Source: an uncultured Clostridia bacterium (GTDB lineage: Bacteria; Bacillota; Clostridia; Christensenellales; Aristaeellaceae). From it: a DNA stretch of 32,000 nt. The position numbers were made by a program, and so were the translations under genes. Under the pieces are notes generated by a model that had not been told where the DNA came from, searched no databases, and was given only the letters and a program-made list of their open reading frames with translations. Shown here in pieces: positions 1 through 32,000 of the stretch; positions within the stretch are counted from its first letter, which is position 1, and each line of letters opens with the position of its first letter. Location: contig CAKUFG010000022.1 in the NCBI GenBank assembly GCA_934647235.1, positions 1,138 through 33,137 of the forward strand, given 5' to 3'.

Positions 1-1165
<1,165 letters not shown>

Positions 1166-1176
1166 TTATATGTAAA

Positions 1177-1192
1177 AACAGCGGATGCTGTT
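1177..1192 (-). terminator. Short terminator-like or attenuator hairpin between grpE and dnaK (AACAGC-GGAT-GCTGTT, flanked by an A-run and a T-run)
   Basis: 6-bp stem with TTTTT on either strand (aaaaacagcggatgctgtttttt). It lies ~57 nt upstream of the dnaK ATG on the transcribed minus strand. Confidence 0.3.
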
Positions 1193-1208
1193 TTTTGCGG
1201 GGATTTGG

Positions 1209-1365
1209 GAAGCCTTCCCCTTGAGGGGAAGGTGGCGAGTGAAACGAGCCGGATGAGGTGTAGCCGCCCAAGCGGCGTTTCTTTATCGCTTTGCTAACGG
1301 CTGCTACGCAGCCTACACCTCATCAGTCAGCTTTCGCTGACAGCTTCCCCTCCAAGGGGAAGCCT
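1209..1365. repeat. Two inverted copies of the modular hairpin repeat, forming a ~157-bp imperfect dyad in the grpE-dnaK spacer
   Basis: Forward unit: GCCTTCCCC-TTGA-GGGGAAGG, GGCGAGTGAAACGAGCC, GGATGAGGTGTAGCC, GCCGC-CCAA-GCGGC. Reverse unit: GGCTGC-TAC-GCAGCC, TACACCTCATC, GTCAGC-TTTC-GCTGAC, GCTTCCCC-TCCAA-GGGGAAGC. The same modules recur at 19039-19605, 22100-23052 and 25005-25061. Confidence 0.85.
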
Positions 1366-1369
1366 TGTC

Positions 1370-1954
1370 TTACGCCTCCGCCACAACCTTTACCATGGCG
1401 TGGCGCAGCACAACGTCGCCCAGCTGATAGCCCTTTTGCAGCACCAGGCACACAGTGCCCGGCTCGCCTTCGCTGGCGTCCGCCTGCATGACGGCGTTTT
1501 CCAGGCGGGGATCAAACTTTTCGCCCGCACGGTCAATCACCGTTACGCCGCGCTTTTCCAGCGCTTCGCTCAGCTGGCGATGCACCATGCTTACGCCCTC
1601 GTGCAGGGCGGTGTCGGCGCTTTCGGCAGCCAGCGCGCGCTCCAGATTGTCCATCACGGGCAGGATCGTTTTAATAAAGGCGCGCGCGCCGTCCTCATAG
1701 GCGTCAGCCCGAACGGCGTTATTGCGGCGGCGGAAGTTTTCAAAGTCCGCCTGCACGCGCTGGGCCATGTTCAGGTATTCGTCGCTTTGCTTCTTGGCGG
1801 CTTCCAGCTGCTTTTGCAGATCGTCAATTTCGGTCTGCACAGCCGCGCCGTCCTCGCTTACGCATTCCTGCGCGTCCTGCGCGCCATCCTCGGCGGGATC
1901 GGGCGCTTTGGCTTCGCGCTCCGCCTCGGGGGCGGCTTTCTTTTCCTTGCTCAT
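1370..1954 (-). CDS. grpE: Nucleotide exchange factor GrpE
   Basis: 194-aa ORF with an acidic N-terminus, a coiled-coil region and a GrpE C-terminal core (FDPRLENAVMQ...VLQKGYQLGDVVLRHAMVKV). Sits between hrcA and dnaK in the canonical order. Confidence 0.95.
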   Translation of the reverse strand: MSKEKKAAPEAEREAKAPDPAEDGAQDAQECVSEDGAAVQTEIDDLQKQLEAAKKQSDEYLNMAQRVQADFENFRRRNNAVRADAYEDGARAFIKTILPVMDNLERALAAESADTALHEGVSMVHRQLSEALEKRGVTVIDRAGEKFDPRLENAVMQADASEGEPGTVCLVLQKGYQLGDVVLRHAMVKVVAEA

Positions 1955-1969
1955 TGTTTCCTCCTGGTG

Positions 1970-2998
1970 TTATGCTTCCAGCGCGTCCACCGACAGCATG
2001 CCGGTGAGCTCGCGGGAGACAAGGGTGAGCGTATCCATCACCCGTGCGTAGTTCATGCGCATGGGGCCGACCACGCCGATCGCGCCCATATGCCCGCGGC
2101 CTACGCGGTAAGGGGCGGTGATCACCGAGCAGTCGGACAGCTCCGGAATGCCGGTCTCGCCGCCGATGCGCACGCTGACGGGGCCTTGCGGCGGCCGCAT
2201 CAGGGTGATGAGCGCATCGCGGTTTTCCAGCGCGTCCATAAAGGCGCGCGCCCTGGAAACATCGGCGTACTCGGGATAATACAGGATGTTGTGCGCTCCG
2301 CCGACCATCACGCGGTCAGTTTCGGTTTGCTTTTCCATTTGCCCGGCCAGCTCCGCAATGCCCGAGAGCACGCGCGCGTCCGCATCGGAATGTGCGGCGA
2401 AGCCGTAGAGCATTTCGCGCATCTGGCGAAGGGAGAGGCCGCGCAGCCGTTCGGTAAGCATCTTGCTGATGGCGTACAGCCCATCGCCGTCCAGCTTTTC
2501 GCTGACGCGGATGGTGGTGTCGCGGATCACGCCCGAATCCGTCACGACGATCAGCAGCGCGCTGCCCCGCGCCACGCTGACCAGGTGCAGGCTGCTCACC
2601 CGCAGATCGCTCTGCCGGGGGGTCAGCACCAGGGCGGTGTAGTGGGTCAGGTCGCTGAGCGTCTGCGCGCACAGGGAAATGACGTCTTCCATATCGTGCA
2701 CGCGGGAGGTAAAATACCGGCGGACGCTTTCGCGCTCATCCTCGCGCAGTCCCGGGGCCAGCAGCGCATCCACATACAGGCGGTAGGCTTTATCGCTGGG
2801 TACGCGCCCGGCCGACACATGCGGCTGGATCAGGTAGCCCATCTCCTCCAGGTCGGCCATCTCATTGCGGATGGTGGCGCTGGATACGCCCAGGCCGCTG
2901 CTTTTGCTGATGGTGCGGCTGCCCACGGGGGTGTTGGTCAGGATGAAATCCTCCACGATGACTTGCAGGATGCGCTTTTTGCGATCATTGAAGTCCAT
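1970..2998 (-). CDS. hrcA: Heat-inducible transcription repressor HrcA
   Basis: 342-aa ORF. N-terminal winged helix (RKKRILQVIVEDFILTNTPVGSRTISK...SSATIRNEMADLEEMGYL) is typical of HrcA. A perfect CIRCE lies upstream. Confidence 0.95.
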   Translation of the reverse strand: MDFNDRKKRILQVIVEDFILTNTPVGSRTISKSSGLGVSSATIRNEMADLEEMGYLIQPHVSAGRVPSDKAYRLYVDALLAPGLREDERESVRRYFTSRVHDMEDVISLCAQTLSDLTHYTALVLTPRQSDLRVSSLHLVSVARGSALLIVVTDSGVIRDTTIRVSEKLDGDGLYAISKMLTERLRGLSLRQMREMLYGFAAHSDADARVLSGIAELAGQMEKQTETDRVMVGGAHNILYYPEYADVSRARAFMDALENRDALITLMRPPQGPVSVRIGGETGIPELSDCSVITAPYRVGRGHMGAIGVVGPMRMNYARVMDTLTLVSRELTGMLSVDALEA

Positions 2999-3022
2999 CG
3001 TCGATTTCCTCCTTTCCTCTTG

Positions 3023-3049
3023 TTAGCACTCGTTGTGCATGAGTGCTAA
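3023..3049. promoter_or_regulatory. CIRCE operator (HrcA binding site), perfect consensus
   Basis: TTAGCACTC-gttgtgcat-GAGTGCTAA, a perfect 9-N9-9 inverted repeat, 25 nt upstream of the hrcA ATG. Confidence 0.95.
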
Positions 3050-3059
3050 CAACGATGAT

Positions 3060-3088
3060 AGAATAGCATCTCTTTGCGCATTTGTCAA
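3060..3088 (-). promoter_or_regulatory. SigA-type promoter of the hrcA-grpE-dnaK operon
   Basis: Minus strand reads TTGACA, a 17-nt spacer, then TATTCT. CIRCE follows 10 nt downstream, the classic arrangement. Confidence 0.6.
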
Positions 3089-3188
3089 TAGTATTATGAA
3101 AAAAATTTTTCGCGCTATGCGCCGCCCTTTTCACGGGCTGGCAAGCATGCTATAATAAGAACGAAGTTTCAGCATCGGAGGGCCTGCC

Positions 3189-3881
3189 ATGGAGGCTGTT
3201 ATTCGCCCGGTCGCCTACATCCACAGCGATTTCAGCGAAAAATTCGGCATCCCGCGCCAAAGCGGTCTGGTGGACGCGCTGACAGCGCGCATCGTGTTTG
3301 AGCCGGAATTCCGCCGCCCGGAAGCCATCCGCGATATCGAAGGGTTCTCGCACCTGTGGCTGATCTGGCAGTTTTCGCAGGCGCTGACGGCGGATTTTCG
3401 TCCCACCGTGCGTCCGCCGCGCCTGGGCGGCAACCGCCGGGTAGGGGTTTTCGCCTCCCGCGCGCCCTATCGGCCCAACGGCCTGGGGCTGTCCTGCGTG
3501 CGTCTGCTGGGCGTGGAGCGCGATACGCCCGACGCGCCGGCGCTGCTGGTGGGCGGGGCCGATCTGCTGGACGGCACGCCGGTGTTTGATATCAAGCCCT
3601 ACATTCCCCTGTCGGACTGCCGGCCCGACGCGCTGCCCGGCTACACGGCGCAGACGCGCGGGCACTGCCTGCATGTGGAATGCCCGGACGATCTGCTTGC
3701 GCTGATCCCGCCGGACAAGCGGCAGGCGCTGCTGGGCGTGCTGGCCTGCGACCCGCGCCCCGGCTATGAGGACAAGCCGCAGGAAATCTACGGCCTGGCC
3801 TTCGCAGGGCTGGACGTGGGCTTTCAGGTGCAGGGCGATCTACTGCGCGTGGTGCGCGTGAATCATCAAAAAGGAGAGTAA
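3189..3881 (+). CDS. trmO: tRNA (N6-threonylcarbamoyladenosine(37)-N6)-methyltransferase TrmO (TsaA/YaeB family)
   Basis: 230-aa ORF with YaeB/UPF0066 motifs (IHSDFSEKFGIPRQSG, FASRAPYRPNGLGLS, DLLDGTPVFDIKPYIP). RBS GGAGGG lies 6 nt before the ATG. Confidence 0.8.
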   Translation: MEAVIRPVAYIHSDFSEKFGIPRQSGLVDALTARIVFEPEFRRPEAIRDIEGFSHLWLIWQFSQALTADFRPTVRPPRLGGNRRVGVFASRAPYRPNGLGLSCVRLLGVERDTPDAPALLVGGADLLDGTPVFDIKPYIPLSDCRPDALPGYTAQTRGHCLHVECPDDLLALIPPDKRQALLGVLACDPRPGYEDKPQEIYGLAFAGLDVGFQVQGDLLRVVRVNHQKGE

Positions 3882-3886
3882 TCAGC

Positions 3887-4165
3887 ATGGTACGTCACAT
3901 TGTTCTGTGGAATCTGCACGAGGAAAACAAGGAAGAAAACGCTGCGGCCATCAAGGCCGCCCTGGAAGACCTGAACGGCAAAATCCCCGGCCTGCGCTTT
4001 CTGCAGGTAGGCCGCTGCTATAACGGCTACGACTTGTGCCTGTACAGCGAGTTTGACAGCCGCGAAGCCGCCGCCGCCTACCGCGACAATCCCCTGCATA
4101 AGGCCGCGCAGAAGATCGTGCACGCCGCGATGAAAGAGCGCGTCGCCGCAGATTATGAGTGCTGA
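3887..4165 (+). CDS. Dabb family stress-responsive alpha/beta-barrel protein
   Basis: 92-aa ORF (VRHIVLWNL...LNGKIPGL...YDLCLYSEFDSREAAAAYRDNPLH) matches the Dabb pattern. RBS AAGGAG present. Starts 5 nt after the trmO stop. Confidence 0.75.
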   Translation: MVRHIVLWNLHEENKEENAAAIKAALEDLNGKIPGLRFLQVGRCYNGYDLCLYSEFDSREAAAAYRDNPLHKAAQKIVHAAMKERVAADYEC

Positions 4166-4180
4166 GCGCCGTTAGGCCAG

Positions 4181-4217
4181 AAAAAGCCGCATTGCAAAAC
4201 TGCAACGCGGCTTTTTT
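4181..4217. terminator. Bidirectional intrinsic terminator between the Dabb gene (+) and the GH31 gene (-)
   Basis: aaaaAGCCGCattgcaaaactgcaacGCGGCTttttt. GC stem flanked by an A-run and a T-run, lying between convergent stops at 4165 and 4227. Confidence 0.6.
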
Positions 4218-4226
4218 GTTTTTCGC

Positions 4227-6455
4227 TTATTTCTTCGCGCGGTGAAGCTTCGTTTGATAAGGCAGCGGGCTGTCCGTATGCACCGTTACGGCATCTCCGC
4301 AGACGATCAGCTGATAAGTCGCAGCGGTTTCACCGTTCAGGGCAGGAACAGTAACCGTATAGCTGCCGTCCTGCGGTTCATACAAATGCAGCGTCAGCCC
4401 ATCACGATAATCGTAGTCCGGGCGCTCTTCATGGCTGCCCATCGGCAGAATGGTGTTCTCCCGCACAAACAGCCCCAGAGAATGAAAATCGTACACCGCG
4501 CTTCTCCAGCCGCCGCCGCAAATGGTTTCGCCCGACAATAGGTGCGTCCATTTTCCTTCCGGCAAATAGAAGTCGGCCCTGCCGTCCTCGCGGAATACCG
4601 GCGCTACCAGCAGGCGATCACCAAGCATATACTGCGTCTCGCAGTCTTCCGCTCCGATATCTCCGGAGAACTCCATCATCATGGCGCGCAGCATCGGCAT
4701 GCCGGTATGATGTGCCTCCACTGCCAGGCCATAAAGATAGGGCATCAGGCGGCATTTAAGCTCGGTGAATTCCTTAAGCACCGCGCAGCTTTCTTCATCA
4801 AACAGCCAGGGCACGCGATAGCTGCCGGACCCATGCAGGCGGCTATGGCTGCACAGCAGCCCAAAGGCAGACCAGCGCTTATACACATCGGCCGGCGCCG
4901 TCTGTTCAAAGCCGGAAATATCATGGCTCCAGAATGCGAAGCCCGATTGCGCAAAGCTCAGCCCTGAGCGAAGCGTCTCCGCCATGCTTGCAAAGCTGGC
5001 AGAGCTGTCGCCATTCCAATGAACCGGAAAGCTCTGGCTTCCCAGCGATGCGCTGCGCGCAAACACCAGCGCTTCTCCCTTGCCGCGTTTGCGCTCCAGC
5101 AGTTCAAATACCGTCTTGTTATAGAGATATGCATAGTAATTATGCATTTCGCGCGCATTGCTTCCATCCGCATAAACAATATCCCGTACCGGAATCCGTT
5201 CGCCAAAATCAGTTTTGAAGCAGTCCACGCCCATATCCAATAGCTTTTCCAGGTATCCGGTATACCAGCGGCGAGCCTCGGGATTTGTCATATCCACAAT
5301 CGCCATGCCGGGCTGCCAAAGATCGGTCTGCCACACATCCCCATTCGTATTTTCAAGGAAGTAACGGCCATCCTTCCCCTCCATAAACAGCGGACTATCC
5401 TGCGCAATATAGGGATTGATCCAACAGCAAATGCGCAGCCCCCTGCTTTTCAGCCGCTGCAGCATGCCGCGCGGGTCCGGGAAAACCGCCGGATCCCAGT
5501 GGAAGTCGCACCATGAGCATCCGCGCATCCAGAAACAATCGAAGTGGAACACGCTCAGCGGGATTTTCCGTTCCAGCATGCCGTCTATGAATTGATTAAC
5601 GGTTTCTTCATCATAGTTCGTGGTAAAGCTGGTAGACAGCCACAGCCCGAAGCTCCATGCAGGCGGCAGCGCAGGACGCCCGGTCAGCAGGGTATATCGC
5701 TTCAGGATGTCCCTTGGGGCATCGCCGCCGATGATATCATATACCAGTTTTTCGCCAGGCAGGCTGAACTGCACCTGCATCACCTTTTCACTGGCTACCT
5801 CATAGGATACATCCCCCGCGCTTTCTACCAGTACGCCATAGCCGCGGTTGGTCATATAAAATGGGATATTCTTATACGCCATATCGCTGGCCGTTCCGCC
5901 GTCGCCGTTCCACATATCAATGGACTGCCCGTTCTTTACGCAGGCGGTAAAGCGCTCGCCCAGGCCGTATACCTTTTCCCCTACATCCAAATGCAGGGAT
6001 TCTTTTACATAGCTGTCGCGCGTTCCCTTGCGGATAATATAGGATATTCCTTTTTCACGGGTAGCGGTAAGCAAACGCCCCTTATAATAATAGGAGATGC
6101 TGAATGCCCCCAGCTTTTTATTCACCGCAGCGGTAAGATCGCCGCTTGTAAAGGAGCAGCTTTCCTCATCATCCGCAATGCTTATCCGGGCTTCCGTCTC
6201 ATGCAGCGGAAGCATGGGACTGTTTGAACGTTTTCCGCGAAAATGCTCAACGCTCACACGGATAACATCCGGGCCGGGAGAGGAAAGCGTTACCGTGAGC
6301 ATCGCATGGTTCAGGGTATCGCCGCGCCCGCGTATGGGGGAGGTGGAGCACAGCATCTGAAGGCTGTCCCCAACCTTTTGCGTGCGATAGACCTGAAGCG
6401 CTGAAAGAATTTGATACTCAGGCTTGTCCATCCAATATCCGTCGGTAAATTTCAT
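4227..6455 (-). CDS. yicI: GH31 alpha-xylosidase (YicI-like)
   Basis: 742-aa ORF. The catalytic region GVDCFKTDFGERIP...FPVHWNGDS...FWSHDISGFE closely parallels the E. coli YicI nucleophile and acid/base segments as I recall them. RBS AAGGAG present. Confidence 0.85.
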   Translation of the reverse strand: MKFTDGYWMDKPEYQILSALQVYRTQKVGDSLQMLCSTSPIRGRGDTLNHAMLTVTLSSPGPDVIRVSVEHFRGKRSNSPMLPLHETEARISIADDEESCSFTSGDLTAAVNKKLGAFSISYYYKGRLLTATREKGISYIIRKGTRDSYVKESLHLDVGEKVYGLGERFTACVKNGQSIDMWNGDGGTASDMAYKNIPFYMTNRGYGVLVESAGDVSYEVASEKVMQVQFSLPGEKLVYDIIGGDAPRDILKRYTLLTGRPALPPAWSFGLWLSTSFTTNYDEETVNQFIDGMLERKIPLSVFHFDCFWMRGCSWCDFHWDPAVFPDPRGMLQRLKSRGLRICCWINPYIAQDSPLFMEGKDGRYFLENTNGDVWQTDLWQPGMAIVDMTNPEARRWYTGYLEKLLDMGVDCFKTDFGERIPVRDIVYADGSNAREMHNYYAYLYNKTVFELLERKRGKGEALVFARSASLGSQSFPVHWNGDSSASFASMAETLRSGLSFAQSGFAFWSHDISGFEQTAPADVYKRWSAFGLLCSHSRLHGSGSYRVPWLFDEESCAVLKEFTELKCRLMPYLYGLAVEAHHTGMPMLRAMMMEFSGDIGAEDCETQYMLGDRLLVAPVFREDGRADFYLPEGKWTHLLSGETICGGGWRSAVYDFHSLGLFVRENTILPMGSHEERPDYDYRDGLTLHLYEPQDGSYTVTVPALNGETAATYQLIVCGDAVTVHTDSPLPYQTKLHRAKK

Positions 6456-6538
6456 GACATTTCTCCTTTTATTTCATTGATGGATTTACGCTGATAGCTG
6501 CGGCGCAGCAGGTCTATCGCAGCAGCCGGTATCTCGGA

Positions 6539-8134
6539 TTAGACGACCGCCCTTGTCATAGCAGGATTCAGACGAACGCGAACGACCTGGCCTCCATGGA
6601 CAAAAACCTCAAAGTTTGTCTGATCTCCATTCCGCACAAAGTCAACTATCCATTCGCCGTTTTCATCAAAATGTCCTTCCTCCACAGACAAATGATTCAG
6701 CTGCGTCGACTGCCGCGAGGTAAGCGAGACAAAGGGCTTGGGATCGTCGATATCAGGACGATGGATAAAATCAAAGCCCACGCCAGCGCCCGCAACAAAG
6801 AACTCATATTCCGAAACCTCTACCAGCAACGCGCGCCCGCGCTCGTTGGCATGGAAGCGATAAGCCGGATCATGAATATTGAACGTAGTAGAGCCCACCC
6901 GTTTGCTGCTGCCCCTGAAGAAGTTTGCCACTACATGGAACTTGTCCAGCTTCAGATATTCATAACGCGAGAATTCATCCTGAAGCAGCGCGTGAACCCG
7001 TCCCGTCCCACGATACTTGATCAGAAGCGGAGCAAGCCCTCCAATTGCTCTCATGCTGAACGCCATCGTCCGCGCCTCATCCGTCAGCTCATCGTTGGCA
7101 TTAAGCGCCATCTCTGCGCCAAACGCGCACAGGCCGATACAGCCGTAATCAGCAAAAGCCCGCAGAGCATTCATAGCGTTGGCTTCCCCGCTGGTCGCAG
7201 ACTCCGGAATATACAGCGCATTATCCGGTCTGGCGTAGCGGCCGGCAATACGGTTATATTCACGCTTGGCAGGATTATAAATATCCGGGCAAAGCAGATC
7301 CAGCTCGGGTGCGCCGGCCTTCCAGATATCCAGAACCCGCCCTACCGCAGCGCCGGCATTATAATTGAAGCCGCTTTCTTCAACGCCCTGCTCGCCTACC
7401 ATCACGTTGGTAAACATCACCAGGTTATAGATTTTTTTGCCCGCGCTGGCAATTTCGCCAATATACCGGGCATGATACCAGGCGGTGAAGGCTTCGTGCG
7501 CATGGCGGCCAAACTGCCCCTTCCAGGTATTGGAATGGTCGCACTCGCCGCAATCCTCCAGCGTGATATTTTTCAGTTCTTCCGGCAGGGGCTTTGCGTA
7601 ATCCTCACAGGCAATCTGGGAATAATCCCGATCGGTATTGGCCAATCCCATCTCATTTTCAATCTGAACGCCCAGAACCGTTCCCTCGTCGCCGTCATAT
7701 TCCTTCAGGAACTTCATCACCTCGCAAAATGCCTTTTTATCGCGCTCCAGCGTAGCCATGCAGTGCGGAGAAAGCGATGCATGCTGCGCGCCGCTGCAGC
7801 CAACCGTTATCTGATAGGTTTGCGGGTCCAGTTTGATATAATCCGGCGCATAGTTGGGATGACCATTCTTAGAAGTTGCAAACCAGAGAATGATCAGATG
7901 CAGTCCGGCGCTGCGAACCTTATCAATCAAGCCCTTCACCAGTTCAAAGTGATACTCATCCTTGCGCAGCTCAATCATGTTCCAGTAGATCGGGGCCTCC
8001 AAAACATTGCCGCCATACAGCTTCACCGCATGAATTGCCTTATCCACCAGCGCGGTACCCGTGGAGGAATTCATCGTCTGCAGTCCCAGCAGAAGCATGG
8101 GCTTTCCATTCTTATCCGTAAAAAAACGATTCAT
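6539..8134 (-). CDS. Clan GH-A glycoside hydrolase, GH35-like beta-galactosidase with a DUF5597-type C-terminal domain
   Basis: 531-aa ORF with TIM-barrel style motifs (LEAPIYWNMIE, LIILWFATSKNG, acid/base-like QIENEMG, later YIPESATSG). Family call rests on remembered sequence patterns only. Confidence 0.55.
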   Translation of the reverse strand: MNRFFTDKNGKPMLLLGLQTMNSSTGTALVDKAIHAVKLYGGNVLEAPIYWNMIELRKDEYHFELVKGLIDKVRSAGLHLIILWFATSKNGHPNYAPDYIKLDPQTYQITVGCSGAQHASLSPHCMATLERDKKAFCEVMKFLKEYDGDEGTVLGVQIENEMGLANTDRDYSQIACEDYAKPLPEELKNITLEDCGECDHSNTWKGQFGRHAHEAFTAWYHARYIGEIASAGKKIYNLVMFTNVMVGEQGVEESGFNYNAGAAVGRVLDIWKAGAPELDLLCPDIYNPAKREYNRIAGRYARPDNALYIPESATSGEANAMNALRAFADYGCIGLCAFGAEMALNANDELTDEARTMAFSMRAIGGLAPLLIKYRGTGRVHALLQDEFSRYEYLKLDKFHVVANFFRGSSKRVGSTTFNIHDPAYRFHANERGRALLVEVSEYEFFVAGAGVGFDFIHRPDIDDPKPFVSLTSRQSTQLNHLSVEEGHFDENGEWIVDFVRNGDQTNFEVFVHGGQVVRVRLNPAMTRAVV

Positions 8135-8149
8135 ATATAGCTCCTTTCT

Positions 8150-8195
8150 TAAAAAGGCGGGAGGGCCATAAATTCATACAATTTATGGCCTTCCC
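8150..8195 (-). terminator. Intrinsic terminator or attenuator after the solute-binding protein gene
   Basis: Minus strand reads GGGAAGGCCATAAATTgtatgAATTTATGGCCCTCCC followed by GCCTTTTT. Located between the SBP stop (8227) and the GH35-like start (8134). Confidence 0.5.
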
Positions 8196-8226
8196 GCAGG
8201 GGTAAGCTGTGCTTTGGCGAGAAGGA

Positions 8227-9933
8227 TTACTTAGCAGCAGTGAGTTCAGCGCGCGTGTTGATAATCTTCTGGGCTTCAGCCAGGTAATAGTCCGTCAGTT
8301 CACGGTATCCCAGGCCCTCCGCCTTTTCAACCATTTCCTTGTACAGCGCGTTGTAGTGCTCGTCATTTTCAGCGTAGGCCATCTTCCAGCTATACTGCTT
8401 AATGACATCGCCAACCTGCGTCTGGACAAGCTCCATATCCATGCTCAGCGTGCTCAGACCGGCCAGACCAGCATAGGACTCGTTGCCGGAGGCAACCAGC
8501 ACCTTGTTTTCCACCGCCCACTCATAAATGTTCAGCGCATTGTAATCTTCTCTCCACTGCTGCGTTACCTGATCCACCGGCAGGGACAGATAGGAGGACC
8601 ACATCAGATAGTTAACGGCTTCGCCCGTAGTGGCGGTAATGGAAGACGCAGCGCGAGGAGGATACTCCAGCTTGAATTTGCCGTCCTGATAGGTACCGCC
8701 GCCCCACTCGTCGGGAATAACCGTATTGGGATCCTGCACGCACTTCAGACCAAATTCCGTCAGCTCCGCTTTACCCTCGGCATTGTAATCCCAGACAAGC
8801 CCCTTCGGGCCAACGCGGGATTCCATAGCGCCTTCATCCGTGCACAGCCAGTCGATAAACTGCATAATACGCGCAGGGTCTTTGGCCTTCGCGCCAATAC
8901 CGAAGGTGCGGAAGCTGCCATACTCGCTCACGCCCCAGGAATAAGGTGCGCCGGTCTTCATGGGAACAGGCAGAATCGCCCGGCCAGCGTCCGTATTTGC
9001 AGGGGTGTTATAGCCGCCGTTGCCCGCCGCAGAAAACAGCACACGGCCCGCCGCTACCTTGGAAGACCACTCAGAATAGGTCTGCGTAATAGAATCAGGA
9101 TCCAGCAGTCCCATCTGGTTGGCCTGGTACATCCAGCGCACGCCCTGCATATAGTAGCTGTTTTCATCCAGCAGCTCCTGCACCTTATCCTCCGTGCCGT
9201 GCACCAGCACCATGCCCTGAGAATCAAAGCCATTGTAAAGTGCAAACCACTTTGCAAAGGTCTGGAAGTTACCGTCCCAATCCGGGAAATAGCTGACGCC
9301 ATATACGGTCTGCCCATCCTCGTTGAAAGGATAAAGCTCCTGCATTTTCTTCAGAACCGGAAGATAATCCCACATGTCATTGATTTCCGGAGAACCGACG
9401 GCCTTGTACAGGTCATAGCGCAGCTGCGGCACATTGCAGGATGTGGAAGCGTAGGAAAGGCCGGATACCAGCGCGTCATGCACCAGGGCCCAGACCGCGC
9501 CTTCCTTATCGCCGGCATACTGCAGCTGAGCGCGTTTGATCAGGTTCGGCATATTTTCAGAAATGAAGGGAGCGTTTTCCTTCAGAAAATCCCCCTGATT
9601 CATATCAAAGAGCAGCCCCAGATCGCGCGCATCCAGAAAGTCCTGGCTGGTCGCGCTGCCAAAGTTCAGCAGCTCGCCCAGATCATTGGTCGCCATCTTG
9701 GTAGCCAGCTTCGAGGCGCCGCCCTCCAGGTTGGTCGCAGTAATGTTCAGCGCAATGTTAAACTTGTCCTTGATCAGTTTTCCAAACCAGCCGGACTGAA
9801 TGCCCGCGAAATTGGCATTCTGCGAAAGAACGTCAATTTCATAGTAAGGAAGCTCCTCCGCCATTGCCGCCGGCAGTGCCAGGCAGCTGAGCAGCAGTAC
9901 GATCGTCAGTAGAGCGCAGGTCAGTTTTCTCAT
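8227..9933 (-). CDS. Large extracellular solute-binding protein of a carbohydrate ABC transporter (LplA/YesO-like), probable lipoprotein
   Basis: ORF trimmed to ATG MRKLTCALLTIVLLLSC (AAGGAG 8 nt upstream). Signal peptide with a Cys lipobox-like site. About 568 aa, typical of SBPs paired with YesM/YesN systems. Confidence 0.85.
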   Translation of the reverse strand: MRKLTCALLTIVLLLSCLALPAAMAEELPYYEIDVLSQNANFAGIQSGWFGKLIKDKFNIALNITATNLEGGASKLATKMATNDLGELLNFGSATSQDFLDARDLGLLFDMNQGDFLKENAPFISENMPNLIKRAQLQYAGDKEGAVWALVHDALVSGLSYASTSCNVPQLRYDLYKAVGSPEINDMWDYLPVLKKMQELYPFNEDGQTVYGVSYFPDWDGNFQTFAKWFALYNGFDSQGMVLVHGTEDKVQELLDENSYYMQGVRWMYQANQMGLLDPDSITQTYSEWSSKVAAGRVLFSAAGNGGYNTPANTDAGRAILPVPMKTGAPYSWGVSEYGSFRTFGIGAKAKDPARIMQFIDWLCTDEGAMESRVGPKGLVWDYNAEGKAELTEFGLKCVQDPNTVIPDEWGGGTYQDGKFKLEYPPRAASSITATTGEAVNYLMWSSYLSLPVDQVTQQWREDYNALNIYEWAVENKVLVASGNESYAGLAGLSTLSMDMELVQTQVGDVIKQYSWKMAYAENDEHYNALYKEMVEKAEGLGYRELTDYYLAEAQKIINTRAELTAAK

Positions 9934-9967
9934 GTGGGTCACTCCTTTTTTTATTTTCGAAAGAGCA

Positions 9968-10903
9968 TCAGCCCTTTACGGCCCCAATCATAATTCCCTT
10001 TACAAAGAAGCGCTGGAAGTAGGGATATACCAGCAGGATCGGCAGAACAACGATCATGGAAACGGTCATTTTAATGGACGTTGACGTTTGCGTTACCGCA
10101 AGGTTGGCCAGCATCTCGGAGGATTCCGAGCTCTTGATAATTGCAGCCAGCGCATCCGCTTCCTTCATATAACGATACAGAATAAACTGCAGCGTATACA
10201 GCTTTGAATCCGTAATCAGATAAAGCGTATCCTGAAAGGAATTCCACTGTCCGACGGCCGCGAACACAGTAATCGTCGCCAGAATCGGAACGCACACCGG
10301 CAGTATGATCTTAGAAAAGCGCATCATATAGCCAGCGCCGTCTATCTGAGCTGCATCCTCCAGCACCTGCGGAATGCTCTCAATGTAGGTCTTCACCAGA
10401 ATGATGTTATAGGGCGACACAATGGTTGGAATGATGTATACCCAGAAGCTGTTGAGCATTTTCAGGTTCATCATGTTGATATACCAGGGGATAATACCCG
10501 CATTGAAATACATGGTAATCACAATGAAGCGATAGCACAGCTTATGGCCCAGCATATCCTGCTTGCTCATCAGATATCCTACGAACGCCGAGGCCAGCAC
10601 CGTCAGCGAGCTGCCCAGAACCGTGCGCGCCAGCGAAATCAGCGCCGCGCTGGAAAGGCCGCGAATTTTGAATACCTGCACATAGTTCTGAAAGTGGATT
10701 TCTTTGGGAAGCAAGGTAATCAGCCCTCGCGCGGACAGATCGTTATTGCTGATGGTATTGATAAAGAGATAGTAAAAAGGGAAAACGCACATAAGCATGA
10801 AAATCGTAAAAACTGTAACGTTTACCACATCGAATACGACGTCGCCAACCGTGCGGCGCAGGAACGGCTTCGGGGCTGCTGCCCGTTTTTGTGTTTTCTG
10901 CAT
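9968..10903 (-). CDS. Carbohydrate ABC transporter permease (LplC/YesQ-like)
   Basis: 311-aa ORF, multi-TM, with an EAA-type loop (ESIPQVLEDAAQIDGAGYMMRFSKIILP). RBS AAGGAG present. Confidence 0.9.
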   Translation of the reverse strand: MQKTQKRAAAPKPFLRRTVGDVVFDVVNVTVFTIFMLMCVFPFYYLFINTISNNDLSARGLITLLPKEIHFQNYVQVFKIRGLSSAALISLARTVLGSSLTVLASAFVGYLMSKQDMLGHKLCYRFIVITMYFNAGIIPWYINMMNLKMLNSFWVYIIPTIVSPYNIILVKTYIESIPQVLEDAAQIDGAGYMMRFSKIILPVCVPILATITVFAAVGQWNSFQDTLYLITDSKLYTLQFILYRYMKEADALAAIIKSSESSEMLANLAVTQTSTSIKMTVSMIVVLPILLVYPYFQRFFVKGIMIGAVKG

Positions 10904-10916
10904 GACTCTTATCTCC

Positions 10917-11843
10917 TTACATCAGAGAATTTCCGCGGATCATCTTGCTTGCCGTATTCGCCACCAGCAAAAGCGTTACGCTGACGATGGATTTAAGCAT
11001 ACCGATCGCCGTTGCCAGAGAGAAGTTTCTGCCTACCATGCCGATATTGTAAACGTACAGGTCCAGCACCTCGATGGTTTCCTTGTTCATGGCATTTTGG
11101 AAAACGAAATAGCTTTCCATGCCCGTGTTTATCAGGTTGCCGATGCTCAGCATCAGCAAAACAAAGAATGTCGGAAGCAGGCCCGGCACGGTAATGTGCC
11201 ACATCTGCTGATAGCGGTTCGCGCCGTCTACCTGGGCCGCTTCATACAGCTCCGTATCAATTCCCGCGATCGCTGCCAGGTACATAATAGCGCTCCAGCC
11301 CAACCCTTTCCACAGCTGCCACAGCGTCATCTTAAGCCAGATATGACTTGGATCCGCCAGGAAGTTGATGCCCTTGTCAATCCAGCCAAAGGATATCAGA
11401 ATGCGATTGACAAAGCCTGTATCTACAGAGAACAATGAGAAAGCAACGGAGTATACAAGCACCCAGCTGATGAAATTGGGCAATGTCGTCAGGATCTGTA
11501 CCGTCTTGCGATAACGCTTGGAACGAATCTCCGAAAGAAAGATTGCAAAGGCCACCGGGCAAACCGATGTGATCAAATGCAGGCCGCTCATTGCCAGAGT
11601 GTTGATCATTACCCGGATCACTTCTTTGGTTTGCGCGGGCGTATTGACCAGTCGCTTGAACCACTTGAAGCCTACGTATTCGCACCGGCTAAGCGGGAAA
11701 CCAGGGCGATAATTATAGAAAGCGTACCGCCACCCGGTAAGCGGAAGGTATGAAAAGATAAAAACCAACGCTAAAAATGGAAGCACCATCACCAGCAGCT
11801 TTACACTGTCCTTTCTGATGTGCAGCTTTCTTTTACTTCCCAT
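10917..11843 (-). CDS. Carbohydrate ABC transporter permease (LplB/YesP-like)
   Basis: 308-aa ORF, multi-TM, with EAA motif (YEAAQVDGANRYQQMWHITVP). Sits directly upstream of the second permease. Confidence 0.9.
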   Translation of the reverse strand: MGSKRKLHIRKDSVKLLVMVLPFLALVFIFSYLPLTGWRYAFYNYRPGFPLSRCEYVGFKWFKRLVNTPAQTKEVIRVMINTLAMSGLHLITSVCPVAFAIFLSEIRSKRYRKTVQILTTLPNFISWVLVYSVAFSLFSVDTGFVNRILISFGWIDKGINFLADPSHIWLKMTLWQLWKGLGWSAIMYLAAIAGIDTELYEAAQVDGANRYQQMWHITVPGLLPTFFVLLMLSIGNLINTGMESYFVFQNAMNKETIEVLDLYVYNIGMVGRNFSLATAIGMLKSIVSVTLLLVANTASKMIRGNSLM

Positions 11844-12017
11844 GTTGCAACGTTCCTTTCGCGCTTTTGCTTATTTGCTTTATCTGTCCTTTTTCCATTT
11901 TATTTTATACATCTTTTAATGCTGTAACAATGCAGGTTTTTTTGATTCGATTGTACATTCTTATGATCATCTCGGCCGTCTCCGCACAGCTCAAATGCCT
12001 GCAATGCCCAGTCCGCC

Positions 12018-13421
12018 TCAATTGGCAGGCGTTCCCTGCGCCAGGATTTCCCGCCGTTTCTCCGCGCCCTCGCGCCATTTCTGCGAGCGCCATCTATGCA
12101 GCAATATGAAGCCGCGCGTCAGCTCATCCAGTGCAAACGCCGTCCATACGCCGTACAGCCCCCATCCCAGGCAGATCGCCAGCAGGTACGAGCCGCCCAC
12201 GGATACCAGCCAGCCGCTGCCCTGGTTTACAATCAGCTGATAGGTAACATCCCCCGTAGCCTGCAAAGAGCCGGATATCGTGTTGTTCAGGGCACGGCCG
12301 ATTTCCACCACAAAATCAATCAGAAAAACGTTGGCGGCAATTTGAATAATCACGGGATCAGCCGTAAACAGGCGTATCAGCGGCATGCGGACGCAAATCA
12401 GCAAAAGCGAAAACAGCGCGTTGGTAATCAGCGCAATGCGCGTTACCAGGCTGCGGATTTGGTTTGCCTCTTCATAATTGCCAGCCCCCACTCGATATCC
12501 CACCATAATGGTGCTGGCCTGGCCAAACGCCATGCCCACCAGCGCAATATAATGCACAAGGTTGTTTACATACACCTTGGCCGCCACCATAGCGCCGCCC
12601 GAAAGGGCAACGACGGCGGTTGTCATCAGCTGGCTGAGCGAATACGCCAGATTGTTCAGCCCGCCCGGAATGCCGATGGACAGCGCCAGGCCAATCTCTT
12701 TTTTGGGGAACGGCTTGAGCAGCTTCAGCGATACCCTTAAGCTTGTGCGTGCAATAATTACGCAGGCGATTACCAATCCTCCCAGACGTCCGATCATGCT
12801 GGCAAGCGCAATGCCTGTAACCGGATCAATATTCAGGATTTCAGGATGATAAACCACCAGGTAATCGCCAATCAGATTGATCACATTAATTGTAAGGTTA
12901 ATCGCCAAAGGCGCCTTTACATGTCCCAGCGAGCGGCAAATACTGTTAAGCACAATCTCCACGCACGGAATCACCATAAGGCCGCCGCATATGCGCATAT
13001 ACCGAGCCGCCGCGTCTATGGAATAGCTGTCCAGCTTCATAATCGTCAGCAGGCCCTCTGAAAAGAAGAAAAAGATCAGGCCCATCACAAGGCCGAGCAC
13101 CAGGTTTGCCGCCAGCGCAATGGTGGCCAGGCGATTGATCTGCTGCTTGTTTTTCATGCCTACGGCCTGGTTAATGCACACAATAATGCCTGTAGAAACA
13201 GCGGAGGAGAGAATCAGGCACAGGTTGATATACTGGCCGGAAACGCTGACAGCGCTGACCACCTGATCGGAAACCCGGCTCATAAAAGCAACGTCCACCA
13301 GGTTAACGGTGGAGCGCAGCACATTTTCCAGCAGAATCGGCAGCGCCAGCTGCCCCAATCCAATGTTCTCCGGGCTTTGCTTTCTTTGTTCTTTTGAGGT
13401 CCAGAACAAGCCTTTTGTCAT
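12018..13421 (-). CDS. MATE family efflux transporter
   Basis: ORF trimmed to MTKGLFW (AAGGAG 7 nt upstream of the ATG at 13421). About 12 TM segments and a MatE-like N-terminus (LALPILLENVLRSTVNLVDVAFMSRVS). Confidence 0.85.
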   Translation of the reverse strand: MTKGLFWTSKEQRKQSPENIGLGQLALPILLENVLRSTVNLVDVAFMSRVSDQVVSAVSVSGQYINLCLILSSAVSTGIIVCINQAVGMKNKQQINRLATIALAANLVLGLVMGLIFFFFSEGLLTIMKLDSYSIDAAARYMRICGGLMVIPCVEIVLNSICRSLGHVKAPLAINLTINVINLIGDYLVVYHPEILNIDPVTGIALASMIGRLGGLVIACVIIARTSLRVSLKLLKPFPKKEIGLALSIGIPGGLNNLAYSLSQLMTTAVVALSGGAMVAAKVYVNNLVHYIALVGMAFGQASTIMVGYRVGAGNYEEANQIRSLVTRIALITNALFSLLLICVRMPLIRLFTADPVIIQIAANVFLIDFVVEIGRALNNTISGSLQATGDVTYQLIVNQGSGWLVSVGGSYLLAICLGWGLYGVWTAFALDELTRGFILLHRWRSQKWREGAEKRREILAQGTPAN

Positions 13422-13572
13422 AAAACGCTCCTTTCGCCACTCCGCCCAGAATTTACCAAAACGAAAAAGCCAGCGGATAGCATTGTATCTTTTTATACAT
13501 TCTACCACGCTGGCTTTCATTGATATATGCACGTATTTACGTTGTATGGTACACGCTTTTTCTATTTTTATC

Positions 13573-14910
13573 CTACGCCATCTCCTTTACCATCATCCGG
13601 AACGCACTCGGCGTCATATCCGTAATGCGCCGGAACATCTTGAAAAAGTAATGCGGCGTCTGATACCCTACGGCTTCTGCAATCTCATTAAAGCTCTTTT
13701 CTTCGTTGCCAAGCATCATATAGCAGGCCTTATCTATCCGCACCAGATTGATGTATTCTACAAACGTAACTCCCATTTCCCTATGGAACAGCGCAGAAAG
13801 ATAGCTGGGCGCAATATATACCTGCTGCGCCACATAAGAAAGGCTGATCTCCTCCTGATAGTGCTGGGAAATCACGTCCTTCGCCGCAAGTATTCCTTTT
13901 GAGGCCGGAACCGGCATACCCGCCAGCGCGTTCAGCCATTTCAGCCAGCAATCGTATGCCGCCCCTTCCCCCGCTTCGCAGAGCGCTTTCATCAATCCTA
14001 CCAGCTTCCAGGATTCCTGATGAATTTGAATCGCATCGCAAAAGCCGCCAATTTTTGAAAGGCTTTCCTGAAGCGGCTGGTTTTTTGTCATTTCATCCAG
14101 AATACAAGCCAGCTCCGTCCAGTCCTTCATTTGCCAGGCATTTATCGCCTTTCGCAAAGCCGCCTCCGTGCGATTCATCAAGGCGCTGTATGCCGCATGC
14201 AAATTCTCCAGCGCAGCCCGCGCCGGCTGAAAAGCCGTTATCTTCTGCTCTCTGAAATAAGCGGCGGCCGCGTCGGAAAAGCCCTCCATCTCCTGTTCCG
14301 GCACAACCATCAGGTCAAGGCAGTAATCGTTATGATCCCGTCCAAGCTCATAGCTGCGGGCATACAAATTCCGAGGGAACGACTTCAGCCATTCCCTGTC
14401 ATGCGAAACGATCACAGCACAGCCCTTTTCCCCTGCAAAAATATCGTCGTCCGTCATCGGATGAAGCAAATCATTAATCAGCACATTATACTGAATAATC
14501 AGACGCAGGCTTGTTATCTGCTTCTGCCTGCGTACAGCGGCTTCATCCTTTGTTTTTTGCATAACGCGCTCTACCAGGGCATAAAGCTGCTCTTTATCCA
14601 ACGGCTTGAGCAAATAATCCTGCGTCTGCAGCTTCAAGGCCTGATGGGCATACTCAAATTCATCATATCCAGTCAGCACGGCATAGTTTTCAGCGCCAAG
14701 CCCCCGAACCTTTTCTATCAGCTCCAGTCCCGTCATGCCCGGCATACGGATGTCCGTGATAAGCAGCTGCGGCCTTTCCTGTGCAAAGGCCTGCACCGCC
14801 TCCTGGGGATCATTGTATGTGATCACCTTCAGATCCGGCCAACGCCGCAGAAGAAAACGGGCTACACCGTTGCAGATAATGCTCTCGTCGTCAACAACCA
14901 TGATCTTCAT
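13573..14910 (-). CDS. Response regulator with receiver and AraC-type HTH domains (YesN-like)
   Basis: MKIMVVDDE...LLITDIRMPGMTGLE receiver domain. C-terminal AraC HTH (FNEIAEAVGYQTPHYFFKMFRRITDMTPSAFR). Its ATG overlaps the kinase stop (ATGA). Confidence 0.9.
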   Translation of the reverse strand: MKIMVVDDESIICNGVARFLLRRWPDLKVITYNDPQEAVQAFAQERPQLLITDIRMPGMTGLELIEKVRGLGAENYAVLTGYDEFEYAHQALKLQTQDYLLKPLDKEQLYALVERVMQKTKDEAAVRRQKQITSLRLIIQYNVLINDLLHPMTDDDIFAGEKGCAVIVSHDREWLKSFPRNLYARSYELGRDHNDYCLDLMVVPEQEMEGFSDAAAAYFREQKITAFQPARAALENLHAAYSALMNRTEAALRKAINAWQMKDWTELACILDEMTKNQPLQESLSKIGGFCDAIQIHQESWKLVGLMKALCEAGEGAAYDCWLKWLNALAGMPVPASKGILAAKDVISQHYQEEISLSYVAQQVYIAPSYLSALFHREMGVTFVEYINLVRIDKACYMMLGNEEKSFNEIAEAVGYQTPHYFFKMFRRITDMTPSAFRMMVKEMA

Positions 14911-16649
14911 GCCAATTTCTCCTTCTTATCTGCCTGGATGCGCACACGGCACAGCGTCCCCTCATCAGGGGTGCTGAACAGCTCTATCCCGGAATTCTCT
15001 CCAAAGAACATTTTCAAGCGCTTATGCACATTCATGATGCCAATACCGCCCTGCTCCTGGTTCAGCGGTTTGTCCGTCCCCAGCGACTGCTTGATCTCTG
15101 CCAGCCTGTCCGGCGAAATTCCAACGCCGTTATCCTGTACATCAATCAGCAGATAGTTCTCCTGCCTGTATATATGCACCTGGACATACCGGTTCCCCTT
15201 CGATCTGGAAATGCCGTGATGCACGCTGTTTTCTACCAAGGGCTGCAGAATAAATCTGGGGCATTTCATATTCGCAATATCCGCGTCGCAGATAATCTCA
15301 TAATCCAGATTAGAGTAACGCAGCTTGTTAAGCATCAGATAGTTCTTGATGTTTTCCAGCTCCCGCGTCAGCTCAATCTCCTGCTCCTTACCGCTGATGC
15401 AGCTGCGCATCAGCTTTCCGAGCACAAACAGCATATCAGCCACTTCGTTATCATCGTGCTCGTCAGCCATCATCCGCAGGGTTTCCAACGTATTATATAG
15501 AAAATGCGGCTGAATCTGCGCCTGCAGCGCGCTGAAACGCGCTGTCTGCTGCATAGCCTGCGCCATTCTTTCCTGCTCCGATATCTCCACCAATTGCTTC
15601 TGCAATTGATTATAGTTCCGTGCCAGGATGCCGATTTCATCCTCTCCGGCAATCTCAATCGGCCTCAGCGAGTCCAGCTGCTTTACCTGCGATTGCAGAC
15701 AGATCTGCTTGTTCAGCAGCTTAATGCGCTTTGTTACGCCCACATAATTCAAATATGCGGATATAAACATTGTTATCAGCAGCACTGCCACAATGTAGAT
15801 TAAGAAGCGGATAGAGCCCAGGATCATATGATAGGAGGGCTCAGCCGTTCCCGTCGCAACAAAAGCCAACCCTACTGCATCGCAGTAAATCGTGATTGCA
15901 TAATCCGAAAAGGAAAGCGCGTGGTAGCCCTCCGCATACATCTGCAGATTTTTCAGCTTATCCAGCTCCGCCTGGTCTGCGCTTGTAGAATAAAAAACAC
16001 CGTTGTCCTTGCTGCTCTTTATGATGCAGTCGCCGCCGATAATCTTGGCCATACTGTCCGTAATATCAGAAAAAATATACCTTGTCAGCTGCATTTCAAT
16101 CACGCCGACTGGCACAGCATCCTTATACACCGTTTGAATCCAGCTGGTATCGCTGCCATTTTCTCGTTCATTCGCGGTAAAATACCAGCCAGTATACTGC
16201 GCTGCAGACCAAAGCGGCAGCCTCTCTCTTGCTGCCGGACTGGCATATTCTGTTGCATATAGAACCGTGTTTCTCACCTTGCTGTGATTGGCGGATGCTC
16301 CCGTGATAAGTGCCTTTGCTTTATCGTAGTATTCATCGGCCTTCGTTTCGTCTGCCAGCGTCAGGAAAGCCGTCGTTTGCTGGCTGGATGCAATCACGTT
16401 TGAAATCGCCTTTATGCGCAGCATATCCGTCTCAAATGTATCTACTACATACCGGCAATACTGATAGCTTTTCTGCGCGCTTTGCTGCGCCAGGTTCAAA
16501 TACATCACGCTGGAGAACATAATTATGCATACCGCTAACGGAATAACCAGCAGCACAATTTGAACAATCAGGGTTTTGCTGGAAATACTGATATTCAGCC
16601 ATGAATCAATCAGGCTGAAATGCCGTTTTCCCTTTTCAGCGTTTGTCAT
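14907..16649 (-). CDS. Sensor histidine kinase (YesM-like: 2 TM, extracellular domain, HAMP, His_kinase, HATPase_c)
   Basis: ORF trimmed to MTNAEKG (AAGGAG 6 nt upstream). H-box QIQPHFLYNTLETL. ATPase motifs NSVHHG, VQDNGVGI, GGIGIMNV. Confidence 0.9.
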   Translation of the reverse strand: MTNAEKGKRHFSLIDSWLNISISSKTLIVQIVLLVIPLAVCIIMFSSVMYLNLAQQSAQKSYQYCRYVVDTFETDMLRIKAISNVIASSQQTTAFLTLADETKADEYYDKAKALITGASANHSKVRNTVLYATEYASPAARERLPLWSAAQYTGWYFTANERENGSDTSWIQTVYKDAVPVGVIEMQLTRYIFSDITDSMAKIIGGDCIIKSSKDNGVFYSTSADQAELDKLKNLQMYAEGYHALSFSDYAITIYCDAVGLAFVATGTAEPSYHMILGSIRFLIYIVAVLLITMFISAYLNYVGVTKRIKLLNKQICLQSQVKQLDSLRPIEIAGEDEIGILARNYNQLQKQLVEISEQERMAQAMQQTARFSALQAQIQPHFLYNTLETLRMMADEHDDNEVADMLFVLGKLMRSCISGKEQEIELTRELENIKNYLMLNKLRYSNLDYEIICDADIANMKCPRFILQPLVENSVHHGISRSKGNRYVQVHIYRQENYLLIDVQDNGVGISPDRLAEIKQSLGTDKPLNQEQGGIGIMNVHKRLKMFFGENSGIELFSTPDEGTLCRVRIQADKKEKLA

Positions 16650-16783
16650 ACACGTCTCCTTGCGAAAGAACAGCTGCTTCATATCAAAATGCTAATCCGG
16701 ATAACGCCTGTCAGCTTCCGCCGCACTGTATTATATCTTAGTTTATTTGCTCTGTCAAATCCGGTTGAATAGCGTCAGAATAA

Positions 16784-16821
16784 AGCAAAAGCCCCTGCTT
16801 CCGTTTTTTACAGAAGCAGGG
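16784..16821 (-). terminator. Intrinsic terminator after the SSB-like gene
   Basis: Minus strand reads CCCTGCTTC-tgtaaaaaacg-GAAGCAGGG followed by GCTTTTGCTTT. Confidence 0.5.
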
Positions 16822-16844
16822 ACTCTGAAAGCCCTTTTCTCTTC

Positions 16845-17516
16845 TTACTGCAGCGCTCCGCTATATCCCGGCCTTGATGGCGCGTCATGCTCGGCCAGGG
16901 GCGCGCCCGCGGCGCTTTCCAGCGTCAGGCGGCTGACGGATACCTCGTAGGCCGTGCGCTCCTGCACGGTGCCGTCGGGCAGCTGCTTTTGATACACGCG
17001 GCTCTGGAAGCGGCCCTGCAGCTGCACATGGTCGCCCACGTTCAGGCCCGAGGCAAAGCGCGCCGTGCGCCCCCAGGCGATGCAGGGGATATAATCGCTC
17101 TTGCCGTAGGATCGATTGACGGCCAGCATCAGGTCGGCAATCTCGCGGCCAAAGGGCGTGGTGCGGAAGGACGGCGGCTTGCACAGCGCGCCGGAGAGGA
17201 ACACAGTGTTTGGGTTTTCCTCCTCGTCCACTGGGCGCAGATGCTGCGCAAAGGCCGTCAGCAGCAGCCTGCCCGCGCCGCCCATCACCTTGTTGTAGGA
17301 TCGCAGCTGGCCGCCGATAGCCACGGTTGCGCCCTGCTGAAACTCCTCGCCCATCAGCCGCTCGCTGATGGTCAGCGGCAGCAGATCGAAGGCGCCGGAC
17401 AATCGCGGCACGCTCAGCACTGTGCGGAAAAACGCCTCGCCGAACACCTCGTGGTCAAACTGCGGGTTCTCCATGATCACGCCGGTCAGGCTCAGTTGGT
17501 TGGTAGTAATTTCCAT
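16845..17516 (-). CDS. SSB-like protein with two tandem OB folds and no acidic C-terminal tail
   Basis: ORF trimmed to MEITTNQLSL. Two SSB-like halves: NQLSLTGVI...ATVAIGGQLRSYN and NTVFLSGAL...DYIPCIAWGRTARFASGLNVGDHVQLQGRFQSRVYQK...AYEVSV. The start is uncertain, since a TTG at 17576 is also open. Confidence 0.6.
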   Translation of the reverse strand: MEITTNQLSLTGVIMENPQFDHEVFGEAFFRTVLSVPRLSGAFDLLPLTISERLMGEEFQQGATVAIGGQLRSYNKVMGGAGRLLLTAFAQHLRPVDEEENPNTVFLSGALCKPPSFRTTPFGREIADLMLAVNRSYGKSDYIPCIAWGRTARFASGLNVGDHVQLQGRFQSRVYQKQLPDGTVQERTAYEVSVSRLTLESAAGAPLAEHDAPSRPGYSGALQ

Positions 17517-17523
17517 AAAAACG

Positions 17524-18357
17524 CTACACCTCCGGTATTTTTGTTGATACGGGCTGTTGTCGGCCCTGTATATCAATGGTGGTTTCCCCCGTTAAGAGGA
17601 TTTCCGATATGGGCACTACGCTATACCCATTTTCGGCGTAATATTTCAGCACTGCGGGCAGCGCGTCCAGGATGTACTGCGAATCGTTGTGGAACAGCAC
17701 AATGTCCCCGCTTTTCACCTTGGTTGCGCGGGTGATGATCTCCTGCGCTCCGCGGTTTTTCCAGTCCAGGCTGTCCACGCTCCACTGGATGGGCACAAAC
17801 CCCTGCGCCCGCGCGGTGGTGATCACTCGGTTGTTGTAGTCGCCGTAGGGCGGGCGGAACAGCACCGGCCGCACCCCGGCGATGGCCAGCACGTTGTCGG
17901 CCTGGGTATTGAGCTCCTTGGCAATCTGCGTTTCATTCAGCTTGGACATCTGCGGATGGCTCGTGCTGTGGTTGCCAATCTCATGCCCCCGCGCCGCGAT
18001 CTCCTTCACCAGCTCCGGATACTTCTGCGTCCAGATATCCACCAGGAAAAACGTGGTTTTGATGTTGTATTCATCCAGCAGGTCGAGAATGCCCAGCGTC
18101 TTATCCCCGCCCCAGGCCGCGTCAAAGCTGATGGAGATGACGTTATCGTCGCGGTTTACGCAGTAGATGGGCAGCTCGCGCCTGCCGGATACCACGCTGA
18201 CGGTATCGGGCAGCGCGCCCACATACGCAGCGCTGATGGTCAGCAGCAGCGCAAAGCTCAGCAGCGATACCGCGTGCGCGGCCAGCCAGCCGGCGCCGCG
18301 CGGGCGGCGCTTTTTCGCCGTCTGCGGGCGCGGTACGATCACGGTTTGCTTAATCAT
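17524..18357 (-). CDS. Polysaccharide deacetylase (NodB domain, PdaB/PdaA-like), membrane anchored
   Basis: 277-aa ORF with an N-terminal TM segment and NodB motifs (ISFDAAWGGD, HEIGNHSTSHP, RPPYGDYN, IVLFHND). RBS GGGAGGGAG present. Confidence 0.85.
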   Translation of the reverse strand: MIKQTVIVPRPQTAKKRRPRGAGWLAAHAVSLLSFALLLTISAAYVGALPDTVSVVSGRRELPIYCVNRDDNVISISFDAAWGGDKTLGILDLLDEYNIKTTFFLVDIWTQKYPELVKEIAARGHEIGNHSTSHPQMSKLNETQIAKELNTQADNVLAIAGVRPVLFRPPYGDYNNRVITTARAQGFVPIQWSVDSLDWKNRGAQEIITRATKVKSGDIVLFHNDSQYILDALPAVLKYYAENGYSVVPISEILLTGETTIDIQGRQQPVSTKIPEV

Positions 18358-18529
18358 GTTTCTCCCTCCCCTTGTGCTTATCAGGCTATGCGCGGGGACG
18401 GACGGATAGAACCGGCAAAAAAACGCGCCGCACGGGATACACTATTATCCTATGCGGCGCATTCCGCGCATATGCCGCGCCCGACAAACGTCGTGCAAAA
18501 CCGCGCAAACAAGTCAAAACTCGCCGTAT

Positions 18530-18925
18530 TCAGCGTCTGCGCGCGCGAAGCATGGCGATCAGCCCGCCTGCGGCCACGCCCATCAGGATGTCGGCGGCGT
18601 AAGCATAGGGCGATAGATGCTGGGCTGTCAGCACGGCGTAGAGCATCACGCCCACGGCCATATAAATCAGCCCCACCAGCATGCCGCGCAGCAGCGGTCT
18701 GCCTGTGCCCGTGCCCACCGCCGCGCGCACGCCCAGATAGATGGCGGCCAGCTTGATCACCTGATTGACCGCGCGGATCACCCCATCGCCCAGCCGTGCG
18801 AAGGACAGCACCAGTGCAAAGATAATCACTGCCGCCGCTGTAAAGAGCGCCGCGATCAGCACGCCCCGAATCACCGCCCCGGCCGGCGACGCGCCCCGCC
18901 TGATGGCCTGCGTATGCATATGCAT
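18530..18925 (-). CDS. Small 4-TM membrane protein (TIGR04086/YrzE-like)
   Basis: 131-aa ORF with four hydrophobic segments. Family assignment from memory only. The start may be the second ATG (18919) given RBS spacing. Confidence 0.5.
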   Translation of the reverse strand: MHMHTQAIRRGASPAGAVIRGVLIAALFTAAAVIIFALVLSFARLGDGVIRAVNQVIKLAAIYLGVRAAVGTGTGRPLLRGMLVGLIYMAVGVMLYAVLTAQHLSPYAYAADILMGVAAGGLIAMLRARRR

Positions 18926-19038
18926 GCCCCCTTTCGTTTGTGGTTCATTTTATGCGGGGCGGAAGGTTAATATGATTGCAGGGAGAGTCTTTCGTTGGGC
19001 GCATTGGTGAAGCAGCGAGGCTTTGCAGCGCAATAACT

Positions 19039-19605
19039 GCACGACTATAAAAGCCTTCCCCCTGAAGGGAGCCGGAGTACCGCCCCTGCCTGTGGCAGAA
19101 TAGGGCGGGCGCAGGCTCAATGAGGCAACGAGTATTTGAGCAATATTTTGCTCAAATACGACTATGCCGAATTGCGGACAAGGTGTCGAGCCGCAGCGAG
19201 ACGGATGAGGGGGAACGTAACGGATTAATATTGCTTGCATTTCCGCGCAGCAGGCCCCCTCATCAGGCTCATTGCATTCGCCAGCTTCCCCCCTAGGGGA
19301 AGCCTTATTTGTGAGTGCTCTGACGCGGGTATCGCAGAGCGTTTGTTGACAAAAGCACGACTATAAAAGCCTTCCCCCAGATGGGGGAAGGTGTCGAGCC
19401 GCAGCGAGACGGATGAGGGGGAACGTAATGGATTAATATTGCTTGTATTTCCGCCAACAAGCCCCCTCATCAGGCTCATTGCATTCGCCAGCTTCCCCCC
19501 GAGGGGAAGCCTTATTTGCAAGCTTTCTGATATGGTTATCGCGGAACGCTCGCTGACAAGTGCACGACTATAAAAGCCTTCTCCCAGACGGGAGAAGGCT
19601 TTTAT
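19039..19605. repeat. Array of the modular hairpin repeat: ~207-bp tandem unit (19355-19561), an earlier copy carrying a ~109-nt insertion, ending in a terminator-like hairpin A
   Basis: GCACGACTATAAAAGCC recurs at 19039, 19355 and 19562. Inverted unit pairs lie at 19176-19304 and 19365-19511. GATGAGGGGG pairs with CCCCCTCATC. Lone hairpin aaaaGCCTTCTCCCagacGGGAGAAGGCtttt at 19572-19603. Confidence 0.85.
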
Positions 19606-19640
19606 ATGACAATCAGCAAAGCGCACTGCAGCAGCACGCC

Positions 19641-19675
19641 AAAAAAGAACATCGCCGTGGGTTTCCCCACGGCGA
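19641..19675 (-). terminator. Intrinsic terminator of the His/Cys-repeat protein gene
   Basis: Minus strand reads TCGCCGTGGG-gaaa-CCCACGGCGA, a perfect 10-bp stem, followed by TGTTCTTTTTT. It begins 23 nt after the stop codon. Confidence 0.75.
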
Positions 19676-19697
19676 CATTTAGTTATTGCGATGGTTA

Positions 19698-21482
19698 TCA
19701 GAACTCGATCTTCACGTAGATGTAGGCGGCGGCAGCACCAGCCAGTTCATCCGCGACGCTGATAGCCTTCTCGAATTCGTAGGCCTTTTCGGCAGTGATG
19801 TCCTTGGAGGGAGCTTCGTTCACGAAGGTCAGGAACGCTTCGGTGGGAACGGCGCTCAGCTCGTACTTAACAGTCACAGTGCCTTCCTTCACTTCGACAA
19901 CCAGCTTGCCAACCTTGGCGCCCTTAGCGTCAACCAGGTCCAGCTCAGTGATGGCGTCTTTGCTCAGGTCGATCTTAGCATAATCGGCAACTTCCTCGCC
20001 CTTTACGAAAGCGATGGTCTTGCCAGAGGTCTTGGTGGAGGTGGAGCCGGTAGCAGGAATGTACTTCTTGCCCAGCTGCACGCCGCACACGGTGCACTTC
20101 TGGATCTTCTTGCCTTCCTGGGTAGCGGAGGGCTTGCGAACCAGTTCCCATTCGCCGGGGGTATGGCCGGTGGCGGGGATCTTTTCGGTGGTGGTGCCTT
20201 CCTTAACAGCGCCGCACACAGAGCAAGCGATGCCCTTCAGGCCGTCTTCGGTGCAGGTAGCAGCCTTGATGACGGTAGCGGCAGCGGGGAACTTGTGCTC
20301 CTTGCTAGCCTTTACAGTGCGGGTCTTGCCGGTAGCGCCGCAGACCTTGCAGGTTTCGGTTTCTTCGTAATCTTCGCAGGGCTTGCCTTCCTTAACGGCC
20401 TTCCACTCGAAGTCATGATCCAGCTTTTCGAGGGTAACGGTCTTCAGGGTAGCGCCGCAGCGTTCGCAAACGGTGGTAGCAGTGCCTTCGGCAGTGCAAG
20501 TGGGTTCGACAACGGTGGTCTTTTCAACATGCGTCAGAGCATCATCGGTATTGGTCCAGCTCTCCAGCACTTCGCCGCAGCGGGTGCACTTGAAGCCGCC
20601 AACACTGCCCTTGCCGCAAGCAGCAGGAGTCAGAATTTCGGCCTTGGAAGACTTCTTGTGGCCAAGAGCAGCGATTTCCTTGGTTTCGGTATAATCGCAG
20701 CGCTCGCACTTGGCAGTCTTGGAGCCCTTCTCAGTGCAGGTAGCCTCGGTAACAGTGGTCCAAGTCAGGTTGTGACCCAGCTTGGAGCCTTCAGTCTTTT
20801 CAACCTTCTGCTTGCACACAGAGCAAACCTGGTATACGACCTTAGCCTTTTCGCAGGTAGCTTCGCTCACAATGTACTTATCGCCAGTAAGAGTGTGTTT
20901 GCCAGTGGCCTTGATGGGCTGACGGGAGCCTTCCTTTTCGTGGTTGCAGCCAGGAGTGGTGCAAACCAGGGTGGTGTAACCATCTTCGCCGCAGGTAGGC
21001 TGCTTGGTGTACTTGGCATATTCATGGTTGCCAGTAGCAGGAATAGTTTCCTTGGTCAAGATCGCGCTGCACACAGAGCAACGAGTCTTAACAACATAGC
21101 CGTCCTTATAGCAGGAAGCAGGAACATTGTTCTGAGTATAGCTAGGATCAGCCGCTACAGGAGTATGCTTGCCGGTGGTGGCGATGATCTTTTCTTCCTT
21201 GTCGCCGCACACAGTGCACACGCGCTCTTCCTTGCCCTGATCCTTGCAGGTGGCCTTATCTACTTCTACCCAAGCGCCCCAGGTATGAGCCTTCTTGGCG
21301 ATGGGTTCTTCATAAGAAGTGCCACACTTAGAGCAGGTGTAGGTTACTTTGCCTTCAACCTTGCAGGTAGAATGGATTTCAACCTTGGTCCAATTGTGGT
21401 CGCAGGTTTCAGCGGCCAGACAGGGGATCGCGATCGCGATCAACAGAGCCGCAACCACGAGTACGCGAAGAATTTTCTTCAT
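19698..21482 (-). CDS. Secreted protein with 11 tandem ~36-47-aa His/Cys3 mini-repeats plus a ~110-aa C-terminal domain; function unknown
   Basis: ORF trimmed to MKKILRVLVVAALLIAIAIPCLAAE (signal peptide; RBS GGGAGG). Repeats follow H-x(8-16)-C-x(7-9)-C-x2-C(G), for example HTWGAWVEVDKATCKDQGKEERVCTVCG. Codon usage is AAG/GAA/ACC/GCT/GTT rich. Confidence 0.8.
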   Translation of the reverse strand: MKKILRVLVVAALLIAIAIPCLAAETCDHNWTKVEIHSTCKVEGKVTYTCSKCGTSYEEPIAKKAHTWGAWVEVDKATCKDQGKEERVCTVCGDKEEKIIATTGKHTPVAADPSYTQNNVPASCYKDGYVVKTRCSVCSAILTKETIPATGNHEYAKYTKQPTCGEDGYTTLVCTTPGCNHEKEGSRQPIKATGKHTLTGDKYIVSEATCEKAKVVYQVCSVCKQKVEKTEGSKLGHNLTWTTVTEATCTEKGSKTAKCERCDYTETKEIAALGHKKSSKAEILTPAACGKGSVGGFKCTRCGEVLESWTNTDDALTHVEKTTVVEPTCTAEGTATTVCERCGATLKTVTLEKLDHDFEWKAVKEGKPCEDYEETETCKVCGATGKTRTVKASKEHKFPAAATVIKAATCTEDGLKGIACSVCGAVKEGTTTEKIPATGHTPGEWELVRKPSATQEGKKIQKCTVCGVQLGKKYIPATGSTSTKTSGKTIAFVKGEEVADYAKIDLSKDAITELDLVDAKGAKVGKLVVEVKEGTVTVKYELSAVPTEAFLTFVNEAPSKDITAEKAYEFEKAISVADELAGAAAAYIYVKIEF

Positions 21483-21704
21483 GTTCGATTTTCCTCCCAA
21501 TAAATTTTGCTTGGTTATTTATATAACAGCCGCTGCCGACTGTTATAGCAATTTCCGCGCCGGCCTCAGAGCGGGAATCGCAGCATGACCCGCAGCAAGC
21601 GTAGCACGCCGCGGCACTTTATCATGTAAACTGCCCTCCTTTCCCGCGCACGCATTGGGGGCACGAATTACGCACCCGGTACTGCGCATGAGACCGTTTA
21701 CCAT

Positions 21705-21733
21705 AGTATAAATGGAATTACTGGGAATGTCAA
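21705..21733 (-). promoter_or_regulatory. Near-consensus SigA promoter driving the His/Cys-repeat gene through a ~195-nt leader
   Basis: Minus strand reads TTGACA, 17 nt (ttcccagtaattccatt), then TATACT. No other CDS lies between it and the ATG at 21482. Confidence 0.6.
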
Positions 21734-21938
21734 TATGATTTGGTAAGAAAAATTTTAATATTTTCCTGATGATTCGACACAAATTGTTATTTATTATAAT
21801 GAAGAAACTATGGTCAAAACGGTCGGACGGCAAGTTAGCTGTGCGTAACCGGCGCACACCCGGCCCTGCCGCCCCCTGCCCCGCGATCTCCTCGGCGCGG
21901 AAAATGGAAAAAATCATAAAAGAATTTGAATTTACCCC

Positions 21939-21967
21939 TTTACAAACCGCGCGGGGTGTGGTATTAT
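21939..21967 (+). promoter_or_regulatory. Putative promoter of tRNA-Ala with an extended -10
   Basis: TTTACA, 17 nt, then TGgTATTAT. It ends ~11 nt before the mature tRNA 5' end. Confidence 0.45.
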
Positions 21968-21978
21968 AATTGCTGTTC

Positions 21979-22054
21979 GGGGCATTAGCGCAGCTGGTAG
22001 CGCACAACACTGGCAGTGTTGGGGTCAGGAGTTCGAATCTCCTATGCTCCACCA
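21979..22054 (+). tRNA. tRNA-Ala (anticodon GGC), CCA encoded
   Basis: Manual cloverleaf: acceptor GGGGCAT/ATGCTCC with the G3:U70 Ala identity pair, D arm GCGC-AGCTGGTA-GCGC, anticodon arm CAACA-CTGGCAG-TGTTG, T arm AGGAG-TTCGAAT-CTCCT, then ACCA. 76 nt in total. Confidence 0.9.
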
Positions 22055-22058
22055 ATAG

Positions 22059-22087
22059 AAACCGGATGCTTGGCATCCGGTTTTTTT
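22059..22087 (+). terminator. Intrinsic terminator after tRNA-Ala
   Basis: ACCGGATGC-ttg-GCATCCGGT followed by TTTTTTT. Confidence 0.75.
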
Positions 22088-22099
22088 GTTGTGCGGTTG

Positions 22100-23052
22100 G
22101 GGGATGAGGGGGGACGAGGGTACGCCGCTGCGGCGTTACCTTTTAGTTTGTCGTGATAACGGCTACTTCGTAGCCTACACCTCATCCGGCTGGCATCGAG
22201 AGAACGCCGCTGCGGCGGCTACACCTCATCCGGCTCATTGCATTCGCCACCTTCTCCTCAAGGAGAAGGCTTTGGGTTGGCCGTGCTGGCCAGCATATGC
22301 AGGGTGCTGCGTTTGCCCCTCATCCGTCTCGCTGCGGCTCGACACCTTCTCCCAGACGGGAGAAGGCTTTCATGGTCGTGCTGTTGTTGAGTTTAGAAAG
22401 TACATTGCCGCATTGACGCAATCGCCAAAAGGCTTCCCCTTGAGGGGAGGCTCCGCCGTAGGCGGTGGTGAGGTGTAGGCTACGAAGTAGCCGTTATCAT
22501 AACTATTAATAAAAGATAACGCCGCTGCGGCGGCTACACCTCATCCGCTTCACTGCGTTCAGCACCTTCTCCTCAAGGAGAAGGCTTTGGGTTGGCCGCA
22601 TTTTCCAGCATACGCATATCAATGCGTTCCCCCTCATCCGTCTCGCTGCGGCTCGACACCTTCTCCCGAGGGAGAAGGCTTTCATGGTCGTGCTGTTGTT
22701 GAGTTTAGAAAGTACATTGCCGCATTGACGCAATCGCCAAAAGGCTTCCCCTTGAGGGGAGGCTCCGCCGTAGGCGGTGGTGAGGTGTAGGCTACGAAGT
22801 AGCCGTTATCATAACTATTAATAAAAGATAACGCCGCTGCGGCGGCTACACCTCATCCGCTTCACTGCGTTCAGCACCTTCTCCTCAAGGAGAAGGCTTT
22901 TGGAGGAGGATCCTTGCCAGCATACGTGAAACGCTGCGTTCCCCCTCATCCGTCTCGCTGCGGCTCGACACCTTCTCCCGAGGGAGAAGGCTTTTATAGT
23001 TATGCGGTTGGCAAGCGAGGAAAGCCTTCTCCCAGACGGGAGAAGGCTTTCC
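22100..23052. repeat. ~950-bp array of the modular hairpin repeat: macro-units at 22203-22517 (315 bp), 22518-22829 (312 bp) and 22830-~22998 (partial), plus flanking partial units and a terminal hairpin A
   Basis: AACGCCGCTGCGGCGGCTACACCTCATCC recurs at 22203, 22518 and 22830. A 56-nt block catggtcgtgctgttgttgagtttagaaagtacattgccgcattgacgcaatcgcc is identical at 22371 and 22683. There are 9-10 hairpin-A modules in both orientations. Confidence 0.9.
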
Positions 23053-23080
23053 TAATATATCATCCATATCGTCCCAGCGC

Positions 23081-23707
23081 TCAATCCGCGCGCGGCAGGT
23101 TCCAGTGGAAGGTCACGGACAGCGCGCGGATGACCATCACCACCAGCGCGCCCAGGATCATGGCCGTAGCCTGCCCGGCCACGCGCCACAGCAGCGCGCA
23201 CACCAGCGCCCCGGCCAGGGACGCGCAGGCGTACACATCCTTTACAAAGATGTAGGGCGTATCGCCCGCCATCACATCGCGCAGGATACCGCCGCCCACG
23301 CCCGACAGCACGCCCACAAACACCGTCAGGTAGATGCCTGCCTCCGGCTGCGCGGCATAGGCGTTGCTGACCCCGACCACTGAGAAGATGCCCAGGCCGA
23401 TCGTATCCATCGCCAGCATGGTGCGCTGATAGGCGTTGTGGTTGCCCGTCAGGTAGTAGCGCACGGGCCTGATAAACACAATAGCCGCCACCAGCGTGGC
23501 CGTGAAGGCGTAAATGGGGTTCTGAAACGTATAGGGCGGAATAACGCCCAGCAGCAGATCGCGGATAATACCGCCGCCCACGGCTGTGGTCAGCGCCAGC
23601 ACGCACACGCCAAATATATCCATCCGCTTGCGGATGGCGATGATCGCCCCTGACACGGCAAAGGCCACCGTGCCGATCAGCTCCAGCGCCAGCACAAACG
23701 CATCCAT
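23081..23707 (-). CDS. Trimeric intracellular cation channel (TRIC/UPF0126, YadS/YicG-like) membrane protein
   Basis: 208-aa ORF with duplicated UPF0126 motifs (GTVAFAVSGAIIAIRKRMDIFG...GGGIIRDLLLG and GVGGGILRDVMAG). RBS AAGGGGG present. Confidence 0.85.
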   Translation of the reverse strand: MDAFVLALELIGTVAFAVSGAIIAIRKRMDIFGVCVLALTTAVGGGIIRDLLLGVIPPYTFQNPIYAFTATLVAAIVFIRPVRYYLTGNHNAYQRTMLAMDTIGLGIFSVVGVSNAYAAQPEAGIYLTVFVGVLSGVGGGILRDVMAGDTPYIFVKDVYACASLAGALVCALLWRVAGQATAMILGALVVMVIRALSVTFHWNLPRAD

Positions 23708-23849
23708 GCGCCCGCCCCCTTTCCAGTCTACAGCGCATTATATATCATGCCATGCCGCGCGCGCAAGCGTCCCGCGCATGAAAAAATAAAGGAAAAACGC
23801 CGCCTGTGTCGAATGGTAATATTTATACGTTTTTTGTAAGGAGAGGCCC

Positions 23850-24782
23850 ATGAACACCCTGCATTTCAAGTATGCCGTGGAGGTAGAGCGCTGCGGCTCC
23901 ATCACCCAGGCCGCCGAAAACCTCTATATGGCCCAGCCGAACCTGAGCAAATCCATCAAGGAGCTGGAGGACACCCTCGGCTTCCAGATTTTTGCCCGCA
24001 CGGCGCGGGGCGTGGTGCCCACTGCGCGCGGGCGCGAGTTTCTGGTTTACGCGCGCGGCATTCTCAATCAGCTGCAGGCCATGGAGGCCCTGTCCCAGCG
24101 GCACGACGACGCGACCCAGCGCTTCAGCCTGTCCATGCCCCGCGCCGGATATATCGCCGATTGCTTCTCCGCCCTGGTGGACAGCCTGGATAAGGGCAGC
24201 CCCATGGATATCCGCGTGCGCGAGGCCAGCGCCCTGCATACCATCAACGACGTTGCCGACGGCCAGTTCCAGCTGGGCATTTTCCGCACAGAGCTGAAGG
24301 ATGCGGGCTATTATCTGAACTATCTGCGCGAAAAATCGCTGCAGTACGAGCCTGTGTGGGAGTATGACGCCCTGCTGCTGCTGTCGCAGGAGCATCCGCT
24401 GGCCGCGCGCGACCGCATCGAGCCGGAGGACCTGGCCCCCTATACGCAGATCATCTATGGCGATCTGGCCGTCCCGTATCTGCCTGCGTCGGACACCCTG
24501 CGCCCGCAGGATCCCCTTGCCGGCCGCATCCAGGTGTATGGCCGGCTGGAGCAGCTGGATCTGCTCAGCCGTCTGCCCGATACCTATATGTGGGCCTCGC
24601 CCGAAGCCCCCGCCGCCCTGCGCCGCTTCTCGCTGGTTATGCGCAAGTGCTTCAATGCCTCCATCCGCTATCAGGATATCCTCGTCTACCCCTCCGCCTA
24701 TCAGCTTTCCGCGCTGGACCGCCGCTTCGTCTCGCTCCTTTCCAGCGCCCGCACGCGCCTGTCGCACCAGACGTATACCTGA
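23850..24782 (+). CDS. LysR family transcriptional regulator
   Basis: 310-aa ORF with an N-terminal LysR HTH (LHFKYAVEVERCGSITQAAENLYMAQPNLSKSIKELEDTLGFQIFARTARGVVPT). RBS AAGGAGAGG present. Divergent from the TRIC gene. Confidence 0.9.
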   Translation: MNTLHFKYAVEVERCGSITQAAENLYMAQPNLSKSIKELEDTLGFQIFARTARGVVPTARGREFLVYARGILNQLQAMEALSQRHDDATQRFSLSMPRAGYIADCFSALVDSLDKGSPMDIRVREASALHTINDVADGQFQLGIFRTELKDAGYYLNYLREKSLQYEPVWEYDALLLLSQEHPLAARDRIEPEDLAPYTQIIYGDLAVPYLPASDTLRPQDPLAGRIQVYGRLEQLDLLSRLPDTYMWASPEAPAALRRFSLVMRKCFNASIRYQDILVYPSAYQLSALDRRFVSLLSSARTRLSHQTYT

Positions 24783-24862
24783 GGCGCGGCAAGAAGGCTT
24801 TATTATTTGAGTTTTGAAAGACGCTTGGCCGTTCTATAGATACGAGTGACAAATGCAGCCAG

Positions 24863-24987
24863 CCCCGTGGCACGCCGATGGAATCGGCGCGGGCTGGCGA
24901 AGCCAGGCCAAGGGGGAAAAAGCGAAAGGCTGACTGGGCGAAGCTTGCTTCAGACCAGGCAGCACAAGGTTTTCACCTGCCACGGGG
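24863..24987 (+). repeat. 125-nt structured element bounded by 10-bp terminal inverted repeats, copy 1 (candidate ncRNA or MITE-like element)
   Basis: CCCCGTGGCA...TGCCACGGGG closes the element. Internal hairpins are CGCCGAT-GGA-ATCGGCG, CTGGC-GAA-GCCAG, GAAGC-TTG-CTTC(A) and GCTGACTGG/CCAGGCAGC. Strand is guessed from G.T pairs. Confidence 0.6.
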
Positions 24988-25004
24988 AATGCTATCCGGC
25001 AGAA

Positions 25005-25061
25005 CCCCTCATCCGTCTCGCTGTTCGCTCGACACCTTCTCCCGCTTGGGAGAAGGCTTTT
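25005..25061. repeat. Single reverse-oriented unit of the modular hairpin repeat, lying between the two 125-nt elements
   Basis: CCCCTCATCC, then GTCTCGCTGTTCGCTCGAC, then CCTTCTCCC-gctt-GGGAGAAGG, then CTTTTATAGTTATGCG. Confidence 0.8.
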
Positions 25062-25143
25062 ATAGTTATGCGCTATGCAAGAAACTTGGCTGTTCTGCCC
25101 AACTACCGCAGTCAGCCATGCCTGATTTTCGCACCCAATCACG

Positions 25144-25268
25144 CCCCGTGGCACGCTGATCGCAGATCAGCGCAGGGCGTGCGCAGCACGACCATAGGGG
25201 AAAAATGAAAAGTTGCCTGGGGGAGCTTGCTCCTAACCAGGCAACTTAAGTTTTTCCCTGCCACGGGG
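25144..25268 (+). repeat. 125-nt structured element bounded by 10-bp terminal inverted repeats, copy 2
   Basis: Same termini and same length as copy 1. Hairpins are CGCTGATC-GCA-GATCAGCG, CGTGC-GCA-GCACG, GGAGC-TTG-CTCC and AGTTGCCTGG/CCAGGCAACT. The helices differ from copy 1 by paired changes. Confidence 0.6.
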
Positions 25269-25372
25269 CACAAAACGGCAGTGCCGCCTTCCAGTTTTAT
25301 TCAATTGCCTTTCACGTCACACGCAGCCTTCTTTGATTCTTTCTTGGGCTCCAAGAAAGAATCGTACCCCTT

Positions 25373-26032
25373 CTACCGCTTCTCCACCACGCTGCCGCCC
25401 TTGTGGATGCAGTTGGCGGGGACGGTGCCGCGAACGCTGACCAGGGGGTATACCTGCGCGCCGCGGCCAATGACGGTGCCGGGATTGAGCACCGCGCCGC
25501 AGCCGATCTCGGCGTAATCGCCCAGCATCGCGCCCAGCTTTTTGAGGCCGGTCTCCATACGCTCGCTGCCGCCATGCACCACCACCGGCTGGCGATCGCC
25601 CTTGACATTGCTGGTAACAGCGCCCGCGCCCATGTGCGCGCGGTAGCCCAGCACGCTGTCGCCCACATAGTTGTAGTGCGGAACCTGCACGTTGTCAAAG
25701 AGGATCACGTTTTTCAGCTCCGTGCTGTTGCCCACCACCGCGTCGCGGCCAATGAGCGCGCTGCCGCGGATATAGGCGCAGTGGCGCACCTCCGCGCCAT
25801 GATCGATGATGACGCACTCGCCCAGGCACGCCGTGGGCGCAACCACCGCGTCGCGCGCAATCCATACCGTGGGCGAAGGATGCAAGAATTCGCTGATGGG
25901 CAGCGTTTCGCCCAGCGCCAGAATAAAAGGCCTGATGCGCGGCAGCACCTCGTGCGGATACTCGCACTTTTCCAATAGCTCCGCCGCGCGCGTATGCGTT
26001 AAATCAAACAGATCGCTTACCCTGTACAGCAT
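25373..26032 (-). CDS. Left-handed beta-helix (hexapeptide repeat) acyltransferase, resembling the GlmU C-terminal domain, standalone
   Basis: 219-aa ORF with hexapeptide repeats (IIDHGAEVRHCAYIRGSALIGRDAVVGNSTELKNVILFDNVQVPHYNYVGDSVLG...). Its RBS GGAGGA lies inside the glmM 3' end, so the two are translationally linked. Confidence 0.7.
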   Translation of the reverse strand: MLYRVSDLFDLTHTRAAELLEKCEYPHEVLPRIRPFILALGETLPISEFLHPSPTVWIARDAVVAPTACLGECVIIDHGAEVRHCAYIRGSALIGRDAVVGNSTELKNVILFDNVQVPHYNYVGDSVLGYRAHMGAGAVTSNVKGDRQPVVVHGGSERMETGLKKLGAMLGDYAEIGCGAVLNPGTVIGRGAQVYPLVSVRGTVPANCIHKGGSVVEKR

Positions 26033-26036
26033 CGCA

Positions 26037-27386
26037 TTATTCCTCCATCGCCATGCCGCTGCCGCGCAGCGCCGCCGCCACGCTGTCCGCCGCGCGCTGC
26101 GCCATATCGCCGTCCTCGGCCTCGCACATCACGCGCAGCACGGGCTCAGTGCCGCTCTTGCGCAGCAGAATGCGTCCCTGCGTGCCCAGCCCGGCGCGCG
26201 CGGCTTCCAGCGCCGCCGCTACCTGCGGATGCGCGGCCGCCGCTGCCTTGTCCGCCACGCGCACGTTGATCAGCACCTGCGGGTAGCTGACCATGCCCGC
26301 ATGCAGCTCGGACAGCGGGCGCTTTTGCGCCAGCATGGCCTGCATCACCTTGATGGCCGTCAGCAGGCCGTCGCCGGTGGTGGCGTACTTGGCAAAGATG
26401 ATATGCCCGCTCTGCTCGCCGCCCAGCGGATCGCCGCGCTGCTGAATGCGCTCGTATACATATTTATCGCCCACATCGGTCTGCTCGTAGCCGATGCCCA
26501 GCGCGTCCAGCGCGCGGTACAGGCCCATATTGCTCATGATAGTGGTCACCACATGCCCCGCGCCCAGCAGCCCCTGCTTTTGCAGGAAGGCGGCGTACAG
26601 ATACAGGATGCGGTCGCCATCCACCGCCTGGCCGCGCTCGTCCACAGCGATGCAGCGATCCGCGTCGCCGTCAAAGGCAAAGCCCACGTCCAGCCCCTGC
26701 CCGATCACCAGGCGCTGCAGGTTTTCAATGTGCGTGGAGCCGCAGTTCACGTTGATGTTTTCGCCGTTGGGCGTATTGCCCACCACCGTCACCTCGGCGC
26801 CCAGGGCCTTGAACACGCTCTCGGCCAGCTGCCAGGTGGAACCGTTGGCGCAGTCCAGGCCCACGCGCAGGCCCTTATAGGAGTGCGTAGCCAGCGAGAT
26901 CAGGTAGCCGATATAGCGATTGCGCCCGGCGGCGTGATCCACCACGCGGCCGATGCGCTCGCGCGTGGCCAGCGGCGCGGACGCGCCCGCGTCCAGAAAC
27001 GCCTCGGCGCGCTCGATCACCGCGTCCTCCATCTTTTCGCCCTGGGCGTTGACAAGCTTGAGCCCGTTATCCCAATAGGGGTTATGGCTGGCGCTGATCA
27101 TCACGCCGCAGTCAAAGCCCTCGGTGCGGGCCACATAGGACACGCTGGGCGTGGGGGTGACGTGCAGCAGGTAAGCGTCCGCGCCGGCGGAGGTAAGCCC
27201 TGCGCACAGCGCGTCTTCCAGCATATAGCCGGAGGCGCGGGTATCCTTGCCGATGACCACGCGGGCGCGGCGCGCCTGGCTGCCATAAAAGGAGCCTAAA
27301 AACTGCCCCAGCTGGAAGGCGTGCATGGCGGTAAGCTCGCGGTTGGCTTCGCCGCGGAAGCCGTCGGTGCCAAAGTATTTGCCCAT
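26037..27386 (-). CDS. glmM: Phosphoglucosamine mutase GlmM
   Basis: ORF trimmed to MGKYFGTDGFRGEAN (GGAGG 5 nt upstream). Active-site loop GVMISASHNP and Mg site FAFDGDADR. Confidence 0.95.
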   Translation of the reverse strand: MGKYFGTDGFRGEANRELTAMHAFQLGQFLGSFYGSQARRARVVIGKDTRASGYMLEDALCAGLTSAGADAYLLHVTPTPSVSYVARTEGFDCGVMISASHNPYWDNGLKLVNAQGEKMEDAVIERAEAFLDAGASAPLATRERIGRVVDHAAGRNRYIGYLISLATHSYKGLRVGLDCANGSTWQLAESVFKALGAEVTVVGNTPNGENINVNCGSTHIENLQRLVIGQGLDVGFAFDGDADRCIAVDERGQAVDGDRILYLYAAFLQKQGLLGAGHVVTTIMSNMGLYRALDALGIGYEQTDVGDKYVYERIQQRGDPLGGEQSGHIIFAKYATTGDGLLTAIKVMQAMLAQKRPLSELHAGMVSYPQVLINVRVADKAAAAAHPQVAAALEAARAGLGTQGRILLRKSGTEPVLRVMCEAEDGDMAQRAADSVAAALRGSGMAMEE

Positions 27387-27414
27387 TCTGTCCTCCTTTT
27401 TCATCACGCAAAAG

Positions 27415-27454
27415 TAAAAAATGGCCGCTAAAAGGCTTTTGTTCTTTTAGCGGC
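27415..27454 (-). terminator. Intrinsic terminator between nagB and glmM
   Basis: Minus strand reads GCCGCTAAAAG-aacaaaagc-CTTTTAGCGGC followed by CATTTTTTAC. Confidence 0.6.
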
Positions 27455-27473
27455 AAGGCTTTTAACGGTTGAA

Positions 27474-28193
27474 TTATAGCATGGACGCGGCGTCATCGTC
27501 AATATAGACGGTGCAGTCGGGATGCAGCTGCAGGATGGAGGCGGGCACGCTGTTATCAATGCGGCCCTCGATCATGCCCTTGACGGCCTGGGCCTTGTTC
27601 TTGCCAAAGGCCATCAGGATGATCCTGCGGGACTGCATCACGGTCTTGATGCCCATGGACACGGCCTTTTCGGGTACCTCGTCAATGGAATTGAAGAAGC
27701 GCTTATTGGCCTGGCGGGTTGCGTCGGTCAGGGGCACGATGTGCGTGACGGCATCCCAGGGCGTGCCGGGCTCGTTAAAGCCGATATGGCCGTTGGGGCC
27801 GATGCCCAGCAGCTGCAGATCCACGCCGCCGGCCTGCTTGATTTCATCGTCGTAGCGCGCCGCCATCTCGTCCGTCACGCCAATGCCGCAGGGCACGTGC
27901 GTGCGGGTCTTGTCGATATCCACCAGGTTGAACAGGTGGCTATCCATGAAGTAGCGGTAGCTCTGGGGATGGGAGCCGTCCAAGCCCACATACTCGTCCA
28001 GGTTATAGGTGGTGACATCCTTGAAGGAGAGCTTGCCCGCCCTGCACAGGGCAACCAGCTCTTCATACAGCATCTCGGGCGTGGAGCCGGTGGCCAGGCC
28101 AAGGACGCAGTGCGGATTTTCACCCAGCAGCCTGCGGTATTCCTCCGCCGCCATGCGCGCGCAATTGCGCTGGGTATCCCGGATAATTTTCAT
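27474..28193 (-). CDS. nagB: Glucosamine-6-phosphate deaminase NagB
   Basis: ORF trimmed to MKIIRD (GAGGTG 6 nt upstream). Motifs LGLATGSTP, NLDEYVGL and LLGIGPNGHIGFNEPG are characteristic. Confidence 0.9.
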   Translation of the reverse strand: MKIIRDTQRNCARMAAEEYRRLLGENPHCVLGLATGSTPEMLYEELVALCRAGKLSFKDVTTYNLDEYVGLDGSHPQSYRYFMDSHLFNLVDIDKTRTHVPCGIGVTDEMAARYDDEIKQAGGVDLQLLGIGPNGHIGFNEPGTPWDAVTHIVPLTDATRQANKRFFNSIDEVPEKAVSMGIKTVMQSRRIILMAFGKNKAQAVKGMIEGRIDNSVPASILQLHPDCTVYIDDDAASML

Positions 28194-28243
28194 GCTTAAC
28201 ACCTCTATCGTATGCTGCCGCGCAGCAAATTATGACCGTTCTC

Positions 28244-28272
28244 ATGGTAAGCAATTTAGTGCGAAATGTCAA
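28244..28272 (-). promoter_or_regulatory. Putative SigA promoter of nagB
   Basis: Minus strand reads TTGACA, 17 nt, then TACCAT, about 50 nt upstream of the nagB ATG. Confidence 0.4.
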
Positions 28273-28374
28273 GTCCTTTTCGCCCCCTGGCGCACGGCGC
28301 CCCCCCGTGCCGTCCGGCTTTTGCCCGGATATTACATAATTATGCAAAAAGCAGCAAAAAAACATCCTGCTTTA

Positions 28375-28403
28375 TTGACAGCGCTATGAAATAGTGATAT
28401 CCT
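28375..28403 (+). promoter_or_regulatory. Putative SigA promoter of the amino-acid ABC transporter operon
   Basis: TTGACA, 17 nt (gcgctatgaaatagtga), then TATCCT, about 70 nt upstream of the ATG at 28473. Confidence 0.4.
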
Positions 28404-28472
28404 GCCTGCATTCAGCATGGCGTTTTTCATCGGCCGGCTGAATAAAAAATCTTCCGAAAGGAGTGCGTTGCG

Positions 28473-29276
28473 ATGAAAAAGCTGCTTTCTCTGTTGCTGG
28501 TCTGTATGATGTTGGTAGGTGTCGCGGCGCACCATTGCCTGGCGGAGGATACGTCGCTGACCGATCTGCAGAAGCGCGGCAGGCTTGTGCTGGGCCTGGA
28601 CGCCAGCTTCCCCCCGATGGGGTATCTGGATCCCGTCACGGGCGAAATTACGGGCTTTGATATCGACGTGGCCAAGGCCGTGTGCGATAAGCTGGGCGTA
28701 AAGCTGGAATGCCTGGGCATCGATTGGGACGCCAAGCAGATGGAGCTGGACTCGGGCAATATCGACTGCATCTGGAACGGCCTGAGCATCACCCCCGAGC
28801 GCCTGGAGGCCATGAGCATCAGCATCCCCTACATGAAAAACGAAATGGTCGTTACGGTCCTGAAGGACTCCCCCTATAAAACCCTGAGCGATCTGGCCGG
28901 CAAGCGCCTGGGCCTGCAAACCGGCTCCACCGCCGAGGACGCGCTCAACGCCGCGGTGGATTTCAAGGCTTCGCTCGGCGAGGTGTGCTACTTTGAGGAA
29001 AACGCCACGGCGCTGATGGATCTGAGCAACGGCGGCGTGGACGCGGTGCTGGTCGATTTCGTGGTGGCCGATTACTACATCACCGCCATGGACGCGGACT
29101 ATGTGCTGCTGGATGAAACGCTGGCGGGCGAGGAATACGGCATCGGCTTCCGCAAGGGCGACGTCGCCCTGACCGAGGCCGTCAACGCCGCCCTGACCGA
29201 GCTGGCGCAGGACGGCACGCTGGCTGAAATCGCGTCCAAGTGGTTCAGCCAGGACATGACCATCGTTGGCAAGTAA
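28473..29276 (+). CDS. Polar amino acid ABC transporter substrate-binding protein (family 3 SBP)
   Basis: 267-aa ORF with a signal peptide (MKKLLSLLLVCMMLVGVAA) and SBP_bac_3 motifs (GRLVLGLDASFPPMGY, GFDIDVAKAV, IDCIWNGLSITPER). Confidence 0.9.
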   Translation: MKKLLSLLLVCMMLVGVAAHHCLAEDTSLTDLQKRGRLVLGLDASFPPMGYLDPVTGEITGFDIDVAKAVCDKLGVKLECLGIDWDAKQMELDSGNIDCIWNGLSITPERLEAMSISIPYMKNEMVVTVLKDSPYKTLSDLAGKRLGLQTGSTAEDALNAAVDFKASLGEVCYFEENATALMDLSNGGVDAVLVDFVVADYYITAMDADYVLLDETLAGEEYGIGFRKGDVALTEAVNAALTELAQDGTLAEIASKWFSQDMTIVGK

Positions 29277-29291
29277 TTTTGAGTACGTTCA

Positions 29292-29315
29292 GGGGCTGCC
29301 GCAAGCGGCAGCCCC
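29292..29315 (+). terminator. Intercistronic GC-rich stem-loop after the SBP gene, possibly a partial terminator or mRNA stabiliser
   Basis: GGGGCTGCCGC-aa-GCGGCAGCCCC followed by ATTTGT. The T-run is weak. Confidence 0.4.
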
Positions 29316-29342
29316 ATTTGTCGTATCTGTAGGGAGGATTCC

Positions 29343-30008
29343 ATGAAATATCTGAGCAACCCCGACATGCTGCTGGGCCTGATGCGCCAGATGCTCTCCG
29401 GCATGGAGGTTACGCTGCCGCTGTTCTTTTATACGCTGATTTTTTCGCTGCCGCTGGGCGTAATCGTGGCGCTGATGCGCATGTGCAGGCTCAAGCTCGT
29501 ATCCGTGCCCACGCGCGTGTGCATCCTGGTGCTGCGCGGCACGCCGCTGATCCTGCAGATTTTCGCCATCTATTTTATCCTGCCCCGGCTGCTGGGCCAT
29601 CCCTTTGACCGCATGGCCTCGGCCGTGGTAGCCTTTGTGATCAACTACGCCGCCTACTTTGCCGAGATCTTCCGCGGCGGGCTGCAATCCATCCCGCGCG
29701 GTCAGCGCGAGGCCGGCAAGGCGCTGGGCTTCAGCCGGGTGCAGATTTTCTTCCGCATCCTGCTGCCGCAGCTGTTCAAGCGTTCGCTTCTGCCCGTATC
29801 CAACGAGGTGGTCACGCTGGTGAAGGATACGGCGCTGGTTACCTGCATCGCCCTGTGCGATATGTATTACTATGCCAAAAAGGCCACGTCGGCCACCGGT
29901 TCGCTGCTGCCGCTGTTTCTGGCGGGCGCGTTCTATCTGCTGATGAACACGGTGGTCGAGGTCGTTTTCGACCGGCTGAACAAGCGCATGGACTATTACA
30001 GGGGGTAA
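29343..30008 (+). CDS. Amino acid ABC transporter permease (His/Glu/Gln/Arg/opine family)
   Basis: 221-aa ORF with motifs LRGTPLILQIF, YAAYFAEIFRGGLQSIPRGQREAGKALGFS. RBS GGGAGG present. Confidence 0.9.
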   Translation: MKYLSNPDMLLGLMRQMLSGMEVTLPLFFYTLIFSLPLGVIVALMRMCRLKLVSVPTRVCILVLRGTPLILQIFAIYFILPRLLGHPFDRMASAVVAFVINYAAYFAEIFRGGLQSIPRGQREAGKALGFSRVQIFFRILLPQLFKRSLLPVSNEVVTLVKDTALVTCIALCDMYYYAKKATSATGSLLPLFLAGAFYLLMNTVVEVVFDRLNKRMDYYRG

Positions 30009-30012
30009 GGCA

Positions 30013-30759
30013 ATGAGCGATCTGATTCTTTCCGCCAGCGGCGTGCGCAAGCGCTTTGACGGCCGCGATATCCTCAAGGGCGTGTCCCTGTCCATGCAGA
30101 AGGGCGATGTGGTGGCCATCATCGGCCGCTCAGGCTCGGGCAAAAGCACCTTCCTGCGCTGCCTGGCGGAGCTGGAGCGCATCGACGCGGGGCGCATTGA
30201 AATCGGCGGCGAAACCATGGTGGATACCGGGAAAAACGGCTATGAGCCTGAAAGCCGCCTGCGCGTAATCCGCCGCCGCATGGGCTATGTATTCCAGGAT
30301 TTTAACCTGTTCCCCCACTTTACGGTGCTGCGCAATATCACCGAGGCGCAGCGCTGCGTGCTGGGCCGCAGCCGCAGGGAGGCCGAGCAGCGCGCGCGGG
30401 CGCTGCTTGCCCGCATGGGCCTGTCCGACAAGGCCGATACCTACCCGTGCTTCCTGTCCGGCGGTCAGCAGCAGCGCGTGGCCATCGCCCGGGCGCTGGC
30501 GCTGGATCCCGATATCCTGTGCTTTGACGAGCCAACCAGCGCGCTGGATCCCGAGCTTACGCAGGAGGTGCTCTCCGTCATCCGCGATCTGGCGGCGGAG
30601 GGGCACACGATGATCGTGGTTACGCACGAAATGTCCTTTGCCCGCGAGGTGGCCGGGCGCATCCTGTACATGGCCGAGGGCGAGATCCTGTGCGAGGGTA
30701 CGCCCGCCCAGGTGTTTGCCGACGCGCGCGTGCGCGCCTTCGCCGGGGACGATGCGTAA
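30013..30759 (+). CDS. Amino acid ABC transporter ATP-binding protein (GlnQ-like)
   Basis: 248-aa ORF. Walker A GRSGSGKST, signature LSGGQQQRVAIARAL, Walker B ILCFDEPTSALD, H-loop VTHEM. Confidence 0.95.
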   Translation: MSDLILSASGVRKRFDGRDILKGVSLSMQKGDVVAIIGRSGSGKSTFLRCLAELERIDAGRIEIGGETMVDTGKNGYEPESRLRVIRRRMGYVFQDFNLFPHFTVLRNITEAQRCVLGRSRREAEQRARALLARMGLSDKADTYPCFLSGGQQQRVAIARALALDPDILCFDEPTSALDPELTQEVLSVIRDLAAEGHTMIVVTHEMSFAREVAGRILYMAEGEILCEGTPAQVFADARVRAFAGDDA

Positions 30760-30791
30760 GCTTTACATTCTTTAACAATATGGTATAATAA

Positions 30792-30822
30792 AAGGAGGAA
30801 CAGCTTGTTCCTCCTTGTTTTT
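30792..30822 (+). terminator. Intrinsic terminator after the ABC operon
   Basis: AAGGAGGAACA-gc-TTGTTCCTCCTT followed by GTTTTT. Confidence 0.6.
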
Positions 30823-30856
30823 AAAACAGTTATCGCAAGAAACGGAGGCGCACCCT

Positions 30857-31882
30857 ATGCGCACCCTTTGTTTACCGGCCGACAAGGCCAGCATCGCCCA
30901 GGCGGCGCAGCTGCTGCAGGCGGGCGAAATCGTGGGCTTCCCCACCGAAACCGTGTACGGTCTGGGAGCAAACGCGCTCAGCGACCCTGCCGTGCGCAAG
31001 ATCTTTGCTGCCAAGGAGCGCCCGGCGGATAACCCGCTGATCGTGCACATCGCCGCGCTTGCCGATATGGAGCCGCTGTGTCATATCAACGATATGGCGC
31101 GCAGGCTGGCCGCAGCCTTCTGGCCGGGGCCGCTGACGATGATCCTGCCCAAAAAGGATATCGTGCCCACCGTGGTGACGGCCGGGCTGGACAGCGTTGC
31201 CATCCGCATGCCCTCGCACCCTGTGGCGCGCGCGCTGATTGAGGCGTGCGGCCTGCCCATCGCCGCGCCCAGCGGCAACCGCTCCGGGCGGCCCAGCCCC
31301 ACGCTGGCCGCGCACATGATGGAGGATATGGACGGCCGCATCCCGCTGATTCTGGATGGCGGCGCGTGCGATGTGGGCGTGGAAAGCACCGTGGTGGCGC
31401 TGACGGGCGATATCGCCACCGTCCTGCGCCCCGGCGGCATCACGCCCGATATGATCGCCGGCGTGCTGGGGCAGGTGCAGGTAGCCGACAGCGTCATGCG
31501 CCCGCTCAAAGAGGGCGAGGCCGCGCCCTCCCCCGGCATGAAGCACAAGCACTACGCGCCCCGCGCGCGCATGACCCTGTACGAGGGCACGGCGGAGGCC
31601 GTAGCCGCGCGCATCCGCAGCGAATACGACGCGCTGCCCGCGTCCGAGCGCGCGCTGATCCTGGCCGCCAGCGAGCATCTGCCGCTGTACGGCAATCGCC
31701 GCACGGCCGATCTGGGGCCCGACGAGGCCTCCGCCGCGCACCGGGTGTTCGCCCTGCTGCGCCAGGCGGACGACGATCAGATCACCCGCGTGTTCAGCGA
31801 AACCTATCCTGAATCGGGCGTAGGGCTGGCGGTGATGAACCGCATGGCGCGCGCCGCAGGCTTTGACATTGTGCAGGCTTAA
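30857..31882 (+). CDS. tsaC: L-threonylcarbamoyladenylate synthase, long form (TsaC/Sua5/YwlC with C-terminal Sua5 domain)
   Basis: ORF trimmed to MRTLCLP (GGAGG 8 nt upstream). Motifs GEIVGFPTETVYGLGANA, IFAAKERPADNPLIVH, VAIRMPSHP, APSGNRSGRPSPT. Confidence 0.9.
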   Translation: MRTLCLPADKASIAQAAQLLQAGEIVGFPTETVYGLGANALSDPAVRKIFAAKERPADNPLIVHIAALADMEPLCHINDMARRLAAAFWPGPLTMILPKKDIVPTVVTAGLDSVAIRMPSHPVARALIEACGLPIAAPSGNRSGRPSPTLAAHMMEDMDGRIPLILDGGACDVGVESTVVALTGDIATVLRPGGITPDMIAGVLGQVQVADSVMRPLKEGEAAPSPGMKHKHYAPRARMTLYEGTAEAVAARIRSEYDALPASERALILAASEHLPLYGNRRTADLGPDEASAAHRVFALLRQADDDQITRVFSETYPESGVGLAVMNRMARAAGFDIVQA

Positions 31883-32000
31883 GGCATGCGCGCGATTACG
31901 TGCAGCAGCCCGAGGCCGGGCAGCCCCAGCGCGGACACGCACAGCAGGTTCAGCAGATTCACCCCAACGGGCGATATCAGCCCGCTGACGGCCAGTGCTG
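31879..32000 (-). CDS. C-terminal 40 aa of a BofA-like (pro-sigmaK processing inhibitor family) membrane protein; 5' part lies outside the window
   Basis: Reverse frame reads ALAVSGLISPVGVNLLNLLCVSALGLPGLGLLHVIARMP*. This resembles the B. subtilis BofA C-terminus (VPINLVTTAISGILGIPGIAALV) as recalled. A short fragment only. Confidence 0.4.
   Translation of the reverse strand, partial: ALAVSGLISPVGVNLLNLLCVSALGLPGLGLLHVIARMP

What the first reader, a model, noticed from the sequence alone, without database searches (positions are those of the whole stretch)
22100..23052. Kilobase array of a modular hairpin repeat (three ~312-315-bp macro-units) right after tRNA-Ala
AACGCCGCTGCGGCGGCTACACCTCATCC recurs at 22203, 22518 and 22830. 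Each macro-unit holds three ~55-70-nt modules, two reverse and one forward. A module consists of hairpin A (GCCTTCYCC-loop-GGRGAAGGC), hairpin B (~17 nt), a conserved box GGATGAGG(TGTAG or GGGG) and often a small GC hairpin C. Long blocks are identical between copies, whereas a ~40-nt spacer (22274-22314, 22589-22628, 22901-22940) and hairpin B differ. No RBS-preceded ORF fits the array. The same modules occur at 1209-1365, 19039-19605 and 25005-25061, giving about 17 hairpin-A copies in 32 kb. The alternating-orientation mosaic recalls enterobacterial REP/BIME clusters. I do not know of a described equivalent in Clostridia.
Basis: partly seen in the sequence, partly recalled or inferred. Interest (0 to 1): 0.75.

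Follow-up and report, generated by a model that had tools for sequence, protein, structure and literature searches.

The report
Triplex-forming DNA repeats with mini-hairpin
The kilobase array is a cluster of intergenic DNA repeats built to fold, as single-stranded DNA, into a three-stranded helix capped by a tiny hairpin; they are a previously overlooked long-loop relative of E. coli BoxC repeats, found across many bacterial phyla and in phages.

Summary
There is a 312-bp tandem array of 2.5 units at 22199-22994, made of modules that recur at three other intergenic sites. The window holds 12 full modules; dinucleotide shuffles give none.

The module is neither Clostridia-specific nor a classical REP. 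Its layout is a pyrimidine arm, loop, purine arm, one T, a covarying hairpin B, then a purine "box". The box is the mirror image of the purine arm: GGAGAAGG reversed is GGAAGAGG, and the box is GGATGAGG. This is the class II purine-motif intrastrand triplex of E. coli BoxC/PIT/TMECO repeats, except that the 3-nt second loop is replaced by a hairpin. That hairpin usually ends in a C-GNA-G triloop, the very stable DNA mini-hairpin.

A prediction test left two third-strand positions free. In metagenome contigs (p=2e-30 and 6e-22) and in viral contigs (p=3e-38 and 6e-37) those positions covary with the mirror positions of the purine arm and not with the other positions.

The modules are intergenic, often paired as inverted dyads about 40 nt apart, occur in at least five phyla and in real phages, and are strand-biased in phages.

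Function is unproven. The likeliest is a DNA-level structure that stalls polymerases and drives local amplification; a near-identical strain has one unit fewer. Verdict: a new variant of a known kind.

The parts
21979..22054 (+). tRNA-Ala (GGC); context, left border of the array
   Evidence: ARAGORN; Rfam tRNA 64.7 bits
22057..22085 (+). Intrinsic terminator of the tRNA gene (13-bp stem followed by a T-run)
   Evidence: Terminator scan
22100..22137 (+). Orphan third-strand-like box GGGGATGAGGGGGG plus the small hairpin ACGCCGCTGCGGCGT; a module remnant without hairpin A
   Evidence: Sequence; box hit
22154..22198 (-). Truncated type-1 module: hairpin C, CTACA and CCTCATCC, with no hairpin A
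   Evidence: Inverted repeats I15/I16, 31 nt at 100% to the forward copies
22199..22513 (.). Macro-unit 1 (315 bp)
   Evidence: TRF; D2
22203..22269 (-). Module R1a, type 1: Y arm CCTTCTCC, loop TTGA, R arm GGAGAAGG, T, hairpin B GGCGAATGCAATGAGCC (tandem G.A), third strand GGATGAGG (8/8 triplets), then TGTAG + hairpin C + GTT
22273..22316 (.). Variable ~40-nt spacer next to the third strand of R2a. It differs between units, which matches the typical ~40-nt spacer of facing dyads elsewhere.
   Evidence: D2 at 79-83% identity; median dyad gap 40 nt
22317..22366 (-). Module R2a, type 2: CCTTCTCCC / GGGAGAAGG, hairpin B GTCGAGC-CGCA-GCGAGAC (tandem G.A), third strand GGATGAGGG (9/9 triplets)
22431..22495 (+). 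Module F3a, degenerate type 1: hairpin A with a T.G pair, hairpin B CCGCC-GTA-GGCGG, third strand GGTGAGG (6/7), TGTAG + hairpin C GGCTAC-GAA-GTAGCC + GTT. It forms a facing dyad with R1b.
22514..22825 (.). Macro-unit 2 (312 bp)
   Evidence: TRF; D1 at 100% over 234 nt
22518..22584 (-). Module R1b, type 1: hairpin B GCTGAACGCAGTGAAGC, third strand 8/8
22632..22678 (-). Module R2b, type 2, third strand 8/8
22743..22807 (+). Module F3b, identical to F3a
   Evidence: D1
22826..22994 (.). Macro-unit 3 (partial)
   Evidence: TRF
22830..22896 (-). Module R1c, type 1, third strand 8/8
22944..22990 (-). Module R2c, type 2, third strand 8/8
23021..23050 (.). Solitary hairpin A (AAAGCCTTCTCCC-AGAC-GGGAGAAGGCTTT) with no third strand; a likely terminator of the convergent TRIC-channel gene 23081-23707 (-)
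1213..1279 (+). Type-1 module in the grpE-dnaK spacer (third strand 7/8); facing dyad with 1296-1362
1296..1362 (-). Type-1 module: hairpin B GTCAGC-GAAA-GCTGAC, S=C/K=T variant
19176..19213 (+). Type-2 module lacking the 5' half of hairpin A
19258..19302 (-). Module (6/7 triplets)
19370..19419 (+). Type-2 module (8/9); facing dyad with 19465-19509 across a ~45-nt spacer
19465..19509 (-). Module (6/7)
19573..19602 (.). Solitary hairpin A
25006..25056 (-). Solitary type-2 module, 9/9 triplets

Best explanation
The array is a tandemly amplified cluster of non-coding DNA repeats. Each module is built to fold, when its purine-rich strand is single-stranded, into a class II purine-motif intrastrand triple helix. 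A homopyrimidine arm and a homopurine arm form hairpin A. After a single T and the compact hairpin B, a G/A/T 'third strand' (the GGATGAGG box) folds back antiparallel onto the purine arm through reverse-Hoogsteen G*G-C, A*A-T and T*A-T triplets. Hairpin B usually ends in a C-GNA-G DNA mini-hairpin, or carries tandem G.A pairs in its stem.

These modules are long-loop relatives of the E. coli BoxC / PIT / TMECO repeats. Shown here: the architecture, the triplet covariation, the mini-hairpin signature, the intergenic multi-copy distribution, the cross-phylum and phage occurrence, and the orientation bias in phages. Inferred: the structure forms transiently in vivo on exposed single strands during replication, transcription or repair. 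It impedes polymerases and promotes slippage or unequal recombination. That would explain the 312-bp macro-unit amplification, its copy-number difference between near-identical strains, and the avoidance of the sense (non-template) strand in phage operons. No beneficial host function is demonstrated.
For: Architecture: 12 window modules have a mirror-compatible third strand, 7 of them perfect (8/8 or 9/9); 50 dinucleotide shuffles give 0.

Same kind as TMECO: the published pattern is CCCTCNCCC N3-6 GGGNGAGGG N3 GGGNGAGGG, and it forms a triplex in vitro by CD and NMR (PMC4666352). Sister families carry exactly those arms plus hairpin B, and short-loop copies occur in the same loci.

Covariation without ascertainment on the third strand: among asymmetric arms, 28.3% have a perfect mirror partner. 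Arms permuted between families give 3.4%, and a direct-repeat alignment gives 11.5%.

Prediction test: positions r2~t7 and r1~t8 give Fisher p=2e-30 and 6e-22 in metagenome contigs, while the cross positions give 0.18 and 0.57. Nearly every copy has a different hairpin B. The test replicates in viral contigs with p=3e-38 and 6e-37.

Inverted base pair: a C in the purine arm covaries with T in the third strand (p=1e-19 and 1e-22).

Hairpin B: it closes exactly at the arm and third-strand boundaries in 162/231 modules. Of 119 triloops, 105 are GNA, and 101 of those 105 are closed by C-G. This is the DNA mini-hairpin GCGNAGC, which is much less stable as RNA (PMC13037366, PMC3201870). The purine-motif triplex is reported not to form with RNA (PMC4666352 citing Semerad & Maher 1994).

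Location: intergenic bias, p=1.7e-33.

Instability: L121 is 99.3% identical and lacks exactly one 312-bp unit. Species with an 88-89% identical TRIC protein have no array, no tRNA and different neighbours at this site. Seven other macro tandem arrays contain modules, for example L018 with 453 bp x 2.8.

Orientation in phages: the purine strand is on the antisense strand in 271 cases against 131 (p=2.5e-12).
Against: No physical evidence was obtained here. For E. coli TMECO, in vivo DMS footprinting did not detect a stable triplex, and the duplex form shows no triplex signal (PMC4666352). PIT elements had no measurable in vivo effect on replication, transcription or conjugation in the earlier work cited there.

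The CTTCCCC/GGGGAAG sub-family, which includes 5 window copies, keeps an A opposite a G-C pair, so one triplet is systematically 'wrong'. The two forward copies in the array are degenerate (6/7 triplets, with a T.G pair in hairpin A).

The copy-number difference in L121 could be a short-read assembly collapse, because units 2 and 3 share 234 identical bases. The orientation bias in phages could instead reflect an RNA-level role of the complementary strand. The loci were collected by patterns that fix part of the motif, so abundance and taxonomic spread are not unbiased estimates.
Confidence: 0.72

Rival explanations
1. REP/BIME-type elements: palindromic units recognised as single-stranded hairpins and mobilised by a RAYT (TnpA_REP, Y1 HUH) transposase, with the box acting as the guide or cleavage tag.
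For: The arrangement is an alternating-orientation mosaic in intergenic regions. Type-1 modules carry a (T)GTAG immediately 5' of the small hairpin C, like GTAG-tagged REPs (PMC3733652). Copies with identical hairpin B and shared flanks at separate loci show duplicative spread (I1: 19349-19423 versus 22313-22387, 75 nt at 88%).
Against: REP sequences are lineage-specific, whereas this core is shared across phyla and phages. Recognition by a transposase does not predict mirror-symmetric covariation between two purine tracts. Most modules (type 2, and nearly all non-clostridial copies) have no GTAG hairpin. No Y1 transposase is among the 30 large ORFs of the window. For BoxC no link to mobile elements was found. 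This reading is not exclusive: hairpin C could be a REP-like add-on.
Confidence: 0.12
2. RNA-level element: when transcribed, the modules act as terminators, mRNA-stabilising hairpins or small RNAs. The dyads would form long RNA hairpins, or the C-rich strand would form a pyrimidine-motif RNA triplex.
For: In the window, hairpin A read on the C-rich strand is followed by CTTT(T), and three copies score as terminator-like. Cluster 1 lies inside the hrcA-grpE-dnaK operon and is fixed in 8 contigs. In phages the C-rich version lies on the sense strand in 67% of cases. Pyrimidine-motif intrastrand triplexes can form in RNA.
Against: There is no Rfam match even at E<=10. Only 10-18% of modules have an A-run that would give a U-tract. 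The array sits between two convergent terminated genes, so it is poorly placed for transcription. C-GNA-G triloops are a DNA signature, not an RNA one. The single T in the third strand becomes an internal A*A-U mismatch in the complementary pyrimidine-motif triplex, and that triplex needs 5-7 protonated cytosines. PIT elements showed no promoter or terminator activity.
Confidence: 0.12
3. [quoted passage not shown] In this reading the facing dyad (module, ~40 nt, inverted module) is the mobile unit.
For: Facing dyads are the commonest arrangement (125 pairs, median gap 40 nt). The elements are multi-copy and intergenic.
Against: The two arms of a dyad carry different hairpin B sequences, so they are not maintained as terminal inverted repeats. 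Solitary modules, and modules sharing one hairpin A on both strands, are common. No cognate insertion sequence was seen in about 3.7 Mb of loci. Target-site duplications were not searched for.
Confidence: 0.05
4. A purely local duplication of an ordinary terminator-rich spacer, with no wider significance.
For: Units 2 and 3 are 100% identical over 234 nt. Hairpin A resembles a terminator.
Against: The same modules occur at three other sites in the window and in hundreds of unrelated loci.
Confidence: 0.01

Closest known systems
E. coli BoxC = PIT elements (Hoyne et al. 2000) = TMECO (Holder et al. 2015, PMC4666352)
   Same: Both are class II purine-motif intrastrand triplexes, in the order pyrimidine arm, loop 1 (3-6 nt), purine arm, loop 2, mirror third strand carrying one T. 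Both are G/C-rich with 8-10 triplets. Both are strictly intergenic and multi-copy, are often paired as inverted dyads, and are associated with locus variability. Sister families use the very same arms (GGGAGAGGG / GGGTGAGGG).
   Different: Loop 2 here is T plus a 12-25-nt covarying hairpin instead of the 3 nt TTA/CCG, so ITxF (loops 1-6) and Hoyne's search (loops 0-10) could not find it. The arm sequence in this window is CCTTCTCC/GGAGAAGG/GGATGAGG. Type-1 copies add a GTAG-tagged hairpin C. The family is found in Clostridia, Acidobacteriota, Planctomycetota, Bacteroidota and phages, whereas TMECO was reported only in Proteobacteria and not on mobile elements.
DNA mini-hairpins d(GCGNAGC) / GNA triloops (Hirao and co-workers; PMC13037366, PMC3201870)
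   Same: Hairpin B ends in a GNA triloop closed by C-G in 101 of 105 GNA cases, which is exactly the sequence rule for the extraordinarily stable DNA mini-hairpin.
   Different: Here the mini-hairpin sits on a longer, freely covarying stem and serves as the connector of a triplex. The known natural examples are at phage and plasmid priming sites.
REP / BIME elements with RAYT transposases
   Same: Both are small GC-rich palindromes in intergenic mosaics of alternating orientation. Hairpin C has a 5' GTAG tag.
   Different: The core is a three-part mirror/inverted structure rather than a single palindrome. The sequence is conserved across phyla. No RAYT was seen.
H-DNA (mirror-repeat homopurine/homopyrimidine tracts)
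   Same: Both have mirror symmetry of purine tracts, reverse-Hoogsteen triplets, and a link with polymerase stalling and instability.
   Different: H-DNA forms from duplex mirror repeats under supercoiling. Here an additional inverted pyrimidine arm lets one strand supply all three strands.
Rhizobial intergenic repeats (RIME, Sm-repeats, A/B/C palindromes)
   Same: These are intergenic structured repeats in the same alphaproteobacterial genomes in which many of the hits lie.
   Different: Their sequences could not be read here, so any overlap is unknown.

Membership tests
BoxC / PIT / TMECO intrastrand triplex repeats | Homopyrimidine and homopurine arms form a Watson-Crick hairpin (loop 1 of 3-6 nt) | tested here: met
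   Arms of 7-9 bp and loops of 3-4 nt in all 12 window modules; the DNA fold predicts hairpin A
BoxC / PIT / TMECO intrastrand triplex repeats | A third G/A/T tract lies 3' of the purine arm, antiparallel and mirror to it (G*G-C, A*A-T, T*A-T), with at most one mismatch | tested here: met
   7 perfect and 5 with one mismatch in the window; mirror covariation p=2e-30 to 3e-38
   Loop 2 is 18-20 nt in the window and >=10 nt in 231 of 254 modules
BoxC / PIT / TMECO intrastrand triplex repeats | Sequence pattern CCCTCNCCC...GGGNGAGGG...GGGNGAGGG | tested here: not met
   The window uses CCTTCTCC/GGAGAAGG/GGATGAGG. The pattern is met by hairpin-loop sister families in other genomes.
BoxC / PIT / TMECO intrastrand triplex repeats | Intergenic, multi-copy, frequently in inverted pairs | tested here: met
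BoxC / PIT / TMECO intrastrand triplex repeats | The isolated strand forms a stable Mg2+-dependent triplex in vitro | not testable with these tools
   Needs CD, NMR or UV melting
REP / BIME with RAYT | A 20-40-bp imperfect palindrome with a conserved 5' GTAG or GTGG | tested here: inconclusive
   True only of hairpin C in type-1 modules. It is absent from type-2 modules and from most copies elsewhere.
REP / BIME with RAYT | A cognate RAYT (Y1 HUH) gene in the genome, usually flanked by REPs | not testable with these tools
   None among 30 ORFs of the window; the rest of the genome is not available
REP / BIME with RAYT | Sequence specific to a species or genus | tested here: not met
   The same core occurs in at least 5 phyla and in phages
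Any Rfam RNA family | Covariance-model match | tested here: not met
   Only the tRNA at the gathering threshold; nothing credible at E<=10 over the array
Intrinsic terminators | GC-rich hairpin followed by a U-tract | tested here: inconclusive
   Three window copies pass a loose scan, but only 10-18% of modules overall have the A/T run
MITE | Terminal inverted repeats, target-site duplication, related autonomous IS | not tested
   The arms of a dyad differ in hairpin B; no search for target-site duplications or an IS was done

The most novel reading that the evidence does not exclude
A pan-bacterial and phage family of DNA elements is kept by selection as an intramolecular purine-motif triple helix capped by a GNA mini-hairpin. 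Three-way (base-triplet) covariation across hundreds of independent copies would then be the first comparative-genomic proof that a DNA tertiary structure forms and matters in vivo. The strand bias in phage operons points to an interaction with transcription or replication. Earlier triplex surveys missed the family because they capped loop length at 6-10 nt.
Probability: 0.4. Interest if true: 0.85.

Novelty: new variant of a known kind. Interest (0 to 1): 0.72.

Why it matters
BoxC/PIT/TMECO repeats have been a curiosity for 30 years. They form triplexes in the test tube, but there was no in vivo footprint, and they were known only from Proteobacteria. The data here change that picture in four ways.

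1. The family is far larger and more widespread than known, once a hairpin is allowed in the second loop. It reaches gut Clostridia and phages.
2. Evolution preserves the reverse-Hoogsteen triplets, including a T opposite an inverted C-G pair. Only a three-stranded DNA structure accounts for that among the readings considered.
3. The connector is the DNA-specific mini-hairpin.
4. Orientation is constrained in phage operons.

Whether DNA triplexes form in living bacteria becomes testable by comparative genomics, and the results give defined sequences for biophysics and replication or transcription assays. In practice these repeats generate spurious ORFs and sRNA predictions. They also cause tandem arrays that may collapse in assemblies of gut metagenomes.

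Tried and rejected
1. Rfam at the gathering threshold and at E<=10 gave only the tRNA and noise.
2. Hammerhead-like reading of CUGAUGAGG: rejected. Most copies have CGGAUGAGG, and no GAAA/stem III follows.
3. K-turn or RNA reading of the tandem G.A pairs in hairpin B: not supported. The same position holds plain Watson-Crick hairpins with GNA triloops.
4. Alternative-pairing 'switch', in which the box competes with the purine arm for the pyrimidine arm: rejected. In the AG versus GA arm classes the box follows the mirror order and not the direct order.
5. Literature search by sequence strings found nothing relevant. The REP surveys do not cover it. The RIME paper is not held.
6. The exact 26-mer of the window's type-2 module was absent from viral contigs, although the general pattern is common there.
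7. Naming the organism: exact-protein look-ups carry no names. Homologues are labelled Clostridia bacterium or Oscillibacter sp.. No genome locus from the same species was in the sample.
8. Greedy ORF calling in GC-rich loci was unreliable. It was replaced by a GC-periodicity strand call, validated on 9 of 9 window genes.
9. The first positional mutual-information matrix was blurred by inconsistent hairpin-B parsing and was superseded by the designed test.
10. The look-up of the 228-aa ORF 23052-23738 failed because that ORF is spurious.
Full report
THE OBSERVATION

Tandem Repeats Finder reports an array at 22199-22994 with period 312, 2.5 copies and 92% matches. It starts 45 nt after the terminator of tRNA-Ala(GGC), which lies at 21979-22054. 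It ends at a solitary hairpin next to the stop of a convergent TRIC/UPF0126 channel gene, 23081-23707 on the minus strand.

Units 2 and 3 are 100% identical over 234 nt. Unit 1 is 79-83% identical over the part that holds the ~40-nt spacer.

A pattern for the module core, CTTCYCC-N3-7-GGRGAAGSTG-N14-20-RTGAGG, hits 12 times in the window and never in 100 shuffles. The copies lie in four intergenic gaps:
- the grpE-dnaK spacer, 1213-1362;
- 19176-19602;
- the array itself;
- 25006-25056.

Rfam finds only the tRNA.

THE ELEMENT IS NOT CLOSTRIDIAL

The hits came from Rhizobium, Bradyrhizobium, Agrobacterium, Caulobacter, Brevundimonas, Xanthomonas, Lysobacterales, Crenobacter, Acidobacteriota, Planctomycetota, Bacteroidota and many Clostridia.

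In all of them the arms of hairpin A and the box are conserved. Hairpin B changes sequence freely but stays a hairpin.

WHAT THE BOX IS

The box is the mirror image of the 3' (purine) arm of hairpin A. GGGAGAAGG read backwards is GGAAGAGGG, and the box is GGATGAGGG. The single difference is A to T, which is allowed in a purine-motif triple helix (T*A-T).

The order of parts is pyrimidine arm, loop, purine arm, connector, mirror purine tract. This is the class II intrastrand triplex described for E. coli BoxC / PIT elements / TMECO. The TMECO pattern is CCCTCNCCC N3-6 GGGNGAGGG N3 GGGNGAGGG. It is reported as strictly intergenic, often in inverted pairs, triplex-forming in vitro by CD and NMR, and associated with locus variability (PMC4666352).

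They therefore could not see modules whose second loop is a 12-25-nt hairpin.

In the loci fetched here, hairpin-loop modules with exactly the TMECO arms (GGGAGAGGG ... GGGTGAGGGG) occur in the same set of loci as short-loop, BoxC-like copies. The two forms are one family.

TESTS OF THE TRIPLEX READING

(a) By-catch hairpins. I took pyrimidine/purine hairpins in the 120 genome loci that were not selected by the search pattern and that have asymmetric arms. Of these, 28.3% of hairpin-strands have a perfect mirror partner within 30 nt. Swapping arms between families gives 3.4% (maximum 8%), and a direct-repeat alignment gives 11.5%. More than ten arm variants each carry their own mirror box:

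| Purine arm | Third strand |
|---|---|
| GGGGGAGA | AGAGGGGG |
| AGGGGAGG | GGAGGGGT |
| AAGGGAGG | GGAGGGAT |
| GAGGGAGG | GGAGGGAG |
| GGAGAAAGGAG | GAGGATAGAGG |

(b) A designed prediction. I scanned metagenome contigs with CCTCCCYY-N3-6-RRGGGAGGTG-N10-24-GGAGGG, which leaves third-strand positions 7 and 8 free. Among 121 unique modules the outcome was:

| Arm class (r1r2) | Free third-strand positions (t7t8) |
|---|---|
| AA | AT in 19, TT in 2, other in 1 |
| AG | GT in 18, GA in 1, other in 4 |
| GA | AG in 26 of 26 |
| GG | GG in 39 of 50 |

- Fisher p=2e-30 for r2 versus t7 and 6e-22 for r1 versus t8.
- Fisher p=0.18 and 0.57 for the crossed positions.
- Nearly every copy has a different hairpin B, so the copies are independent.

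(c) Replication. The same test on viral contigs gave counts of 47/0/0/92 and 84/0/1/51, with p=3e-38 and 6e-37.

(d) An inverted base pair. Where the purine arm ends in C, paired to a 5' G, the facing third-strand base is T. Where it ends in G, the facing base is G (p=1e-19 and 1e-22). From my own recollection, T is the preferred third-strand base opposite a C-G inversion in this motif; I did not verify this.

No duplication or inversion process that I know of creates mirror symmetry, and a dimeric protein does not read it. A box that competed for Watson-Crick pairing would follow the direct order, not the mirror order. Selection for a three-stranded structure is the simplest explanation.

DNA RATHER THAN RNA

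Hairpin B closes exactly at the boundaries set by the arm and the third strand in 162 of 231 long-loop modules. Only a single T is left unpaired. Of 119 triloops, 105 are GNA, and 101 of those 105 are closed by C-G.

This is the sequence rule of the extraordinarily stable DNA mini-hairpin GCGNAGC. Its stability depends on the closing pair, and its RNA version is much weaker (PMC13037366, PMC3201870). Twenty-two hairpins, including the commonest one in this window (GTCGAGC-CGCA-GCGAGAC), carry tandem G.A/A.G pairs in the stem.

Holder et al., citing Semerad & Maher 1994, state that purine-motif triplexes exclude RNA strands. On the complementary strand, the conserved T becomes an internal A*A mismatch of a pyrimidine-motif triplex, and that triplex would also need many protonated cytosines. 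Nearest-neighbour DNA folding predicts hairpins A and C, and B where it is Watson-Crick paired, and leaves the box unpaired in most modules.

CONTEXT AND BEHAVIOUR

- Modules are spanned by far shorter stop-free stretches than random positions in the same loci (median 584 versus 1302 nt, p=1.7e-33).
- The commonest arrangement is a facing dyad with a median 40-nt spacer (125 pairs). One hairpin A is often shared by modules on both strands.
- Within the window, copies at separate loci share hairpin B and flanking bases (for example 19349-19423 versus 22313-22387, 75 nt at 88%). The elements therefore spread duplicatively.
- A metagenome scaffold 99.3% identical to the window carries the same locus with exactly one 312-bp unit fewer. 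This is either a true polymorphism or an assembly collapse.
- In species whose TRIC protein is 88-89% identical, this site has a 74-78-bp spacer and a different neighbouring gene. It has no tRNA, no array, and no module within 8.5 kb.
- The grpE-dnaK cluster is fixed in 8 contigs of the species.
- Macro tandem arrays containing modules recur in seven other loci, for example L018 with 453 bp x 2.8 at 99%.

PHAGES

Contigs with several copies encode portal, terminase, major head, integrase and DnaB-like proteins. This differs from the report that BoxC is not on mobile elements.

Orientation in phages is not random:
- The purine strand lies on the strand that is C-rich in the flanks in 140 of 170 loci (p=3e-18).
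- Between co-directional genes it lies on the antisense strand in 271 cases against 131 (p=2.5e-12). This uses a GC-periodicity strand call that was right for 9 of 9 window genes.
- Genome and metagenome loci lean the same way, but not significantly (45 versus 35, and 50 versus 36).

The modules are not general terminators, because only 10-18% have the A-run that would give a U-tract.

My inference is that a triplex-forming purine strand is selected against on the non-template strand, or on the lagging-strand template. That would fit polymerase blockage. An RNA role for the C-rich transcript is not excluded.

WEAK POINTS

- Nothing here shows the structure physically.
- E. coli TMECO gave no in vivo DMS footprint.
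- The CTTCCCC/GGGGAAG sub-family, which includes five window copies, keeps an A opposite a G-C pair even in by-catch copies. E. coli's commonest type also carries one mismatch.
- The forward copies in the array are degenerate.
- The loci were gathered with partly fixed patterns, so copy numbers and taxonomic breadth are lower-bound impressions.
- The organism is only known as a Clostridia bacterium related to Oscillibacter.
- The genome could not be searched for a RAYT.

VERDICT

The array is a tandemly amplified cluster of long-loop BoxC-type triplex repeats. It is a new variant of a known kind, with comparative evidence for the triplex that I did not find in the accessible literature.

Noticed in passing
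window 24860-24997 and 25140-25272 (+): A second, unrelated repeat. Two ~135-nt copies (82% column identity) are each bounded by the 12-nt inverted ends GCCCCGTGGCA...TGCCACGGGG, with internal hairpins that differ by compensatory changes. They flank the solitary triplex module at 25006-25056. There is no Rfam hit at E<=1. It is MITE-like or a small structured RNA.
   Followed up: partly
viral loci L260-L499 (e.g. L382:711-4870, five copies all on one strand between portal and other structural genes): The triplex modules are common in real phage or prophage contigs and are strongly co-oriented. The purine strand lies on the antisense, C-rich strand (271 vs 131, p=2.5e-12; 140/170 loci by flank skew).
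   Followed up: partly
L018:798-2053; also L012, L184, L354, L434, L446, L485: Other unrelated organisms also carry macro tandem arrays (periods of 113-453 bp) built from clusters of these modules, so amplification of module clusters is recurrent.
   Followed up: partly
many loci, e.g. the overlapping module pairs (median gap -17 nt): One pyrimidine/purine hairpin A often serves two modules, with a hairpin B and a third strand on each side (one per DNA strand). Either strand could then form a triplex with the same hairpin.
   Followed up: no
L105:680-735 and L089:5699-5745: Sequence-unrelated members of the same architecture exist. One is A-rich, with a long loop: TTTTCTTTTTT-tag-AAAAAAGAAAA-21 nt-AAAAGAAAAAA, 11/11 triplets. 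The other is an 11-triplet short-loop copy: GGAGAAAGGAG-TTA-GAGGATAGAGG.
   Followed up: no
window 21500-23081 versus L123/L125/L127/L128:4627-4701: The array, the tRNA-Ala gene and the 600-aa Cys-rich secreted repeat protein (19698-21500, -) sit at a synteny breakpoint. Species with an 88-89% identical TRIC gene have a glycosyltransferase gene 74-78 bp downstream instead.
   Followed up: partly
window 19131-19158: A perfect 11-bp AT-rich hairpin, TATTTGAGCAA-TATT-TTGCTCAAATA, lies inside cluster 2 between a decayed module and a truncated one.
   Followed up: no
window 22086-22478 (+) and 22914-23255 (+): ORFs of 130 and 113 aa are translations of the repeats, giving peptides such as ...TPHPAHCIRHLLLKEKALG... 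Such repeats will seed spurious 'hypothetical proteins' in annotations.
   Followed up: no

Follow-up and report, generated by a model that had tools for sequence, protein, structure and literature searches.

In a 32,000-nt stretch of DNA from an uncultured Clostridia bacterium (hereafter, the window) a small hairpin with a tandem G·A core, which we call hairpin B, occurs many times between genes. An earlier note on this DNA had described variants of the hairpin in which the base pairs around the G·A core change together, and had read them as a sign of selection on a folded single strand, either RNA or single-stranded DNA. The locus raises the question of which larger element the hairpin belongs to, in which nucleic acid it would fold and what its stem is for.

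Architecture of the repeated unit

Hairpin B is not a free-standing motif: it is loop 2 of a larger unit whose remaining parts follow the rules of a DNA triple helix. Precisely, it is one module of a repeated unit of about 45-55 nt with three purine/pyrimidine segments, in the order CCTTCTCC-loop-GGAGAAGG (hairpin A), one T, hairpin B and a (K)GATGAGG tail. In the window the arms read CCTTCYCC/GGRGAAGS and the tail KGATGAGG, and the motif GATGAGG was counted 18 times, where 4.6 were expected and shuffled sequences had at most 9. The window contains 14 full units and one truncated unit, grouped in four intergenic clusters (Table 1), and a covariance model of the unit recovered 13 window copies at E < 1e-4. 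Hairpin A is present in all the 14 full units, with 8-9 bp and a loop of 4-6 nt, and likewise in other genomes, while loop 2 consists of T plus a hairpin of 13-19 nt in the window and of 11-24 nt elsewhere. All the hairpin B variants named in the earlier note were found again, at positions differing by 0-3 nt from those given there (the two copies placed at 19263 and 19470, for instance, begin at 19266 and 19473).

Table 1. Positions of the repeated units, their parts and the associated modules in the window (Y arm, pyrimidine arm; R arm, purine arm).
Feature	Position	Strand	Details
Complete unit	22224..22269	-	covariance model 44.2 bits; triplet score 8/8
Arms of unit 22224..22269	22250-22269	-	Y arm 22262-22269; loop 1 22258-22261; R arm GGAGAAGG 22250-22257
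Linker and hairpin B of unit 22224..22269	22232-22249	-	T 22249; GGC-GA-AT-GCA-AT-GA-GCC (GGCGAATGCAATGAGCC) 22232-22248
Mirror tail of unit 22224..22269	22224-22231	-	GGATGAGG
Complete unit	22539..22584	-	hairpin B GCT-GA-AC-GCA-GT-GA-AGC (GCTGAACGCAGTGAAGC) 22547-22563; R arm 22565-22572; tail 22539-22546; 45.4 bits
Complete unit	22318..22366	-	hairpin A 9 bp; hairpin B GTC-GA-GC-CGCA-GC-GA-GAC (GTCGAGCCGCAGCGAGAC) 22326-22343; tail GGATGAGGG
Variant unit, opposite strand	22432..22473	+	R arm GGGGAGGC; T; hairpin B CCGCC-GTA-GGCGG 22453-22465; tail TGGTGAGG; triplet score 7/8
Complete unit	22632..22678	-	hairpin B GTCGAGCCGCAGCGAGAC 22640-22657
Variant unit, second copy (GGGGAGGC / TGGTGAGG)	22744..22785	+	hairpin B 22765-22777
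Complete unit	22851..22896	-	hairpin B GCTGAACGCAGTGAAGC 22859-22875
Complete unit	22944..22990	-	hairpin B GTCGAGCCGCAGCGAGAC 22952-22969
Solitary unit	25007..25056	-	hairpin B GTC-GA-GC-GAACA-GC-GA-GAC (GTCGAGCGAACAGCGAGAC) 25015-25033; 41.9 bits
Complete unit	19370..19418	+	hairpin B GTCGAGCCGCAGCGAGAC 19393-19410; tail-to-tail with 19465-19510
Complete unit, C/T type	19465..19510	-	R arm GGGGAAGC; hairpin B GGCGAATGCAATGAGCC 19473-19489; tail TGATGAGG
Complete unit, C/T type	19258..19303	-	hairpin B GGCGAATGCAATGAGCC 19266-19282
5'-truncated unit without Y arm	19179..19210	+	hairpin B GTCGAGCCGCAGCGAGAC 19185-19202 and tail; 31 bits; edge of the 207-nt tandem repeat
Complete unit	1213..1258	+	between grpE and dnaK; hairpin B GGC-GA-G-TGAAA-C-GA-GCC (GGCGAGTGAAACGAGCC) 1234-1250; 47.6 bits
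Complete unit, C/T type	1318..1363	-	tail-to-tail with 1213-1258; hairpin B all Watson-Crick, GTCAGC-GAAA-GCTGAC (GTCAGCGAAAGCTGAC) 1326-1341
312-nt macro-repeat	22199..22994		2.5 copies, each with three units and hairpin C modules
207-nt macro-repeat	19176..19598		2.0 copies, each with an inverted unit pair
Hairpin C module, 3' of tail	22199..22223	-	TGTAG, free-sequence mini-hairpin (CCGCCGCAGCGGCG), short conserved flank
Similar hairpin C module	1259-1279	+	
Similar hairpin C module	1296-1317	-	
Similar hairpin C module	22474-22495	+	
Lone hairpin A	19577..19598		CCTTCTCCC-AGAC-GGGAGAAGG; between A-run and T-run; terminator-like in both directions
Second lone hairpin A	23025-23046		

Covariation and mismatches in hairpin B

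We compared 95-102 distinct copies of hairpin B from about 70 species, and the stem was found to covary far beyond chance. In the set of 95 distinct copies the seven stem pairs were paired in 90.3% of cases versus 65.2% in shuffled sets, a value not reached in any of 500 shuffles; the covariation score was 0.488 versus 0.127, slid controls gave 23-39%, and six of the seven pairs change on both sides. An ungapped set of 28 sequences agrees with this result. The stem sequence is therefore free and yet stays paired, and the proposal of selection on a folded single strand, and not of a drifting palindrome, holds.

The three double changes reported between the copies at 22232 and 22547 exist as well; in fact, the regions 22199-22273 and 22514-22588 differ solely by six hairpin B bases and one other position. 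Their interpretation as compensation in place is what we reject. The six differences look like the exchange of pre-existing hairpin alleles, which is more economical: the 22232 allele is found again at 19266 and 19473, joined there to other arms, and the GCT-GA…GA-AGC frame is present in other taxa (L102, L020).

The mismatches tolerated inside the stem are of a restricted kind. Over 102 distinct hairpins we counted 35 G·A, 21 A·G and 2 other internal mismatches. Every one of the 20 tandem mismatches was 5'-GA/3'-AG, and the 15 located at stem position 4-5 (one at 5-6) were all of the form 5'-Y-GA-R-3', in 30/30 strand contexts. The tandem GA, which is an addition to the stem in about 15-20% of the copies, behaves as a discrete state, and single mismatches were not seen at those positions. 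The non-Watson-Crick oppositions are also strand-specific: the purine-rich strand carries 56 G·A and 25 G·T, and the oppositions that would be favourable on the other strand (A·C, C·T) are only about 5, with A·C found 2 times.

As regards the apex, 57 of the 102 hairpins have a C-G-closed GNA triloop and many others have G-NN-A loops, both of which imply a sheared G·A at the base of the loop, as in the mini-hairpin DNA d(GCGNAGC)/d(GCGNNAGC) of Hirao and colleagues (reviewed in PMC13037366). The d(GCGNAGC) mini-hairpins melt at 76.5 °C versus 39 °C for the RNA r(GCGAAAGC), a stability that escapes the standard energy models (PMC13037366). Hairpin B differs from them because the motif caps a longer stem, of 5-8 bp, to which the tandem G·A may be added, and because most window copies have T-A closure or 4-5-nt loops (CGCA, GAACA, TGAAA). 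Strictly C-G-closed GNA apices are found in the window only at 22547 and 22859, with the textbook C-GCA-G, and in the 22453-type (C-GTA-G). The folding energies of the GA-core hairpins were -0.7 to -1.1 kcal/mol with DNA and -2.4 to -5.3 kcal/mol with RNA parameters; this nearest-neighbour analysis was not discriminating for either nucleic acid, with mostly non-significant z-scores, so that the support for hairpin B is comparative and not thermodynamic. Such weak predicted energies fit a stability that is missed by the energy models, and the G·A-rich mini-hairpins can be explained as an instance of the stable DNA mini-hairpin vocabulary.

The stem GTCGAGC…GCGAGAC recurs in four taxa, although the loops differ and in some cases the arms do as well. 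Judging from this recurrence, a protein could read the GA core, beyond its mere tolerance in the stem.

Mirror rules between purine arm and tail

The tail mirrors the purine arm according to the purine-motif triplex rules (G·GC, A/T·AT). When GGATGAGG is reversed it gives GGAGTAGG, which matches GGAGAAGG so that eight of 8 triplets are canonical. In the window the triplet score was 8/8 in 8 units and 7/8 in 7 units. We considered 22 purine arms in all, 14 of which have a perfect mirror tail and 4 more seven of 8 triplets; the mean mirror score was 6.95/8, versus 4.83±0.25 with shuffled tails (maximum 5.77 in 5000 shuffles), and in the direct register, used as a control, it was 3.9 with 0 perfect cases.

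The two segments also change together. An arm ending in GAAG[G] goes with a [G]GATGAGG tail and an arm ending in GAAG[C] with a [T]GATGAGG tail, which makes a T·CG triplet. Over 102 distinct units the combinations of arm S and tail K were G/G in 77, C/T in 19 and C/A in 2, with 4 exceptions, where these counts, like the other family counts given here, ignore shared descent and refer to loci gathered by a search pattern in which parts of the unit were fixed; the rule is kept in 43/43 viral units and in copies outside the selection by the scan pattern. T·CG is a weak triplet, and natural T is reported to interact somewhat with CG pairs in antiparallel triplexes (PMC9757063). The length of the third strand follows that of the stem: a ninth C-G pair in hairpin A comes with a ninth tail G in 72/72 cases and a ninth T-A pair with a tail T in 3/3, while in units lacking the ninth pair the tail base is G in 33 and T in 47. 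In the variant unit 22432..22473, the replacement of A by G in the arm has its counterpart in the same replacement in the tail, with C paired to T. The sixth triplet does not follow the rule. The common Clostridial arm GGGGAAGG retains the tail GGATGAGG, with one mismatched triplet (A opposite G-C), and was matched by a GGATGGGG tail only once (L067), which counts against a perfect triplex.

The G-rich tracts suggest another fold, in which GG-AGAA-GG … GG-AT-GA-GG would make a two-tetrad quadruplex with hairpin B in a long central loop, in a switch between quadruplex and hairpin; quadruplexes containing stem-loops are known. We regard it as barely credible, since the tracts are of two Gs only and a quadruplex fails to predict the mirroring of A and T in the tail, the C-to-T coupling and the rule at the ninth position. 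A quadruplex switch has been proposed for the E. coli relative (bioRxiv 10.1101/032615), but the 18 imino signals in the NMR of TMECO are consistent with a triplex and not with a quadruplex (PMC4666352).

Proposed fold and known triplex repeats

We consider that hairpin B is probably (with a probability of about 0.65) the second loop of a DNA unit that folds, when single-stranded, into a class II purine-motif intrastrand triple helix. Precisely, the pyrimidine arm CCTTCTCC and the purine arm GGAGAAGG would pair as hairpin A; after one T the chain would pass into mini-hairpin B and reverse its direction; the next 8-9 bases, (G/T)GATGAGG(G), would then occupy the major groove, antiparallel to the purine arm, and make G·GC, A·AT and T·AT triplets and a terminal T·CG. 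Hairpin B would thus take the place of the 3-nt loop of BoxC/PIT/TMECO repeats, as a compact and fast-folding clamp holding the start of the third strand beside the end of the purine arm, and its stability would matter while its sequence would not. A clamp of this kind would explain the free covariation of the stem, the usual C-G-closed GNA triloop apex (the 'mini-hairpin DNA' motif) and a tolerance limited to sheared-type G·A, above all tandem 5'-Y-GA-R-3'. In cells the triplex would form in transiently single-stranded DNA, as in replication, repair, transcription bubbles or supercoil-driven extrusion.

To our knowledge, the intrastrand-triplex repeats of E. coli (BoxC, PIT, TMECO) have been known for decades with no function found and with their relevance in vivo unproven. 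They are the closest known relatives of the unit. They occur in E. coli and other Proteobacteria (Holder et al. 2015, PMC4666352, citing Hoyne & Maher 2000, 2002). The single-stranded DNA triplex was shown by CD and NMR, and the repeats are intergenic, without strand bias, arranged in inverted pairs and linked to locus variability (PMC4666352). For TMECO, in vivo DMS footprinting detected no triplex and the double-stranded form was an ordinary duplex (PMC4666352).

As in those repeats, the 5' pyrimidine and the central purine segments form the Watson-Crick hairpin, with a loop 1 within 3-6 nt, and the order is that of class II; the reverse-Hoogsteen purine segment is a mirror of the purine arm in which T faces one A, with at most one triplet mismatch, one being common. 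The unit is also G/C-rich, intergenic, multi-copy and without strand bias, with frequent inverted pairs of two subtypes, and it may likewise be tied to local genomic variability, as one strain case described below suggests. The differences are in the sequence, in the second loop and in the hosts. TMECO has the consensus CCCTCNCCC-N3-6-GGGNGAGGG-N3-GGGNGAGGG (PMC4666352), whereas the unit departs from it with arms CCTTCTCC/GGAGAAGG and many others, and a C interruption of its purine arm is paired with a third-strand T. In place of a short loop 2 of 3 nt, the unit has a T followed by a mini-hairpin of 11-24 nt. The published searches limited this loop to 1-6 nt (ITxF) or, earlier, to 0-10 nt (Hoyne et al.) and would miss units with a clamp hairpin, and the clamp form was invisible to earlier searches because the loop length was capped. 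The hosts are Clostridia, Alphaproteobacteria and others, with phage contigs. The unit is then most likely a hairpin-bearing variant of the BoxC/PIT triplex repeats, and not an RNA gene.

Homopurine mirror symmetry and the purine-motif triplet code are also shared with H-DNA. H-DNA, however, is built from a single long mirror repeat in a duplex, whose complementary half-strand stays unpaired, whereas in the unit all three strands would be parts of one strand that combines a Watson-Crick hairpin with a clamp hairpin.

Papers were searched with literal sequence strings of the unit, and only primers and unrelated matches were obtained; PMC4666352 was reached via the strings GGGAGAGGG and GGGTGAGGG, related to the unit.

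RNA-level explanations

The earlier note had left RNA and single-stranded DNA side by side as the medium of the fold. The selection on a folded strand is supported, while RNA is the less likely of the two, and single-stranded DNA is most likely the medium. If the units acted as structured RNA they would be transcribed, and the tandem G·A of hairpin B would be a platform for binding protein or RNA, or the hairpin would stabilise mRNA 3' ends in the manner of REP sequences. Strand-specific mismatches of the G·A and G·U type would suit RNA also; with RNA parameters the GA strand is slightly more stable than its complement (-4.1 vs -3.8, -2.4 vs -1.5 and -2.6 vs -1.8 kcal/mol), some apices are GNRA or UUCG tetraloops, and the unit pair inside the hrcA-grpE-dnaK operon must be transcribed.

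Against this explanation, the GA strand showed no bias relative to the flanking genes or to GC skew, when its orientation was evaluated as the earlier note had suggested. Between co-directional genes 18 units were sense and 23 antisense, the orientations relative to the upstream gene were 42 against 33, and the G-rich strand held 63/131 units, where the gene-based test relies on crude ORF calls, with spurious long ORFs of GC-rich genomes overlapping 27 units. Moreover, 80 of 186 units (43%) are in inverted tail-to-tail pairs, of which a transcript in either direction would contain one unit in the sense that does not fold. In Rfam 15 the sole match in the window was a tRNA-Ala, even at E≤10 over 18900-25400, and in 18 other loci there was no match overlapping the units. 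The mirror tail and its covariation lack an RNA explanation, as RNA is reported to be excluded from triplexes of the purine motif (PMC4666352), and the dominant GNA triloops have a much higher stability in DNA than in RNA (PMC13037366). We consequently regard a structured RNA as quite unlikely.

Two known RNA motifs were considered and rejected. A hammerhead ribozyme (core CUGAUGA…GAAA, three stems), suggested by CUGAUGAG 3' of hairpin B, has no Rfam match, and most copies have CGGAUGAGG, without GAAA or stem III. A K-turn or 'tandem-GA' riboswitch motif was discarded because the internal loop is symmetric, without the 3-nt bulge and without an Rfam match.

A scan for terminators gave 25 terminator-like sites versus 7.1 expected, and hairpin A was called on the antisense strand at several units (e.g. 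25035-25056, 22971-22990 and 19391-19370). Divergent, promoter-bearing spacers are also avoided, with 10 of 75 units. As hairpin A is terminator-like on the other strand in this genome, part of the unit may have a role at the RNA level. The units as a whole could be intrinsic terminators, in which the C-rich-strand hairpin A followed by T residues would stop transcription, with hairpin B and the tail as passengers, but this is very improbable: Alphaproteobacterial units have no T-run, so that the antisense hairpin A fits such a signal in this genome and not in that group; hairpin B lies outside the signal and is left unexplained together with the mirror tail and the covariation; the units occur in either orientation relative to genes; and in E. 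coli PIT elements acted neither as terminators nor as promoters (PMC4666352).

Distribution and mobility

The unit is present in 70 species-level genomes and 27 viral contigs. The carriers include Clostridia, Caulobacterales, Hyphomicrobiales, Phycisphaerales, Acidobacteriota and Dehalococcoidales; they range from gut Clostridia to Caulobacter, and the unit is near-identical in Clostridia and Alphaproteobacteria. In one case the macro-repeat copy number differs between strains: a strain 99% identical has exactly one copy fewer of the 312-nt macro-repeat.

Many near-identical copies with different flanks, viral contigs included, are what is expected from a mobile repeat of the REP/REPIN or MITE kind, in which the hairpins would be recognition features for an enzyme acting on single-stranded DNA (RAYT or IS200-type HUH transposase) and copying the units. 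As for REP, BIME and REPIN sequences, we observe short intergenic imperfect palindromes, inverted doublets (tail-to-tail pairs look like REPINs) and mosaic clusters, and presumably the structure is recognised in single-stranded DNA; the adjacent hairpin C module has GTAG and then a hairpin, which is the hallmark of REP sequences, and the same hairpin B allele occurs with different arms. This explanation could coexist with the triplex fold. REP/REPIN sequences are GTAG-tagged imperfect palindromes of 20-40 nt, species-specific and with a cognate RAYT gene. Hairpin B instead carries no GTAG, the unit is common to several phyla and is defined by the mirror rule rather than by a palindrome, and among the ORFs scanned in the 32-kb window there was no transposase, integrase, HUH/Y1 or RAYT gene. 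In a sister lineage (LysR 93% identical; L251-L259) neither an empty site nor a target-site duplication was definable, as synteny stops at the gene borders. Finally, at least 18 of 22 arm sequences obey the mirror rule, as would be expected from a code of physical pairing rather than from the sequence preference of a protein. A mobile repeat of this kind therefore appears unlikely as the explanation of the units.

Implications of the probable intrastrand triplex

With the unit, the triplex architecture with a built-in clamp hairpin is now seen in Clostridia, Alphaproteobacteria, other phyla and phage contigs, and the triplet code is kept while the sequences change: at least 18 arm variants have 7-8/8 triplets, G·GC and T·CG are coupled, and the length of the third strand is matched to that of the stem. 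Covariation of this kind is an accepted line of evidence for RNA helices, and we know of none for DNA triplexes.

If they resemble BoxC/TMECO in this respect, the units may favour local rearrangements, as selfish or structural repeats. More tentatively, and with some doubt, the triplex and clamp fold of single-stranded DNA might itself be selected across phyla and phages, the units being structured nodes on single-stranded DNA that exclude SSB, or a recognition structure of a structure-specific copying machinery. Such nodes could, for example, signal priming, restart or pausing, a role that mini-hairpins have at the phage G4 and ssiA origins, and the three independent triplet covariations, T·CG included, would be the first comparative evidence of an intrastrand DNA triplex that forms in cells and matters there. 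If the fold is confirmed, Caulobacter or Brevundimonas, species of which carry the unit, would be tractable hosts in which to study the role of bacterial triplex repeats. In annotation, the units should not be labelled as sRNAs or ORFs.

Two further observations concern the neighbours of the unit. The hairpin C module folds as a hairpin in 16 of 18 cases from 9 taxa, and short-loop relatives share some loci with the clamp units (L026, L064, L065, L106, L172 and L173).

Composition and gene setting of the repeated unit

Hairpin B, the mini-hairpin with a G·A core flagged in the earlier note, is a component of a larger repeated unit of about 45-55 nt and has no free-standing status. By a pattern search and a covariance model we found 13 canonical, 2 divergent and 1 truncated copies of the unit in the window, restricted to four intergenic clusters, two of which are tandem macro-repeats (207 nt × 2.0 and 312 nt × 2.5). 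All the hairpin B variants listed earlier were recovered, with an offset of 0-3 nt. On the strand carrying GA, every copy has the same layout: [C/G]CTTCYCC, a loop of 4-6 nt, GGRGAAG[G/C], a T, hairpin B and [G/T]GATGAGG. We refer to the two complementary segments as the pyrimidine and the purine arm, which together form hairpin A, and to the last segment as the tail.

Coordinates of the unit clusters, of the flank and of the neighbouring repeats
Feature	Position	Strand	Remark
Unit cluster 1	1213-1363		
Unit cluster 2	19179-19510		
Unit cluster 3	22224-22990		
Unit cluster 4	25007-25056		
~15-nt flank of hairpin A	19039-19053, 19355-19369, 19562-19576	+	repeat families D3 and D6
~15-nt flank of hairpin A	near 22370-22384, 22991-23005, 25057-25071	reverse complement	
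TGTAG-hairpin module	1259-1279, 22474-22495	+	
TGTAG-hairpin module	1296-1317, 22199-22223	-	
TGTAG-hairpin module			other loci: L015, L048, L070, L076, L081, L097, L248
~125-nt repeat	24862-24988, 25143-25269	+	also in L259, 6133-6356

The gene content of the window is that of an ordinary chromosome (hrcA-grpE-dnaK, glycosidases, an ABC transporter, a two-component system, SSB, tRNA-Ala, a LysR regulator and GlmM), and the ORFs scanned yielded no transposase. Cluster 1 is an inverted unit pair between grpE (1370-1954, minus strand) and dnaK (2-1120, minus strand) in the hrcA-grpE-dnaK operon, and a strong hairpin with a T-run adjoins it at about 1166-1192. ORF 323-1297 (plus strand) matches Pfam PF10712 (NAD-GH, E = 2.7e-78); as it overlaps dnaK (HSP70, E = 3e-183) in antisense, it can almost certainly be discounted as a gene. 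Repeat clusters flank on either side the gene (19698-21482, minus strand) of a 594-aa secreted protein with about 10 Cys-rich repeats (ATCxxxGxxxxxCxxCG…GH), for which there was no Pfam match. Upstream of many hairpin A copies in this genome lies a conserved sequence of about 15 nt, GCACGACTATAAAAG (variant GCATAACTATAAAAG), so that the local repeat is longer than the core unit found across phyla.

Spread of the unit

With hairpin B left unconstrained in the search pattern and each species represented by a single genome, the unit was detected in numerous Clostridia, in Caulobacterales and Hyphomicrobiales, and in one genome each of Phycisphaerales, Acidobacteriota and Dehalococcoidales; 27 viral contigs carry it as well. 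In total we collected 186 units from 98 loci, 43% of them in tail-to-tail inverted pairs.

Covariation in hairpin B

The earlier claim of a paired stem covarying around the G·A core holds, and extends to other taxa. Pairing at the five outer positions of the stem was 87.8% over 102 distinct B sequences, and 58.3% once the 3' halves had been shuffled. In pair counting, 28 ungapped sequences reached 87.8% (shuffled, 61.4%) and 95 model-aligned ones 90.3% (shuffled, 65.2%); in both alignments 0 of 500 shuffles attained the observed pairing, slid controls gave 23-39%, and six of the seven pairs had changes on both sides.

Internal non-canonical oppositions in the 102 sequences were 35 G·A, 21 A·G and 2 others, and all the 20 tandem mismatches were 5'-GA/3'-AG. 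Fifteen of these, from 12 sources, were at stem position 4-5 (one at 5-6), with 5'-Y-GA-R-3' in 30 of 30 strand contexts, the context favouring sheared tandem G·A. As no copy had a single mismatch at these positions, tandem GA is a discrete substitute for two Watson-Crick pairs. Wobbles were G·T in 25 cases and A·C in 2, so that the fold is selected on the purine-rich strand only, unlike a two-strand cruciform or a protein-bound palindrome. Of the 102 apices, 57 were GNA triloops closed by C-G, and most of the others were G…A loops.

A predicted triplet code linking the purine arm and the tail

On sequence grounds, the segment 3' of hairpin B is a mirror repeat of the purine arm of hairpin A, without complementarity to it: the tail GGATGAGG, once reversed, reads GGAGTAGG, to be compared with the arm GGAGAAGG. 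Such a relation fits an antiparallel (purine-motif) third strand, with G·GC, A·AT and T·AT triplets. Three tests support this predicted triplet code.

The first is the coupling between the last purine-arm base (S) and the first tail base (K), which adjoin in the predicted triplex register. T opposite a C-G pair would form a T·CG triplet. In 102 distinct units S/K was G/G in 77, C/T in 19 and C/A in 2, with 4 exceptions, and the rule was kept in 43 of 43 viral units and also by copies outside the scan-pattern selection. One B allele occurs in the window with both states (C/T at 19266 and 19473, G/G at 22232), so the coupling is more than linkage to a B lineage. In antiparallel triplexes, T is the natural base with residual affinity opposite a C-G pair (PMC9757063).

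The second is the ninth tail base, which was G in 72 of 72 units whose hairpin A allows a ninth C-G pair and T in 3 of 3 where the ninth pair is T-A; without a ninth pair it was G in 33 and T in 47. The length of the putative third strand is thus one that tracks the stem length of hairpin A.

The third is a generic search in which the tail was unconstrained and the pattern consisted of a purine arm, the arm complementary to it, a single nucleotide and a hairpin. It returned 22 different purine arms, 14 with a perfect mirror tail and another 4 with a score of seven of eight (arm/tail examples: GGAGAGGG/GGGTGAGG, GGGGGAGA/AGAGGGGG, GAGGGAGG/GGAGGGAG, GAGGGGGC/TGGGGGAG, GGAGGAGC/TGAGGTGG and AAGGGAGG/GGAGGGAT). 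Mirror scores averaged 6.95 of 8. After the tails had been reassigned at random to the arms the average was 4.83±0.25, and none of 5000 shuffles went above 5.77; read directly instead of in mirror, the pairs scored 3.9. In the divergent window unit 22432-22473 (GGGGAGGC…TGGTGAGG) an A-to-G change in the arm is matched by A-to-G in the mirrored tail. One position is an exception: the frequent arm GGGGAAGG still has the tail GGATGAGG, with one mismatched triplet, as is the case for most E. coli TMECO copies.

Comparison with BoxC/PIT/TMECO

The mirror reading was drawn from the sequence first, and the match to an E. coli motif came afterwards. This motif, CCCTCNCCC-N3-6-GGGNGAGGG-N3-GGGNGAGGG, known as BoxC, PIT or TMECO, is a class II intrastrand triplex motif (PMC4666352). 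The window unit is laid out as class II, follows the triplet code and behaves in the genome as these elements do, but its consensus sequence is another and it lacks a short loop: purine arm and third strand are joined by 3 nt in BoxC/TMECO, and by T plus a hairpin here. We consider that the unit probably resembles BoxC/PIT/TMECO in its mode of working. Published searches limited loops to 1-6 nt (ITxF) or 0-10 nt (an earlier search), which puts the hairpin-bearing form out of their reach; we found no description of it in the literature searched, whose coverage is incomplete. Its relevance for research on non-B DNA and bacterial repeats lies in the covarying triplets and in its presence across phyla.

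Hairpin B is thus a module within a triplex-type repeat and no platform of its own around the G·A core. It may act as a clamp, in place of a flexible loop, between the purine arm and the third strand. Its closing G-C pair adjoins the first triplet, and short-loop versions are present at some loci that also hold hairpin-bearing units. A clamp would explain why the stability of hairpin B is kept while its sequence is free, why the apex is so often a d(GCGNAGC) mini-hairpin, and why G·A is nearly the sole mismatch tolerated. This mini-hairpin melts at 76.5 °C when made of DNA, and r(GCGAAAGC) at 39 °C; its G·A pairs are sheared, SSB binds it poorly, and standard models miss it (PMC13037366); the same reading would account for the weak energies obtained for hairpin B by standard folding.

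DNA or RNA as the folded strand

The earlier note left open whether the selected strand was RNA or ssDNA. Selection on a folded strand stands, and this strand is most likely DNA. Folding as RNA would agree with the unit pair in the grpE-dnaK spacer, which is necessarily transcribed, and with hairpin A of the C-rich strand followed by CTTT(T), scored as terminator-like in this genome, which may be either an RNA side of the unit or a side effect. However, the purine motif reportedly does not form in RNA (PMC4666352), and the predominance of GNA triloops and the frequency of inverted pairs favour DNA. So do the Rfam searches, in which neither the window units (even at E≤10) nor those of 18 other loci matched any family. 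The strand bias for which the earlier note proposed a check was absent, again in favour of DNA: 63 of 131 GA strands coincided with the G-rich strand, and between co-directional genes 18 were sense and 23 antisense.

Lone copies of hairpin A with an A-run before and a T-run after them (19577-19598 and 23025-23046, with a degenerate copy near 19047-19070) look like bidirectional terminators having the same sequence as the repeat.

Copy number and probable allele exchange

Two strains with 99% identity, sampled in other gut metagenomes (loci L121, L122 and L129), have 1.5 copies of the 312-nt repeat against 2.5 in the window, the difference at 22199-22994 being exactly one copy; this accords with the variability reported for TMECO loci. 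In a sister lineage, the LysR/Gly_transporter gene pair is the only part in common with the window. Units in other Clostridia have fixed spacings (453 nt in L010, 399 in L086, 401 in L048) within tandem macro-repeats, as in the window, and these 400-450-nt spacings suggest that the units promote local tandem duplication.

Hairpin B at 22232 and at 22547 has six differences inside an almost identical stretch of 75 nt. The paired changes noted earlier are real, but they are probably not compensatory substitutions in place: the 22232 allele is found again elsewhere in the window, and L102 and L020 have the frame of the 22547 allele. Since both alleles exist elsewhere, we attribute the difference to a putative swap of hairpin alleles between units.

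Neighbouring modules

Many Clostridial units are followed 3' by a third module, in which GATGAGG is succeeded by TGTAG, a mini-hairpin of free sequence (GNA-type loops) and CGTT. Sixteen of the 18 cases, which come from 9 taxa, form the hairpin; a GTAG tag with a palindrome is also the hallmark of REP elements.

A second repeat of about 125 nt, unrelated to the unit and closed by CCCCGTGGCA…TGCCACGGGG, lies on either side of the unit of cluster 4, with one copy in the sister lineage (L259). It had no match in Rfam. Its RNA minimum free energy is -69.5 kcal/mol (z = -4.1), and its two window copies covary in internal hairpins (GCCGAT-GGA-ATCGGC against GCTGATC-GCA-GATCAGC, and CTGGC-GAA-GCCAG against CGTGC-GCA-GCACG); candidate explanations are a structured RNA and one more DNA repeat rich in hairpins.

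Follow-up and report, generated by a model that had tools for sequence, protein, structure and literature searches.

A 125-nt hairpin core is probably a cassette of nested-palindromic intergenic mosaic repeats in an uncultured human-gut Clostridiales lineage

Among the described systems closest to the repeats analysed here are the BIME/REP (PU)/REPIN sequences of Enterobacteria and Pseudomonas, strictly intergenic, high-copy palindromic units that join other short motifs in inverted-orientation mosaics, recur as inverted doublets, are rearrangement hot spots and have been proposed to terminate transcription and protect mRNA 3′ ends. The BOX repeats of Streptococcus pneumoniae (boxA-boxB(n)-boxC) are modular intergenic repeats of a Firmicutes type in which the number of internal modules varies, the terminal modules pair into a very stable fold and effects on the expression of neighbouring genes are suspected. 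MITEs, such as Correia in Neisseria, ERIC/IRU in Enterobacteria and RUP in the pneumococcus, are about 100-400 nt long, carry terminal inverted repeats, are intergenic and often co-transcribed, and may contain terminators. The family described below is alike in these respects. Two copies of a 125-nt core are found in the 32,000-nt stretch of an uncultured Clostridia contig that we analysed as a whole (the window), and we propose, with a probability of roughly 0.6, that this core is a cassette of a repeat family specific to its lineage, interspersed between genes as nested-palindromic mosaics of the BIME/NIME/BOX/REPIN kind. Its copies are many, exclusively intergenic and assembled from a limited set of modules that vary in number, order and orientation; the core is probably not a stand-alone RNA gene.

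Both window cores lie on the + strand exactly where a sequence-only reading had placed them, at 24863-24987 and 25144-25268, each 125 nt long and with starts offset by 281 nt, and both are closed by the 10-bp inverted termini CCCCGTGGCA/TGCCACGGGG. Within the 32 kb, CCCCGTGGCA or its complement occurs at these four core ends only. The internal pairings listed by that reading could all be recovered: the P2 arms read CGCCGAT/ATCGGCG in copy 1 and CGCTGATC/GATCAGCG in copy 2; CTGGC/GCCAG in the P3 of copy 1 corresponds to CGTGC/GCACG in that of copy 2, each interrupted at the equivalent spot by a G.G or G.A mismatch; the tip helix, GAAG/CUUC versus GGAG/CUCC, encloses a CUUG loop; the long stem is present in both copies, with one A.G mismatch in copy 1; and the P4 base is GGGGAAA/TTTYCCC. 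Each core is predicted to fold into a four-way junction, in which P1 closes two short hairpins, each capped by a GNA triloop, and a long one whose tip is G(CTTG)C. The predicted fold of copy 1 (P1 24863-24872 with 24978-24987, P2 24873-24889, P3 24891-24909, P4 24913-24977) has an energy of -64.9 kcal/mol (z = -5.0), and that of copy 2 (P1 25144-25153 with 25259-25268, P2 25154-25172, P3 25175-25193, P4 25197-25258) has -77.4 kcal/mol (z = -9.1); in neither case did any of 200 shuffles equal it. P1 of copy 2 can be extended by one pair, G25143-C25269. Covariance-model scores are 110.8 bits for copy 1, typed as cassettes P2a/P3a/P4a, and 138.2 bits for copy 2, with cassettes P2b/P3b/P4b.

The remark that this element could not be matched to a known RNA family held up in Rfam searches: at gathering scores, release 15 gave one match in the whole window, a tRNA, and with permissive filters the best E value over 24700-25400 was above 2, far under gathering scores, so that nothing matched at the core. 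Coding by the open reading frames that cross the copies was considered and rejected, since cores measure between 119 and 127 nt without keeping to multiples of three, and differences between copies obey base pairing.

Upstream of copy 1 lies a LysR-family regulator gene (23850-24782, + strand; Pfam HTH_1 and LysR_substrate), which reads into it. Between the two, a truncated 5′ module (24791-24862, +) consists of what is left of the T1 hairpin tail, its right half (AAGAAGGCTTTAT), and next to it leader variant B, which is also found at three other family loci (L007:208, L021:98, L023:3895); coverage of this unit by other copies in BLAST starts at 24792. A junction module with CCCCTCATCCGTCTCGCTGTTCGCTCGACA follows copy 1 (24988-25034, +). 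It is the usual 5′ extension of the T1 hairpin, its reverse complement adjoins the second core in L160, L161 and L163, and further occurrences in the window are near 22318-22345, 22632-22657 and 22944-22969. The T1 hairpin itself (25035-25063, +; terminator scan and fold) reads CCTTCTCCC-GCTT-GGGAGAAGG and then CTTTTAT, and looks like an intrinsic terminator of + strand transcripts covering LysR and copy 1; most units have it at their 5′ end, conserved but with compensatory variants. The GAAGGCTTT(T)AT flank noted earlier 5′ of both copies was confirmed; at copy 2 it belongs, as the tail, to a complete terminator-like hairpin (25035-25056), and at copy 1 only the right half of such a hairpin is left in the upstream flank. 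Leader variant A (25064-25143, +; ...CTTGGCTGTTCTGCCCAACTACCGCAGTCAGCCATGCCTGATTTTCGCACCCAATCACG), conserved 5′ of most cores, leads into copy 2. Downstream, the first part of the 3′ module (25269-25328, +) comprises hairpin A (GGCAGTGCC, 25275-25285), TTCCAGTTTTATTCAA and a conserved linker ending in TTTCACGTCACACGCAGCCTTCTTTG, as delimited by aligning the 3′ flanks of 31 copies and by BLAST coverage from 32-34 copies. Then come hairpin T (GATTCTTTCTTGG-GCT-CCAAGAAAGAATC, 25329-25357, +), the outer hairpin of the unit, predicted by folding and conserved with compensatory variants, whose loop holds a nested insertion of about 100 nt in some copies, and a C-rich tail (25358-25395, +) akin to the short (Y)TCGTCCCC repeats with which the mosaics are closed. 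Within this tail lies the stop codon (25373-25375) of the next gene downstream, a convergent one for a hexapeptide-repeat transferase (25373-26032, - strand; Pfam), beyond which is a GlmM-like gene (26037-27407, -; Pfam).

Mosaic repeats occupy about 2.3 kb of the 32 kb, in four blocks, of which three lack the 125-nt core and two contain tandem units. The core-less blocks, recognised by BLAST to mosaic regions at other loci, are at 1208-1366, between grpE and dnaK in an hrcA-grpE-dnaK operon (also from sequence and Pfam); at 19035-19606, where a 207-nt unit stands twice in tandem; and at 22087-23060, downstream of tRNA-Ala. The last opens with G-rich repeats (GGGGGATGAGGGGGGACGAGGG) and holds 2.5 copies of a 312-nt unit with at least nine terminator-like CCTTCTCC..GGAGAAGG hairpins.

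The picture of a self-contained 125-nt element does not survive comparison with further copies. The flanks are conserved over about 140 nt on the 5′ side of the core and about 130 nt on its 3′ side; the core is one cassette within a unit of about 390 nt ordered as T1, leader, core, hairpin A, conserved linker, hairpin T and C-rich short repeats, and these units in turn build palindromic mosaics of 0.7-1.3 kb. Among distinct paired sites, 18 of 19 are arranged head-to-head around T1 with spacers of 106-587 nt and none tail-to-tail; the window holds the sole same-orientation (++) pair. Head-to-head units form imperfect palindromes of 0.7-1.3 kb bounded by (GGGGACGAR)n at one end and by (YTCGTCCCC)n at the opposite end. 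Foldback duplication was rejected as the origin of the doublets: the two arms carry different cassettes and are, therefore, not recent copies of each other. In elements such as that at L065:7480-7930, inverted 3′ modules of about 125 nt stand on either side of a core.

The search for more copies, which had been proposed as a check, returned with a covariance model 148 further or identical cores with their helices kept, 118 of them distinct and at no fewer than 71 sites, in one uncultured human-gut Clostridiales/Oscillospiraceae lineage; these counts are not independent events, as copies share descent and conversion. Scanning with the pattern of the termini gave about 23 copies in two MAGs, SFIM01 and SFLS01, and 91 contig stretches in metagenomes, where every contig name that describes a sample denotes a human-gut assembly. 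Both collection scans demanded exact P1 termini, and the host range and the apparent conservation of P1 are biased by this. The window is 96.7% identical in DNA to SFIM01 ('Clostridiales bacterium W1P21.023') over 1,077 nt. Every core copy found is intergenic, and the approximately 30 flanking genes that were checked are housekeeping genes, including dnaN, tpiA, fusA, plsX, glgC/D and rsgA. Phycisphaerales matches of the first scan belong to a separate repeat family that has only the 10-nt termini in common. BLAST with the full unit against plasmid and phage collections and a pattern scan of viral contigs gave no match, and a literature search by topic and by terminal sequences brought up no relevant account.

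Close strains differ at the same site. At the orthologous hexapeptide-transferase site, strains with an identical transferase protein carry different cassettes, and the central spacers measure 157, 404-416, 530 or 722 nt owing to extra hairpin modules. Such differences consist of cassette swaps, added modules, tandem duplications and central deletions, and in two comparisons (L004 vs L127, L008 vs L082) the deletions run between repeated palindromic modules. Synteny breaks coincide with the elements: the alignment of the window with L065 (95% identity) is confined to 24978-28280, and it starts and stops at elements. An all-against-all comparison of the loci for clean insertions yielded recombinational deletions and module indels only. 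LysR orthologues were considered as a possible empty site and rejected, as the relatives have other genes 3′ of LysR, without the element.

Preservation of pairing in spite of sequence change is very strong: 97.9% of cells are paired across the 118 distinct copies, against 40-50% in slid controls, and both-sided changes are present at 14 of 38 base pairs. What had been described as compensatory change does preserve pairing; it mostly consists, though, of swaps of whole cassettes from a small set. P2, P3 and P4 each have a few alternative hairpin cassettes that reassort almost freely, and most of the 36 possible combinations were observed. Compensated variants are found in all the other hairpins of the mosaic as well, plain terminator-like ones included, and covariation is therefore not a signature specific to a functional RNA. 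The observation on G.T pairs stands for the P4 base, where they are concentrated (an alignment with a bulged G is equally possible), but not elsewhere, since sporadic helix mismatches outside the P4 base are G.T in 28 cases and A.C in 29.

In line with the sequence-only reading, the + strand is the better folder, being more stable than the - strand in 92 of 113 copies with RNA parameters and in 109 of 113 with DNA parameters. All three loops are of a special stable type (GNA, GNA, G(CUUG)C) on this strand only. Such an asymmetry of folding is not predicted by a purely double-stranded, recombination-only model. Cores lie in both orientations relative to neighbouring genes, antisense being commoner; for single copies, the gene on the 3′ side of the core is convergent in 29 of 35 cases, with genes called by a simple GC3 heuristic. 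The unit is bracketed by terminator-like hairpins, T1 upstream and hairpin A followed by TTCCAGTTTTATT downstream. A scan of 24600-25500 for sigma-70-type promoters found none, nor does aligning the leaders show a conserved -10-like box.

We hypothesize that the repeat family lives at the DNA level. Replication or repair would expose single-stranded DNA in which the hairpins fold, and the complementarity of their arms may be upheld by hairpin-templated repair (template switching) together with gene conversion among copies; 'compensatory' changes would then arise automatically. Central deletion could shorten the long palindromes, and recombination between copies would rearrange the chromosome. 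In RNA, read-through from neighbouring genes may produce very stable 3′-UTR structures, with T1 acting as an intrinsic terminator, bidirectional in doublets. At the window locus, transcription from LysR would cross copy 1 and end at T1 (25035-25063), and transcripts of copy 2 would mostly be antisense ones that enter from the hexapeptide-transferase gene. By analogy with proposals for REP/BIME and BOX, the probable effect would be termination or insulation and protection of mRNA 3′ ends. Two observations speak against the mosaic-repeat reading: the spread to at least 71 sites, for which no transposase, target-site duplication or clean empty site was found, and the signs of a strand-specific folded form in the stability and loops of the + strand.

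A hairpin-dependent mobile element was already raised as an alternative by the sequence-only reading. Such an element would be non-autonomous and of the REPIN/RAYT or IS200/IS605 PATE type, and an HUH-type single-strand-specific transposase encoded elsewhere in the genome would recognise the folded + strand of the core or doublet and move or copy it between intergenic sites. Many copies are indeed dispersed in intergenic DNA under a strict head-to-head doublet rule, as in REPINs, folding is strand-asymmetric with one-strand GNA triloops typical of very stable DNA mini-hairpins, P1 pairing survives sequence change (CCGCAGGGCA/TGCCCTGCGG at L008:1196 and CCCCGCGGCA/TGCCGCGGGG at L023:3895), and about 25 kb from relatives (with a LysR locus 80-83% identical in DNA to the window, or more distant) are free of any module. 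However, direct evidence of transposition was not found, and we regard this explanation as possible but doubtful. The proposed check for target-site duplications gave no direct repeat flanking the core in 32 copies, nor is there a conserved target beside it, and at their outer ends the composites run into short repeats that vary. All presence/absence differences found fit recombination between repeated modules rather than clean insertion; the approximately 30 neighbouring genes include no transposase, and none of the 493 proteins predicted in the family loci (about 0.7 Mb) comes from a multi-copy ORF. Moreover, the core is about five times the length of a REP and has no GTAG motif, and the + strand of single copies mostly opposes gene direction, an orientation that probably does not correspond to the lagging-strand template preferred by IS200/IS605-type elements. 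A broader version, that the four-way-junction core functions as a single-stranded structure, either as the substrate of a junction- or hairpin-specific transposase or recombinase or as some 100 structured RNAs cut from read-through transcripts, draws support from the retention of the P1 stem and from one strand having both the GNA/GNA/G(CTTG)C loops and systematically better folding; it appears unlikely to us.

Quite improbable, in turn, is a family of structured RNAs, be they sibling small-RNA genes (leader, core, hairpin A and U-run) or a cis-acting four-way-junction module. Strongly conserved, covarying helices, the G(CUUG)C tetraloop and GNA triloops on the + strand, the greater stability of that strand as RNA in most copies and the bracketing of the unit by T1 and hairpin A with its U-run would all suit such RNAs, but the other mosaic hairpins covary equally and whole cassettes are exchanged, G.U is no commoner than A.C outside the P4 base, and Rfam offers no match. 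Neither a sigma-70-type promoter in the block nor a conserved -10-like box in the leaders was seen, cores of either orientation occur, those antisense to incoming transcription being the more frequent, and roughly one copy per 16-20 kb would be an unprecedented density for a small-RNA family. Strains that differ in cassettes at one site, and a window whose sole ++ pair contrasts with a reversed equivalent core in the closest relatives, with identical inner junction sequence, could also point to a site-specific recombination cassette, the 10-bp termini being recombinase sites that invert or exchange the core (an invertible switch, or integron attC-like). We consider this very improbable: among 82 copy pairs with matching flanks no core is flipped, and window copy 1 and the relatives' core are different variants rather than inverses of each other, with outer flanks that differ too, which makes the ++ pair a rearrangement and not an inversion. 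The termini CCCCGTGGCA/TGCCACGGGG are unlike the attC R''/R' consensus (RYYYAAC ... GTTRRRY), no integrase or invertase is found among the neighbouring genes, and the spacers are hairpin modules, not ORFs. Hardly credible at all is a retron msr-msd, with the terminal repeats as a1/a2, the short hairpins as msr and the long hairpin as msd; the layout is superficially similar (10-bp terminal inverted repeats, two short hairpins and one long), yet no reverse transcriptase adjoins any copy examined (the window neighbours being LysR, hexapeptide transferase and GlmM), the core is nested in larger palindromes, and 71 or more sites per lineage in both orientations contrast with the one or few loci per genome of retrons.

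If the mosaic-repeat reading is true, a family of nested palindromic repeats not described before is present in a prevalent but uncultured Clostridiales species of the human gut, where the repeats fill a large share of the intergenic space, vary among close strains and coincide with gene-order breaks. Transcription termination and genome rearrangement in this lineage would likely be shaped by them, and the blocks would fragment and mis-join metagenome assemblies and could serve as strain markers. The case also illustrates that covariation in multi-copy DNA palindromes can mimic a structured-RNA signature. Should the core instead be the substrate of a transposase or recombinase, it would represent a new class of cassette-shuffling, REPIN-like mobile elements in Firmicutes.

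Set against the known systems, the family stands apart from each in some respect. MITEs differ in that no target-site duplication at the core and no related insertion sequence were found here, and the polymorphisms are recombinational, not insertional. BOX shares no sequence similarity with these repeats, which are distinguished by nested palindromes, head-to-head doublets and blocks of up to 1.3 kb. REP hairpins measure about 20-40 nt, whereas a branched core of 119-127 nt is embedded here within a unit of about 390 nt; the core has CCCCGTGGCA termini in place of a 5′ GTAG motif, no RAYT gene is among the genes examined, and the host is a Gram-positive-type Clostridiales. NIMEs of Neisseria, RS units flanked by dRS3, have no sequence similarity to the family either, nor was phage or IS110-type integration into the repeats observed here, and the internal units of the present family are highly structured hairpin cassettes. 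The organisation of NIMEs is nevertheless alike: variable units are bracketed by a short conserved inverted repeat, here CCCCGTGGCA/TGCCACGGGG, in intergenic arrays linked to recombination and gene-order change.

The pair of 125-nt elements is a genuine and accurately observed feature of the window. Two plus-strand copies, at 24863-24987 and 25144-25268, end in CCCCGTGGCA/TGCCACGGGG, 10-mers that occur in the 32 kb at the core ends alone; they align end to end, and the helix differences between them listed in the sequence-only reading were all recovered. Both are predicted to fold into a four-way junction consisting of a 10-bp closing stem (P1), two short hairpins (P2 and P3) and a long interrupted hairpin (P4), at -64.9 kcal/mol for copy 1 (z = -5.0) and -77.4 kcal/mol for copy 2 (z = -9.1); in neither case did any of 200 shuffles fold as well. 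The pair is located in a 590-nt spacer between two convergent genes, a LysR-family gene (23850-24782, plus strand) and a hexapeptide-transferase gene (25373-26032, minus strand) with a GlmM-like gene beyond it, and a terminator-like hairpin (25035-25056) lies between the copies. As had been suspected, no known RNA family covers the element: the Rfam search returned no match, permissive filters included. We estimate at roughly 60% the probability that the core is a cassette of a new family of interspersed mosaic palindromic repeats, an already known type of element, and that this family is maintained at the DNA level.

The core is not the self-contained unit that it had been taken for, but the middle of a larger repeat, with flank conservation extending ~140 nt upstream and ~130 nt downstream. 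The unit of copy 2 is complete: a junction module (CCCCTCATCCGTCTCGCTGTTCGCTCGACA, 24988-25034), a predicted T1 hairpin with CTTTTAT (25035-25063), a leader (25064-25143), the plus-strand core (25144-25268), hairpin A (25275-25285), a conserved linker (TTCCAGTTTTATTCAA...ACGTCACAC...TTCTTTG) reaching to 25328, a predicted hairpin T (25329-25357) and a C-rich tail (25358-25395), related to (Y)TCGTCCCC short repeats, that overlaps the hexapeptide-transferase stop codon. The unit of copy 1 is truncated to half a T1 tail with a variant leader (24791-24862) and the core, without the 3′ module that runs from hairpin A to the tail. Some units have an extra structured insert of ~100 nt nested in their hairpin T loop (TACGCCCCGCGCTACTGCCTTACGGCAAGCGCGGGTTTCGGGCGGCAATTTGCAAAATTGCGCGCCCTCAGCCGCCTGCGGCGGCGCTATGG; L002:7150-7330, L007:1820-2000, L008:790-920, L021:223-400, L034:1690-1860, L065:3860-4000 and 7530-7630, where L-numbers denote loci or contigs collected from other genomes or metagenomes). 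This suggests that hairpin loops are preferred nesting places for further modules.

Two cores lie closer than 700 nt to each other at 19 distinct sites, and at 18 of these the layout is (-)(+), 5′ side towards 5′ side; the window is the sole (+)(+) site, and (+)(-) and (-)(-) have zero cases. The centre of a doublet is a symmetrical T1, CCAAAAGGCTTCTCC...GGAGAAGCCTTTTGG, which by its sequence looks like a bidirectional intrinsic terminator, and the outer ends carry G-rich (GGGGACGAR)n on one side and its complement on the other. Because the units face each other and the outer repeats are complementary, the whole doublet forms an imperfect palindrome 0.7-1.3 kb long. In an alternative layout, a single core lies between two inverted 3′ modules (L065:7480-7930).

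The search for further copies proposed in the sequence-only reading uncovered a dispersed multi-copy family of 148 intergenic cores, which context clustering assigns to at least 71 sites. A scan for the termini in one genome per bacterial species returned 48 stretches; about 23 matches are clearly the same element, on both strands, all from the MAGs SFIM01 ("Clostridiales bacterium W1P21.023") and SFLS01 ("Oscillospiraceae bacterium W2P20.011"). The window is 96.7% identical to a SFIM01 contig over 1,077 nt, which assigns it to the SFIM01 species or to one very close to it. A covariance model trained on 25 copies found 35 cores in 15 loci of these two MAGs and gave 122 matches in 91 metagenome contig stretches collected with a more specific pattern; its alignment (A3) holds 145 cores, 118 of them distinct. 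Contigs with sample-descriptive names among the 91 stretches come from human-gut assemblies in every case, and the pattern scan found the element absent from viral contigs; both collection scans demanded exact termini, which biases host range and the seeming invariance of P1. Cores found by the model alone carry P1 variants that still pair, such as CCGCAGGGCA/TGCCCTGCGG and CCCCGCGGCA/TGCCGCGGGG. Matches in Phycisphaerales were rejected as family members, being a different repeat with only the 10-nt ends in common. This unrelated multi-copy repeat of Planctomycetota MAGs is 116-139 nt long, with identical 10-nt ends, a variable centre, terminal inverted repeats of ~27 nt (CCCCGTGGCAYGGGCGTCCCGCCCRTG or CCCCGTGGCACGGGTTTGCAACCCGTG) and a MITE-like look; it was seen in the Phycisphaerales MAG MFD09671.bin.2.105 (L001, L003, L006, L009, L012, L016, L017, L028, L036 and L046) and also in L005, L013, L022, L032 and L041.

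BLAST of the mosaic regions of other loci against the window revealed three further blocks lacking the 125-nt core. One of them (1208-1366, ~160 nt of nested hairpins) lies between grpE (1370-1954, minus strand) and dnaK (3-1120, minus strand) within the hrcA-grpE-dnaK heat-shock operon; its hairpins have no T-runs on the transcribed strand. The other two are intergenic. The block at 19035-19606 comprises two copies of a 207-nt unit and adjoins a 600-aa ORF (19698-21500, minus strand) with coding-like GC3 and no significant Pfam domain. The block at 22087-23060, preceded by tRNA-Ala (21979-22054) and its own terminator, comprises 2.5 copies of a 312-nt unit, with at least nine terminator-like CCTTCTCC..GGAGAAGG hairpins within 1 kb. 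Including 24791-25395, the mosaic occupies ~2.3 kb of the 32 kb window. A separate region, 4227-16682, has a lower G+C content (0.48-0.55 vs ~0.60-0.67 elsewhere) and genes all on the minus strand, among them GH31 and GH35/42-like glycosidases, an ABC sugar permease, a MatE pump, an AraC-type response regulator with its histidine kinase, and two ORFs without a Pfam match (8227-9942 and 9968-10903); it is probably an acquired carbohydrate-utilisation cluster.

Close strains differ from each other through gained modules, tandem duplications and deletions from the centre of a block. In contigs sharing one identical hexapeptide transferase variant (P0123), the proximal core is always present while the cassettes vary, the spacer to the second core, made up of extra hairpin modules, measures 157, 404-416, 530 or 722 nt, and the neighbouring genes are different in two of the contigs. 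Between flanks 97-99% identical, L127 has a single chimeric hairpin T, set between G-rich and C-rich repeats, in place of a whole 798-nt doublet of L004, the result of a deletion between the two palindromic T hairpins. With flanks equally similar (97-99%), L082 has only a single 3′ module where L008 has a doublet. Also in L082 (1303-1469), and again between flanks of this similarity, a 167-nt hybrid produced by a 259-nt deletion between inverted cores scores as a core on both strands; the matching undeleted doublet is present in L008:6845-7276 and L087, and the hybrid exemplifies central deletion of a long palindrome.

Synteny breaks coincide with elements. The window and L065 share 95% identity limited to 24978-28280, and the alignment limits fall exactly at repeat elements. 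Left of 24978, copy 1 and LysR in the window are matched in L065 by a minus-strand core of a different type and an rlmL-like gene; beyond 28280, an SBP_bac_3 ABC-transporter gene in the window is matched in L065 by an element and a 1158-aa gene, and at 28280 the window has no element of its own. Since similarity to L065 ends at 24978 and the genes differ beyond it, the (+)(+) layout of the window is best explained by a rearrangement with its breakpoint at the inner P1 end of copy 1. Core inversion was rejected as its origin: copy 1 and the L065 core are only ~72% similar whichever orientation is compared, and there are no flips among 82 copy pairs with matching flanks.

Preservation of pairing despite sequence divergence, noticed in the two copies, extends to the family. 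Over 118 distinct cores, 97.9% of pair cells hold standard pairs, against 40-50% with slid partners; both-sided changes occur at 14 of 38 pairs, and none of 500 column shuffles matched the observed pairing values. Variation is discrete, with three main forms of P2, two of P3 and about six of P4, and these cassettes reassort into most of the 36 possible combinations. Helices are maintained mostly via exchange of whole cassettes. Single compensated substitutions are also present (e.g., GTTGCC../..GGCAAC vs GCTGCC../..GGCAGC), and all other hairpins of the surrounding repeat display compensated variation of a like kind.

The proposal that G·T pairs are tolerated on the plus strand only stood in part: plus-strand G·T pairs do cluster at the P4 base, but sporadic ones are no more frequent than A·C (28 vs 29). 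Most of the cluster falls on two positions that a bulged-G alignment would fit just as well; given equal frequencies and this ambiguity, wobble pairs carry little strand information. On the plus strand, the P3 loop is GNA in 107 of 118 cores, the P2 loop is mainly GCA or other GNA, and 95 cores have G(CTTG)C at the P4 tip, with TTTA in 21. Folding energy favours this strand over the minus strand in 92 of 113 copies under RNA parameters and in 109 of the 113 under DNA parameters, although the copies are related and so are not 113 independent observations. It suggests that the single-stranded plus form, as DNA or RNA, matters, and the asymmetry would be compatible with a more specific function in the single-stranded state. 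That the cores are RNA genes or an RNA module family is nevertheless very improbable: no promoter-like sites were found in 24600-25500, aligned leaders display no conserved -10 box, and core orientation relative to neighbouring genes is mixed. For single copies, the gene 3′ of the core is convergent in 29 of 35 cases (gene calls by a GC3 heuristic), so read-through would usually give the core antisense.

A hairpin-specific transposon of the REPIN type would share with the family its doublets of inverted palindromic units; we consider it unlikely. No direct repeats flank the core, a check of the element ends found no target-site duplication next to it, and comparison of the loci with each other yielded no clean empty site. 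About 30 flanking genes all have housekeeping functions, a set of 493 predicted proteins contains no conspicuous multi-copy ORF, and plasmids, phages and viral contigs gave no match. Neither core nor module is present in ~25 kb of sequence from relatives with a LysR locus that is 80-83% identical to that of the window in DNA, or more distant. The family fails the target-duplication test of MITEs, and likewise the tests that define an attC site and a retron.

Under our preferred reading, a repeat family maintained at the DNA level, single-stranded DNA would fold into the repeat hairpins, and hairpin-templated repair together with gene conversion among copies would keep the arms complementary, yielding double "compensatory" changes for which RNA function is not needed. 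Long palindromes would be trimmed from the centre, and recombination between copies would rearrange the genome. We infer that, whenever a block is transcribed from its neighbours, T1 would terminate and the arms would form stable 3′ structures. In the window, LysR transcripts would carry copy 1 in the sense direction and end at 25035-25063, and transcription of copy 2 would come chiefly from the hexapeptide-transferase gene, in antisense. Termination and stable 3′ structures on transcription from neighbouring genes are established for REP/BIME and BOX.

We found no description of the family in Rfam or the searchable literature. The closest groups in behaviour are BIMEs/REPINs, NIMEs and BOX elements, and it belongs to none of them by sequence or defining features. 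BIMEs and REPINs likewise combine inverted palindromic units into mosaics in which the doublet is the unit, but our family has neither the GTAG REP nor an identified RAYT; NIMEs are likewise variable units bracketed by a short inverted repeat and linked to rearrangements, but dRS3 is missing here; pneumococcal BOX elements are likewise modular, but built from boxA/B/C, which the family lacks. Nothing found so far about the family requires a new mechanism; its unusual traits are its size, its branched core, its combinatorial cassettes and its density.
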